The notes under the pieces are model-generated. The model had not been told where the DNA came from and ran no database searches. It was given only the letters and a program-made list of their open reading frames with translations. 64,000 nucleotides of DNA from Balanoglossus misakiensis (lineage: Eukaryota > Animalia > Hemichordata), in the NCBI GenBank assembly GCA_040954595.2, contig CM082594.2, positions 1,196,247 through 1,260,246 of the forward strand. Reading direction: 5' to 3'. Shown here piece by piece: positions 1 to 64,000 of this stretch. The position numbers were made by a program, and so were the translations under genes. Every line of letters begins with the position of its first letter. Position 1 is the first letter of the stretch.

Positions 1-619
1 ATGACGTTCGTTTTCACCTTTCTGTCCCGAAGTTGCAAACGTGTTGTCTCTGAGAAAATAAATGTGATTTGTACCCGCGATAATCATAGTTCGGATTTCA
101 ACCCACAACATCAACGCCAGCCATTCACCAACATGTGCCAGATAATGTTTATCAGTCATATTTTCTCAGTCTGAATTTACAAAAGACTAATTGTATTGTA
201 TGCACATTGCAATTTTAATATGTAACACGTTTGACCTGAGTGGGAGGATGGATTGAAGGGACACAAGCTTTTGTAGCCACTTAAATTTTGACACTGTTTA
301 TATAAATGTTGAGCTGGCATATTTGTTCCCTTATGATGTAGTGTACCTGTTGCATTGAAATGAAGCTGTAATATTAAAGTGCAATTTAGTCCTTTGGTTT
401 ACTGGGAAAATGAGGTCAATAAATGACAGGTTTATTTAGATATATGATATATTTCTCGCAAGCACTTATGCATATGTATGAGATACTTATTTATTTTTAA
501 CTTATGTATTTATTTTTAATTTATTTTGTACGTTCAGGTAATCATATGGATTTGTATGGAATCACATACACATTAATTGAAGACTATCATATCACAGAAG
601 TCGAGCCTCCACATGTGTA

Positions 620-1035
620 AGGTAACCATTTAGGTTTCATGACTAAGTTTGTTTAAGAATTCATAAAGCACGAATTCTACCTAATGAATGAATTTTCTTA
701 GAATTTCACAACTGTGACAGGGTTTGCAGTTATGCGAAAAAGTGTTATTATTCACATACGAAACTTTTCGTATACATTTTTCTGATGGCAATGCATTTAA
801 CTTTGAACAAATATTGACGTCAGTTAGTAGTGCTATTTTGTCAGTGAAATTGCTTCATCATCATCCCTCCAATCAAAGTTGAAACTGAGTTGCAAATATT
901 GCACAGCTTGAAATCATAAAATGTTGCAAAATTGAACCAACCGTTCGGTCAACGATTATGTTCTTACAGCTATTATTAGAAGCAGACAGTCTCAGGGAAC
1001 AAGATACATGGGCCTGATTTGCAAACTGAGTTGGA
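620..1035 (+). repeat. Diverged dispersed repeat; inverted copy at ~6525-7744
   Basis: GGTAACCATTTAGGTTTCATGACTAAGTTTGTTTAAGAAT at 621 pairs with ~7705-7743. TCTGATGGCAATGCATTT at 781 pairs with ~7575-7592. Further fragments near 7820 and 9990. Confidence 0.7.
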
Positions 1036-1589
1036 ACTAACCTTGCCTGCCCATGGATGCGCCAATTCAGTGAATCTTATCGTATTAAAAATGAATATGG
1101 AGAACTATTCTCTGTGTTGTGATTCAATTGTTAGCCTACATGTATACATATGTACCTTGAGTGATTCCACTTTCTTCACTGTCCTGTGAATTCAGTTGCC
1201 ATAACTTGCGCTTCACACAGCGCATACATGTAGGTCTAATCAATTGGGCAACTGGGTCTTACAATATTATCTGATGCCTCTTACTGGCCGAAGGACCACA
1301 AGTTGCATTTTCACATCGCATATAAATAGAAAACCCATTAATTTCTACTGTATGATTTTATTGACGATTCAGTAGTTTCATGACTGTTAGTGTTAATTAC
1401 AATACCTAAATTTCCAAATGAAAGCATGCTGTCAGTTTTCATGTGATTGATATTAATTTTACAATTTCAAAATATGCTTAGCTCTGAATGATTATCAACA
1501 TATCAAACTTCATGTTAAATAAACTGTCTTGATATTGTATACATTAAGGCCTACTACCAGTGTCACAACATTGATTTCCTGCATTTTTG

Positions 1590-2505
1590 CTCATGCCTTC
1601 TGACCAGTCAGTTGCCTCTGTATGTGTGTATGTAGTATGTATGGATGTATGTATGTCTGTCCACATCAAAAACTTGAAAACCCCTTCGCGTATCCCCTTG
1701 ATATTTGGTGTGTAGATGCAGGCCAGCCTGTAAATAGGATTTTGTTCATATTAAGAAGGTTGAAGTATTTTCATGATTGGTTTTATTTGATTACTCCAGA
1801 AACATACAATACAGAGTCTGTGTGGTAAGTCTTGATATTGGGTTTTTAGATGCAGGCACGCCTGTTCAAATGAAATATGCTAATTACCTGGAGCAATGTG
1901 AAATTGATCAAAACTCAGAAACTCAACAACTGGTCAGATTGCTTTGAACATTTGTATGCATGTAGCTTATGTCACGCCTGATATACTTTCAGCTAATATC
2001 GTGAATTGTATCTAGAATTTAGTATGCTATTTCCTATAGGTAATCTTTGTTAGTATTGTTTAAATTGTGGCAAAATTTGTAATTTTTGGGAAATATAATT
2101 TTGTCATTTTTGGTCAAAAATCATTTTCTCTGAAACTCCATGTCAGGTCAGGTTGCATTTAAATTTTGGTTTGCTTGTTCCATGAGGTAACCCAAGTAAT
2201 GTTGTATATCATTTTGGTGAAATTTGCATATTTGTGGTCTTGAGGCAATTTTTGCAATTTTTATTCCTAGAAACCGCATGTCAGATTGCTTTCAATTTTG
2301 GTAGGCATGTTCCTTGTGGTGATTGAAGTGAGATATTGTTGGATTTGTTGATATCTGAATTTTTGTGGTTGAGGCAGTTTTTGTCATTGTTGAAGAAATG
2401 TTGTTTTCACTGAAAATACTCCGATTCCTGTGAAATTGTATTAGGTTACCTGGTAGGTCATATCTGCTTGGCAATGTCACAGCGGTGTACACACCTATTT
2501 TTGTG
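1590..2505 (+). mobile_element. Old non-autonomous repeat (HINE/DINE-like) with a (GTAT)n microsatellite
   Basis: GTATGT microsatellite at 1620-1660, followed by degenerate subrepeats (GTCAGATTGCTTT...AATTTTGGT). Confidence 0.4.
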
Positions 2506-3184
2506 TAATCCAAAGTGTCTAATAACCTAGCAAATATTTACTAGTAAATCATGTATGTTCTACTTCTTACAAGGTTGAAGTATGTTGATGTCTGGGTTAA
2601 ATGGGATTCTTCAGAAACATACAATACAGAGTTTGTGGTACAGTTCATGGTCACATTCAGAATTACCTAGTCTATATCCAGCCGTGTTCTGTCCGCTTTG
2701 CTTCCAAAAGTATCGTCTAGTGTCATGCATGCCACTTGCCCAATAATCTGACACCCCTTGCTGGGAAATTTGATGTAACAAGTGTCCCTTAGTGAAGTTA
2801 TTAACATAAACTGAACAATGTTGATTTGGCGTAAGATTATAGTGAAGGCAGGGCTTATTACATTGAAAATGCTATCCAGCCTTAATTACACATTATGAAT
2901 ATCCTTTGTCCAATCATTGGAAAAACAATGTACCATAGACTTGCATAGCACTTTGAAGGTGAATCGCAAGTGGTCACTTTCATTACATTACCTCAAGCAG
3001 TCTTTTACATGTAGCTATAATAAGACAAACATTCCCGGTGTAATTAACATCACTGTTGTTATTAGTATCTATCTCCGATAAGTATCAAGTCTGCCTTATG
3101 TTATTTTAAGTCAATTGTCAGGTTCATGTACATATTTTACAACTTATCTATCTTGTCAAAAACTTTCGCATGTACCTAATTCTA

Positions 3185-4350
3185 GGCTTACCAGTAGGGT
3201 TATAGATACAGTTGATGTTGATGGTTAATTAAAGACCCCCTTGAGCTATGGTAACCTCATTAAATATGTGCATATCTTATTCTAGTGGATGTGGTAACCT
3301 GGACATGGACAACTTCGGGGTCAAAATCTTTTGACAAACTTTTGGGTGATCTTGGGTAAACTTTGACCTACATTCCTATATCTTGGCATCCGGCACAGAT
3401 ACATCCTTGACACTTGGAGTGATGGAACTATGTAATGGAATATTATGTCTTGCCTCATTAATTATGTACATACATAATGCCAGCCTAACCAATAGGGCTG
3501 GAAGTCTGCCTTTTTTGGACATGATAAATTTGAGATCAACATTTTTCTACAGCAGCCAGCCTTCTCTTAAAAAGAATGGACAATATAAAGGCTTTGCTGG
3601 TATACTGAACTTTTGACTCCCTCCCTGAGACTGTGTGCCAATGACGGGATAGCCTACTCAGCGTTGGGTAGATCCCAAGAAGGCCTCAGCCAGGCATCAG
3701 ATACAAAAAGCGGAAATCCAAGCTTTAAATGGTGGGTTACATCGTTAACTTCCCTGCAAAGCTGATTTCTCAGACTGTGAGCCAATGACGGGTAAAGCCC
3801 CTAGGTAGGGGCCACCTAAGACAGGCCGGTCATGCTTTAGTCACAAAGAAGGGCAAGTTCAGTCATACCATAACTTTGTCTGCTGTATATGCTTCATAAT
3901 GATTGCATGGTATTTTGAGAATACATTGTCTTAAGGCAGTGTGACCAGCTAAAAAGTACTGGCAAACACAGCCAATGTGTAATAAAAACATCTCATGTGG
4001 CTAAATAAAAGACATAAAACACAGCAAAAGCACTGTGACTAGCTGAGACATAATACTCCATTATGCATTTCCATCACTCCAAGTGTCAAGGTTGCATCTG
4101 CTCTGGATGCCAAGATATAGTAATGTTGGTCAAGGTTTACCCAAAGTCACCCAAAGTTTTGTCAAACAATTTTGACCCCAATGTTGTCCATGTTTAGGTT
4201 TCTCTCTCCACTGGATAGCCTACAATTAGATATGCAAATATTTAATGACGTTACCATAGATTAAGGCGGTCCTAAATTAACCATGAAATTATAGTTTCAT
4301 GTTAATTCTTGTTATTACAAAACACTGTATCTATAACCCTTCTGGAAGCC
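3185..4350. repeat. Diverged inverted pair (~3185-3430 and ~4068-4350) related to the ~240-bp HINE core repeat
   Basis: CCTTGACACTTGGAGTGATGG at 3405 pairs with CCATCACTCCAAGTGTCAAGG at 4071. GGGTCAAAAT..TTTGACAAA..TTTGGGTGA motifs are shared with 28750-29640. Confidence 0.65.
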
Positions 4351-6737
4351 ATACTTTGTTTCATGCTACCCAATATGTTAAAGTAGGTAAAAAATCAGCC
4401 AAGGTTATTTGAAATTTTGCTGAAAAAAATCCGGTCCCTGACATTTGGTAAAGGGGTCAAGACACTTGGCAACAAATTTGTGTCCCAGATTAGAACATAT
4501 TCATAAAAAATCAGGGAAAGAAGGAAGTTTTTCACAGCTTTGGTGCTTCAAATAGTAGAGAGGTTCCCAAGTTATTTCAATGAAACCTTAATGTCAACAT
4601 TACATCGTTAGACTCAAACTCATCTGGCATAAAGCTGCTAGTTAAAGCCCTAAGGGTTGTGCCACTTTTTCATTATTTTCATCTAAGATTTGTCAATCTA
4701 AATAAGCTTACTGCTAGGTATACATCTACATGAACACCTTGTTGACAGACGATTGTGGCTGTAATTTAAAGAAGTCAGATATTTAACAGGTACCACACCT
4801 GTTTAATCTGCCTCTATACAAAGGGTACACATCTATAGTGGTATGCATCACCTAGATATGACAAACATAAGCACTACAAGTAATATGGCTTTATGGTGGC
4901 GATTTTGAAGGATGTGGAGAAGATTTGAAAAACACTCTTGAGGAAAAAGATGTGTTAAATCTTTGAAATGTGTTTTATTCTTTGGTTCCCATTTCGTATA
5001 TGTCTATCTACCACTGGGACCAATGTGAAATTGGTGGAAACTGGTCAAATTGCTTTAGAAATTGGTGTGTATTCATTTTGAGACCTCATGGATTTTTTTT
5101 CATTTTTTGAAGTATATTTTTGGGGTGATTTTGGTCAAATACTCAAAAACCTCTACTCACAGTTCTTTGAAATTTGGTTTGCAGGTTCCTAGGTGTGTTA
5201 TCACGACATTTTAACAAATCCTATGATGGAAGTGTCAATATAGTTTTTGTGGACAATTTTTGCCATTTTGTTTGATTGCTTTGCAATTTTTTGTTTTGCA
5301 GTTTCCAGGGGATTTTTTTAATGTGATATATCATAAATGTTCTGAAAATGAAAAAATTGTATTTTGGGGGCATAAAAAAAATTCTCAGAAAGTGTATGGT
5401 TGATCACTTTAAAAGTTTAGTTGTGAGTTAATGATATGTGCTTCTTTAGAATGATAATTGAATCAAATCATAGCTGAATTAGTTTTTTTGTTTATTTTGT
5501 TAGATATTTTTTCCTTATACCTCAAAAATTCTTATTATAAAAGGGAAATTACCATTACATAGTTGTTTGCAATTAAGGAGGACCCCCTCCCCCACTGAAA
5601 ATCGTATACACCTTGATCTCTCTATGTCTGTATTCATATCTGTATGTATGTTTTACAAATGTATGCTCCCAATAAGAGTGAAATGATTGTTTTTTATCGT
5701 AATACTTCTAAAGTGATTATTTCCTATGAGATATGCAGTCTTATTACCTAATCGTTTCTGAAATTCTACCTCATGCTGTGTATGAAAAGTCTAATATATG
5801 TCATTGTCAAGATCCCCAAAACAGGCTGATATAGTATCACATAACATTTGATAAAAGTATCCCAAACAGTGTGGCCATGTCTTCATAACACAAAATGTGA
5901 GTGATATACTACTTGAATATTTTTGTCATGTTTTCCACTATAATAGTACTGTTTCTGTAGATATCAGATGTTTTATGTTATTTAAATAACCGTGATAGAC
6001 AACACATTTTAATGTAAGCCATCATGTGCAAATGTGATAGCCATGGCCGTGTAAGATACACTCCCCAATTTCACGAAATTCACACATGTGCTTTACCATT
6101 GTTATGCTATGTATTGAACTGGCACACTGCAAATTTTGAAACTACGATATTGATCACAATCACACGCACACTCACAGCATTCTTTTTTGGAATAGAGGTA
6201 CTAACACTATCAATTATTATGCTTTTGAATCCCCAATAAAGAATATATAGAATTTAACAGGATTTATATTTGCACGCAAAGTATAAAATTCCCTTGTGCC
6301 GTAGAAATGAAAATCTGCAACTGGTGGTCCTTCTGCCAGTAAGAAGCATCAGAAAAATTCTGCATGCTCATCGTCCAGACAATTTTGGTATACAGAAAAA
6401 AAACACTAGAATGACAACAGCTACATGTATGTAGGCTAGCAATAGGAACACAGATAACAATTCTCCATATTCATTTTTAAATACGATAAGATTCGCTGAA
6501 ATTGGCACATCTGTGTGCAGGCAAAGTCAGTTCCAACTCGGCTTGCAAATCGGACCAATGTCTCTTGTTCGCTGAGACTGTATGGTTCTAGTAATAGCTG
6601 TAAGAACTTGATCATTGACCAAACTCTTGGTTCAATTTTGCAACATTTTATGATTTCAAGCTGTACATATTTAACTCCGTTTCAACTATGGTTGGAGGGA
6701 TAATAATGGAGCCATTTCACTGACAAAATAGCGCTTA

Positions 6738-7542
6738 GGGACCATTCAGTTTTTACGGTGGGGGAGGCTGGCAAAATCCAGGGGGTCACTTAAATTTTGA
6801 AATCCAAAAGAGGGAGTCATCTTTTTTTCAAACGTTTAGGGGGGAGGTCATATACATGTACCCACCGATGCTAACTTTGAGTGGAGTGGCAACAGTAAAA
6901 TTGGTCCTTTCAAACATTGAGATAATTTGCTTTTGACTTCATTAAAATGCAACTTTGAGCTACATATTTTACAAAGTTTTCTTATGTGGAAGGGGGACAT
7001 CCCCTCCCACACCCATCCCCTTACTTTGCCACATATAGTGTACCAGGGCAGAATACTTGCCATCCCACCCCAACTGATGTTAACTTTGAGTGGCAAAAGT
7101 CAAATTTGTCCTCCCCAACATTAAGTTAATTTGCCTTTGAGTTCATTAAAATGCATTAATTGTATTTTACAAAATTGTCCTACGTACACCCACCCCTTCC
7201 ACTTTTCTTGTTTTACCAATTCTACCAACTATTGTATTGACGTGTCCTTTTAATTTATCCATAGACTTCTTTATTGCAACGCTATACTATTATACACTTC
7301 AAATTATAAATTTCTTTAAGAAATTTAGAATTGAGGTGTGAGGAGACCCTTTACCTAGTGTACATAAGATAAGGATGGCGAATGTTTTCGGGGTGGGAGG
7401 AGGGTCATCATATTTTGGTCCTGTCAAAGGGGGGGGGGGTCATCATTTTTTTGGTCCTGGTTGAAGGGGGTGTCGGCCTGATTTTGAAAACCAATGACAC
7501 AAACTTTTGCCCCCCCCCCCTCCACCAAAACTGAACAGTCCC
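6738..7542. mobile_element. PIF/Harbinger-type MITE
   Basis: TTA|GGGACCATTCAGTTTT ... AAAACTGAACAGTCCC|TTA: imperfect TIRs with a 3-bp TTA TSD. Inserted into the older repeat, whose uninterrupted copy lies at ~780-850. Confidence 0.8.
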
Positions 7543-8070
7543 TTACTAAAGGACGTCAATGTCTGTTTACAGTCAAATGCATTGCCATCAGAAAAAAAAT
7601 GCAAACAATTTCTTATGTTTGTAGTACGCACTTTTTGTATATCTGTAAACTGTGTCTCAGTTGTGAAATTCTAAGGAAATTTGTTCCTTGGGTAGAATAA
7701 AGGATTCTTAAACAAACTTAGTCACGAAAGCTAAATGGTTACCTCAGAGAAACTGTGTTAAATTTGGTCATCATTGTTTTAAATCACACAAGACATTCCC
7801 ACAGCTAAGTTACTGCAGCAGTCAGTTTCAACTCAGCTTGCAAATTGAGATCATGTCTTGTGTTCATCGAGACTGTCTGTAGTCGAGTTGACAGTCACTA
7901 CAACTGTATTGCAAATATGGCAGGGTTGGGCAACTCTTCTAATTTGCATTTGAACACCTTTTCTGTTTGCGTCAAAATGATGAATAATGTTTCGTTTTCA
8001 AGAATGCCTTAATATGGGCACCCAAAACAAGACAACTGCATTGCAAATGGCATTTTCATTCAACTCTCCT

Positions 8071-8297
8071 GGGTACCTAAAACAATTTCAACATGGTTGA
8101 CATGGCAATATTAGACAACTGTTCTAATTTGCATAATCCAAAATGGCCGCAAAATTTCTCTAACATGTTAATTTCCCATATTTGTCTTAAATGGTGTGTA
8201 ATATCGAATTTGCAGGGTTTCCATTAACATGGGTACCTAAAACAATTTCAACATGGTTGACATGGCAATATTAGACAACTGCTCTAATTTGCATAAT
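8071..8297 (+). repeat. ~67-bp direct repeat, 2 copies (8071, 8231)
   Basis: GGGTACCTAAAACAATTTCAACATGGTTGACATGGCAATATTAGACAACTG occurs twice, 160 bp apart. Confidence 0.85.
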
Positions 8298-10572
8298 TCA
8301 AACACCTGCTGGATAATTTAACTTTTATTTTTGCCATTCTTGTCCCATGATTGTATGTATTATATCTCATAACAGGCAATTAAGTGTGCTAATTGTCAAG
8401 CCAATCTTAATTCTTCATCTGCACCACAAATCAGATGCAAGGTTTAGGACTGGGAGTGTATGTGGGAGCAGCATATAGGGGCCTACAGGTATCTTTAATG
8501 GCAAGTCTTCGGTTAAAGCCAGAAGGTTTTCAGGTTGTAGGCCTCTATTGTATCTGCAACAGTTTCTATCACCTCCATCCCACTGGCCGGCACCCGAGGG
8601 GGGGTGGGGGTACTTCAAAATTTTTCGGATGGTAGTCTGTCGCCCCAGTCGATAACATCAACACGTGTAAATGCCCAAAATCTGACCTAGTTGGATTATA
8701 AGTCAAATTTTCTGGTCATTTACCCCAAGTTTTACTTAAAGACTACATACCTATACACCTTTGTATGGGAGAACACATCCCCCACCCCCCTGCCAACACT
8801 AATTGGACAACTTTATTCTTGTTATACTTCTTTATAAGTCTAAATGTTCAGTAAGAAAAGGCAACAAGTTATTGAAGCTGCTGACCATGCAAACTATGAT
8901 GAAGTATATTTTTTTCCTAGCTGTACATGTACAGTATAATTGGCCCAATGTACCAATTGGAGATGTGTGCCTTACAAGCAACACAGGTTGTATATCCAAG
9001 CCTTGTCTGTTGGCACTATGAAGGGTATTGGAAGAATGTCTCTGCTGGCCACTTTGGCCAGCCACTTTTGGCCAGCAGACTATCAAAAGGGTCAAGAAAA
9101 TAGCCCTAAAAGGTATGGCACTGTATGCAAATCTAGTGCAGGAGTGGATTGATACATTTCCCATCACTGTACATGCATCATCCTGTATGGATGATATGTA
9201 CTCTAGCATTATGCACCAGATAAAAATGGTCAAAATTGCAAAAAAAGGAGATGAAACTCCCACTGTCCTTTAACGCAATCCATAGATAAAGAGACAACAT
9301 GTTCAGGCATTGGATCTAAACATGGTGGATACTGACGAGGGTGTGGTGAATGATGGTGAATCCCTGGATGTTTTGAGGTTGGAATTCTGAAAAGGATTCC
9401 CATCGTGAGATTGAGGAACAGGATGATGCAGAGGGGCTGGCTCTTTGTGACTCCTATCAGTGGGGATAGACATATATTTGGGATACAGAGGTTGCACTTC
9501 CTTGCTTCATGATTAGTACGGTAACACTGCCAAATTTGCAACACAGTTGTATTGTTAAAGGTACCCATATGAATGTGCTAATCCTGAAAATACGATATTG
9601 CGCATCATTTTGGGAAACATGGCAAAATTTCACTTTTAGTGGTGATTGGCGGCCATTTTTGATTATGCAAAATAGAAAAGTTGCCAAACACTGCCATACT
9701 TGCAATACATAACCAATATGGATGGAAATCCTGAAATTTTAGATATTACACATAATTTTGAGAAAAAAGGGCCAAGTTTTATTTTAGAGAAGGTATTTGG
9801 CGGCCATTTTTGATCATGCATATTAGAAGAATTGTCCATCATTGCCATTTTGGCAACTCAGCTGGAATAGGTCTAGGCTCCCATATGAATGCCAATAAGC
9901 AAAAAACTTCATAGGAAAGAAAATTTCTAGGTAGGAAAATTTTGACTCAACTTCTGGTTCTAATAATAGGTGTAAGGATGTGATCGTTTGATTTTGCAAC
10001 ATTTTACAATTTCAAGCTGTGTGTCTTTAACAGTTGTTGTTGTAGGGACAAATGGCTCAAACCATTCAGCTGACAATATAGCACTACACATTGTGCAGTA
10101 CCTTTGACAATGCTTGGAACAATGTTGCAACAAAGCTTTGTGTTGAAGCTTGCTACAAGACTTGGCGTGCTGAAGCCTCTTATACTAGTCTTAGTTGAAC
10201 CTCAGCTGTAACTACGTTTGTGAAACCTTAACATTCAAATCTTTGGCCAAAGTTAGGGTTGCAAAGCTTCTTCAAAGTTTTGTGAACCTCAACAATGCTT
10301 TTCTATAGAAACCTTTAAACATGCGGGGGGGGAGGGGGGGACACCAACATCGTAGTCAGTGAGGTCATCTATGGTGGTGGGCGCGTCTTCCACTCGGCAC
10401 TCCTCTGCGCACGCTTGGGGGATAAAAAATGCATCAAAAACCCCTGGCGCGTCCTCGCTCGGCTCCTCCCACCCCTGGAAGACGCACAGGCGCTTCATCA
10501 TCACCATGGACTCCGGTGAACAAAAGGATTCCGTAGGGATCCGTCCAGGTCCGCCCCTGCGGATAAAGAAGT

Positions 10573-11673
10573 CTAGCAGGTCGGGTATTTCATTTCCTGG
10601 ACCACACAGCCAGTATAGGTGAGTTTCTCTAACGCCTCCACCGCGTCCCGCTCGCGGAATACTTCCGGCTTCTCAGTAAAAATAACTGGAAGGTGGCACT
10701 GAAAGGCGTGTTTCTTCAGTTTGCGCGTGGACCTCCGGCATCCCGGGAACGGACATGGAGAAGGGCCTGATGAGTAATGTGGAACAGAGGATAGGGGGCT
10801 CCTTCGGGCCGGCCTGGCGCTCCTCCAGCGGCGTTCGTCTTCTTTGGGCGGTTCCAGCGTCGGATACCGGATCGGTGATCGACGTCTGGGGCTGAGATCT
10901 CCCCAGCGTGACAAGGATGGTCGTTCACGGGAAGGTGGGCGGTCCCGCCTTTCCTCTCGAGAACGCTCCGGTCGCGGCGACCGGGTTGGGGATCTGGACC
11001 TAGTTGGGCTGCCGGGGTGGCGTCGAAGTTCCCAGGGGATTAGATATTCCCCCGCCTCCAACGTCGCTTCCAGCTCCAATGGGTTGATCAGTGACTGCAG
11101 CGGCAGCGTTTCTTGGCGTGGGGGTGATGGCTCCTGCAGCAGCCGTTGGTTTCCCCCGTCTCTCGCTACTGCTATTGGGGGTGATACACGGGTGCGGGGT
11201 GGGTCTGGCCCTTCCGACACCTCCATCGCCTGGTCCTTGTCGCCACCGAGTACCTGTTTTTCCAGCTGCGGATCCCGGAAGATGCTCAAAGTTTCCTCCA
11301 GGTCGTCAGCTGCAGTGGTGGTTCTTGTGGGCTCTTGCGGGGAGATATGGCCAACGAATCCCCCACGTACGCGGCCTGGATTGAACTCCCGAGGTAGTGT
11401 GCAGGTTTTTATGGCTGCGTCGGATGGTACGGGCAGGTTGGCTTCGGTCTTTTCCTTCCCGTATACATGCATGGCCTCCTCCCGTACCGTGGACATCCAT
11501 CCTATGTCGCCTAGAACCGTGGCTACTTGACAGTTCTCACGGAGCATCAGGAACATTGTATCCTCGTCTACACCAAGTTGCCTCAGTCGGGGGATGACAC
11601 TGATGGGGTCCAACAGTTTCCCTCGGCCGCAGCGATAGCATATCTCCTCTAATTCGAGTTGTCTGGAATCCAT
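10573..11673 (-). CDS. Extra ORF downstream of Gypsy pol (R/S/P-rich, C2H2-like finger), frameshifted near its end
   Basis: 366-aa ORF starting ~100 bp after the integrase stop; CPFPGC..LKKHAFQCH motif. Continues in another frame to ~10320. Confidence 0.7.
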   Translation of the reverse strand: MDSRQLELEEICYRCGRGKLLDPISVIPRLRQLGVDEDTMFLMLRENCQVATVLGDIGWMSTVREEAMHVYGKEKTEANLPVPSDAAIKTCTLPREFNPGRVRGGFVGHISPQEPTRTTTAADDLEETLSIFRDPQLEKQVLGGDKDQAMEVSEGPDPPRTRVSPPIAVARDGGNQRLLQEPSPPRQETLPLQSLINPLELEATLEAGEYLIPWELRRHPGSPTRSRSPTRSPRPERSREERRDRPPSRERPSLSRWGDLSPRRRSPIRYPTLEPPKEDERRWRSARPARRSPLSSVPHYSSGPSPCPFPGCRRSTRKLKKHAFQCHLPVIFTEKPEVFRERDAVEALEKLTYTGCVVQEMKYPTC

Positions 11674-11778
11674 TCTTGGGACAAAAAGAAAAAAAAGAAA
11701 ATTAACGGTTAGTGGGTCCTCGCCTGTGACGAGTCATAGCCCTACCCGATGGCATTTTCCCCTTTTCCCTGTGTTCCC

Positions 11779-13269
11779 TTAATCGTCGATCCCCTCCCCC
11801 TCGCAGTTCGGACAGTGGAAGGGATCAGTCGAGTTGACCTGCTTTTGGGTGAGATTGACGCATGTGCTGTGGAACCAGTCGTAACAGCTGTCACACTGGA
11901 CCATCAGCTTCTCTGTGTCCGGCCCACGGCAGATACAGTAGGTCTGTTCCCGGTTTTTGTCCTGCGGATCAGGATCCCCACCCTTTAGGGGCAGTGACCT
12001 CTTGAATTTAACTATCCAGCTGGGCAGTTGCGCTTCCCTACACAACCTTATTCTGTCGTGGGTCGCGGTGGCGATGCGTCTCGGAAGTTTCACTCGGTAC
12101 AAATATGGCGATAATTTCGCTATCACTATTCCTGGTCCTTTCCATGGGGGGCTCAGTTTTTTACATTTCCCTCTCACCGTCACTGAGTCCAGAAGGTAGA
12201 CGGGATCTACGACTTCATATGAACGGAGTCGGGCCTTCAAGTCGTAGTCCCGCTTCATTCTTTCCTGGGTGACCTGCAGTTTTTCCTGAGCGAGGTCATG
12301 GGCTTCTTTGATGGCGCTCCCCAGGCTGCTCACATATTCTTCATGGTCTTGGGCTGGCGTTGGTTTCCCGAAGACCAGGTCGGCCGGTTGGTTCACTTCC
12401 CGCCCCAGCATAAGGCGATTAGGTGTGAATCCAGTATTTCTGTTTACGGAGGTCCGAATGGCTCCGGCGATTTGGGGTAGGAATTTGTCCCACTCGTTCT
12501 GTTTGCATCCATGAGGGTCCGGTTTTGCCGCTCCATCTGGCTGTTCGCGGAACAGCTGACTTTCGAAATTACTGCCTCTATCTGTGAATATCTCGAATGG
12601 CCATCCGAATCGAGAAAAGAATTCCCCTACAGCTGCCTTAGCGGTTGCCTCTGCCGTTTGGGTAGGCAGTGGAATGCACTCTACCCACTTGGTGAATTGG
12701 TCGACCATGACTAGGATATATTCGTTTTTTCGGGGTGTCCGGGGCAGTGGTCCAAGGAAGTCCAGATGTACCCTTTCCATAGGTGATCCCACGTGGTATC
12801 GGGTCAGAGGGCACCTCGCATGTCGCTGTGGTTTCTTGTGCTTGTTGCAGTTGTGGCACGAGGCTACGTAGCTGCGTACATCATCTGCCATCCGATGCCA
12901 GTGGTACTTCATTTGGAGTCTGGCCAGCGTCCGTTGCACGCCCTGATGTCCCGCTGAGGGGATCGCATGGTTCAGTTCAATTACTTCCGATATCATTGTT
13001 CTGGGGATGACCAGTTTTCCTTCGCCATCATCCTCGGATTTCCTCCGGAGTACTGGCATCTTCCGGTCCACATAATATATCTCGCGGTTTATCCAGGCAT
13101 GTTTTGCGGCGGTGCTGAGTAGGTCCAATGCGCTTTCCGCAGGGGTTTGACCAGTATCCAGCCATTCCAGTATCGGCCGTAGATCGGCATCCTCCTGCTG
13201 TTGCCGGTGTATCGTTTCCGAGGTTTCTCGCCACGGCGTGTCGGTCTCTGGCGAGCTGCTCCTGGTCAC
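11779..13269 (-). pseudogene. Gypsy integrase with C-terminal PHD finger
   Basis: H2C2 (H..AGH...CHNC), HLDFLGPLP, FTDRGSNF. ERQNRTL is shifted into another frame by small deletions. C-terminus YCICRGPDTEKLMVQCDSCYDWFHSTCV...FHCPNC fits the C4HC3 PHD pattern. Confidence 0.93.
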
Positions 13270-13290
13270 CGTGCATACCTTGGGGTCCTC

Positions 13291-14121
13291 CTATTCCGCC
13301 TGTGTATCTTCACTGAAGGAGGTGTCCTCTCCCATGGAGTCTATTCCGATTGACTTTAGTATTTCGTCGAAATCGAATCCTTCTCCTGGGTCCTCTGGGG
13401 GGTCTGCGAGGTGGTCACTCGCTTCGTCTTCTTCGCTGCCTAAGTTTACCGTGCAGACGTCTTGCCTAATGTCATTGGATGGTTGTGAGGCTAACGGTAT
13501 TACTTCGTCTACCCCGGTGACGAAGTCTCCCCAATTTCTGTGCGCTCGTTGGCAATAGTCACATCCGCCGCAGGGAAGTTCGTCCGGCGTAACGCTGTGG
13601 CGGTAGTGTCCCTGCGGTTCAATTCTGGATAGGGCATCCGCGTTGAGGTGTTTGTTCCCCGGCCTATGCTGAACCGTCATGTTGTACTGGCTAAGTTCTT
13701 CCAACCACCGGGCCAATTGTCCTTGGGGCGCTTTAAACCTCAGCAGCCAGGCCAGACTGCTGTGGTCCGTCCGTGTTATGAAATGGTTCCCCAGCAAGTA
13801 GTGTCGGAATAACCGGGTAAATCGTACTACTGCTAGGAGTTCTTTTCGGGTCGTGCAGTACCTTGTTTGTTCGGGTGTTAATGCGAAGCTGGCGTATGCG
13901 CTCACTCGTTCTTCTCCATCCTGCACCTGGAGAAGTTCCGCTCCCACGGCAATGTCCGATGCGTCCGTGTCCAATGTGAACAGGTCTTTTGGGTTCGGTA
14001 ACGTGAGTACCGGCGCCGATGTTAAGCAATCTTTTAGCGCCTCGAAGGCCAGCCGTTGCTCTCCGCCCCGCTTGAAAGGCTTTTTCCCGTAACTGCGTAC
14101 AGCGGGCGGCCAACTTGGCAT
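13291..14121 (-). pseudogene. Gypsy RNase H and tether
   Basis: LDTDASDIAVGAEL, YCTTRKELLAVV, TDHSSLAWL, GQLARW, NADALSR; CGGCDYC motif. Confidence 0.93.
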
Positions 14122-14152
14122 GATCCTTTATAAACGAGCGGTGTTAATTGGC

Positions 14153-15025
14153 TTACCCTGCGAAAAGTTCCACCTCCTTGGTGTTTTTTGGTGTCGGCCA
14201 GTTGCGTACCACGTCAACGGAACGCGGGTCCTGTCCTATGGTTCCTTTGCGGACAATCCGCCCCAGGAACTCCACCTCTGTCTGAAACAGTTCACACTTG
14301 CGGGGGCGTAGTTTCAACCTGTATTCCCGGATCCGGGTGAACACGTCTCGCAGATTCTGGAGATGGTTTGCAAAGTCCGCCCCAAGTACCATGATGTCGT
14401 CTAAAAATGCTAGTACTACCTCCCATGTCAGCCCACGCAGCACCAGATTCATGGCTCGCGAGTATGTGGCAGTGGTGTTGCACAGGGCGAAGGGCATACG
14501 GGCGAATTCATACAGCCCGTACTTTGTGGTAAAGGCAGTCTTCTTGCGGCCCTCTTTGTCCACTTGTATTTGCCAGTACGCTGAATTGGCATCTAGTTTC
14601 GAGAACCACTCGTTCCCGGCCAGCGTGTCCATGCAGTCCTCTATCAGCGGCAAGGGGAATACGTCTTTTCCGATCACATTGTTCAGCGACTGATAGTCGA
14701 CGCACCAGCGGACTGTCCCGTCCCTCTTCCTTACCAATACTGGTGCCGAAGCCCATTCTGATGTTGAAGGTTGGATTACCCCTGACCGCAGCATTTTCTT
14801 GAGGTGGGTCTCCTCCTCCCCCGCGAAGCGTAGTGGGGTTCGGCGCATCCTCTGCTTCACTGGTCGCGCGTCCCCTGTATCGATACTGTGCGCAAGGGCT
14901 GTGAAGTTCCCCAGGTCATATTCATTTGCAGCAAAGACATCCTGGAACTCGATTAGTAGCTCTTTCATTTCATGGGACTGTTTCTCCGTCAGATTGGCTG
15001 CTGATTTTTCTGACAATTCCCTCAA
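14153..15025 (-). pseudogene. Gypsy reverse transcriptase
   Basis: SEWASAPVLVRKRDGTVRWCVDY, PLPLI, FSKLDANSAYWQI, KTAF, MPFALCN, FLDDIMV. Confidence 0.95.
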
Positions 15026-15722
15026 GTGGTCTGGGAGCTCGTCTTCGCCATGCGGTTAAGTTTCTGTGAGTAGTTCAAGCTCGTTGACTGTGCCTGTGGC
15101 GATTATTCTCACATCCTGAAGGAACGAACCGAATTGAAGTAGCTGTCTTCCCTTGACCTCGGAGTGGACACATCCCTTTCAAAGAAATAACTTATAACCT
15201 ATGACATGAATATTTAAATAATATCCCATATACACCTGCCTTACGGACGAGCCACCATCTTTTCCTCTCGGCTTCAAGTGAGTAGCACAGTTCCTGAAGC
15301 TCCTGGGTTTTTCTGGGAGCGTTGGTGAGTGTTTTAAACACAGGTAGGTGTTTGTATTTCATTTTTAGACCGATATGTTATCCCAATTTTTGCCTTGGAC
15401 GTTGTATATTTTCCTGTTCAGCTTTTTGATGGATGTATTTTTTTTCCTTTGTCAGTTTTCATACACATGTGTCAACCATTTTGGATTTGTGGAGCACATG
15501 TGTGGTGAAATGTTGAGAATTTTTTCTTGCTATTTTTGTCTAATACGTTTTAGTGTAGGCATGCTTCTGTGTTCTTGCAGAACCATGACTGACTTGCTTG
15601 CTGCCGTTGTCGAAGATAGTTCTGCAGACATGAGTGCTAATGACTCTGTGAATGTTACACCAGGCCAGCATAGTGGGACAGCAAATCGTTCTTCTGTTCC
15701 GTAGTCTCAGGTCCTTACGGAG

Positions 15723-16917
15723 ATGGTGTCAGGCCTGGCCAAGTCCGTCCAACAGTTGACTGAAAATCAGAAGAAATGGTTAGGTCCTGCCAGAGATGGT
15801 CGCCGTACCAGTGAAATGGACCTGGAAGCGAACGCAGCGGATGGCATTCCCCTTGCTTGCATTGGGGTAGCAGGTCCTTCGGGTGCACACGAGGTGCTTC
15901 CTCCATTGAGTGACTGTACCTGTCGCCAAGGCCCAGTTTCTGTGGCCCCTGAGTCTCTTCGAGACGTTCGTGCACAGGATAAACACGCTGGTCGTGTTAA
16001 TTTCCTACTGGATGTGGATTCAGACGACTCTTCGGATGTCGAGTCACCACCTCATCGCCGTTCATCGTTTCGGAAAGAGAAATCCAGAAGAAAGAAAGGT
16101 AAGAAGAAAGACAATAAGTCTAAGGCGTCACCAGTTTCATCAGGCAATTCTTCTTCTACTGGAAGTTCAGATTGTGAGTTTGATAACCCACATGACAGAA
16201 ATACTGGTGTGGAGTTTTCCAAGTCGGTCCGGTCTTGGTTTATACAGCAACGTACAAATGCTCTGAGTGCAGATGACAAAAAGGAAATGAAGGAACGTTA
16301 TGAAGTGTCTTCAAAACATGAGAAATTATTCTTATCTCCTGCTCTGCCTGAAAATCTGGCTACTCATTGGGAGAAGCAACCAGTTACTAAACCTATGATG
16401 CAGCAGGACCATAGAATTCGGAAAGCTGCTGATAATTTATTGTTGTCGCAACTTCCGTTGTTGGAAATTTTGCAGACGGCTCATGATGGTGTCAATTGAT
16501 CCACAAATTCTTCTAACTACCATTCAACTTAGTATTACTCTGTTCGGTAGTGCTTTTCGTGGTCTACAGATAGCAAGACAGAAGGCCTTTGAATCTGTGC
16601 TTCCAAATATGTATGCTTCTTTGAAGAAATTGGAACCATCCATGGCTACATTATTTGGAGATGAGCCACTGAAGGAGGCAAAGAAGGCAAAGCAGGCCCA
16701 TAATGTTGTGGTTGATATGACCTCTAGGGGTCAAGGGTCAACTGGAAGTGCAGCAGGCCAGTTCCGCAAACGCCCCATGTCTACCTACAAGTCCAGGTAT
16801 GGCCAAAGTGGATATGGTAAGCGGTCTCAATACTCCAAGTTTATACAGTATGGTTCTTCACCCAAGTTTGCGAGAACTGATGGCGCTGGTCAGTCCTTTC
16901 GTGGCAAAAAACAGTGA
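15723..16917 (+). pseudogene. DIRS gag-like ORF (frameshift near 16495)
   Basis: Two overlapping ORFs (15723-16499, 16483-16917) upstream of RT; K/S-rich region, TLFG motif. Confidence 0.7.
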
Positions 16918-16991
16918 TGTTTTCCCTCATCAAGAGCAGTTACTTACTCATCCCCAGGTAGGGGGTCGTCTAGCTTTATTTCTTCACCAGA

Positions 16992-18962
16992 GTGGCGGCA
17001 GCTAACTTCAGACCCATGGATACTAGAAACAGTGCAAGGTTACAAGCTGGAACTCGTGTCAACACCAGTGCAGTCGCATCTACCAGTTACGGCTGTTCAG
17101 TCATGCCATGTAGATTTGATCGACACAGAAATACAGTCTTTGTTACAAAAGGCGGCAATACATCCAGTGGTACCAGTTCAAGGTCAGTTTGTGTCAACAA
17201 TATTTCTAGTACCCAAAGTGTCAGGAGGTTGGCGCCCGGTTTTCAACCTGAAATCACTCAATCGGCACATTGCTTATCAGCACTTCAAGATGGAGGGCCT
17301 TCAGCATGTCAAGGCGCAACTTCGTCCAGGCGACTTCATGGCCACAGTAGACCTGAAGGATGCATATTTCACTATCCCAATTTTTGTAGATCACAGAAAG
17401 TTTCTTCGGTTTATTTGGAAGGAGACGATGTTCGAATTTGCAGTTCTGCCGTTCGGCATTGCCAGTGCTCCTCGAGTTTTTACGAAAATGTTGAAGCCAG
17501 TCGTCGCTCAGTTTCGTCGCCAAGGTATTTGATGTGTAATTTATATAGACAACCTCCTGATCCTGGGGGAATCCAGGAAGTTTGGCCAAGCGAATGTAGA
17601 GACAGCTGTGCAACTTCTGCAGAGTGTAGGTTTCCTCGTAAATTGGGAAAAATCCAAACTTCAACCAAAACAGCAAGTTCAGTTTTTGGGTATGATGATC
17701 AACTCCATAGACATGACGATCAGTTTCCCACAGGAAAAGGTACAGAAACTCCAATCAGAATGTTGCTGGGAAAAGAAGTGGTCACTGTGCGTTGCCTAGC
17801 AAAGGTGTTGGGGCGAATGACAGCAGCTCTGGAGGCGAAAACTGTGGCGCCACTTCATTACCGGGCTCTTCAGAAAGATCAGCTGAAGGTGTTCGCTCTG
17901 ACAGGGTGCTTCGATTCCCCATTGAGTCTCTCTCGAGCAGCAAAGACAGAGTTGAGATGGTGGGTAGAATGTCTTCATGCGTGGAATGGCAAGTCCCTAC
18001 TACCACATACACCGCAACTGATAGTTCAGACAGATTCGTCCATCAGAGGATGGGGAGCAGTATGCGGGCACAACTCGGCACAGGGACAGTGGAACCAGAG
18101 TCTCCACATAAATCAGCTGGAGATGCTGGCAGTTTGCAGAGGATTGGAGCGTCCGGCAAGTCATCTGCAGGACATCTGTGTCGAAGTCCAGTGAGACAAT
18201 ACATCAGTAGTGTCTTACATCAACCGTCAGGGAGGCACTCGGTCTTGGCCTCTGAGCGAGTTGGCGGCCAGTCTATGGTTGTGGTGCCTGAAGCGCAACA
18301 TTATACTATCAGCAGTGCATCTGCCGGGGAGAATCAATTAAGAGGCGGATTACCTTTCGCGAAAATTCAACGACAATCTGGAATGGCAGCTCAACCCAGT
18401 TGTGCTCCAGAAAGCCCTCCGGATGTTACAGTGGATACCGCAAGTGGACCTGTTTGCGACACATCTGAATGCACAGCTTCCTCGTTACGTCTCTTGGAAA
18501 CCAGATCCACAAGAGTGGCGAATAGACGCATTTTCCATTCAGTGGAACAAGCTGGTAGGCTATGTGTTTCCTCCGTTTTGTCTTCTTCCAAGAATTCTGC
18601 ACAAAGTTCATCAGGACAAGGCACGCATAGTTCTGGTGGCCCCAGTGTGGACGACTCAACCCTGGTATCCGGATTTGCTTTCACTTCTGATACAAAATCC
18701 GTTATTGCTCCCACAAGTCCCAGACCTGTTAGTCGATCTGTTGACAGGGCAGAATCATCCACTCGCAAACCAAATGTTGCTAGCCGTGTGGCCGCTCTCA
18801 GGTGTACTCTCCGAGCAAGAGGCATATCTGAAAGGGTGTCTAAAATTATCCTCCAAAGCATCAGACGAGGCACTGCAAAACAGTATGAGTCAGCCTGGCG
18901 TCGCTGGAATCGTTGGTGTCAAAGACAAAAGGAAGATCCTATTTCAGCGCCTATCCCTATAG
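16992..18962 (+). pseudogene. DIRS RT, RNase H and adenine methyltransferase-like domain
   Basis: FLVPKVSGGWRPVFNLKSLN, DLKDAYF, LPFGIASAPRVFTK; TGA at 17530, then YIDN in place of YxDD; TDSSIRGWG, HINQLEMLAV; VDLFAT...DAFS..W...YVFPPF...APVWTTQPWY. Confidence 0.92.
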
Positions 18963-19740
18963 TGTTGGAATTTCTTGCAGACCAACTTGATAGACAACTT
19001 CAGTATCACACCATTAATGTATATCGTTCAGCTATCTCTTCAGTGCACTTGCCAGTTGATGGATATCGTTTGGGAAATCATCCACTTGTTACACAGTTTA
19101 TGAGGGGAGTTTATGTATCCAGACCACCCAGGTATGGGATGTTCAGCAAGTTTTGACTTTTCTTCAGTCTTGGTCGCCATCCAAGGATTTGTCGCTGAAG
19201 TGTTTAACATTAAAAACTGTTATGTTAGTTGCGTTATGTACAGCAGGACGGTGTTCTGATTTGGCAAATCTCCAGTTGGAGTCTATTTCGTTATCCAAGG
19301 GATCAGCTGTTTTGCTTCCGGCTAGTTTGTCGAAGACAGACAGACCAGCCAAGAAAAGAATAATTGTTGTTTTAACAGCCTTCAAGAAGGATCGAAGGTT
19401 ATGTGTAGTCTATTATTTGGCTTCTTATTTGCGTCGGGTGCAGTCTTTACGCAAGCACAAGAAGACCCTTTTCGTTAGTTTTGCGTCAGGAAAACCTGTT
19501 TTGCCAAGTACCATAGCAAGATGGATTAAATTGGTGCTTCAGAAGAGTGGTATAGACAAGGTCTTCTCAGCACATGCAACTAGAGCAGCAGTTACTTCAG
19601 CCCTTCATTTCAGAGGAGCCTCGTTACAGCAAATTATGGGTTTGGCGAATTGGTCCTCTTCTAGAACCTTTGCTAAACATTACCAGTGTGAGGTATCATC
19701 ATTGACTTCTCCAGTGTTGGACACCTTGGTAACCAAATAG
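18780..19740 (+). pseudogene. DIRS tyrosine recombinase (frameshift near 19130-19155)
   Basis: RRGTAKQYESAWRRW, TINVYRSAIS, HPLV; catalytic motifs GRCSDL, HATRAA, ANWSSSRTFAKHY. Confidence 0.92.
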
Positions 19741-19809
19741 GTGAGTTGACTACCTGTTGTTCTCAGGTGCTTTGTCTTTAAAATCAGCTATGGAAATGAG
19801 GGAAGTCAC

Positions 19810-19911
19810 TGAAGGATGTGAGAATAAATAAAAATTATACCACATCTTACTGTTACAGGATAATTGTGGTTATTCTCTCATCCTGGAGGAACGAACCGAA
19901 TTGAAGTAGCT
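19810..19911 (+). repeat. DIRS internal complementary region (ICR)
   Basis: GGATGTGAGAATAA is complementary to the left end, followed directly by sequence complementary to the right end (ATAAAAATTATACCAC...GAATTGAAGTAGCT). Confidence 0.9.
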
Positions 19912-20173
19912 CCCACCTCCCACCCAAAAATTATGTTTTCTGTTTGTCTTTTCTTAGTTTCATGCTTTTAAAGATGGTTGCTCGTCCGTAAGGCAGGTGT
20001 ATATGGGATATTATTTAAATATTCATGTCATAGGTCATAGGTTATTTCTTTGAAAGGGCTGTGTCTACTCCGAGGTCAAGGGAAGACAGCTACTTCAATT
20101 CGGTTCGTTCATTCAGGATGAGAGAATAACCACAATTATCCTGTAACAGTAAGGTGTGGTATAATTTTTATTT

Positions 20174-20704
20174 TCAATGTCTTTGGTTAATGTCAGAAGA
20201 AGCTTTCCTCTGACTGCTGTTGCCACTACTGTTCCCGGCGGTATGGTGACGTTGTCATCGGTCAGGTTTACTAAACAGATGATTGGGGGCTGCCCCTTTT
20301 TACAGAATGTCCGGGGCATAATGACGTCACCTAGTTTCACTGGTTCCACTATGTAGTCGGGCATGTCCATGTCGATTGTCCCTGTCACCCTGGTCACGGA
20401 GTTCGGAGACAGGATAGTGCATGGAGCGACTGATATGTAAGCCACGTGCCACAGTGGTCTGGTCCCCTTGCAGCAACGGGACATGCTGTTCTCCCACCTG
20501 GAGGAAGTTTTCTCGCATGTGGAGGATGACCTGTTTGGATCGAAGTTGGTCTACTCCCAGCAGCATGGTGTCTCCTATTGGGCCAACATATATATTTTCT
20601 CGAAAGGCAGTGCCCTCTAACTTCAGGTTCACTGGTCCAATTTTGAATCCTCTCATGGACGAGTCTCTTCCTGCTAGGTGTACTTTGACAACAAGCTTTT
20701 TCAC
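20174..20704 (-). pseudogene. Gypsy aspartic protease C-terminal half and linker (frameshifted)
   Basis: IYVGPIGDTMLLGVD (LLG.D motif), then ICLVNLTDDNVTIPPGTVVA. The frame continues across the DIRS insertion into 15102-15026 (one TAA). Confidence 0.75.
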
Positions 20705-20724
20705 TCCACAAGTGGCTGTGTGAT

Positions 20725-20884
20725 GTTTTCCGGGGGTCTTCGTATTTTTTGCCCGTCAAAGGGGGGGGGGTCATCATTTGTTGGTCCTGGGTGAAAGGGG
20801 GTTCTGCTTGATTTTAAAAAAACCGATGACACAAACTTGCCGACCCCCCCCCCCCACTTCCAACCGTAAAAACTGAACCGCCCC
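20725..20884. mobile_element. Right-end fragment of a Harbinger-type MITE (same family as 6738-7542)
   Basis: GTCAAAG(G)nTCATCA...GATGACACAAACTT...AAAACTGAACCGCCCC|TAA matches 7420-7545. It abuts the truncated Gypsy 5' end. Confidence 0.7.
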
Positions 20885-22096
20885 TAAAGAAATAAAAAAT
20901 GCCATAACCAGTGAATGGTCATCCGCAATATTTGGTTTTTAATGTTTACTCGACCCTTTAGTCGACAGCCCATGTGGATATACCAGTCCGGTAACCGTTG
21001 ACATCAATCAGATTAAAATCAGATGTAGAATGTAGCGCCGTCTTTACCTTTGCTTATTCTTGGCTATTCCTGAAAAAGGACGAGAGTGGCCCGTTGCCGT
21101 TTTATAAGAGGACACCCCTAGCGCAAAGACAAATCCTGAGGTATCGAGAATTAAAATACAAACGTTTTCTTGTGACGTGGGTACCGCCGTACAATGTAAG
21201 GACAACACTCTTGTTGCCCTTTCTTCTATAAAAGTGAATTTTCATACATGTTGCTTGATAAGTCTCCCCAAGCGTCGAAAAATCAATGTACTGGACTTTG
21301 CAGTTTTGGGAGCCATATTGCCAAGTTCACAAAGTAGCCGGAAAGGTTATGACAAAGCCTGAGAATGACGCATGCGCACTTGGCAGCCTTGTCGCCTGTA
21401 GTGAGACAAACGCTAAACAGAACATGCAGGTCAAATTCATGATTCTATTAATTAAGATAAGCTGTCACTTGAAATTCGGAAGAGCGATAAATGACGACTG
21501 GACTGGCTTTGAGGTACACGCCCACGCGGCAGTTTTGCTTGAAAATTATTAAAACGTATTGGGCAATGTGGGATTCTAGATGGCAACAGACGTCGACTTC
21601 ACCATCGAAAGAGTGATTTTACGTGTTGTGGGTATGGGCATGGCGCTGGCCCTTTAAATACACACAATAAAGAGTAAGCAATTGGGTTGATCACAATGCA
21701 TCTCAACTAAGTAAACAGCGCAAAAGTATTAATTTGTATAACTACGGGCGGCCATGCACATTTTAATGAACTCATTGTTGAATCATGAACAGTACTAGAT
21801 CGAGAATGGATTTGTCTTTCTATTACATCATCACCGTCATGTCATTGCCTTGGTGCTGGCTATATCATGTTTACATTTATCCTCTGATTTGAAGACTTAA
21901 GCAGTACGTATCTGGAAAGACGAAAAATAAAAACAATATGGACTCAGTGAAAACTCAAAAATTAAAAATCATGCAAATTCCCCTTGTTATTATGTGGTCT
22001 CTAGTGTAAGCAAAATGTCGATCCGTTAGCCTCCATGTAACAATAAAGTCACAACATGAGTTCCAACTTTGTGTATTTTTAATTTGATGACTATAT

Positions 22097-22187
22097 TCAC
22101 CGCGCACCTGGAATTCCACAGACGAAGCCCTTTGGTTTGACGTCGCAGTATTTGTCATCCCATAAACCCATGTGCCCATTTCTATAC
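22097..22187 (-). CDS. Isolated C-type-lectin C-terminal exon (copy at 48640-48730, + strand)
   Basis: TCTTACAG acceptor, then YRNGHMGLWDDKYCDVKPKGFVCGIP, matching the W-D-D-x-x-C...F-V-C CTLD ending. Confidence 0.65.
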
Positions 22188-22651
22188 CTGTAAGATATCA
22201 ACGGTTGCACTGCGATTGGTACCTGCGTGTTTGGAGACATCGGTTTTATTAATACTGTAAGCATGTGATCTTGATTTAGAAAACCGAAAAAGATACCGTA
22301 TAACTGATGCATATAACAAAAATACATAACGTTACGGGTGGTAATGAACCTGTCACGGCCCTGATTCACCATCTTCGCTTGAATCCACAAGTACTGTCTT
22401 TCCATTAACGACATATTTGCTATCATTGCTAAAACTCGTACAAATAGTTCACAAATCATGAAATTTATATTTTTAGACTACACGTACACAGGAAACCCCT
22501 TACAGCCCTGTACTATTATCATGTCTGTCACATGGATTTACACAGTCGTGTACCAGCTATGTTGGCACACAGACTCTGTACCAGCTATGTAAAAAGAAAT
22601 GATGTTACATATGAATAAGATGTGTGAGAAAAAGTCCTGTGTCATACCCTT

Positions 22652-22802
22652 TTTCACACAGCCCTGTACCAGGGGTGTACGTACACACGCTGGACCAGTC
22701 GTATTTCACACAGCCCTGTAACAGGTGTGCACGTACACACGGCTGGACCAGTCGTATTTCACACAGCCCTGTAAAAGGGGTGTACACACGGCTGGACCAG
22801 TC
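22652..22802 (+). repeat. ~52-55-bp minisatellite, 3 copies
   Basis: TTTCACACAGCCCTGTA...ACACACG(G)CTGGACCAGTC repeated three times. Confidence 0.85.
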
Positions 22803-23010
22803 ATACACATGCTGTACTGGGGAGTCTCATGATATTTCGTTTCTTTTAGACAGTTAGTTGTACTATTATTGGGCTCAAAGGTTACGCCTCAGCTCATACG
22901 AACTCAGAGTGCTTGATGTCAAAGGTCAAATCCCCTATCCAAATCCTCCATGTATTTTTCATTTGACGTATGCTTTAGCTGGAGCAGTCAAACCCGGGAC
23001 TCAAACTAAT

Positions 23011-23822
23011 TACGGGCCCAAGCCAAGCCAGGCTTGGGCCCGTATTGGTTTCGTTGGGTTTTTTACGGGCCCAAGCCAAGCCAGGCTTGGGCCCGTATTG
23101 GTTTCGTTGGGGTTTATAGGGCCCAAGCGCAAGCAAGCGCTTGGGCCCTATTGGTTTCGTTTTTTTTTTTACAGGCCCAAGCCAAGCCAGGCTTGGGCCC
23201 GTATTGGTTTCGTTGGGGTTTTTCAGTCTTTCTTTCTTTAGGGCCCAAGCCCATACCAGCGCTTGGGCCCTATTGGTTTCGTTGGGGTTTTTTAGGGCCC
23301 AAGCGCATACCAGCGCTTGAGCCCTAATGGTTTCGTTGGTTTTTTTTAGGGCCCAAGTGCATACCAGCGCTTGGGCCCTATTGGTTTCGTTGGGGTTTTT
23401 CTGTCTTTCTTTAGGGCCCAAGCGCACGCAAGCGCTTGGGCCCTATTGGTTTCGTTGGAATTTTTAGGGCCCAAGCGCACGCAAGCGCTTGGGCCCTATT
23501 GGTTTCGTTTTAATTTTTTAGGGCCCAAGCGCACACCAGCGCTTGGGCCCTATTGGTTTCGTTGGGGTTTTTAGGGCCCAAGCGCAAGGAAGCGCTTGGG
23601 CCCTATTGGTTTCGTTGGAATTTTTAGGGCCCAAGCGCAAGCAAGCGCTTGGGCCCTATTGGTTTCGTTGGAATTTTTACGGGCCCAAGCCAAGCCAGGC
23701 TTGGGCCCGTATTGGTTTCGTTGGGTTTTTTTACGGGCCCAAGCCAAGCCAGGCTTGGGCCCATATTGGTTTCGTTGGAATTTTTACCAGGCTTGGGCCC
23801 GTATTGGTTTCGTTGGAATTTT
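23011..23822 (+). repeat. Tandem array of ~53-bp hairpin units (~14.5 copies)
   Basis: GGGCCCAAGC-N(9-11)-GCTTGGGCCC plus TATTGGTTTCGTT and a T/G-rich tail. The arm-2 copy at ~47155-47817 has a different unit content. Confidence 0.95.
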
Positions 23823-24996
23823 TCTTTCTTTCTTTATTCTTGTGTCAATTCTTTGACCCACGAGATCTCAGACACCGCTGCAGGTACACTTCTGAAACTT
23901 GCTACAGTGGTCAAGGTCAATGAGTAGTCGTGCATTGAACCCTTGAATTTTTAATTAGTCTCGTGACCTGGCGGCCATCCTGGATTTTCTGAAAAAATGC
24001 AAATCTCAGATCTCAGAAACTACAAGTTAGATCGACTTCAAATTTGGCATGTTGGTAGACTACCTACTGCCCATCATTTTTGTAATTGAAAATTATGCTG
24101 AAAAAGTTGCAGTTTTTTGCTACAATTTTTTTTCTGAAATCTGGCTTAAATTTCAAAAATCTTCTTCTCCAGAACCGGTGATAACCGAGACACAGGGTTT
24201 GGTGTATGTGGTCACCTAACTGATGTCTATCAAGTTTGCGAAGATCATTGTGATTGGTCGAAGATTTTGGCGGCCATATTGGATTTTCGAAACACCCTAG
24301 TAAAATTTCAAAAATCTTCTTCTCAAGAACCGGCGATTACCGAGTCACAAGATTTGGTGTGTGTGGTCATTAAACAGATGTCTATCAAGTTTGCTAAGAA
24401 GAATGTGATTGGTCGAAGATTATGGCGGCCATATTGGATTTTGTGAAAAACGATTAAAAAGTAAAAACTCCCTTTCTAGCCTAAAAATTGTTAGCACAGA
24501 AATTCTTTTTATGGATATGAATCATCATATGACAAGAATAAGCTATAAATATTTTGGTAATTTTGGCAATGACCTTTGACCTACCTTTGACGCATCATTT
24601 TTCTGCATATCTGCACTGAAAATCGTCGCACCTGCAACGACCCATTGACTGAGCCGTTGATTTTATTTGTCGACGCACCCGACTGTTATCAGGCTGACTG
24701 AATGGGCATGTAACAGAATTTGCAACATTGTTGTGTTGAAGCAGACGCGGAGTCTCGGATTACATTACAGAGTGAATATACGACCGAGACACTTGATGAA
24801 ATCAAAAGTTCAAACTTTGTAATGAATAAAGAACACGGTAAAAGTTGTGCGTGTTTTTCCCCCGATTATTTTAAATGAAAGACAGATATTCATCATGCAT
24901 GATTCACTAAGAAACATTTATTCCACTAAAACACACCAAGCGATCGAAAGATAAAATACACAGTCCGTTTGATCAAAACTCGACACGGGTGAAAAC

Positions 24997-26079
24997 TCAA
25001 AGTTGCGGTACTTGTATATAACCAGTTGCAGCATAATACTCGTGCGTATCGTTTGGGGTGATCATTCGCACTGCATCGTACACCGCCACGGCTACATTGT
25101 CATGTAATAGTTCGCGGTAATAGTCTCTTTTCAGGAGACTTTTCAACTTACTAAAGCAATTCTCGACAGGATTAAAATCTGGCGAGTACGTTGGTAAAAA
25201 TACCATTTCAACTCCGATATCATCCAACATATTTCTTACATGATCACCTGGTTGATGGTGATGTATAGGAGCGTTGTCTACAACAACAGTGTCTCCTGGA
25301 TTCAAAACAGCCTCACCGTCATTTGTGTACGCCGCCATGGCTTCAGCAAAGTACCTAATGAATTCATCGCCATTGGAGGGTCCCTCAATAACAGAACAAT
25401 ATTTAACACCATCAATTCCAACGAGCAGATTCACTGTGTTATTTGCACCTGTCAAATATCTGCCGATTTCATAGGTTTTCACTCCCCTCTGAGAATGACC
25501 ATATGTACGTTGACCGGTCTGTATTTTGACCCCGCTTTCATCCATAAACTTGACTCTCGCCGGATTCTTCGTCATCAAGTAGTCCACATAGGCTTGCGTG
25601 TACTCCATATTTTCTTCGGTCAAACGATGTTGATTGATGACAGACATTCTGGTAAATGTCCACGGACCGCCAGTTAGTTCATTACGAACAGCTCTACCCA
25701 CGGTACTGACGCTGACTGAGTTAACCGTGCCGTATTGCATCAGTTGGTCCACTATTTCCTGGTACGTAATGGAAGGTCTTTCCCTTTTCAACATCTCGAT
25801 AAATTCCAGATCAGGATCGGTGAGCTTGCTCTGCTGGGTTGATCCACGAGGAGTGGGTGGATCGATTTCACCGGTTTCACAGTAGTGTTTCCAAAAACGA
25901 CTCACTGTTGATTTGTTCACTCTGAACCTGTCCGCTACTTTTTTCAAACAACCAGCTGGAAAATACCCGGTCCTCTGATTTGCTCTGAGTGTCACCATTT
26001 CATTTCTGATCAATGAACGCAAGTCACTTGAGAGTGGTTTTCCGCGAGAAAACGAGCGTCCGCTCCGACTCACTTCCAT
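24997..26079 (-). CDS. Intact DD37E transposase with paired-like DNA-binding domain (360 aa from the ATG at 26079)
   Basis: GKPLSSDLR...VADRFRVNKSTVSRFWKHYCETG; FMDESG, VVDNAPIH, LPTYSPDFNPVE, with 37 residues between the second D and the E. Confidence 0.95.
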   Translation of the reverse strand: MEVSRSGRSFSRGKPLSSDLRSLIRNEMVTLRANQRTGYFPAGCLKKVADRFRVNKSTVSRFWKHYCETGEIDPPTPRGSTQQSKLTDPDLEFIEMLKRERPSITYQEIVDQLMQYGTVNSVSVSTVGRAVRNELTGGPWTFTRMSVINQHRLTEENMEYTQAYVDYLMTKNPARVKFMDESGVKIQTGQRTYGHSQRGVKTYEIGRYLTGANNTVNLLVGIDGVKYCSVIEGPSNGDEFIRYFAEAMAAYTNDGEAVLNPGDTVVVDNAPIHHHQPGDHVRNMLDDIGVEMVFLPTYSPDFNPVENCFSKLKSLLKRDYYRELLHDNVAVAVYDAVRMITPNDTHEYYAATGYIQVPQL

Positions 26080-26417
26080 ATTTCTTACAATATTTATCAA
26101 ATATAAGGTTGTGGACAAGGCGGGAATGTTCCCTATTAGTTAGGAACATACCAAATTACATGTTGATGACTTTGCTCAAACTTCCATTAAAATAACCATA
26201 CTGAGTACATTGGTAATTAAGATGACATTAAATTGTATATTTGGAATATTTTTGACAGGTAACGTTTTACAAATTTGTTTGCGATGTGGAAAAGTTTTGT
26301 TCTCGTTCTGAGTTCATACACGACCCCCCCTCCCCCCTAATTTGTTGGTCCTTCCACCCGACAGTTTCACTGCGTTCGACACGTGCGTGTGTGGAAGACA
26401 TCAGTAAATAGCTGTCT

Positions 26418-28037
26418 ATGATAAACATGGAATCAAAGTCTCCAAGTAACATGTCAACGGTCGAGAGATTTCTGGTTTCCATAAGCCCAACTCTTCTGAA
26501 GTATCGATCCGACTTTGAAGAGCAGGACTTCATTTCAACGACTTCGCTGAAGTTTTTCACGGAAGATGACTTTTCGAAGTTCAAGAATCGGGTCAGCGAA
26601 ACTCACAAACGGATGATTATGTACGGGATTGACAACCTGCCGACCCCACGGTTGAATGATCGCCGGGAACAGAAAGGGAGCCCTGACAGTGCAGGACCAA
26701 GTCGTGGAAGAATTCCTAAAAGACTTTTCCGATCTCCACGGGATCGGGAAAGGCGGCCAAGTAGACATCGTGAATCATCGGCCCGGGGGCGTAAAGAGAG
26801 TATGCCCACTGCCCAATATGCAACGGTGGAATCGGAAACTGCCGCTCCTGCCGCGGTTGATGACAATGGTGCCGGTGGTGATGATGATGAATGGGGAAAC
26901 TATACTTGGCAATCCCCGAGCGAGCTCATGATGGAAGCGTTAGAAAGTGAAATTTCAGAAATAGAAATGGAACTTGATGAGGCTTCCAAGAAATACAACG
27001 ATCTCAACAATCGCTACCGACAAACGGAGCAACTCCGAGAAGCGGGCCAAAAGAAATGCACAAACTGTCACGTCTATGGCTCACATGACAAGCGAAAGTG
27101 TCCGTTTCCAACTTGTGTTACCGTTGAACAGTGCGGTTCATTGCCTGACCATCCCGTGGAAAGAAAAGAACTTACATCAGCAAATGAGGTTGTCTCTAAG
27201 CTGAAAAGTGACTTAAGGAAAAAGAAATCAACGCTTGAGTTAAAGAAAGCAGTTCACGAGGCTACCTCAACAACGTTTTACTCGCGCGTGTACAGTACCT
27301 TACTTAATTCTAACAAGCGGAAATATTTGATTCGAACAGCGTCTGGAGTCGTGCCACATACCGCTATCATCAAAGGAGACTGTGCCATTCTTGAGAAACA
27401 CTACAAGGGCAAAATTCCGCAAAACATTGAACGCGCGGGAAAAACATTTCAAACTATTATCGACAATTTCAATAGTAAACACAACCGTGCCGATAAATAT
27501 CGCCCTGGTTCTCGACTGCCAGACCCCATTCAAGAGGTGTTAAAGCGACGAAAGATGCAAATGTCGCCTAGGCGAGCTCCCGAGCTGAATGAGGCACCGA
27601 CAAACCCTGAACTTCGCGCAGAAACTCCGTCCCAAAGTCAAGGAAATCGCGGCCGTACCTGTTCGCCTCCCAAAGAAGGCCCTAGCAACGCTCAAGCGGC
27701 TGGCTTACATGAACTGTCAACAAATTGTTCACCGTGTGTGTCAAATTCAGGCCCAGTTGTAATTCCGACTACGTCTCATTCGTACAGTCCGTATGTGCCG
27801 TATACGTATGGTTACCCCTATCAGTTTTATCCTTGGAATTGGGGCGCTGACACACCGCCGACTTCACATTTCAGTCTGATGTTTACACCATTCGGCTACG
27901 GCCCTCATGCATACGAAGGGAATATAGCAACTACAACCTATCCAACATCGACCATTGATATTGCTGCAGTGCAACCAGCATTTCCAATCGAGCCACGCGT
28001 TGATAACCCCCCTCAGCCTTCTGAAGCAGATGAGTAA
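26418..28037 (+). CDS. Intact 539-aa transposon ORF2 (SAM-like N-terminus, coiled coil with Cys/His knuckle, P/Y-rich tail)
   Basis: Uninterrupted, intronless ORF inside the TIRs. VERFLVSISPTLLKYRSDFEEQDF...HKRMIMYGIDNL; CTNCH...H....C....C.....C.....H. Confidence 0.85.
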   Translation: MINMESKSPSNMSTVERFLVSISPTLLKYRSDFEEQDFISTTSLKFFTEDDFSKFKNRVSETHKRMIMYGIDNLPTPRLNDRREQKGSPDSAGPSRGRIPKRLFRSPRDRERRPSRHRESSARGRKESMPTAQYATVESETAAPAAVDDNGAGGDDDEWGNYTWQSPSELMMEALESEISEIEMELDEASKKYNDLNNRYRQTEQLREAGQKKCTNCHVYGSHDKRKCPFPTCVTVEQCGSLPDHPVERKELTSANEVVSKLKSDLRKKKSTLELKKAVHEATSTTFYSRVYSTLLNSNKRKYLIRTASGVVPHTAIIKGDCAILEKHYKGKIPQNIERAGKTFQTIIDNFNSKHNRADKYRPGSRLPDPIQEVLKRRKMQMSPRRAPELNEAPTNPELRAETPSQSQGNRGRTCSPPKEGPSNAQAAGLHELSTNCSPCVSNSGPVVIPTTSHSYSPYVPYTYGYPYQFYPWNWGADTPPTSHFSLMFTPFGYGPHAYEGNIATTTYPTSTIDIAAVQPAFPIEPRVDNPPQPSEADE

Positions 28038-28749
28038 CTTTGAACACTAAACGTCATATAAACTTTGTGCAGTGAAAAAACTGTTGAACTTTCTCCTTGA
28101 AATTGTTTCATTAAGACTTCGTTGCCTGGTTCTTATTTTAATAGAAGTAGACTGTTGTTTTGATCATTGCCCCCCTGTTAAGGACGCAATATACATGTAA
28201 ATTTATATTACATGCAAGTGTTATGATGAAAAAAAACGAGGTCAAGTTGAATACGGAAACATTTTGAACTGTCTGACAGACCTCTAGTCGTGTCCTTTGT
28301 ATTTTATCTTTCGATCGCTTGGTGTGTTTCAGTGGAATAAATGTTTCCTAGTGAATCATGCATGATGAATATCTGTCTTTCATTTAAAATAATGGGGGGG
28401 GGGGGGAAACACGCACAACTTTTACCGTGTTCTTTATTCATTACAAAGTTTGAACTTTTGATTTCATCAAGTGTCTCGGTCGTATATTCACTCTGTAATG
28501 TAATCCGAGACTCCGCGTCTGCTTCAACACAACAATGTTGCAAATTCTGTTACAAGCCCATTCAGTCAGCCTGATAACAGTCGGGTGCGTCGATAAATAA
28601 AATCAACGGCTCAGTCAATGGGTCGTTGCAGGTGCGACGATTTTCAGTGTAATTCCAGGCTAACCAATAGGGCTATAAGTTTGGTGTTTGATGTATGTGG
28701 ATTTGTATGTGATCAAAAAATTTTGCTACTTTTCATGACCTCTGCTGAC

Positions 28750-29640
28750 CTCATTAAATATGCACATATCTAATTACAGATGAACCAATAGACCTAGAGG
28801 TTTTGTTTTTGTTATACATGGACCAGTATGGGGACAAAATATTTTGCCCAAATGTTGGGTGACCTCGGGTGACCTTTGACCTACTTTTGCATATCTCGAC
28901 ATCCACAGCAGATACAGCCTTGGCGTTTGGAGGTACATGTATGGGGCCATACGGAAAAGACAAAGTTTTGAGTGACCTGTGACACCTGCTTGACTCATTA
29001 TTTATGTGCATACCTAATTCTGGGCTAACCAAAAGGGCTAGAGGTTTTGTTTTTGTTATACATGGACCAGTATGGGGTCAAAATATTTTGCCCAAATGTT
29101 GGGTGACCTCGGGTGACCTTTGACCTACTTTTGCATAACTTGACATCCACCGCAGATACAGCCTTGGCGTTTGGAGGTATGGGGCCATAATGAAAAGCCA
29201 AAGTTTTGGCTCACCTGTGACACCTGCTTAACTCATTATTTATGTGCATACCTAATTCTGGGCTAACCAAAAGGGCTGGAGGTCTGGTTTTTGTTGGACA
29301 TGGACCACTATGGGTCAACATTTTCTGCCCAAATTTTGGGTGACCTCAGATGACCTTTGACCTATTTTTGCATATCTCGACATCCACAGCAGATACAGCC
29401 TTGGCGTTTGGAGGTATGGGGCCATAATGAAAAGCCAAAGTTTTGGGTCACCTATGACACCTGCTTAACTCATTATTTATGTGCATACCTAATTCCGGGC
29501 TAACCAAAAGGGCTAGAGGTCTGGTTTTTGTTGGACATGCACCACTATGGGTCAAAATTTTCTGCCCAAAATTTGGGTGACCTCAGATGACCTTTGACCT
29601 ACTTAACACAATATCAGCACCAAACATAGATATAACCTTG
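28750..29640 (+). repeat. ~238-bp tandem core repeat, ~3.7 copies
   Basis: CTCATTATTTATGTGCATACCTAATTC recurs at ~28994, ~29232 and ~29469; GACCTTTGACCTA motifs. Confidence 0.9.
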
Positions 29641-29743
29641 ATATGTCATGGGATAAAACACAGCATTATGTTTCTACTCATTAATTATGTGCAGATCAGA
29701 TAATAGAGCTTGGGCCCGGACAATGCTGCTTGCAGCTTTAATT

Positions 29744-30934
29744 CTTCTTCTTCGTCTTCTTCTTCTTCTTCCGAGAAAATCGGCCAGGTAGATCTGGAAA
29801 ACCGCTGCACCTAGGGGGCTAAACTTGGTAGGGTGATAGGGGCCAATGAGTAGACGTGCAGTGGCTCGTGAATATTTATTTAGTCACGTGACCTGGCGGC
29901 CATATTGCATTTCCTGAAAATCGTTAAACGAGTCCTTCTCAAATTTGGTGTGCAGGTAGCCTACCTTCTGTCCATCATTTTACCCCATTGAAATCATGAC
30001 GTCACACAAAGTTTTTTTGCTACAATTGTTTTTCTGAAAAACTACTTAAAACTTTAAAAATCTTCTTCTCCAGAACCAGCGATTGCCGAGTCACGGGATT
30101 TGGGGTATGTGGTCACCTAACCTATGTTTATCAAGTTTGCGAAGCGCACTGTGATTGGTCGATCATTATGGCGGCCATGTTGGATTTTCGGAAAACCATT
30201 GAAAAATGAAAATTCTGTTTTGTAGCCAAAATGTTGACAGCACGTAAATTCTTTTTTTGGATATGAGTCATCATATGACCGGAAGTTGTTACAATTTTTC
30301 GGGGCAATTTTGACATGACCTTTGACCCAGTTTTAAAACAACTAATTATATATGCATATTCCCCATACCTCCTCTTGTAAAAGCACCACAGTCATGAATT
30401 TTGTGGACATGGGTACCAATGCTGCCAGGACATGACACAACTATTTTGGTAATTTTGGCAATGACCCTTGACCTATTTCTGAAACATCATTTTTCTGCAT
30501 ATCTAATTCCAGGCTAACCAATAGGGCTAGAGGTCTGGTTTTAGTTGGACATGGCCCACTCTGGGGTCAAAATTTTATGCCCAAATTTTGGGTGACCTTG
30601 GATGACCTTTGATCTAATTTCCCATATCTCAGCATCCACAGCAGTTAGAGTCCTGGCTTTTGGAGGGCCGATGGAGCAGATATGGAGTCTTACACAAGAC
30701 CTCATTAATTATGCGCATACCTAATTCTAGGCGAACCAATAGAGCTAGGTGTTTGGTTTTTGTTGGACCTAGACTAGTATGGGGTCCGATTTTTTTGCCC
30801 AAATTTGGGGTGACCTCAGGTGACCTTTGACCTACTTTCCAATATCTTGGTATCCGCAGCAGATACAGCCTTGGCATTTGCTTGTTACCATGGGAACCGC
30901 TTGTGCCCCGCCAACGCTGCTTGCAGCTTTAATT
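29744..30934 (+). mobile_element. Second related HINE-like unit in tandem
   Basis: (CTT)n start, body homologous to 23900-24610, same GCTGCTTGCAGCTTTAATT terminus. Confidence 0.6.
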
Positions 30935-31171
30935 GTATTTTGCATTTTCTCACGGTGGCGACCATATTCCTTTGCGGCGAAGATTTATTATTTGTCTGGT
31001 TTAAACATGCATATGCACTCATACTTAGGGTTCATAATACTTGTACATAGTTCAGTGCATACTTCTGTATGGGCTAAAGGTGGTGCAGTTTGAAAAAAGT
31101 GTGATAATTTCCCAAAAGTACCAGCTGATGCACCGATTTATGTCTAATCTCTGTTTTGAATTTCTTGGCAG

Positions 31172-31372
31172 CTTAACCCAAGTTGATAGTACCCTTCTTG
31201 TCCTGGACAGAAGTCTATCTGTCAGTACAAATGGTGTAACCGTATCAGTTGATGACAACTCGTGGCATAATGTTGTCATGGTAATTGAAGAAGGCATTGT
31301 GGCAGTTTACTTGAATGGTGTTGCAGTAACATCACCCCTTCCATCCTGGACAGGTATCGCTGACTCAGAAAA
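31172..31372 (+). CDS. Exon: LamG/pentraxin part 1
   Basis: GCAG| ... |GTAAGT; WHNVVMVIEEGIVAVYLNG. Confidence 0.85.
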
Positions 31373-31775
31373 GTAAGTTGCTAGTGGAACTCCGAACATT
31401 TTTAACTCCTACAAAGCCATAGAAAATTGTCATCATCTCATGTTAAAATTCTATATTTTCCTATACTGTCAAGTTTTCCCAAGCCTCAAGAGAAGTGAAC
31501 CATTTATTTGTGAAGCAGTTATCTTGTTTGTAACTTATCTGCTAGGTAGCTTGTCTTACTCCTACATGACAATACAATATCATCATAACATGTTGCGACT
31601 TACAACAAAACTGGCCAAAAAAATCAAGGGAGCAAACTATGGACATCAGCAAAGCTATCTTCGTGGCACTTTCAAATTCAAACTTATGCGGAACGATACT
31701 GATTTTCACAGTTTATTTTTGACAACTTCTTACCAGCACTTTTAATGAATTCATTATTCTCTTGTTTTTCAACAG

Positions 31776-32059
31776 CTGTATGGTAATTCTTGGTCAAAGC
31801 TATGACGAAAATGGACTCCTTGACAACTATTTTAGCTTCCATGGTGATGTTACACAGATGAATGTATACGATTATGTATTGACTCATGTTGAAATCCAGA
31901 GTCTGGCTTTGAACTGTTCACAAAGTCCACTTGGCAATCATGTCATGTGGGTTGAAATGGATCAAGAGTTATTGGGTAGTGTGGTCAAAATCCAGCCATC
32001 AGCTTGTGGAAGTACCAGGTGCCCAATTGGTTACTCTGGTTCACCATGCACACCTGTTG
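31776..32059 (+). CDS. Exon: pentraxin part 2 and EGF-like segment
   Basis: ACAG| ... |GTAAAT; VILGQ, FHGDVTQMNVYDYVLT, CPIGYSGSPC. Confidence 0.88.
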
Positions 32060-32392
32060 GTAAATAGCCTTATTCATTACTATCAAACAATTTTATGCAT
32101 AATCTGACGAGGAGAAATTGGGTCACAGAGTTGATTAATCCTAAATCCTTACTTTAACACAGCTCTCCTTGTAATGTTGTGTCTGTCCAGGAAAAACTGT
32201 GTGAAATTTTGAGTAGTTTTTCCTGTGTACATTCACCAGCCCCTAGCTGATGTGTGTTGTACTCCAATAAAACAGCATGCAATCTCCCTACTTTAGGAAG
32301 TATAGGGAATCATCATCTGCCCATGCCTGTATCGCTCACTCTTTTTGTTTCTACCGTACATGTATTTAACACTGAATGTAATGATACTATTC

Positions 32393-32488
32393 ACAACCAC
32401 CATCATCATCATCATAATCATCATCACCACCACCACCACCATCACCATCATCATCATCATCGTCATCATCATCACCATCATCATCATC
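32393..32488. repeat. (CAT/CAC)n microsatellite (mirror at ~42827-42922)
   Basis: Intronic trinucleotide run. Confidence 0.95.
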
Positions 32489-32788
32489 AGTTTCTGCTGT
32501 TCCAAGAACTAGGCTTATCATGAGTGTAATTGATCATATCAGTTATTATGCCTATGGATACCATCTCATGACTCCTGTCCTATCTTGTAGTGTTTCTTGA
32601 CAGTGATCTAGTCTATTCACATGTATCAGAAAACAAGCACTTAACAATATCTGGATTTCTCATGAATATGTGACAGATATTAACATCTAGTAGTGCATTT
32701 ACCTAAATGTACCAGTGTATACATAGGGGGTGTGGACCAGTTGTTTAATTTACAAACATTTGTTATTCTTTCACTTTTTTTTCTTCAG

Positions 32789-32929
32789 ATAAACACGCTC
32801 CTGAAGTCATTTACTGTCCCAATACGACCCGTATAATTAGTCCTAATAGCTTGACAACAGGAGTATGGCAGGAGCCTATATTTACAGATGATGTCGCCAT
32901 TGCCAATGTGACACAAACCTACACAATGG
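32789..32929 (+). CDS. Exon: HYR domain part 1
   Basis: TCAG| ... |GTAAGT; DKHAPEVIYCP...WQEPIFTDD. Confidence 0.88.
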
Positions 32930-33633
32930 GTAAGTTTCCTATAAAATATCATTTCTGATTATAGATAATATATAACATTCACACTAACTAAGTTTTTTTT
33001 ATCGGGGTGGGGTGGGGAGTTGATCTAAACAGAAACCAACAAGCTGAGACAACTTTCCTAAGATTATGGTCAGTATGAAGCATACTGGTACAGTGTATTC
33101 TTGTGGCCGTTACTCATATATGGCTAGCACATCCTATGTGCGACAGATGATCTTGCTTCCAAGTATTAAAGCCTCAATTGCTGATACTATTACCATATGT
33201 TTATAGGCCCTTTCCTCGATCCCAGGGCAGTACAATGAAGTTAAAACTCGAAAGCATTTGTGTTTGCACGTAATTGTGTATTGGAAACAAAAGATTTGAC
33301 CAACTGTTGAGCAAGGCCTTTAATCAGTAAAGTACTTAATATTCTCCACTACTACTGGGGATACCCATACCACAAATGTTGTGTTCTCTTACAATGGGCA
33401 GTTGAATAAACGTGTGCGGCACCATATCTGTTTAGTATACATATCTTGTTCATGTTTATATGTACAGTCACAATCAGGAGTTGATAATATGCCTGTGTAT
33501 ACCCACCAGATAGCTCACTTAAATGGACCATTCTAAGTTTGAAAAGAAAATCATGAAAAACATTCAAGAAACGGAAGCTATTTTGGCTTTAGCACCCATG
33601 CCTGTAATGATGTGCGTAATTTTGTTCTTACAG

Positions 33634-33729
33634 GTGACACCTTTTCCTGGGGAACCTACCAGATCAGCTATGTTGCTTCAGATACAGCTGGCAACAATGC
33701 ACAGTGCAACTTTTTACTCTATGTACTGC
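33634..33729 (+). CDS. Exon: HYR domain part 2
   Basis: ACAG| ... |GTGAGT; GDTFSWGTYQISYVASDTAGNNAQCNF. Confidence 0.88.
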
Positions 33730-33826
33730 GTGAGTGAATTTTTTTATCATTCATACATAAACTTTAAAAATTAATTAATATCTTGACAAATTGTCATCTC
33801 TACCCCTTGTTATGTCTTGTCACATA

Positions 33827-34016
33827 CTGTAAAACGGGACATTTTCGTGACAGAAAATATTTTGCAATATATCAAAAGAGGCAACTGTGACACGAGAATT
33901 AAATTTCCGCATTCTAGTATTTTACTAACTACTCTGTTATCTCTGAAAAACATTTTATGCGACTTTATTTTCTTCTTCTTTTTTGCCGAAGTTTGGGAAA
34001 ATTTGCCGTTTTACAG
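33827..34016. mobile_element. Small TA-flanked MITE
   Basis: TA|CTGTAAAACGG ... CCGTTTTACAG|TA. Confidence 0.7.
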
Positions 34017-34728
34017 TAATATGATTGCATCATTATCACTTTTGTCCCTATGTAACTATCAAAAATTATAACAACATCATTCAAAACATACAAGGACACT
34101 CAAACCCGTCTAAAACAAACCCTGTCTAATCGGGAAACCTCTCTTCAACCAACAGCTTTTCCTAGTCCCTTTTACATAGAAACATGTTAATGCGTTGGTG
34201 TTCTGTTTAAAAGATTTGACTGTGTAATAAATATGGGTGTCACACATACACCATTAAGACAGTTCTGAAGCATCTCAGAATTGATACTGTCTTAAAAAAA
34301 CATGTGTGGACGGTGTAAGTGGTCCTGAAACGTCTCAGATTTGAGACGGCTCTGCCAGCCAGACCTGAGCCGGTGTAAGGATTAACACCTCTCCGCAACC
34401 CATTGTCTATGGGGCCGAGCCTCAGCGCCCATACATAAACTTTGTGTGTGTGGACACAACATGACTCAAAGGATTAATGCTCTGTGGTTAGCACTGGCAA
34501 ATAGTGTCTCAAATTTTACCCTGTGTGAACCTGGTAAAAGAGGCATTGTGCCCTAGTGGCTAGGGTTGTGGGTTCGTTACCTAGACCAGGACATTTGGGT
34601 AGTATTTGCCTGTTGGATGATATATGAGACACAGACATTTGGGTAGCATTTGCCTGTTGGATGATAGATGAAATAAAATTAAAAATATATATATAGACAA
34701 ATAAACTGTGTTCTCCTTTCTTTTACAG

Positions 34729-34929
34729 CATTTGATTGTGAAAAGCCAGCACCACCAGTTAAAGGTATTTCCATCTGTAATGAGTTTGAGTCGGGTGTGT
34801 TCTGTCAGGTGGATTGTTTACCAGGATACAAGTTTGCAAGCCTGCCAGCACCTTACTATCTCTGCCATAGTGAAGGATCTTTTAATCCTGAGAATCCAGA
34901 CGAGGAATTCACCTTCTCTGGATGTTCAG
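34729..34929 (+). CDS. Exon: CCP/sushi-like domain
   Basis: ACAG| ... |GTGAGA; CEKPAPPVKG..C...CQVDCLPGYKF...YLC...GCS. Confidence 0.88.
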
Positions 34930-35332
34930 GTGAGAAAAAAATGATTTGGTATCAGTAAAGAAATATAATCAGGTTGCACATGCACATTCAGAAAATTCTC
35001 CAAAGAGAGAGAGTTGTGAGAGGGGGTATTCCAGCATTGAGACAATTTTCTTTTAGTTATAAATGAAAAGAGAAATATGAGTAATGCAAATTCTTGCTTT
35101 ACAGTATGTCAAGGTTGTGATTACAGGTAGATAATTTGTTAACATCATATCTGCTTACCCCAATATAAAGCTCCAGTACATTTGAGCTATTTTCTTAATA
35201 TTTTGTTCTGGGTAAGCAGCTGTAACTTTCCTGATTGGCTATGCGGTTTCGCAGTCTAAGTCAATACATCGTTCGCTAGATTGAAAATTGCATCTTTAAC
35301 AAAATTTGTTTGTTTGTATTGTTCTACTGCAG

Positions 35333-35585
35333 CTCCTGGGAAGACTCAACGTGGAGTGAATTGTGGCGTGTCATACAATTCACAGGCTGGTACATGTAAC
35401 AATGGTGTCATCCAGCAATTGAGGATCAGTTTTATGAACACTATCAACTATCTGAATGATTTGTTTGGTATTTGTGGCGGTGAATGCAACTTTGATGACC
35501 TTGAAATAACCTGCGGCGCCTCAAACCGAAGAAAGAGACAGGCTGATACTCAGCTTGTGGTTCAGTTCAGTTTCACAACCAATGC
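35333..35585 (+). CDS. Exon with furin-type RRKR site
   Basis: GCAG| ... |GTGAGT; ICGGECNFDDLEITCGASNRRKRQ. Confidence 0.85.
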
Positions 35586-35747
35586 GTGAGTAGTAATTGT
35601 TATTTTTCGAGTATTTTATTCCCCTTCTGTTCTATTGAAATTCGTCCTCACGTAACAGTCGCCTCTTTTAATATCGCAAAAATTTCCTGTCGTGAAAACA
35701 ACCCAGTTTACAGTACACACTTCTGGTTGGTATTGTAATGTGGCATA

Positions 35748-36367
35748 CCGTAGTTTGCCGGGTAAGAACCCCTGCTCGGACAAACGCCCCCCCCCCCCTG
35801 GTTTTAGGGCCCATTTGTAGATCGAGGCCATATCCGGTCTAAAGCCCCCCCCCCCCCAGCCGAATATCCATTAAATTCTTGGAAATTTAATAAAGTGCAA
35901 TGCAAAAAAGGCGGATTTTCATCCCCAAAGTCACTAAAAGTGAAAAAAAAAATGTATGATGATTTACTTTCGCGCTGATTATCGTACCCACCGCGGCCGA
36001 CTGGCCACGCTGAGTTATATATAGCCGCTCTAGAAAACATGACCTCAGACAGGTCCCTCGGGACCGTGCCTCGAATTCAACGATCACGTAGATGGACGCG
36101 CTGCCGCGTGTGAGGTCACCGGTACCGGGGAGCTTTCCAAAGCGGCCGCGTGGAGCTGCTTCAGTCCGTCCTCGACGCGAAACACCCAACATTGGAAGAT
36201 CCCGACTTGGACTCGGAGAATGAACCACTCAAAAATTTGCATAAAAGTCGAGGTGGCCATCCCTCATTTGCATAAATCTCGAGGCCATATCCGGGCTAAA
36301 GCCCCCCCCCTGTTTTTTCGCTAATCTGTTGGCCCAGCACCCGGGGCTCTTACCCGGCAAACTACGG
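35748..36367. mobile_element. 620-bp Tc2/pogo-like MITE, arm 1 only
   Basis: TA|CCGTAGTTTGCCGGGTAAGA ... TCTTACCCGGCAAACTACGG|TA. Empty site TGGCA-TA-TGTAAG in arm 2 at ~39563-39575. Confidence 0.93.
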
Positions 36368-36404
36368 TATGTAAGAATTGTTTGCCTGTTGTTTTATCCA
36401 TTAG

Positions 36405-36553
36405 CTCTGCTGATGCTGCAGCTGTAGTTATTGAAGATGCAGTCTAGAATGGTACTTTTGATACAGCTGAATATTCGGTCGACGCTGAGACATTACAAGT
36501 TGAAAGTACAATATTCTGTTCCAATGGTAGTGTTCTTGTTGGAGAAGAATGTG
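36405..36553 (+). pseudogene. Exon with premature TAG (36445-36447)
   Basis: TTAG| ... |GTGAGT; phases fit both neighbouring exons; reads ...IEDAV*NGTF...CSNGSVLVGEEC. Confidence 0.8.
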
Positions 36554-37147
36554 GTGAGTGCCTATACTCCTCAGTTGTTATGTACTTTAACCCTTTCACT
36601 CCCAGTTTCCTCTATAGAGGTAAAACCTTACCATAGAAAACAATTGGTTTGGACTGAACCATGGTGGTGAAAGGATTAAAACTGTGTCCAAAATTAATAT
36701 TATAAAAAGGTGTAGATGTTAATATGTTTATATCACCTGATATGACCTGTTAGGTGGGCCGTATTGCTGCGAGTGTGGTTGTGAGTCGCAGTGTACAAAT
36801 CAAAGACAAGTGTGAGTGGTAAATACAACCCAACCAAGAGGTGATATAAGGAAATAATTGATTTGATATGCTCATACCAAGGAGGGACAAAGTCTCTTTC
36901 TCGCTGCCCTTTTTCCATTAATTATGTTTGATAGAAGACACAGTTAATGTTATTCTACATGTGGATATATAGTGAATCAACATTCAACCACACACAACTG
37001 CCATCCCACTTGTAGACACAAGAGTGAAAAACTGGCCAAAATGAATGCTGTGTGTTACAATTGTAGTTGTGTTTTAAACCATTAATGCATAATGATCAGT
37101 ACATGAACAATGTATACATCTGCCTTCAACATTTTGTATTTCCACAG

Positions 37148-37309
37148 TATTGTGTCCTGAAGGGTCGTACCATGACACTGAGCTGAGTCAGTGCCATCCT
37201 TGTGCAATTGGATATTATCAACCCCTTGAAGGACAAACAGCATGCAATGCCTGTCCAAATAATGGAGTCACCAGGGGAAAGAGATCATTATCCATCTTGC
37301 AGTGTTTTG
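37148..37309 (+). CDS. Exon: Ephrin_rec_like (GCC2/GCC3) repeat
   Basis: CPEGSYH...CHPCAIGYYQPLEGQTACNACP; canonical splice sites. Confidence 0.9.
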
Positions 37310-37569
37310 GTATGTATAACAGAAGGCAATATCTCCTCCTCGTCCACAGCCATAGCCTAGTATCTAGCTGTATTTTGTCCGCTTTGCTTCCAAAACTAGC
37401 GTCTAGCCTCACTCATGCCACTGGCCCGATAAAACCCCATACCCCTTGCCGGGAATTGTGACGTATATATCAAATTATTGTGGTGTGATTCAATATGGAA
37501 AGAATGACAATTGGAATGTTCATCTCTTTGGTTGAAAAAATAATTTTTCAACAATGATGTCTATTGCAG

Positions 37570-37731
37570 AGAGGTGCGATGTTGGTCACTACTTTGACAA
37601 CGGGACTTCTCAGTGCCAAAGCTGCCCCATTGGATTCTGGCAATCAGAAGAAGGAAAGTTTGTGTGTAATACTTGCCCAAAGGGAATGCTTACATTAGTT
37701 GAAGGAGCTACTGATGAGTCACAATGTCAGG
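37570..37731 (+). CDS. Exon: Ephrin_rec_like repeat (in spacer)
   Basis: CDVGHYF...CQSCPIGFWQSEEGKFVCNTCP...GATDESQC. Confidence 0.9.
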
Positions 37732-37975
37732 GTAGGTACTTGTGTTATTTGCTATTCTTGACTATCAATCACATGATCTGGCCATGTGACGTACCCATGG
37801 CGTTATCATTTGTAAGTGACAGGCAAGCAATATTTCGGCATCCAGTAAACTTTTTTCCGAGTAGGTTTTTACTTTAGAACCGCCAGATATGCAACATATT
37901 CAACAGTTTAACAAATTCACGTGAGTGAAAAGCAGATTATCGTGAATATCAAAAAATTAATCTTCTCAATTACAG

Positions 37976-38143
37976 AGGTATGTAAATCAGTGGGAGTCCA
38001 ACTTAGTGTCAATGGGTCTTGTGAGTCGTGTCCCATGGGAACCTATCGATCAAATGCTGAACTTCAGCCATCTTGTATGCCGTGCCCATTTGGCTTCACC
38101 ACAAGAACAGTCGGTTCAACCTTAAGTGAAGATTGTAATGTTC
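37976..38143 (+). CDS. Exon: Ephrin_rec_like repeat (in spacer)
   Basis: CESCPMGTYR...CMPCPFGFTTRTVGSTLSEDC; donor |GTAAGT. Confidence 0.9.
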
Positions 38144-38279
38144 GTAAGTATATGTATACAACTTTTCATGTTGTATCTCAACTGTACTGAACTGAAGGTT
38201 GTATTATTGTGCCTCAGTTGTTCAGAATAATGATAGTCCTCCAATTTTATTCTATGCTCTTTTTCCATTCCATCAACAG

Positions 38280-38365
38280 CTTACTGCAATGTTGGTTGGT
38301 ACTTGAATCAGGAGTCCTATAGATGTGAGAAATGCCCTGTTGGAACATATAACTATGACTGGTAA
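38280..38365 (+). pseudogene. Truncated Ephrin_rec_like exon
   Basis: ACAG|(P)YCNVGWYLNQESYRCEKCPVGTYNYDW*; the repeat stops halfway and runs into A-rich sequence. Confidence 0.75.
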
Positions 38366-38628
38366 ACGCCATACAGCATTACAATCAACAAATAGTAAAA
38401 AAAAATAAAAAAGTAAACAAAAAACAGGAAAACATTTTAAAAATACAAATAAAATTATGAAACTACTAAAAATACGTCACAATTCCCGGCAAGGGGTATG
38501 GGGTTTTATCGGGCCAGTGGCATGAGTGAGGCTAGACGCTAGTTTTGGAAGCAAAGCGGACAAAATACGGCTAGATACTAGGCTATGGCTGTGGACGAGG
38601 AGGAGATATTGCCTTCTGTTATACATAC

Positions 38629-41600
38629 CAAAACACTGCAAGATGGATAATGATCTCTTTCCCCTGGTGACTCCATTATTTGGACAGGCATTGCATGCTG
38701 TTTGTCCTTCAAGGGGTTGATAATATCCAATTGCACAAGGATGGCACTGACTCAGCTCAGTGTCATGGTACGACCCTTCAGGACACAATACTGTGGAAAT
38801 ACAAAATGTTGAAGGCAGATGTATACATTGTTCATGTACTGATCATTATGCATTAATGGTTTAAAACACAACTACAATTGTAACACACAGCATTCATTTT
38901 GGCCAGTTTTTCACTCTTGTGTCTACAAGTGGGATGGCAGTTGTGTGTGGTTGAATGTTGATTCACTATATATCCACATGTAGAATAACATTAACTGTGT
39001 CTTCTATCAAACATAATTAATGGAAAAAGGGCAGCGAGAAAGAGACTTTGTCCCTCCTTGGTATGAGCATATCAAATCAATTATTTCCTTATATCACCTC
39101 TTGGTTGGGTTGTATTTACCACTCACACTTGTCTTTGATTTGTACACTGCGACTCACAACCACACTCGCAGCAATACGGCCCACCTAACAGGTCATATCA
39201 GGCGATATAAACATATTAACATCTACACCTTTTTATAATATTAATTTTGGACACAGTTTTAATCCTTTCACCACCATGGTTCAGTCCAAACCAATTGTTT
39301 TCTATGGTAAGGTTTTACCTCTATAGAGGAAACTGGGAGTGAAAGGGTTAAAGTACATAACAACTGAGGAGTATAGGCACTCACCACATTCTTCTCCAAC
39401 AAGAACACTACCATTGGAACAGAATATTGTACTTTCAACTTGTAATGTCTCAGCGTCGACCGAATATTCAGCTGTATCAAAAGTACCATTCTAGACTGCA
39501 TCTTCAATAACTACAGCTGCAGCATCAGCAGAGCTAATGGATAAAACAACAGGCAAACAATTCTTACATATGCCACATTACAATACCAACCAGAAGTGTG
39601 TACTGTAAACTGGGTTGTTTTCACGACAGGAAATTTTCGCGATATTAAAAGAGGCGACTGTTACGTGAGGACGAATTTCAATAGAACAGAAGGGGAATAA
39701 AATACTCGAAAAATAACAATTACTACTCACGCATTGGTTGTGAAACTGAACTGAACCACAAGCTGAGTATCAGCCTGTCTCTTTCTTCGGTTTGAGGCGC
39801 CGCAGGTTATTTCAAGGTCATCAAAGTTGCATTCACCGCCACAAATACCAAACAAATCATTCAGATAGTTGATAGTGTTCATAAAACTGATCCTCAATTG
39901 CTGGATGACACCATTGTTACATGTACCAGCCTGTGAATTGTATGACACGCCACAATTCACTCCACGTTGAGTCTTCCCAGGAGCTGCAGTAGAACAATAC
40001 AAACAAACAAATTTTGTTAAAGATGCAATTTTCAATCTAGTGAACGATGTATTGACTTAGACTGGGAAACCGCTTAGCCAATCAGGAAAGTTACAGCTGC
40101 TTACCCAGAACAAAATATTAAGAAAATAGCTCAAATGTACTGGAGCTTTATATTGGGGTAAGCAGATATGATGTTAACAAATTATCTACCTGTAATCACA
40201 ACCTTGACATACTGTAAAGCAAGAATTTGCATTACTCATATTTCTCTTTTCATTTATAACTAAAAGAAAATTGTCTCAATGCTGGAATACCCCCTCTCAC
40301 AACTCTCTCTCTTTGGAGAATTTTCTGAATGTGCATGTGCAACCTGATTATATTTCTTTACTGATACCAAATCATTTTTTTCTCACCTGAACATCCAGAG
40401 AAGGTGAATTCCTCGTCTGGATTCTCAGGATTAAAAGATCCTTCACTATGGCAGAGATAGTAAGGTGCTGGCAGGCTTGCAAACTTGTATCCTGGTAAAC
40501 AATCCACCTGACAGAACACACCCGACTCAAACTCATTACAGATGGAAATACCTTTAACTGGTGGTGCTGGCTTTTCACAATCAAATGCTGTAAAAGAAAG
40601 GAGAACACAGTTTATTTGTCTATATATATATTTTTAATTTTATTTCATCTATCATCCAACAGGCAAATGCTACCCAAATGTCTGTGTCTCATATATCATC
40701 CAACAGGCAAATACTACCCAAATGTCCTGGTCTAGGTAACGAACCCACAACCCTAGCCACTAGGGCACAATGCCTCTTTTACCAGGTTCACACAGGGTAA
40801 AATTTGAGACACTATTTGCCAGTGCTAACCACAGAGCATTAATCCTTTGAGTCATGTTGTGTCCACACACACAAAGTTTATGTATGGGCGCTGAGGCTCG
40901 GCCCCATAGACAATGGGTTGCGGAGAGGTGTTAATCCTTACACCGGCTCAGGTCTGGCTGGCAGAGCCGTCTCAAATCTGAGACGTTTCAGGACCACTTA
41001 CACCGTCCACACATGTTTTTTAAGACAGTATCAATTCTGAGATGCTTCAGAACTGTCTTAATGGTGTATGTGTGACACCCATATTTATTACACAGTCAAA
41101 TCTTTTAAACAGAACACCAACGCATTAACATGTTTCTATGTAAAAGGGACTAGGAAAAGCTGTTGGTTGAAGAGAGGTTTCCCGATTAGACAGGGTTTGT
41201 TTTAGACGGGTTTGAGTGTCCTTGTATGTTTTGAATGATGTTGTTATAATTTTTGATAGTTACATAGGGACAAAAGTGATAATGATGCAATCATATTACT
41301 GTAAAACGGCAAATTTTCCCAAACTTCGGCAAAAAAGAAGAAGAAAATAAAGTCGCATAAAATGTTTTTCAGAGATAACAGAGTAGTTAGTAAAATACTA
41401 GAATGCGGAAATTTAATTCTCGTGTCACAGTTGCCTCTTTTGATATATTGCAAAATATTTTCTGTCACGAAAATGTCCTGTTTTACAGTATGTGACAAGA
41501 CATAACAAGGGGTAGAGATGACAATTTGTCAAGATATTAATTAATTTTTAAAGTTTATGTATGAATGATAAAAAAATTCACTCACGCAGTACATAGAGTA

Positions 41601-44143
41601 AAAAGTTGCACTGTGCATTGTTGCCAGCTGTATCTGAAGCAACATAGCTGATCTGGTAGGTTCCCCAGGAAAAGGTGTCACCTGTAAGAACAAAATTACG
41701 CACATCATTACAGGCATGGGTGCTAAAGCCAAAATAGCTTCCGTTTCTTGAATGTTTTTCATGATTTTCTTTTCAAACTTAGAATGGTCCATTTAAGTGA
41801 GCTATCTGGTGGGTATACACAGGCATATTATCAACTCCTGATTGTGACTGTACATATAAACATGAACAAGATATGTATACTAAACAGATATGGTGCCGCA
41901 CACGTTTATTCAACTGCCCATTGTAAGAGAACACAACATTTGTGGTATGGGTATCCCCAGTAGTAGTGGAGAATATTAAGTACTTTACTGATTAAAGGCC
42001 TTGCTCAACAGTTGGTCAAATCTTTTGTTTCCAATACACAATTACGTGCAAACACAAATGCTTTCGAGTTTTAACTTCATTGTACTGCCCTGGGATCGAG
42101 GAAAGGGCCTATAAACATATGGTAATAGTATCAGCAATTGAGGCTTTAATACTTGGAAGCAAGATCATCTGTCGCACATAGGATGTGCTAGCCATATATG
42201 AGTAACGGCCACAAGAATACACTGTACCAGTATGCTTCATACTGACCATAATCTTAGGAAAGTTGTCTCAGCTTGTTGGTTTCTGTTTAGATCAACTCCC
42301 CACCCCACCCCGATAAAAAAAACTTAGTTAGTGTGAATGTTATATATTATCTATAATCAGAAATGATATTTTATAGGAAACTTACCCATTGTGTAGGTTT
42401 GTGTCACATTGGCAATGGCGACATCATCTGTAAATATAGGCTCCTGCCATACTCCTGTTGTCAAGCTATTAGGACTAATTATACGGGTCGTATTGGGACA
42501 GTAAATGACTTCAGGAGCGTGTTTATCTGAAGAAAAAAAAGTGAAAGAATAACAAATGTTTGTAAATTAAACAACTGGTCCACACCCCCTATGTATACAC
42601 TGGTACATTTAGGTAAATGCACTACTAGATGTTAATATCTGTCACATATTCATGAGAAATCCAGATATTGTTAAGTGCTTGTTTTCTGATACATGTGAAT
42701 AGACTAGATCACTGTCAAGAAACACTACAAGATAGGACAGGAGTCATGAGATGGTATCCATAGGCATAATAACTGATATGATCAATTACACTCATGATAA
42801 GCCTAGTTCTTGGAACAGCAGAAACTGATGATGATGATGGTGATGATGATGACGATAATGATGATGATGGTGATGGTGGTGGTGGTGGTGATGATGATTA
42901 TGATGATGATGATGGTGGTTGTGAATAGTATCATTACATTCAGTGTTAAATACATGTACGGTAGAAACAAAAAGAGTGAGCGATACAGGCATGGGCAGAT
43001 GATGATTCCCTATACTTCCTAAAGTAGGGAGATTGCATGCTGTTTTATTGGAGTACAACACACAGCAGCTAGGGGCTGGTGAATGTACACAGGAAAAACT
43101 ACTCAAAATTTCACACAGTTTTTCCTGGACAGACACAACATTACAAGGAGAGCTGTGTTAAAGTAAGGATTTAGGATTAATCAACTCTGTGACCCAATTT
43201 CTCCTCGTCAGATTATGCATAAAATTGTTTGATAGTAATGAATAAGGCTATTTACCAACAGGTGTGCATGGTGAACCAGAGTAACCAATTGGGCACCTGG
43301 TACTTCCACAAGCTGATGGCTGGATTTTGACCACACTACCCAATAACTCTTGATCCATTTCAACCCACATGACATGATTGCCAAGTGGACTTTGTGAACA
43401 GTTCAAAGCCAGACTCTGGATTTCAACATGAGTCAATACATAATCGTATACATTCATCTGTGTAACATCACCATGGAAGCTAAAATAGTTGTCAAGGAGT
43501 CCATTTTCGTCATAGCTTTGACCAAGAATTACCATACAGCTGTTGAAAAACAAGAGAATAATGAATTCATTAAAAGTGCTGGTAAGAAGTTGTCAAAAAT
43601 AAACTGTGAAAATCAGTATCGTTCCGCATAAGTTTGAATTTGAAAGTGCCACAAAGATAGCTTTGCTGATGTCCATAGTTTGCTCCCTTGATTTTTTTGG
43701 CCAGTTTTGTTGTAAGTCGCAACATGTTATGATGATATTGTATTGTCATGTAGGAGTAAGACAAGCTACCTAGCAGATAAGTTACAAACAAGATAACTGC
43801 TTCACAAATAAATGGTTCACTTCTCTTGAGGCTTGGGAAAACTTGACAGTATAGGAAAATATAGAATTTTAACATGAGATGATGACAATTTTCTATGGCT
43901 TTGTAGGAGTTAAAAATGTTCGGAGTTCCACTAGCAACTTACTTTTCTGAGTCAGCGATACCTGTCCAGGATGGAAGGGGTGATGTTACTGCAACACCAT
44001 TCAAGTAAACTGCCACAATGCCTTCTTCAATTACCATGACAACATTATGCCACGAGTTGTCATCAACTGATACGGTTACACCATTTGTACTGACAGATAG
44101 ACTTCTGTCCAGGACAAGAAGGGTACTATCAACTTGGGTTAAG
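38629..44143 (-). pseudogene. Antisense duplicate of eight exons (LamG through first Ephrin_rec_like repeat)
   Basis: Mirror of 31172-37309, including the same stop codon (CTA at ~39491). Confidence 0.85.
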
Positions 44144-47100
44144 CTGCCAAGAAATTCAAAACAGAGATTAGACATAAATCGGTGCATCAGCTGGTACTTT
44201 TGGGAAATTATCACACTTTTTTCAAACTGCACCACCTTTAGCCCATACAGAAGTATGCACTGAACTATGTACAAGTATTATGAACCCTAAGTATGAGTGC
44301 ATATGCAAGTTTAAACCAGACAAATAATAAATCTTCGCCGCAAAGGAATATGGTCGCCACCGTGAGAAAATGCAAAATACAATTAAAGCTGCAAGCAGCG
44401 TTGGCGGGGCACAAGCGGTTCCCATGGTAACAAGCAAATGCCAAGGCTGTATCTGCTGTGGATACCAAGATATTGGAAAGTAGGTCAAAGGTCACCTGAG
44501 GTCACCCCAAATTTGGGCAAAAAAATCGGACCCCATACTAGTCTAGGTCCAACAAAAACCAAACACCTAGCTCTATTGGTTCGCCTAGAATTAGGTATGC
44601 GCATAATTAATGAGGTCTTGTGTAAGACTCCATATCTGCTCCATCGGCCCTCCAAAAGCCAGGACTCTAACTGCTGTGGATGCTGAGATATGGGAAATTA
44701 GATCAAAGGTCATCCAAGGTCACCCAAAATTTGGGCATAAAATTTTGACCCCAGAGTGGGCCATGTCCAACTAAAACCAGACCTCTAGCCCTATTGGTTA
44801 GCCTGGAATTAGATATGCAGAAAAATGATGTTTCAGAAATAGGTCAAGGGTCATTGCCAAAATTACCAAAATAGTTGTGTCATGTCCTGGCAGCATTGGT
44901 ACCCATGTCCACAAAATTCATGACTGTGGTGCTTTTACAAGAGGAGGTATGGGGAATATGCATATATAATTAGTTGTTTTAAAACTGGGTCAAAGGTCAT
45001 GTCAAAATTGCCACGAAAAATTGTAACAACTTCCGGTCATATGATGACTCATATCCAAAAAAAGAATTTACGTGCTGTCAACATTTTGGCTACAAAACAG
45101 AATTTTCATTTTTCAATGGTTTTCCGAAAATCCAACATGGCCGCCATAATGATCGACCAATCACAGTGCGCTTCGCAAACTTGATAAACATAGGTTAGGT
45201 GACCACATACCCCGAATCCCGTGACTCGGCAATCGCTGGTTCTGGAGAAGAAGATTTTTAAAGTTTTAAGTAGTTTTTCAGAAAAACAATTGTAGCAAAA
45301 AAACTTTGTGTGACGTCATGATTTCAATGGGGTAAAATGATGGACATAATGCTGTGTTTTATCCCATGACATATCAAGGTTATATCTATGTTTGGTGCTG
45401 ATATTGTGTTAAGTAGGTCAAAGGTCATCTGAGGTCACCCAAATTTTGGGCAGAAAATTTTGACCCATAGTGGTGCATGTCCAACAAAAACCAGACCTCT
45501 AGCCCTTTTGGTTAGCCCGGAATTAGGTATGCACATAAATAATGAGTTAAGCAGGTGTCATAGGTGACCCAAAACTTTGGCTTTTCATTATGGCCCCATA
45601 CCTCCAAACGCCAAGGCTGTATCTGCTGTGGATGTCGAGATATGCAAAAATAGGTCAAAGGTCATCTGAGGTCACCCAAAATTTGGGCAGAAAATTTTGA
45701 CCCATAGTGGTCCATGTCCAACAAAAACCAGACCTCTAGCCCTTTTGGTTAGCCCAGAATTAGGTATGCACATAAATAATGAGTTAAGCAGGTGTCACAG
45801 GTGAGCCAAAACTTTGGCTTTTCATTATGGCCCCATACCTCCAAACGCCAAGGCTGTATCTGCGGTGGATGTCAAGTTATGCAAAAGTAGGTCAAAGGTC
45901 ACCCGAGGTCACCCAACATTTGGGCAAAATATTTTGACCCCATACTGGTCCATGTATAACAAAAACAAAACCTCTAGCCCTTTTGGTTAGCCCAGAATTA
46001 GGTATGCACATAAATAATTAGTCAAGCAGGTGTCACAGGTCACTCAAAACTTTGTCTTTTCCGTATGGCCCCATACATGTACCTCCAAACGCCAAGGCTG
46101 TATCTGCTGTGGATGTCGAGATATGCAAAAGTAGGTCAAAGGTCACCCGAGGTCACCCAACATTTGGGCAAAATATTTTGACCCCATACTGGTCCATGTA
46201 TAACAAAAACAAAACCTCTAGGTCTATTGGTTCATCTGTAATTAGATATGTGCATATTTAATAAGGTCAGCAGAGGTCATGAAAAGTAGCAAAATTTTTT
46301 GATCACATACAAATCCACATACATCAAACACCAAACTTATAGCCCTATTGGTTAGCCTGGAATTAGATATGCAGAAAAATGATGCGTCAAAGGTAGGTCA
46401 AAGGTCATTGCCAAAATTACCAAAATATTTATAGCTTATTCTTGTCATATGATGATTCATATCCATAAAAAGAATTTCTGTGCTAACAATTTTTAGGCTA
46501 GAAAGGGAGTTTTTACTTTTTAATCGTTTTTCACAAAATCCAATATGGCCGCCATAATCTTCGACCAATCACATTCTTCTTAGCAAACTTGATAGACATC
46601 TGTTTAATGACCACACACACCAAATCTTGTGACTCGGTTATCGCCGGTTCTTGAGAAGAAGATTTTTGAAATTTTACTAGGGTTTTTCAAAAATCCAATA
46701 TGGCCGCCAAAATCTTCGACCAATCACAATGATCTTCGCAAACTTGATAGACATTAGTTAGGTGACCACATACACCAAACCCTGTGTCTCGGTTATCACC
46801 GGTTCTGGAGAAGAAGATTTTTGAAATTTAAGCCAGATTTCAGAAAACAAATTGTAGCAAAAAACTGCAACTTTGTCAGCATAATTTTCAATTACAAAAA
46901 TGATGGGCAGTAGGTAGTCTACCAACATGCCAAATTTGAAGTCGATCTAACTTGTAGTTTCTGAGATCTGAGATTTGCATTTTTTCAGAAAATCCAGGAT
47001 GGCCGCCAGGTCACGTGACTAATTAAAAATTCAAGGGTTCAATGCACGACTACTCATTGACCTTGACCACTGTAGCAAGTTTCAGAAGTGTACCTGCAGC

Positions 47101-50100
47101 GGTGTCTGAGATCTCGTGGGTCAAAGAATTGACACAAGAATAAAGAAAGAAAGAAAAATTCCAACGAAACCAATACGGGCCCAAGCCTGGCTTGGCTTGG
47201 GCCCGTAAAAATTCCAACGAAACCAATATGGGCCCAAGCCTGGCTTGGCTTGGGCCCGTAAAAAAACCCAACGAAACCAATACGGGCCCAAGCCTGGCTT
47301 GGCTTGGGCCCGTAAAAATTCCAACGAAACCAATAGGGCCCAAGCGCTTGCTTGCGCTTGGGCCCTAAAAATTCCAACGAAACCAATAGGGCCCAAGCGC
47401 TTCCTTGCGCTTGGGCCCTAAAAATTCCAACGAAACCAATAGGGCCCAAGCGCTTGCGTGCGCTTGGGCCCTAAAAAGGAAAGAAAGAAAGAAAGACTGA
47501 AAAACCCCAACGAAACCAATAGGGCCCAAGCGCTGGTGTGCGCTTGGGCCCTAAAAAATTAAAACGAAACCAATAGGGCCCAAGCGCTTGCGTGCGCTTG
47601 GGCCCTAAAAATTCCAACGAAACCAATAGGGCCCAAGCGCTTGCGTGCGCTTGGGCCCTAAAGAAAGACAGAAAAACCCCAACGAAACCAATAGGGCCCA
47701 AGCGCTGGTATGCACTTGGGCCCTAAAAAAACCCAACGAAACCAATAGGGCTCAAGCGCTGGTATGCGCTTGGGCCCTAAAAAACCCCAACAAGCCTGGC
47801 TTGGCTTGGGCCCGTAATTAGTTTGAGTCCCGGGTTTGACTGCTCCAGCTAAAGCATACGTCAAATGAAAAATACATGGAGGATTTGGATAGGGGATTTG
47901 ACCTTTGACATCAAGCACTCTGAGTTCGTATGAGCTGAGGCGTAACCTTTGAGCCCAATAAAAGTACAACTAACTGTCTAAAAGAAACGAAATATCATGA
48001 GACTCCCCAGTACAGCATGTGTATGACCGGTCCAGCCGTGTGTACACCCCTTTTACAGGGCTGTGTGAAATACGACTGGTCCAGCCGTGTGTACGTGCAC
48101 ACCTGTTACAGGGCTGTGTGAAATACGACTGGTCCAGCGTGTGTACGTACACCCCTGGTACAGGGCTGTGTGAAAAAGGGTATGACACAGGACTTTTTCT
48201 CACACATCTTATTCATATGTAACATCATTTCTTTTTACATAGCTGGTACAGAGTCTGTGTGCCAACATAGCTGGTACACGACTGTGTAAATCCATGTGAC
48301 AGACATGATAATAGTACAGGGCTGTAAGGGGTTTCCTGTGTACGTGTAGTCTAAAAATATAAATTTCATGATTTGTGAACTATTTGTACGAGTTTTAGCA
48401 ATGATAGCAAATATGTCGTTAATGGAAAGACAGTACTTGTGGATTCAAGCGAAGATGGTGAATCAGGGCCGTGACAGGTTCATTACCACCCGTAACGTTA
48501 TGTATTTTTGTTATATGCATCAGTTATACGGTATCTTTTTCGGTTTTCTAAATCAAGATCACATGCTTACAGTATTAATAAAACCAATGTCTCCAAACAC
48601 GCAGGTACCAATCGCAGTGCAACCGTTGATATCTTACAGGTATAGAAATGGGCACATGGGTTTATGGGATGACAAATACTGCGACGTCAAACCAAAGGGC
48701 TTCGTCTGTGGAATTCCAGGTGCGCGGTGAATATAGTCATCAAATTAAAAATACACAAAGTTGGAACTCATGTTGTGACTTTATTGTTACATGGAGGCTA
48801 ACGGATCGACATTTTGCTTACACTAGAGACCACATAATAACAAGGGGAATTTGCATGATTTTTAATTTTTGAGTTTTCACTGAGTCCATATTGTTTTTAT
48901 TTTTCGTCTTTCCAGATACGTACTGCTTAAGTCTTCAAATCAGAGGATAAATGTAAACATGATATAGCCAGCACCAAGGCAATGACATGACGGTGATGAT
49001 GTAATAGAAAGACAAATCCATTCTCGATCTAGTACTGTTCATGATTCAACAATGAGTTCATTAAAATGTGCATGGCCGCCCGTAGTTATACAAATTAATA
49101 CTTTTGCGCTGTTTACTTAGTTGAGATGCATTGTGATCAACCCAATTGCTTACTCTTTATTGTGTGTATTTAAAGGGCCAGCGCCATGCCCATACCCACA
49201 ACACGTAAAATCACTCTTTCGATGGTGAAGTCGACGTCTGTTGCCGTCTAGAATCCCACATTGCCCAATACGTTTTAATAATTTTCAAGCAAAACTGCCG
49301 CGTGGGCGTGTACCTCAAAGCCAGTCCAGTCGTCATTTATCGCTGTTCCGAATTTCAAGTGACAGCTTATCTTAATTAATAGAATCATGAATTTGACCTG
49401 CATGTTCTGTTTAGCGTTTGTCTCACTACAGGCGACAAGGCTGCCAAGTGCGCATGCGTCATTCTCAGGCTTTGTCATAACCTTTCCGGCTACTTTGTGA
49501 ACTTGGCAATATGGCTCCCAAAACTGCAAAGTCCAGTACATTGATTTTTCGACGCTTGGGGAGACTTATCAAGCAACATGTATGAAAATTCACTTTTATA
49601 GAAGAAAGGGCAACAAGAGTGTTGTCCTTACATTGTACGGCGGTACCCACGTCACAAGAAAACGTTTGTATTTTAATTCTCGATACCTCAGGATTTGTCT
49701 TTGCGCTAGGGGTGTCCTCTTATAAAACGGCAACGGGCCACTCTCGTCCTTTTCAGGAATAGCCAAGAATAAGCAAAGGTAAAGACGGCGCCACATTCTA
49801 CATCTGATTTTAATCTGATTGATGTCAACGGTTACCGGACTGGTATATCCACATGGGCTGTCGACTAAAGGGTCGAGTAAACATTAAAAACCAAATATTG
49901 CGGATGACCATTCACTGGTTATGGCATTTTTTATTTCTTTAGGGGCGGTTCAGTTTTTACGGTTGGAAGTGGGGGGGGGGGGGGGTCGGCAAGTTTGTGT
50001 CATCGGTTTTCAAAATCAAGCAGAACCCCCTTTCACCCAGGACCAACAAATGATGACCCCCCCCCCCTTTGACGGGCAAAAAATACGAAGACCCCCGGAA

Positions 50101-50654
50101 AACATCACACAGCCACTTGTGGAGTGAAAAAGCTTGTTGTCAAAGTACACCTAGCAGGAAGAGACTCGTCCATGAGAGGATTCAAAATTGAACCAGTGAA
50201 CCTGAAGTTAGAGAGCACTGCCTTTCGAGAAAATATATATGTTGGCCCAATAGGAGACACCATGCTGCTGGGAGTAGACCAACTTCGATCCAAACAGGTC
50301 ATCCTCCACATGCGAGAAAACTTCCTCCAGGTGGGAGAACAGCATGTCCCGTTGCTGCAAGGGGACCAGACCACTGTGGCACGTGGCTTACATATCAGTC
50401 GCTCCATGCACTATCCTGTCTCCGAACTCCGTGACCAGGGTGACAGGGACAATCGACATGGACATGCCCGACTACATAGTGGAACCAGTGAAACTAGGTG
50501 ACGTCATTATGCCCCGGACATTCTGTAAAAAGGGGCAGCCCCCAATCATCTGTTTAGTAAACCTGACCGATGACAACGTCACCATACCGCCGGGAACAGT
50601 AGTGGCAACAGCAGTCAGAGGAAAGCTTCTTCTGACATTAACCAAAGACATTGA

Positions 50655-53600
50655 AAATAAAAATTATACCACACCTTACTGTTACAGGATAATTGTGGTT
50701 ATTCTCTCATCCTGAATGAACGAACCGAATTGAAGTAGCTGTCTTCCCTTGACCTCGGAGTAGACACAGCCCTTTCAAAGAAATAACCTATGACCTATGA
50801 CATGAATATTTAAATAATATCCCATATACACCTGCCTTACGGACGAGCAACCATCTTTAAAAGCATGAAACTAAGAAAAGACAAACAGAAAACATAATTT
50901 TTGGGTGGGAGGTGGGAGCTACTTCAATTCGGTTCGTTCCTCCAGGATGAGAGAATAACCACAATTATCCTGTAACAGTAAGATGTGGTATAATTTTTAT
51001 TTATTCTCACATCCTTCAGTGACTTCCCTCATTTCCATAGCTGATTTTAAAGACAAAGCACCTGAGAACAACAGGTAGTCAACTCACCTATTTGGTTACC
51101 AAGGTGTCCAACACTGGAGAAGTCAATGATGATACCTCACACTGGTAATGTTTAGCAAAGGTTCTAGAAGAGGACCAATTCGCCAAACCCATAATTTGCT
51201 GTAACGAGGCTCCTCTGAAATGAAGGGCTGAAGTAACTGCTGCTCTAGTTGCATGTGCTGAGAAGACCTTGTCTATACCACTCTTCTGAAGCACCAATTT
51301 AATCCATCTTGCTATGGTACTTGGCAAAACAGGTTTTCCTGACGCAAAACTAACGAAAAGGGTCTTCTTGTGCTTGCGTAAAGACTGCACCCGACGCAAA
51401 TAAGAAGCCAAATAATAGACTACACATAACCTTCGATCCTTCTTGAAGGCTGTTAAAACAACAATTATTCTTTTCTTGGCTGGTCTGTCTGTCTTCGACA
51501 AACTAGCCGGAAGCAAAACAGCTGATCCCTTGGATAACGAAATAGACTCCAACTGGAGATTTGCCAAATCAGAACACCGTCCTGCTGTACATAACGCAAC
51601 TAACATAACAGTTTTTAATGTTAAACACTTCAGCGACAAATCCTTGGATGGCGACCAAGACTGAAGAAAAGTCAAAACTTGCTGAACATCCCATACCTGG
51701 GTGGTCTGGATACATAAACTCCCCTCATAAACTGTGTAACAAGTGGATGATTTCCCAAACGATATCCATCAACTGGCAAGTGCACTGAAGAGATAGCTGA
51801 ACGATATACATTAATGGTGTGATACTGAAGTTGTCTATCAAGTTGGTCTGCAAGAAATTCCAACACTATAGGGATAGGCGCTGAAATAGGATCTTCCTTT
51901 TGTCTTTGACACCAACGATTCCAGCGACGCCAGGCTGACTCATACTGTTTTGCAGTGCCTCGTCTGATGCTTTGGAGGATAATTTTAGACACCCTTTCAG
52001 ATATGCCTCTTGCTCGGAGAGTACACCTGAGAGCGGCCACACGGCTAGCAACATTTGGTTTGCGAGTGGATGATTCTGCCCTGTCAACAGATCGACTAAC
52101 AGGTCTGGGACTTGTGGGAGCAATAACGGATTTTGTATCAGAAGTGAAAGCAAATCCGGATACCAGGGTTGAGTCGTCCACACTGGGGCCACCAGAACTA
52201 TGCGTGCCTTGTCCTGATGAACTTTGTGCAGAATTCTTGGAAGAAGACAAAACGGAGGAAACACATAGCCTACCAGCTTGTTCCACTGAATGGAAAATGC
52301 GTCTATTCGCCACTCTTGTGGATCTGGTTTCCAAGAGACGTAACGAGGAAGCTGTGCATTCAGATGTGTCGCAAACAGGTCCACTTGCGGTATCCACTGT
52401 AACATCCGGAGGGCTTTCTGGAGCACAACTGGGTTGAGCTGCCATTCCAGATTGTCGTTGAATTTTCGCGAAAGGTAATCCGCCTCTTAATTGATTCTCC
52501 CCGGCAGATGCACTGCTGATAGTATAATGTTGCGCTTCAGGCACCACAACCATAGACTGGCCGCCAACTCGCTCAGAGGCCAAGACCGAGTGCCTCCCTG
52601 ACGGTTGATGTAAGACACTACTGATGTATTGTCTCACTGGACTTCGACACAGATGTCCTGCAGATGACTTGCCGGACGCTCCAATCCTCTGCAAACTGCC
52701 AGCATCTCCAGCTGATTTATGTGGAGACTCTGGTTCCACTGTCCCTGTGCCGAGTTGTGCCCGCATACTGCTCCCCATCCTCTGATGGACGAATCTGTCT
52801 GAACTATCAGTTGCGGTGTATGTGGTAGTAGGGACTTGCCATTCCACGCATGAAGACATTCTACCCACCATCTCAACTCTGTCTTTGCTGCTCGAGAGAG
52901 ACTCAATGGGGAATTGAAGCACCCTGTCAGAGCGAACACCTTCAGCTGATCTTTCTGAAGAGCCCGGTAATGAAGTGGCGCCACAGTTTTCGCCTCCAGA
53001 GCTGCTGTCATTCGCCCCAACACCTTTGCTAGGCAACGCACAGTGACCACTTCTTTTCCCAGCAACATTCTGATTGGAGTTTCTGTACCTTTTCCTGTGG
53101 GAAACTGATCGTCATGTCTATGGAGTTGATCATCATACCCAAAAACTGAACTTGCTGTTTTGGTTGAAGTTTGGATTTTTCCCAATTTACGAGGAAACCT
53201 ACACTCTGCAGAAGTTGCACAGCTGTCTCTACATTCGCTTGGCCAAACTTCCTGGATTCCCCCAGGATCAGGAGGTTGTCTATATAAATTACACATCAAA
53301 TACCTTGGCGACGAAACTGAGCGACGACTGGCTTCAACATTTTCGTAAAAACTCGAGGAGCACTGGCAATGCCGAACGGCAGAACTGCAAATTCGAACAT
53401 CGTCTCCTTCCAAATAAACCGAAGAAACTTTCTGTGATCTACAAAAATTGGGATAGTGAAATATGCATCCTTCAGGTCTACTGTGGCCATGAAGTCGCCT
53501 GGACGAAGTTGCGCCTTGACATGCTGAAGGCCCTCCATCTTGAAGTGCTGATAAGCAATGTGCCGATTGAGTGATTTCAGGTTGAAAACCGGGCGCCAAC

Positions 53601-54271
53601 CTCCTGACACTTTGGGTACTAGAAATATTGTTGACACAAACTGACCTTGAACTGGTACCACTGGATGTATTGCCGCCTTTTGTAACAAAGACTGTATTTC
53701 TGTGTCGATCAAATCTACATGGCATGACTGAACAGCCGTAACTGGTAGATGCGACTGCACTGGTGTTGACACGAGTTCCAGCTTGTAACCTTGCACTGTT
53801 TCTAGTATCCATGGGTCTGAAGTTAGCTGCCGCCACTCTGGTGAAGAAATAAAGCTAGACGACCCCCTACCTGGGGATGAGTAAGTAACTGCTCTTGATG
53901 AGGGAAAACATCACTGTTTTTTGCCACGAAAGGACTGACCAGCGCCATCAGTTCTCGCAAACTTGGGTGAAAAACCATACTGTATAAACTTGGAGTATTG
54001 AGACCGCTTACCATATCCACTTTGACCATACCTGGACTTGTAGGTAGACATGGGGCGTTTGCGGAACTGGCCTGCTGCACTTCCAGTTGACCCTTGACCC
54101 CTAGAGGTCATATCAACCACAACGTTATGGGCCTGCTTTGCCTTCTTTGCCTCCTTCAGTGGCTCATCTCCAAATAATGTAGCCATGGATGGTTCCAATT
54201 TCTTCAAAGAAGCATACATATTTGGAAGCACAGATTCAAAGGCCTTCTGTCTTGCTATCTGTAGACCACGA
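50655..54271 (-). mobile_element. 5'-truncated duplicate of the DIRS element
   Basis: Mirror of 16557-20173; broken within gag at the outer junction. Confidence 0.93.
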
Positions 54272-54532
54272 TGCAAGTTAAAGGTGTGTATACATTTCTT
54301 TGTCTTTTAATAACTCAAGATTAAAAAACAATATTCACTAAAGTTTACACATTTGTTTGATCTACATGATTACAGTTTACGTTGTCTTGAAAATATTTGT
54401 GAAAATGGTGAAACTGCAACATCTGCAGTATAACTAGATTTTACAATAGTTAAGCATCATAATGAATGGTTTTCTTGCTTTTATCATAGCATATCGCCCC
54501 TGTGACAAATAGAAATATTTAAACTCTTACAG

Positions 54533-54629
54533 ATTCCTCTGTTGACACAGCTGTCATCATTGGTGGTGTTGCGGGAGGTTTAGCGGCTGTGTTAGTGCTT
54601 GGTGTAATAATGTTACTCATGTACCAACG
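54533..54629 (+). CDS. Exon: transmembrane helix
   Basis: ACAG| DSSVDTAVIIGGVAGGLAAVLVLGVIMLLMYQR |GTAAGT. Confidence 0.85.
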
Positions 54630-54981
54630 GTAAGTTATTTAGTACTACCAGAGTAGAATCGAGACAGCTGTAGAAATGTTGCCCATCAGAAAACTGGGAA
54701 TTTACCTGTATCTTTCCATACATGCATGAGGCAACGTGAAAAATAATCACATCTGTATCGTGGAAGCAAATTTATTCAAAGAGTTCATGCATAGACCTAT
54801 TCGCGTATAGGGTAACTGCAGTGCATCATGGTATAATTTGCGTTCAACATGCATGGCGGCTAACAAGGCAAAGTCACGCGACCAGACTGCAAAGTGTCCA
54901 ACAACCACCTGCGTTATTCTACAGTAGTAACCACATCACAACAAATCCCACATTGATGATGTTCAACTATTTGACATTCAG

Positions 54982-55246
54982 GTGTGCTCTTGGAGGAAAG
55001 AAACATCCAGGCTGGGAAGAACAAGAGGCAACTATGGATATCCATTGGTTTGATGATACAGATGATGTTGATAGCAAGGCAGGGGAAAGTGTGGAAGATG
55101 AGGAAGCCTTCAGAGAAATCTATCACTACAATCCCATGTATAGTGGCGACAGTGGTAGTGCCAGTGGAAGTGAGGAATGGAGACCAAGGCCTCTTAAGAG
55201 TAGAAATGAACTATTTCATGAGAGTCACGGAGACAGATACTTCTAA
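54982..55246 (+). CDS. Last exon: acidic cytoplasmic tail with NPxY
   Basis: TCAG acceptor, phase 2 matching the TM exon; IYHYNPMY; stop at 55244-55246. Confidence 0.82.
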
Positions 55247-56885
55247 TGTGCCATCTCTGTGTGTACATGTATGGTATAATTCAAATGATAACTAGAATGG
55301 TTTTCATTTTGTGAGTTGACACAGTACTGTGATAAGCTTGGTATAATCCCATAAATGATAACAATAATAGTTATGTTTTGTCAGACGACAGTACTGTGAT
55401 AAGCGCACATTAAATTGGTTGGAGTGAAACAGATCTTTATTATTACACTCTTAGCAACATCTGAATGAAATGATCATAAATAATCATCTTTAAAGTATGT
55501 TGGTTATAAGGCTATATATTTTACATATTTTAAAGAATTTTCCTTAAAAATTTGTTATGACTTATTATAAGGTATTGTGTAATGAGAAAGATATGATAAT
55601 ACGAGAATTCCTAAACAACAACATATTTGTGTTGAATTTGGAGGACAAATTTAACAGTGTGCCAATTCAGCTCTCCCTTTGCATGCTGACTTGCTTCTGT
55701 ATTCATACAAGGCAGCATTTATCCTTAACTTGATCAGATAGACGGTCTTTTCATCCAAATGCATAGATTATGAATTATTTCTCTCAATATATTCAGTGAC
55801 TACCTCCCGATGATATATATCCTCCTGAATTAGTCCTTCAAATTTTGATATTTTTCTTGATATTTTTCTTTAATTTGACTTCAACCGTCACCATTCTCCA
55901 AGACTGTAAAAGAAGGGAGATGATGATTAACTATTATCAATTTTTTTGCCCCTTGTACTGTCTTTACAACTGGCCGTATAAATCTGATATTTGTTTGGCA
56001 TGCGAATTTTGGAATATGGATGTGTATGATCACAATTATAAGATCCTCAAAATAAAAGATCCTATCATTTCATTTGGTTAATAACCAGTTCATAGGTGAA
56101 TGAAAATATAGTTACTCACTTTGTGACCTGACATGTATATATAATAATTCAAAGTATTTATTCGCATATTTTTACATTATTCATGGTGTTATAGATCAAT
56201 GGAAATTTTTCAAATTAAATTCATGTATATAAAATGTAGCAATGTAATGTCATATGTGAAACCCTTAATCTTGATATTGTAATTCATTGTAGAATATGAT
56301 TATATTGTGTTATTCACTCAACTTGTGCATGTATGTTTAAGATTCATGCAAAATTACTTTTTTATACAAACTGTTCCTTTTTGTGTTGTTCGGAGGTGAC
56401 AACTCATCAACAATGAAATAAGTTTGGGAAATTTTTGAACAAAGTCATGAAGTGGAAGTACTATAAATAAGTTTAATATCTGTTTGAGTTGTCCTGCCAG
56501 AAGTCAACATTTTTAGCTTATACAAATACTGGTGCAACTACAGAACAGTTGAAGAATTTCATCATTATATTTATGTTTTAATTACAAGTATATCAATTGT
56601 ACCTTTTCCTTATATTAAAGGCATATTTTTATTATAATATTTAACTGAGTTCTTTGTCTACTTTTTTAAACTGACAATTTGTCAGTCATTACCATAACCC
56701 TGGAGTGTATTTCACTGTGTCCAGAGATTCTTCTGTAGTTGTTATAATAAGACATCAAACCAGGTCCAATAATCAATATTACTCAAGCTAAGCTAATTAC
56801 CAGGTCCAGGTTCAAAAAAGAAATAAGAGAAAAACTTACAATTTCAACAGGATCATCTTGAACCACTGCTAAGTGGTAGTACTCG

Positions 56886-57334
56886 CACAGGGGGCTGCAA
56901 ACATGAAAGTTATAAATGGCGGAGTTCCTGCATTTTCCCCCAATAAACATTAATTGATGAACAGTTTTTGTGCTTGTTTATTTTTCTGTGTTACCTCCAC
57001 CTGTCTTAGCAGTTGCTAATCCAGAATACAAGCTATTGCATTTCCCATTAAGCACCTGCTAACGACTTAATCTGTGTGCCCCATCCACGGATTTAGTGGA
57101 TTAAGTAAACATCGGTCAGTTCTCACTTGGTAAGAGAATACCCAGTACTCGCTGACCGATGTTTACTTTATTAACTTAATCCGTGGATGGGGCACACAGA
57201 TTAAGTCGTTAGCAGGTGATTAATGGGAAATGGATAGCTTTTATTCTGGATTAGCAAATGATAAGACAGGTTGGGAAAACGCAGAATGGAACGTACTTCG
57301 CCATTTATAACTTTCATGTTTGCAGCCCCCTGTG
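56886..57334. mobile_element. Foldback MITE, almost entirely palindromic
   Basis: 36-bp perfect TIR CACAGGGGGCTGCAAACATGAAAGTTATAAATGGCG; inner ~120-bp inverted arms; possible 7-bp TSD GTACTCG/GTACTAG. Confidence 0.85.
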
Positions 57335-58367
57335 GTACTAGGTGTCGGAAATGGGTAAGCACACCCTTCAAGCATGCTACACCCGTTAAGACTGACCCAA
57401 AGAGACAGATTTAAGTTGAATTTGACTTAACTAACAAATTACTGTTGCAAGTCAAATCCATATTTTGACTTTATCTCTGACTGAGCGCAGTGAGTCTGAG
57501 AGACACTCCACGTCTTCCTCTTCACAAGCAGCCCACTTCAAGTTTCAGCAACATCCATAATAGTCCTAAAGTTGAGGTGCCAGTTAAAATTAGGTTTTTG
57601 GACCAAACTGGAATAGCTGCCGAAGTTTGGTATTTCAAATGATTGTCAGGTCACCTGTTTATTGTTACGTTTAGCCGGTTCGCTCAGGATTTTCTATATA
57701 GGGTAAATCAGACAGCCTGGGACGACACTGGATTGTGAAATAAACAGCAACGATTTAATGCTCACCACTCAATACAAAACTGCTGGGAGGGAGGCAGCGG
57801 ATGATGGTGTGTTGTACGATGGCTCTCAAACAATGTTTGTTATGTCTTTAGATCTGTTTTCCTCCAAGTCTATTGATCGATTGTGTACGAGGCAGCCACG
57901 TTTGTCCGGTCTCAGCCAGCCTACCCACAATTCCGGAGTTTTATGCATGCAAGTACTGGGTGCCCCAGCGCCATCTACGGCAAAGCCTGACTAATCTTTC
58001 TTTTATATGTGTCGATAAGCAATAGGTGTAATGGTTCGCACGGTCCGCATCACACTATTATATGACTGTGAGGTTTCTAACAAAAGGGATATGACATACA
58101 ATCACAAGTGTAAATCAAATATTGAACATTACTTAAAGGGACAAATTGTTCAAATCCTCTTTTGAGCTTATTTGGTCAATTTTGTTTGATATGAAATGTG
58201 CCTATTATGCTGTTTGACTTCTTTAAACATGCTTAAATACTGGCCAATAAATAACTCCACTATGTTTGAAATTAAACCAGATAGTACAATAATACATTCC
58301 AAATGTCATCTGTGATAACATCATGCTTTGGACTTTTTTACTTTATATATTACATAACATGTTACGG

Positions 58368-58602
58368 AGGGGGGAGAGAGGTGAGAAAAGGAATGTGAAA
58401 AAGGAGAAGAAAAGCAAGAGGGCGGAAATGAGAATGTCAGGATGGAAAGGGAATGAGGGGAGGACTTTGACAGAAGGGGAGGGGAGAGACCGAATAAGTG
58501 AAGGTGAGAGAGGAAGTGGTTAGACAGGAAGAAAGGGAAATTAAAGCTCAACCACCACCACCACCACCACAATCATCATCATCACCATCATTGCCATCAT
58601 CA
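58368..58602. repeat. GA-rich low-complexity tract plus (CAC/CAT)n
   Basis: Purine-rich run followed by trinucleotide repeats. Confidence 0.75.
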
Positions 58603-60354
58603 TTCTGGAGGCATCGTGGCCTGTATTGGCCCATGGGCATCATGGGCCAAAAAAACTGATTCAGTGTAAATGTGCATAAACCACACTTTTGTACGAACTC
58701 CTGTAACCGGTGACGCAAGTCGTGAGTGAATTTGTGGGCGTGTCGCGACCTTTTCTGTGAACGTGATGCAGAGTGATATATTGATGACTCCCAGCCACCC
58801 CCACACCCTTTGGTAACACACTTCTTAAACTTTCTTTACATAGAATGGACTTCTCAAACCTTCCTTACCAAAGTTCTGATTAAAGACATCTATCTTCTAG
58901 GGTACTACCAACAGCGTTTCACGTGACTGTAGACAAGCAGCAAGTACCTGTACACAGACAAGGGCGTGCGCGCGTCCACAATAATTTAAAACGAATGTTT
59001 CCACCGCCGTGTGTTTTATGCACATAAACACTGAATCAGCTTTAATATTGTCCCATGATGCCCCGTGAGTTGTCAGGGTACCAAACTGACAATGCTGGAG
59101 AAAAAATGAAGTGTTGACATGCATGTTGTTAAGGGGTTTCACAATGCATGTTACGGACGCTGGTTTCTCTTAGCAATAGAGTAGAGGCGTAAGGATGGGT
59201 TGATCTTGTGATTAAGAATTTTGGCAAAGAAACAGAAATTGTGTCATTTAGTTTTGTATTAAACCCTATTCGCGTATTTTGTGTTAAAGCACGAAATACT
59301 GCAATAATGAGAAACGGTAGTATTTAACACATATCATATATGATATAATATAGCTTTATCAATACCAGTGAATTTTGTGACGTCATTGCTGTACATTTTT
59401 TTATCTTTTATTTAGAACGCACAATGTTACATCAACAAATCAAAAGAAGAAACGAACTGAAAACTCACATCATAGCTTCAAAATTTATTACACTTTCTGG
59501 ATGGTTGCATGATTCCTAAGGCTTGTATACCTTCAACCTCAATGTCACGCGGGAGGATTGGTGTTGGGAATGTAACGGGGAATTAAACTCTATTGATGGG
59601 GATAACTCGCTTGGCTAATACTGAGAGGTACCTATATGGAATCGTGCTGACGTCCAGATACATCGACACGAACACTGGGTATTTATGCAATTATGGTAGC
59701 AACTGAGAATATAAGAATTTAATGAAATAAACCTACTCGACCACTTGCGTTCTGAGGACAAGAAGGACACAAATAGTCCGCCATCCAAAAGACCGTTCCA
59801 GCATTTTATTTTTACCCGCCAAAAGACGCGGAGATATATTTTTAGATGAATGATCCATGCATACTCTGATTGCATAGTACTTGTCTTCCTTGTGTTCCTT
59901 AAAACAATGAATGTATTGTATTTTCTTTTCTTTTCATCAGGAATTCGATAACTTCCTTAACACTTCAAAAGTTTCTTTACTCTTCAATCACTTCTGTCTC
60001 AACTTTTAAGTTTAACTTTTACTTCCAAATCTCAGGTCACAAACTCTATAGACTGCTAAACAATTTTCTTCCTAGTGTTGTATGCGCCACTTGTGAATTT
60101 TTGCGAGTGAGATTCACGGGCGTTTGAGCACAATTTATACAAAAGATGTTTATCGCCATTAGAAAAACGTTCGCGTAGAATCAATGACGTCATGGTAAAT
60201 TTTAGCTGCATGCTCCAATAGGGATGATAGGGAGACTACTTGTTGTAGAGCACCTGAAAATGTACGTATTTCGTCACTTCCTTTTCGCGAAATTTAATTC
60301 TTAACGGCATCTTAGTTTTAAGATTTGTGATTCCTTTTTTCTTCAGTTGTACAT

Positions 60355-60600
60355 TTGCATCACGGGATACTTCTTTGTAGACTATCGAACCTTGGCATCT
60401 CAGACACAGTACTAACATGGTTTACATCTTACCTTCAATATAGATATCAAACTGTAATCATCGAAAACACTGCAAGTTCACAGTCACCTCTCGTATACGG
60501 GGTGCCACTGCCCCTCTGTTGTTCACCATTTATATAGCCCCACTTTATAGTAAACTGATTCGTCCCCACATCCTACAATTTCATCAGATAACCAGCGATA
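60355..60600 (+). mobile_element. LINE (L2/CR1-like) RT fragment
   Basis: HGILLCRLSNLGISDTVLTWFTSYLQYRYQTV...YGVP...LFTIY. Confidence 0.75.
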
Positions 60601-60680
60601 CCTCGCCTTTTCCCATCAAGATTCAACCTCTGACGTTCCTGTCTTCTAAGGATTGTTGAACTTTAATTCATGCAGTTTGT

Positions 60681-61234
60681 TGTTACGGCCGGTCGTCCTC
60701 CGGACGTTTACCTCATCGGCTTCTGTGGGGAATCAGCCACGTCCGAAAGCTGACGGCGTACATTCTCTCCATCTCCTTCTCCACCCAACATATTCATAAA
60801 GTCCGAGAGAGGTACCCGGCAGATCGTAAACCTTTCGTAGACAGAGACTTGCAAGAAGTTTTCCGAGTAACACAAAGTTCTGGTTTATTACTGGTCACAC
60901 GTAAGAATTACACGACTCGATCCATGCTCGTTGACTCCCATCACGGATCTCCGGTGATAAACGTGTGATCTCAAATTTCACTTCACCTTATTAATACGTT
61001 AGTCAAGTATTAAGTCATAAAAGGAACACGTCATCTTGATATTTCTTAAACATCAACTTAGCGCGTGATATCTCTATCTCGTTCTGACATGTATCAATTA
61101 CACAATCTTGTTTACTCTGGGTCAAGTACCAATGTCAATACTGGACTAAAACCATATAAGTGAATGACTTCTTACGTAATCATAAACAAGATCTATGATC
61201 GTTAAAACTCAATCGTGACACTTCCCACTTTTCC
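60681..61234 (-). mobile_element. Probable 3' LTR (540 bp) with upstream polypurine tract
   Basis: On the minus strand: GGAAAAGTGGGAAG|TGTCACG ... CGTAACA, with an internal AATAAA near 60885. Confidence 0.6.
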
Positions 61235-62249
61235 AATAATCGAACTTCCACGTTCGATCAAAGAAAGAATGAAAACGAAAACCAGGTCTGCGCTATTGGT
61301 TTTAAATACACTACGTCAAAATCAAACTCAATAATCACCTTTAAAATATCACAGCCTGTTCAAACAAATTAAAGAAAATCGCATAAAACGTTTTCAATGT
61401 CAAAATTCAAAAAGACTTCACTGTTCTGACTTCTCGTCAAAGAGTGTCTCTTTTCCAGTGCAAAATTCAACAGTCAATAACCGCGTAAAAAAAATTAAGT
61501 CTGATAGTTCTTTCGTACAAACATTCTCTTCACTACTGTACTAACGGAGCAGGCACATTCCAAAGATGCTCTCGAACACAATAACGGTTCCGGATAATAC
61601 CGCCAAGTACGGAGCATTTCAGAGTGGATCATAATGCAATACAAGCTCGTAATAAACAGTAAAAATGAATACACTTCATCATACTGTCACGTTCAAAAAT
61701 AACCACGAAACGAATTCTTATGTGAAAGGATGCGTAAGACTACAATAAAATCACGCTTAACTTCAACTACACTCTAGGACTTCTCTCTTGTCCCTCGTAT
61801 GAACTCACATGTCAACTCAAAGGGCCATTTTCATACGCCAGACCGTCTCCCTTGCGGTCATTAAAACATCACGACTTCATCACCAGACCGTTTCTCTTGC
61901 GGTCATCACAAAAACTTCAACAACTCCTCAAAAACCTATTAAACTTCACTACACTTCACGGCATCACTTCAACAAAAGAATACACATTTACAATGTCGAA
62001 AACAATGCAAAAACTTGGTGGAAAACAATATCAAATCAAAAGCGGTTAATAACGGTCAGTCAACTCACGTCTACTAACTCTTCTTATGTGAAAGGATGCG
62101 TAAGACTACAATAAAACTCAAAGGACCACTCTTCAATGTAAGTCATCATACCCTTCCACCCTGTGATTTTGATGAACACTTCCCCCCCCCCCCCAGCTTT
62201 ATAATTCATATTGTGTTTCCCATCTAAATGTCAGATCATTACACAGAAA

Positions 62250-64000
62250 CGTTGATGCCTTAAAATTACTATATGAAGATATTATCAAGTCCAAATTCGC
62301 TATCATTGGAATCTCTGAAGTATGGGACCCAAATAACTTAAGTATTTATAATATGCAAGATTACACATTGGAAGTGAAGTCTCGTGAAGTAGGAAGGGGC
62401 GGTGGGGTTGGGGCTTACATACATTCATCAGTAATCTACAAGCTGCTTCGAGCAAGTGTCAGTCACTCAGAATCACTCTGGATGGAGGTACAGGTTAAAA
62501 ATACGAAGATAATTTATGGGAATAATCTACAGAAAACCTAATACTGATATAACAGAATTTCAAATTAGTCTCATGCAAGTTTTAAACGAGCTCAGATGTG
62601 ACAAAAATAATTGTATTTTAATGGGCGATTTTAATATTGATACTAACATAAGACTGACCAACCCCAATATAGATTCATATCTATCCTCCTTGGAATGTAT
62701 AGGCTTAAGACAGCTGATATCTACCCCAACCAGAGTGACTAGTTCATCTGAAATTTAATTGACCACATCTACACAAATATTAATCAACGTCCTATTCATG
62801 CTTGCACTATAATCACTGATATCTCAGACCATTTCCCTGTGTATACTCTTTTAGAAAATATTCCTCTAAAATTGCCACAAAAAGAGAAAATTATTTTCAG
62901 AAATTTCAAAAACTATAGTCCCTCCCAATTTTACGAAGATCTTGAAAACACAACCTGGGATTCTGTGTACCATTCCTCTGATGCTAATGAGGCTTACAAC
63001 AATTTTTATTCAGTCTTTAATGAATTTTGTGATAAACATGCACCTATTTCTACCAAATCCTATAGTACCAAAAAAATAAAAAAACCTTGGATCACCAAAT
63101 CACTTAGAAAATCTATTAACACCAAACATAGGCTATATAACAAATTATATAAATCAAAATTTAATAATGCTGTTGCTGTTGATAATTATAAAAAAATATC
63201 GAAATATTTTTTCGGCTTTACTCAGGAAAGCCAAACAGATGTACTATAGCAATATTTTTATACAAAATGAAAATAACACTACTGCAATATGGAAAACAAT
63301 TAGAGAGATACTTGGAAGCCAAGGTAATGCCAGTCAATCTCTGCCAGATAATCTGTGTGTTAAGTCTAATGGTAAGGTACGAACCGTAAATAAGAAAACT
63401 GACATTGTCAATGAGCTAAATAACTACTTTGTTGGTATTGGTCCAGACCTTGCTAGTAAAATAAAGTCTAACAATTGCAACTTTAATAATTATCTCAAGG
63501 CACCCATCTCAAACTCAATCTTTCTTGCCCCAACAACTCAGTTTGAAAAATTATTTGTAGCCTAGATCCTTATAAAGCTTGTGGCCAAGATCAAATTCCT
63601 GCTAGACTTCTTATAGATGGAGCTGCTGTAATATCTAAACCATTAGAATACATATTCAACCTCTCCTTTCATTCAGGAATATTTCCGAAAGCCCTAAAAT
63701 CAGCAAAAGTTATACCAAGTTTCAAGAAAGGAACCACTGATGATCCAGAAAATTACAGACCAATATCAATTTTACCTCTTATAAGCAAAGTCTTAGAAAA
63801 AATAGTCAACTCCCGTCTTACCAACTTTGTAGAACAATTTAATATTCTATATGAACATCAGTATGCCTTTCGACAAAAATATAGTACCAAACTCTCTCTG
63901 ATCAATCTTGTCAATTATCTCATTAAGCAACTTGATGCTGGCAGAATTACACTTGGCATTTTCCTTGACTTTTCAAAAGCCTTTGATACCATTGATCATA
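62250..64000 (+). mobile_element. CR1/L2-clade LINE ORF2 (APE endonuclease and start of RT), frameshifted, runs off the window
   Basis: GISEVW, GRGGGVGAYI, IYRKPN, MGDFNID, PTRVT, IDHIYTN, SDHFP, KPWIT, NYRPISILP, FLDFSKAFDTIDH. Confidence 0.93.

Follow-up and report, generated by a model that had tools for sequence, protein, structure and literature searches.

An intact two-gene DD37E transposon from a hemichordate and the predicted anatomy of its second protein

DD37E elements of the L31 group that carry two ORFs have reportedly been described already from bivalves and corals, and nearly all full-length L31 elements are said, in the 2024 work of Puzakov and Puzakova and of Puzakova et al., to carry an ORF2 of unknown function. 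The published L31 tree includes Pinctada, Crassostrea, Mytilus, Modiolus, Acropora and Exaiptasia as hosts (PMC7325037, supplement 4), and the passages of PMC7325037 and 10.1101/656579 that mention L31 do not describe its ORF2. The DD37E spacing is common to mosquito, TRT and L18 elements as well and not to L31 alone (10.1101/656579). The Tec elements are placed as sister to L31 (PMC7325037), and all Paramecium elements carry an ORF2 to which no function has been assigned (PMC5405496). The anti-silencing factor VANC, which is encoded by a TE, has been described as a predicted coiled-coil multimer (PMC13547354).

Within a window of 64,000 nucleotides from the hemichordate Balanoglossus misakiensis (contig CM082594.2), positions 24614..28649 are an intact two-gene DD37E cut-and-paste transposon. 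Aligning its terminal inverted repeats (TIRs) gives 350 bp on the left (24614..24963, plus strand) and 355 bp on the right (28295..28649, minus strand), close to the originally predicted 350 bp, but instead of the roughly five differences claimed they show 8 substitutions and, in a poly-C run, a gap of 5 nt (96.3% identity over 355 columns). Comparison with the inverted sister arm of the window (arm 2) reveals the predicted exact empty site, a single TA at 46364..46365, which bears out the view that both genes moved as one unit; at the filled site TA is present on the right side only (28650..28651), while the left copy (24612..24613) reads TG where TA is expected. Contigs from two other samples exit the element exactly at 24614 (two in run X1, three in X2 and one in X3/X4) into differing flanks, with TA at the end of the consensus listed for them, and the element terminus and its TA target are thereby confirmed. 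The insertion is likely recent. Runs X1 and X2 contain a deletion form without 26611-28270, so that the element does not require ORF2 in cis.

The two genes are intact and lie head to head around a 338-bp spacer (26080..26417), in good agreement with the two intact ORFs and the distance of about 340 bp between their starts that had been proposed, and this spacer may hold a shared promoter; the same head-to-head order recurs at a second locus described below. On the minus strand, an intact 360-aa transposase (24997..26079) combines a paired-box-like N-terminus with the triad D180/D268/E306, as read from its ORF, alignment and matches to Pfam DDE_3 (E 1e-21), Pfam PAX (E 1e-8) and NCBIfam IS630 (128 bits at a cut-off of 100), so that the predicted paired-domain DD37E enzyme is indeed there. 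The spacing from D268 to E306 is 37 residues and is the same in 17 of 17 aligned rows, and the closest named transposase is that of Ptychodera flava (87% over 56% of the query). ORF2, the 539-aa ORF on the plus strand (26418..28037), is likewise intact and has homologs in HMMER searches; a predicted complex of its core with the transposase scored 0.11 against a mark of 0.34, a value that speaks neither for nor against an interaction. AATAAA signals lie within the TIRs downstream of both genes, at 24667 and 24922 on the minus strand for the transposase and at 28336 and 28596 on the plus strand for ORF2. The features of IS630/Tc1/mariner (ITm) membership are present with a DDE transposase with paired N-terminus, TIRs and a TA target (TG in the left copy). 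The element likely belongs to the L31 group, a placement made from DD37E spacing, host overlap and the reported second ORF rather than from reference L31 sequences; this ORF lies inside the TIRs, as it reportedly does in L31.

ORF2 opens with a SAM domain (aa 14-72, 26457..26633), and the SAM-like domain of the original prediction proved to be a five-helix SAM fold both in the structural model (pLDDT 94-98 over aa 11-70) and in Foldseek, where the top matches of the head are all SAM domains including those of Eph and tankyrase (probability 0.98-1.0, rmsd 1.4-1.9 Å over about 60 residues, E 0.6-0.9). Among homologs, Pfam detects SAM_1 (E 1e-5 in P0137) or PB1 (E 1e-5 in P0027) in this position. 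The linker that follows is modelled at low confidence (pLDDT about 50) and contains T76-P77 (26643..26648), an S/T-P just after the head domain that linker comparison marks as a candidate CDK site, and K101-R-L-F104 (26718..26729), a cyclin-docking-type (RxL) motif. Next comes a helical hairpin (aa 167-204 and 246-283, 26916..27266) with a cluster of Cys and His residues at its tip (C214, C217, H218, H223, C228, C233, C239 and H245; 27057..27152), in keeping with the coiled coil and Cys/His cluster suggested earlier, now from the predicted model together with conservation. We infer two zinc sites in this cluster. It reads C-x2-C-x5-H-x4-C where a retroviral-type CCHC zinc knuckle has C-x2-C-x4-H-x4-C, with four more conserved Cys/His interleaved, and Pfam searches with ORF2 and its homologs gave no zf-CCHC match. 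The hairpin is followed by a small conserved helical domain with a beta-hairpin in the model (aa 287-355, 27276..27482; Y303 in 88/88, P334 in 86/88, L295 in 80/88 and D321 in 78/88 cores) and by a P/S/T-rich tail (27555..28034) that is unconserved in sequence comparison and likely disordered.

Fold searches with the ORF2 core in PDB and BFVD gave zero matches at E<=0.001, the best E of a PDB sequence search was 0.066, and a search of the ESM Atlas returned no usable match. VIA-align reached a best Z of 10.8 for the core in rows that cover almost solely the helical hairpin and barely the zinc cluster or the C-terminal domain. Taken together, these searches do not demonstrate a new fold.

A full HMMER search assembled an ORF2 family of 229 clusters sharing one core; a word-based homolog search found none with ORF2 itself and only 4 matches with the alignment as query. 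Because ORF2 alignments are too divergent for a locus search, genomic context was sought from the side of the transposase. A metagenome scan (3 of 64 parts) gave 2 close transposase loci among 80, scans of viruses and prokaryotes gave distant IS630-like loci only, and the ORF2 core was found in one of 167 transposase loci. This locus (L009), on an independent contig, encodes an intact 366-aa DD37E transposase of 40% identity head to head with an ORF2 that is composed of a SAM exon, an in-phase GT-AG intron and the core (E 9e-49); its linker contains KKLEF, its SAM end has no S/T-P, and no convincing TIRs were detected around it. That the same head-to-head pair recurs at 40% transposase identity indicates that ORF2 is cargo of the element and not a chance capture. 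The original prediction had taken intron-containing homologs to speak against such cargo, a reasoning that fails because this ORF2 has an intron yet adjoins an intact transposase. The other close transposase locus (L010) is broken and shows no ORF2 within 2.4 kb upstream, and the apparent linkage of ORF2 and transposase comes from two loci. Bivalve genomes contain dispersed, near-identical ORF2 copies, which is a pattern of mobile type: Mercenaria has five gene models, each on a large contig of its own (92-99% identity in the three pairs checked), a Pinctada pair is 99.7% identical, and Mytilus copies share 93-99%. We consider it very improbable that ORF2, whether picked up from the host or carried as a passenger, has no role in transposition. 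Such a reading could point to the deletion forms and to a genomic context that is available for only two family members, one of them with an intron, but it is at odds with the shared orientation beside 40%-identical transposases, with the near-identical dispersed copies and with eight core Cys/His that 86-88 of 88 cores retain, the median core identity being 28%. L009, the bivalve copies and these near-invariant residues support the predicted maintained accessory gene, though not the particular role proposed for it.

Among 144 core-bearing proteins (of 150), 27 carry a SAM head, 27 a PB1 head and none both. The head state changes 7 times on a 50-row tree of the core, and a single SAM clade is rejected (p-AU 0.0006). 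The core tree is a quick tree in which 27 of 85 inner branches are open; 38 rows with no detected head were excluded from both the head-state count and the AU test. As read from the core sequences, the head has been exchanged between SAM and PB1 more than once. Many SAM domains do not polymerise; the SAM and PB1 heads of ORF2 are predicted to be polymer-forming. A loose pattern, applied without a shuffle control, finds an acidic OPCA-like and a basic motif in 18 of 21 full-length PB1 heads, and SAM, DIX/PB1 and VEL are named as head-to-tail polymerising domains (PMC7614096).

The linkers behind these heads are 16-107 aa long with a median pairwise identity of 21%, and 41 of the 56 SAM- and PB1-type rows counted contain [RK]xL(x)[FY], compared to a shuffle mean of 1.8 (maximum 8 in 1000 shuffles) and to 1.6 in a tail-window control. 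The motif occurs in 19/27 SAM-type and 22/29 PB1-type linkers and in 21/26 clusters at 45% core identity, and 15 of the 56 linkers are without it. It lies 17-41 residues past an S/T-P, which follows the head domain in 25/26 SAM-type and 27/29 PB1-type proteins. Motifs of the form [RK]xL(x)Phi bind A-, E- and B-type cyclins and are common in G1/S substrates (10.64898/2026.06.29.735189); in ORF2 the motif lies in a low-pLDDT segment, as the sequence pattern of RxL substrates has it. The linker motif is a likely cyclin dock, judged by its sequence. Most head-end S/T-P, including the TPRL of the window, have no K/R at the +3 position of an optimal CDK site and may simply mark the end of the folded domain. 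A second-position Glu in 13 of the 41 motifs and an RxxL reading of 9 of them would also permit another partner such as APC/C. A PP1 docking (RVxF) reading of the linker showed no enrichment (1/56), and an S/T-P at the start of the core (68/87), probably a helix cap, was not counted as CDK evidence.

The best explanation in our view, with a probability of about 0.4, is that ORF2 is a zinc-binding, polymerising helper gated by cyclin-CDK that would time transposition to S/G2. Transcription of both genes would start in the spacer, run outward and stop at the poly(A) signals in the TIRs. Through head-to-tail polymerisation of the head domain, the core would gain avidity for nucleic acid of the element or for a partner in chromatin, and cyclin A/E-CDK would dock on the RxL motif and phosphorylate the S/T-P beside the head domain to switch assembly. 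Excision would then fall into a time at which the gap can be repaired from a sister chromatid, so that a cut-and-paste element gains copies; regeneration of the donor copy by sister-chromatid repair has been described (PMC2874221). More generally, L31-type elements may carry a cell-cycle sensor, i.e., a zinc-tipped rod with a SAM or PB1 head that is switched by cyclin-CDK and lets the element jump when the sister chromatid restores the donor, which we regard as possible but tentative.

The same RxL enrichment could mean that the target of ORF2 is the cell cycle of the host: as a polymer that soaks up cyclin, or as a CDK decoy, it would keep germ cells in a phase or a state of repair from which the element profits. 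Viral proteins such as papillomavirus E4 sequester cyclin-CDK via RxL, and polymerisation would add avidity for cyclin. However, the conserved S/T-P at substrate-like distance suits a substrate better than an inhibitor and the highly conserved zinc core needs a ligand of its own, which makes this reading quite improbable.

Rather doubtful is a role as an anti-silencing or transcription-activating factor which, like VANC of plants, would form multimers on DNA of the element or on nascent RNA and remove or block silencing by the host; RxL would then do no more than adjust its amount or localisation. The multimerising head, the low-complexity tail and the conserved basic residues of the zinc cluster (K/R at position 220 in 70% and at 225 in 88%) would fit this, as would a CpG o/e of 1.0-1.07 in the element vs 0.4-0.8 in the flanks, which simple youth could explain as well. 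No link between ORF2 and the machinery of methylation, piRNA or histones was seen, though, and its strongest conserved short motif points to cyclins; the anti-silencing role suggested in the original prediction has found no direct support, and the motif points to cell-cycle coupling, which that prediction had not proposed.

Unlikely, too, is a direct part in the transpososome as a cofactor, or in targeting, with ORF2 binding the long TIRs or the transposase in order to pair ends or pick targets; the Harbinger Myb-like protein and CACTA TnpA would be analogues. The length of the TIRs, the divergent arrangement of the two genes, which persists at 40% transposase identity, and the rod-shaped, zinc-tipped core of the model speak for it; against it, one L31 branch is reportedly without ORF2 and L010 shows none either. 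Moreover, Tc1/mariner transposases usually work alone (10.1101/656579).

The preferred reading of a cell-cycle-timed helper would, if true, mean that an animal DNA transposon reads the clock of its host through an accessory protein and turns cut-and-paste into copy gain, and it would bring to light a zinc domain that has no near relative among solved structures. One conserved core appears to have exchanged two unrelated polymerisation folds repeatedly, and an otherwise free linker keeps a cyclin-docking-type motif, which turns the gap in ORF2 function into three point-mutation experiments for which this element offers an intact, young two-gene system.

Host SAM and PB1/DIX polymerisers and RxL CDK substrates share the head fold and the [RK]xL(x)Phi motif with ORF2 but are host proteins, and none of the papers listed in a literature search deals, by title and the start of the abstract, with a transposon-encoded SAM/PB1 polymeriser or RxL CDK substrate. 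VANC of the VANDAL elements (Mutator-like) is likewise the second gene of a DNA transposon and a predicted coiled-coil multimer, but it belongs to a plant Mutator superfamily and has a MAIN-like fold, and we know of no SAM/PB1 head or RxL motif in it. Ciliate ITm elements (Tec, TBE and those of Paramecium) also carry further ORFs in addition to a DDE transposase gene, and some of these run in the opposite direction; they differ in that Tec and TBE are DD34E and in their three or four ORFs with tyrosine recombinase or zinc-finger cargo. Closest is DD37E (L31), which has the same triad and whose hosts overlap with the genera in which we found homologs (Pinctada, Saccostrea, Mytilus, Mercenaria and Oculina), although its listed hosts are bivalves and cnidarians while our element resides in a hemichordate. 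The element type has probably been described already, and what is new is the anatomy of ORF2.

The two-gene transposon occupies 24614–28649 and is bounded by terminal inverted repeats (TIRs) that differ from each other by eight substitutions and one 5-nt gap over 355 aligned columns. Two intact open reading frames diverge from starts 338 bp apart, one of 360 aa on the minus strand (24997–26079) and one of 539 aa on the plus strand (ORF2; 26418–28037). The former is the transposase, which matches Pfam DDE_3 (E 1e-21) and PAX (E 1e-8), scores above the NCBIfam IS630 cut-off, and has catalytic residues D180, D268 and E306 with the DD37E spacing common to 17/17 aligned rows. Each TIR contains two AATAAA motifs reading outward (24667 and 24922 on the minus strand; 28336 and 28596 on the plus strand), and could therefore supply the poly(A) signals of both divergent genes. 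Many contigs match the TIR solely in its inner part (24686–24830) and exit at 24686, 24701, 24704 or 24732 into other sequence; we read them as candidate related elements or MITEs.

The element lies in the first arm of an inverted duplication (16557–37466 and 38472–54271; arms of ca. 15.8 kb, 97.7–99.8% identical). The insertion site in the second arm is uninterrupted, with a single TA (46364–46365) as the original prediction of an exact empty site had it, though the one-base departure at the filled site (right flank TA, left flank TG) had escaped notice. In contigs of two other samples the element also ends at 24614, with different flanks and a listed consensus ending in TA, and the flanking high-copy repeat occurs in empty form on many contigs. 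Taken together, the uninterrupted site, these termini and the empty repeat forms indicate that both genes arrived as one unit, probably recently, bearing out the joint movement claimed before. Either the inverted duplication is genuine or the assembly folded two haplotypes together, in which case the insertion would be polymorphic and this conclusion would hold unchanged. A deletion form of the element in sequencing runs X1 and X2 lacks most of ORF2, and contigs of both runs have G instead of A at 27358 (second position of ORF2 codon 314), i.e., Arg versus His in the window copy.

The landing site is a very high-copy repeat of 237–244-bp units (24113–24612 and 28650–30886) whose contig depth exceeds that of the element interior roughly a thousandfold. 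Further stretches confined to the first arm lie at 29672–29965 and 35748–36367, the latter MITE-like with inverted ends, and the 1-kb duplication centre has Cys-rich exon-like ORFs (37554–37877). Judging from their translations, overlapping ORFs at 15723–19740 (+) and 51088–54271 (−), duplicated together with the arms, resemble DIRS-type tyrosine-recombinase retrotransposons, and a fragmented LTR-retrotransposon-like pol (RT, RNase H, integrase; 10573–14968, −) terminates in a PHD-like Cys/His finger.

AlphaFold2 models of ORF2 built with alignments are confident (mean pLDDT 82.8 for aa 1–380 and 93.5 for the core). They place a SAM domain, confirmed by Foldseek, at aa 14–72, followed by a low-confidence linker, two long helices (aa 167–204 and 246–283) that flank a Cys/His cluster, and a small, mainly helical domain containing a beta-hairpin (aa 287–355). 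The C-terminal tail is rich in P, S and T. Eight Cys/His positions of the core, each kept in 86–88 of 88 cores, would suffice for two zinc ions; the spacing of the first four is like that of a CCHC knuckle with one extra residue. This predicted zinc-tipped rod had no close match in the databases compared. The window ORF2 has KRRK at 376, K[KR]x[KR] falls within the final 30 aa of 15/107 homologs, and seven (P0018, P0020, P0022, P0024, P0025, P0035 and P0038) end in an NLS-like basic PPKKR-type C-terminus.

The head preceding the core is exchangeable. By profile search with Pfam support, 27 of 144 core-bearing proteins have a SAM domain, 27 a PB1 domain and none both; the remainder are mostly fragments or have heads missed by the profiles used. 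On a quick core-only tree the two states need seven changes, and an AU test rejects grouping all SAM-type cores in one clade (p-AU 0.0006, under a simpler model and with weak deep branches). The SAM and DIX/PB1 folds are unrelated, and both are noted for polymerising head-to-tail (PMC7614096). Since the exchange recurs between exactly these two, self-assembly is suggested as the property under selection.

Linkers between head and core vary from 16 to 107 aa with a median pairwise identity of 21%, and 41/56 contain [RK]xL(x)[FY], compared with 1.8 in shuffles (maximum 8 of 1000) and 1.6 in tail windows. The motif is found with both heads (19/27 SAM-type, 22/29 PB1-type) and in 21/26 clusters at 45% core identity, and reads P-K101-R-L-F in the window. 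It matches the RxL cyclin-docking pattern (10.64898/2026.06.29.735189). An S/T-P site ends the head domain in 25/26 SAM and 27/29 PB1 proteins, preceding the motif by 17–41 residues (median 25, n = 38 proteins with both). Docking motifs work C-terminal to a phosphosite at such distances. According to PMC4230602, the distance from site to docking motif matters. Counting against cyclin docking, 15/56 linkers are without the motif, the candidate CDK sites are mostly minimal S/T-P, a related metagenome locus (L009) has no such S/T-P, and some motifs double as RxxL.

We give a probability of roughly 40% to ORF2 being a polymerising helper under cyclin-CDK control that restricts transposition to S/G2. 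Cyclin-CDK would gate its polymeric assembly, and transposition would be held to S/G2, when the sister chromatid can repair the donor gap. This timing is proposed because such repair regenerates the donor copy (PMC2874221). An anti-silencing factor is a weaker candidate, a direct transpososome or targeting cofactor slightly weaker still, a cyclin sink unlikely and a mere passenger very improbable; the first three of these are compatible with the gated helper, since RxL gating could overlay any of them.

A full HMMER search (E ≤ 0.001) found ORF2 relatives in 229 clusters at 50% identity, of which the best 150 entered the family analysis. Among 30 clusters looked up, the five with organism names come from Pinctada, Saccostrea, Mytilus and Mercenaria. 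Several named members occur as multiple gene models spread over separate large contigs and are near-identical (92–99.7% in tested pairs), as expected of mobile genes. A transposase-side scan of 3 of 64 metagenome parts gave 80 loci, two of them close. L009 encodes an intact 366-aa DD37E transposase (40% identity to that of the window). Diverging from it head-to-head is a SAM exon, which an in-phase GT-AG intron separates from the ORF2 core (E 9e-49); a TIR search there gave none convincing. The other, L010, has a broken transposase with no ORF2 upstream of it. Direct linkage of ORF2 to a transposase is therefore seen at two loci, the window included. The L009 tail (1650–2110) consists of tandem 'YSARSPVFSDP'-like repeats, and that of homolog P0036 of decapeptide repeats.

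What makes the element interesting is the family of ORF2, which combines exchangeable heads of putatively polymerising type, a predicted zinc-tipped rod and a motif of cyclin-docking type that opens its function to direct testing. In the literature covered, consulted as excerpts or listings and including a minority of subscription journals, we found no account of an ORF2 from L31, a DD37E family, or of a transposon-encoded RxL protein. By its membership criteria the element belongs to IS630/Tc1/mariner (ITm). Two 2024 studies reportedly describe L31 elements of bivalves and hexacorals with an ORF2 of unassigned function. Membership in L31 would fit, an assignment based on DD37E, the second ORF and overlap with the hosts in PMC7325037. 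The window element is thus real, young and two-gene, of a kind probably described before and here likely in a hemichordate host; multi-ORF ITm elements are known from ciliates.

Follow-up and report, generated by a model that had tools for sequence, protein, structure and literature searches.

A second protein with a conserved eight-ligand Cys/His hairpin and exchangeable SAM and PB1 domains in a hemichordate Tc1/mariner-type transposon

Tc1/mariner elements are the textbook one-gene transposons. A copy in the genome of the hemichordate Balanoglossus misakiensis carries, next to its transposase gene, a second open reading frame (ORF2) that runs in the opposite direction. This raised the question of what kind of protein ORF2 is and what it could do for the element. 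The analysis covered a stretch of 64,000 nucleotides, called here the window (GCA_040954595.2, contig CM082594.2, positions 1,196,247 to 1,260,246, forward strand).

The transposon and its transposase

The transposon occupied positions 24614-28649 of the window (4036 bp). It was bounded by terminal inverted repeats of ~355 bp, which were 96% identical over 355 columns (Table 1). The window contained a large inverted duplication (16557-35747 against 54271-39569, in blocks of 97.7-99.8% identity), with the transposon present in one arm and an empty site in the other. The other arm had the same flanks (100% identity across 212 bp on one side and 99% across 251 bp on the other) around a single TA and no element, so that this is a true insertion. 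The 355-bp repeats, the one-TA empty site and the TA at the right flank are those of the IS630/Tc1/mariner group. The left target duplication (24612-24613) reads TG, either because a single base changed later or because of an error in sequencing.

Table 1 Features of the transposon and of ORF2, in window positions.
Feature	Position	Strand	Description and evidence
Left terminal inverted repeat (~355 bp)	24614..24963	.	Begins CACTG; TG precedes where a TA duplication is expected
Transposase, IS630/Tc1/mariner, 360 aa from ATG	24997..26079	-	Paired-like DNA-binding part and DDE domain
ORF2, 539 aa, no stop within	26418..28037	+	Divergent from the transposase gene
SAM domain, residues ~10-78, conserved [ST]P at its end	26445..26651	+	Pfam in relatives, AlphaFold, Foldseek, VIA-align
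KRLF, a [RK]xL(x)[FY] motif in the disordered linker, RSPR next	26718..26729	+	Linker motif count
Hairpin helix 1 (167-204), conserved [YW]x[ST]P ahead	26916..27029	+	Alignment, AlphaFold, fold alignment
Eight-ligand module at the hairpin tip	27057..27152	+	C214-x2-C217-H218-x4-H223-x4-C228-x4-C233-x5-C239-x5-H245
Hairpin helix 2 (246-283)	27153..27266	+	AlphaFold models, fold alignment
Basic helical domain, conserved (284-360)	27267..27497	+	Alignment, models; F287, L295, NSN, Y303, D321, L325, P334
Unconserved tail	27498..28034	+	Residues 446-539: 17 P, 10 Y, 8 D/E, 1 K/R
Right terminal inverted repeat	28295..28649	.	CAGTG at the end, then TA
Empty target site, single TA	46364..46365	-	In the other arm of the inverted duplication

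Tandem repeats, other mobile elements and a host exon were found nearby. The insertion was flanked by tandem arrays (23010-23786 and 28783-29604), with a 53-bp unit that has internal palindromes and a 237-bp unit. A duplicated element with long overlapping frames (15705-19737, +, and 51091-53910, -) encoded a tyrosine recombinase (Pfam Phage_integrase, E 3e-13, at 19060-19737; three other frames tested gave no Pfam match), and we read it as DIRS-like. An LTR-retrotransposon pol (10576-15055, -) was spread over several frames, with reverse transcriptase, RNase H, integrase and a C-terminal PHD finger. A host exon at 31762-32064 (+) matched the pentraxin family (E 1e-7).

Pfam matches to DDE_3 (E 1.2e-21) and PAX (E 1e-8) identified the transposase as a member of the IS630/Tc1/mariner group. 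The residues of its triad, D180-D268-(37)-E306, were all invariant in the transposase alignment, and the spacing of 37 between the second D and the E was found in all seven cases checked, the present copy and six of the ORF2-linked loci described below. The nearest named relatives came from Ptychodera flava (one protein with 87% identity across 56% of the query and another with 71% across 40%), followed by oyster, mussel and coral proteins at 36-40% identity. The second Ptychodera protein (P0015), a PAX-domain match to 26079-25650 (-), is named 'gooseberry-neuro-like'; it is probably a piece of a transposase to which a Pax annotation was given.

A family with this triad and two ORFs has been described before. 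Puzakov and Puzakova reportedly observed in 2024 that most full-length L31 elements carry an ORF2 of unknown function, which is said to be an integral part of them; the two-ORF elements of bivalves and hexacorals are called 'L31-duo'. According to the accessible text of PMC7325037, DD37E(L31), credited there to Puzakov et al. 2018, is a small family of ITm elements known from bivalves, corals and one nematode, and the hosts in its supplement tree include Pinctada, Crassostrea, Mytilus and corals. The present element shares with it the DD37E triad, the TA target and marine invertebrate hosts, and the named relatives found here (Pinctada, Saccostrea, Mytilus, Oculina and Ptychodera) overlap with the L31 hosts. 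The spacing is not sufficient for an L31 assignment, because TRT, L18 and Mosquito elements have it too. In the available text of 10.1101/656579, DD37E is common to at least four unrelated groups, and by itself it does not define L31 (10.1101/656579, PMC10379824, both as far as accessible). The element is probably an L31-type transposon of the described two-ORF family, a placement made by comparing descriptions. A literature search on L31 and on accessory proteins of two-ORF mariner elements retrieved no paper describing the present ORF2, and no text that reports, for an ORF of this type, SAM/PB1 exchange, an eight-ligand module or motifs for corepressors; the L31 papers may mention SAM or PB1 hits.

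Anatomy of ORF2

A first-pass annotation, made from the letters of the window, had described ORF2 as a Cys/His module between two coiled-coil segments, and the three peptides that it quoted were all found in ORF2. A full HMMER search with residues 1-361 gave 235 relatives at E<=0.001, the list covering the best 150 of these 235. All eight Cys/His residues were present together in 103 of the 110 homologue rows spanning them. Individually, each was kept in 96-100% of the rows covering its position (C214 and C217, 111/113 each; H218, 110/114; H223, 116/116; C228, 114/116; C233, 124/124; C239, 124/125; H245, 125/125). The module is thus conserved and not variable, as the proposed alignment of homologues was to decide. 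Its eight ligands suggest two zinc ions.

In its first half, the module recalls a CCHC zinc knuckle: C214-x2-C217-x5-H223-x4-C228 has a spacing of X2-X5-X4, against the canonical CX2CX4HX4C. Foldseek rows to retroviral nucleocapsid and Gag proteins were non-significant (E 1-3). Unlike a zinc knuckle, ORF2 has four further invariant ligands (H218, C233, C239 and H245), one of which falls inside the first knuckle-like set, and the module had no Pfam match.

The AlphaFold model, built from an alignment of 108 sequences (pLDDT 84, pTM 0.58), showed five helices (14-72), a disordered linker, a helix (167-204), the Cys/His module, a second long helix (246-283) and a helical domain (287-360). Residues 10-76 aligned to 5zrz_B in VIA-align with Z 9.9 (rmsd 1.8, 64 residues aligned). 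The top Foldseek rows for the N-terminal part were nearly all SAM domains, none of them at E<=0.001. Pfam found no SAM domain on the present copy; at E<=0.01 it found SAM_2 in 10 and SAM_1 in 8 of the 108 family members, and PB1 in 6. The N-terminal part is therefore predicted to be a five-helix SAM domain, the likeness that had been proposed, while the RNA-binding variety of SAM, offered at the same time, gained no support here.

The helices 167-204 and 246-283 jointly aligned to two-helix hairpins (2ic9_A, Z 10.6, rmsd 1.4, 74 residues aligned); helical bundles often reach Z values of this size, which therefore show the arrangement only. In the best register, 9/11 and 6/11 of the a/d positions in the two helices were hydrophobic. 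The model thus reproduced the antiparallel coiled-coil hairpin, tipped by the Cys/His module, that had been drawn from the sequence. The conserved core reached further than had been recognised, to about residue 357 (window ~27490), and includes the helical domain 284-360, which the first-pass annotation had missed. This domain is basic, with 15 K/R against 5 D/E. The P/Y tail had been noted as low-complexity; its last 94 residues are acidic as well as Pro- and Tyr-rich.

A second model, of residues 205-362, had a pLDDT of 94.5. It gave no match at E<=0.001 in the PDB by Foldseek, none at Z>=5 in a wide VIA search (best 4.4, an MLLE domain) and no significant match in a viral fold library. The zinc hairpin and the helical domain thus matched none of the solved folds searched, and the zinc module may still have a known fold, because the fold rows barely covered it. 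Sequence searches were similarly unproductive. Pfam gave only coiled-coil-type matches for the whole ORF2 (E 0.04-0.2), and when the whole ORF2 was run through a word-indexed protein search, none of the 7,998 candidates sharing most words gave a match. With the family alignment, the latter search found three unnamed proteins, and a search of PDB sequences gave coiled coils at best (E 0.12), with CDCA7 at E 0.46. The ESM Atlas contained no usable match. The SAM fold, the conserved ligands and the hairpin all held up; the feature is real and its anatomy was drawn rightly, so the first-pass annotation is not refuted, its interpretation being partly supported.

Linkage to the transposase and exchange of the N-terminal domain

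ORF2 had been called unexpected in a cut-and-paste element. A metagenome scan with the transposase alignment covered 14 of the 64 parts of the collection, and the best 80 of 445 loci were kept, with linkage assessed from the transposase side. Ten of these 80 were close (33-41% identity) and, by our reading, of animal type; the other 70 were more distant IS630-like loci. The ORF2 profile matched in 7/10 of the animal-type loci and in 0/70 of the distant ones, 16 of which are at least 2.8 kb long. Because ORF2 accompanies the transposase clade in seven of these ten loci, a second ORF is less unexpected than it had seemed. Six of the seven linked ORF2 genes were convergent with the transposase; one (L001) was divergent, as in the present element. 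Another, L003, is part of an element that is complete, having inverted repeats and a TA at either end. Viral contigs contained five distant transposase loci, none with an ORF2 relative.

The ORF2 relatives in L001 (4182-3823 and 3581-972, -) and L004 (5735-4394, -) were split among several frames, and the position of their SAM part in a separate upstream piece suggests introns or frameshifts. Orientation did not track the N-terminal domain: L004 and L001 both have SAM but are convergent and divergent, respectively, and the convergent L003 has PB1.

Linkage of this kind makes it scarcely credible that ORF2 is a captured host gene or a passenger with no role for the element. Three of the ten loci (L006, L008 and L009) showed no ORF2, and most of the 235 relatives come without genomic context here, as a passenger would allow. 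These three loci extend only 127-1570 bp upstream and 457-2780 bp downstream, each being short on at least one side. ORF2 has been kept beside transposases that are 33-41% identical to the present one, in two orientations. Its named relatives belong to Pinctada, Saccostrea and Mytilus and fall into bivalve clusters with several members each; a species name was available for 3/10 clusters in one set and for 0/10 in another.

The part in front of the core was exchanged within the family. Among 64 members with at least 70 residues ahead of the core, iterated profiles, which we had seeded ourselves, assigned 28 to SAM, 33 to PB1, none to both and 3 to neither; the ORF2 of L003 passed the PB1 cut-off. 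On a core tree of 57 rows (8 labelled rows, too short or with the motif missing, were omitted and 4 loci were added), seven label changes were needed, at least four of them forced by strongly supported branches. Seven changes remained with five weak labels dropped, at least three being forced, and none of the 200 bootstrap trees could be explained by one change.

Many SAM and PB1 domains form only heterodimers. As hints in the sequences, most of the 28 SAM domains had a basic H-[RK]-R where helix 5 begins, 15 of the 33 PB1 members had the acidic patch pattern and 20 of the 33 had the basic residue pattern. The accessible part of PMC7614096 describes SAM and DIX/PB1 as structurally distinct folds that both polymerise head to tail. 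Their repeated exchange on one core suggests that self-assembly may be the property that was kept, and the earlier idea of a polymerising scaffold gains support from it.

A complex prediction without alignments, of ORF2 residues 155-361 with the transposase and two zinc ions, bears on the partner of the core. It scored 0.35 (runs 0.40, 0.35 and 0.25) against 0.08 for the best control; the runs agreed in at least 41% of contacts, with a partner pLDDT of at least 75. Of 78 solved pairs, 51 reached the scoring mark, as did 2 of 108 mismatched pairs, but the passes at 0.60 or lower comprised only 5 of the 78 solved pairs and all 4 passing mismatches. Unless binding was a likely guess beforehand, a passing score of 0.35 will be wrong more often than right. 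The modelling with the transposase, which the first-pass annotation had proposed, thus lends weak support to core-transposase binding.

Tail motifs, possible roles and known systems

Tails were compared over their last 30 residues in 100 relatives and the present copy. Six corepressor-type patterns were used, chosen after the tails had been inspected. A motif was found in 35/101 tails (shuffle mean 1.5, maximum 7 in 500 shuffles), a count whose members are not independent, because relatives share motifs by descent, and which depends on ends that are unreliable, because database proteins are often truncated or come from intron-bearing genes. PxKKR was found 13 times, the WRPW-type 7, two Sin3-type patterns 6 and 4, EH1 3 and CtBP 3 times. 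The Sin3-type (10/101) and the WRPW-type (7/101) each exceeded every shuffle; the CtBP and EH1 classes alone did not exceed the shuffle maximum. PxKKR also resembles a plain nuclear localisation signal, and without this class 22 of the 35 motif tails remain.

The motifs lay at the very C-terminus and differed between subfamilies: they occurred in 28/73 end windows against 0/73 mid-tail windows, and 3/7 of the ORF2 pieces adjoining a transposase ended in one. The remaining 66/101 tails had no motif in their last 30 residues. The tail of the present copy (P0001) belongs to these, lacking AAxxL, PLKKR, PxDLS, EH1 and the WRPW-type, and its composition appears activator-like. The long tail of L001 had several UIM-like repeats and ended in PLDLT and FKPY motifs.

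Stricter patterns, close to those named in PMC9890238, were found in 15/101 tails (shuffle mean 1.6, maximum 6 in 1000 shuffles) and in 5/444 non-terminal windows. AAxxL (9) and P[LI]KKR (4) were above all shuffles, and PxDLS (1), EH1 (1) and HKKF (0) were not. In the part of PMC9890238 that is accessible, AAxxL binds Sin3A, PLKKR the Smrter/NCoR complex, PxDLS CtBP and EH1 Groucho, and such motifs also occur in fragments that do not repress.

UIM-like motifs were found in 13/101 tails (shuffle mean 0.02). An enrichment of PPxP at the C-terminus was unconvincing (19/101, shuffle mean 9.9, maximum 19). The [RK]xL(x)[FY] linker motif, a pattern chosen after the sequences had been inspected, occurred in 35/52 linkers, in both SAM and PB1 types (shuffle mean 1.5, maximum 7); it resembles a cyclin-docking motif.

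Together, the domain exchange and the silencing-like tail motifs of relatives point to a regulator of the element itself. We tentatively prefer the reading, at slightly less than even confidence, that ORF2 is a self-assembling regulator of transcription that is tethered to the element encoding it and acts mostly as a repressor. The SAM or PB1 domain would chain ORF2 head to tail and provide avidity, while the zinc hairpin and the basic helical domain would hold the polymer on the element, through repeat-bound transposase or through DNA. Through its tail, ORF2 would bring in a host corepressor (Groucho/TLE, Sin3, NCoR/TBL1 or CtBP) and so dampen transposase expression; the linker motif and the [ST]P sites might tie this regulation to the cell cycle. 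A repressor role is probable in many relatives; the present copy, with its Pro-, Tyr- and acid-rich tail that has no repressor motif, may regulate in either direction. The UIM-like motifs are not required by the regulator model. The tail motifs of the family, which the first-pass annotation had missed as well, point to transcriptional or chromatin regulation and not to a generic scaffold.

There is a fuller version, which we hold more doubtfully. ORF2 would be a polymer-forming adaptor that grips the transposase by a hairpin of a new fold with two zinc ions and docks onto host corepressor complexes, its polymer domain and its corepressor motif (Groucho, Sin3, NCoR/TBL1 or CtBP) having been swapped repeatedly. 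With it, the element would silence itself or aim its insertions at silenced chromatin, timed by the linker resembling a cyclin-docking motif.

Ty5 and retroviral integrases attach to chromatin by short tethers at the C-terminus, and in Mu and Tn7 the target is chosen by polymers. As the main alternative, ORF2 could be an adaptor whose core binds the transposase, whose tail binds a chromatin corepressor and whose polymer steers insertion into repressed chromatin; swapped tail motifs would then retarget the element. This is rather unlikely by our estimate. It would fit the weakly predicted core-transposase complex (0.35 against 0.08), the subfamily-specific motifs at the extreme C-terminus and, as a single case, the present insertion in repeat-rich DNA, but it leans on a score that is wrong more often than right without a likely prior, and the present copy has no tail motif. 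The regulator and the targeting readings are not mutually exclusive.

We consider it unlikely that ORF2 acts as a cofactor of the transpososome, its polymers bridging the 355-bp repeats or stabilising or importing the transposase, with the tail incidental or a nuclear localisation signal. The long inverted repeats, the tight linkage, the weak complex prediction and the NLS-like PxKKR class would suit such a cofactor, which leaves the C-terminal Sin3-type (10/101) and WRPW-type (7/101) motifs unexplained and would serve a transposase that already has a paired-like DNA-binding part.

An anti-silencing decoy is about as unlikely. Its condensates would soak up or displace corepressors or readers of ubiquitin-marked chromatin, much as VANC proteins act against silencing; the accessible text of PMC6719617 reports that VANDAL elements encode the anti-silencing VANC21 and VANC6. 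The corepressor-type and UIM-like motifs and the activator-like tail of the present copy would be compatible with a decoy. A corepressor held on the element should repress that element, and the known anti-silencing of transposable elements is narrow, according to the same available text (PMC6719617), whereas broad titration would not be.

It is more improbable again that ORF2 is a cytoplasmic RNA or ubiquitin scaffold, a zinc-knuckle RNP or a p62/NBR1-like receptor controlling transposase RNA or protein. The p62/NBR1-like receptors combine PB1, a zinc domain, a coiled coil and ubiquitin binding, and PB1 with UIM-like motifs recalls them, as the knuckle spacing in the first half of the module and the nucleocapsid/Gag rows recall RNA binding. 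These rows were non-significant, the UIM-like motifs occurred in 13/101 tails only, and the corepressor types found in the tails are nuclear.

If the preferred reading, a self-assembling regulator of its own element, holds, the so far uncharacterised second ORF of marine DD37E elements would have a concrete function, and already the family-level anatomy suggests a specific role for this second protein. The repeated exchange of SAM and PB1 on one core amounts to an experiment done by nature and suggests that the two polymer folds, which are unrelated, can replace each other. If instead the targeting reading were true, ORF2 would be a natural modular adaptor for directing insertions.

The Myb-like protein of Harbinger, TnpA of Spm and MuB/TnsC are other accessory proteins that regulate, protect or target their element. 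Second proteins of cut-and-paste elements further include VANC21 and VANC6 of VANDAL (PMC6719617) and the extra ORFs of TBE and Tec (PMC7325037), the one being a zinc-finger protein and the other a recombinase (PMC7325037). As far as the accessible parts of these two sources go, none of them is reported with SAM, PB1 or a zinc hairpin of the ORF2 type. The available text of PMC6719617 describes self-control of Tc1/mariner elements through the transposase, by suboptimal enzymes and overproduction inhibition. An element-encoded regulator that borrows host corepressors would, if confirmed, be a different strategy.

The closest parallels in design are host repressors that polymerise. TEL/Yan and the PB1-EAR proteins of the plant ARF/Aux-IAA type are built in this way. 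Polyhomeotic/Phc2 and other Polycomb SAM proteins also combine a head-to-tail domain, a zinc or DNA-binding core and a corepressor segment, and Polycomb silencing requires SAM polymerisation (PMC7614096, accessible part). ORF2 has no likeness to these host proteins in sequence or fold beyond SAM and PB1. It differs from them in being carried by a transposon and in switching both its polymer domain and its tail motif within one family.
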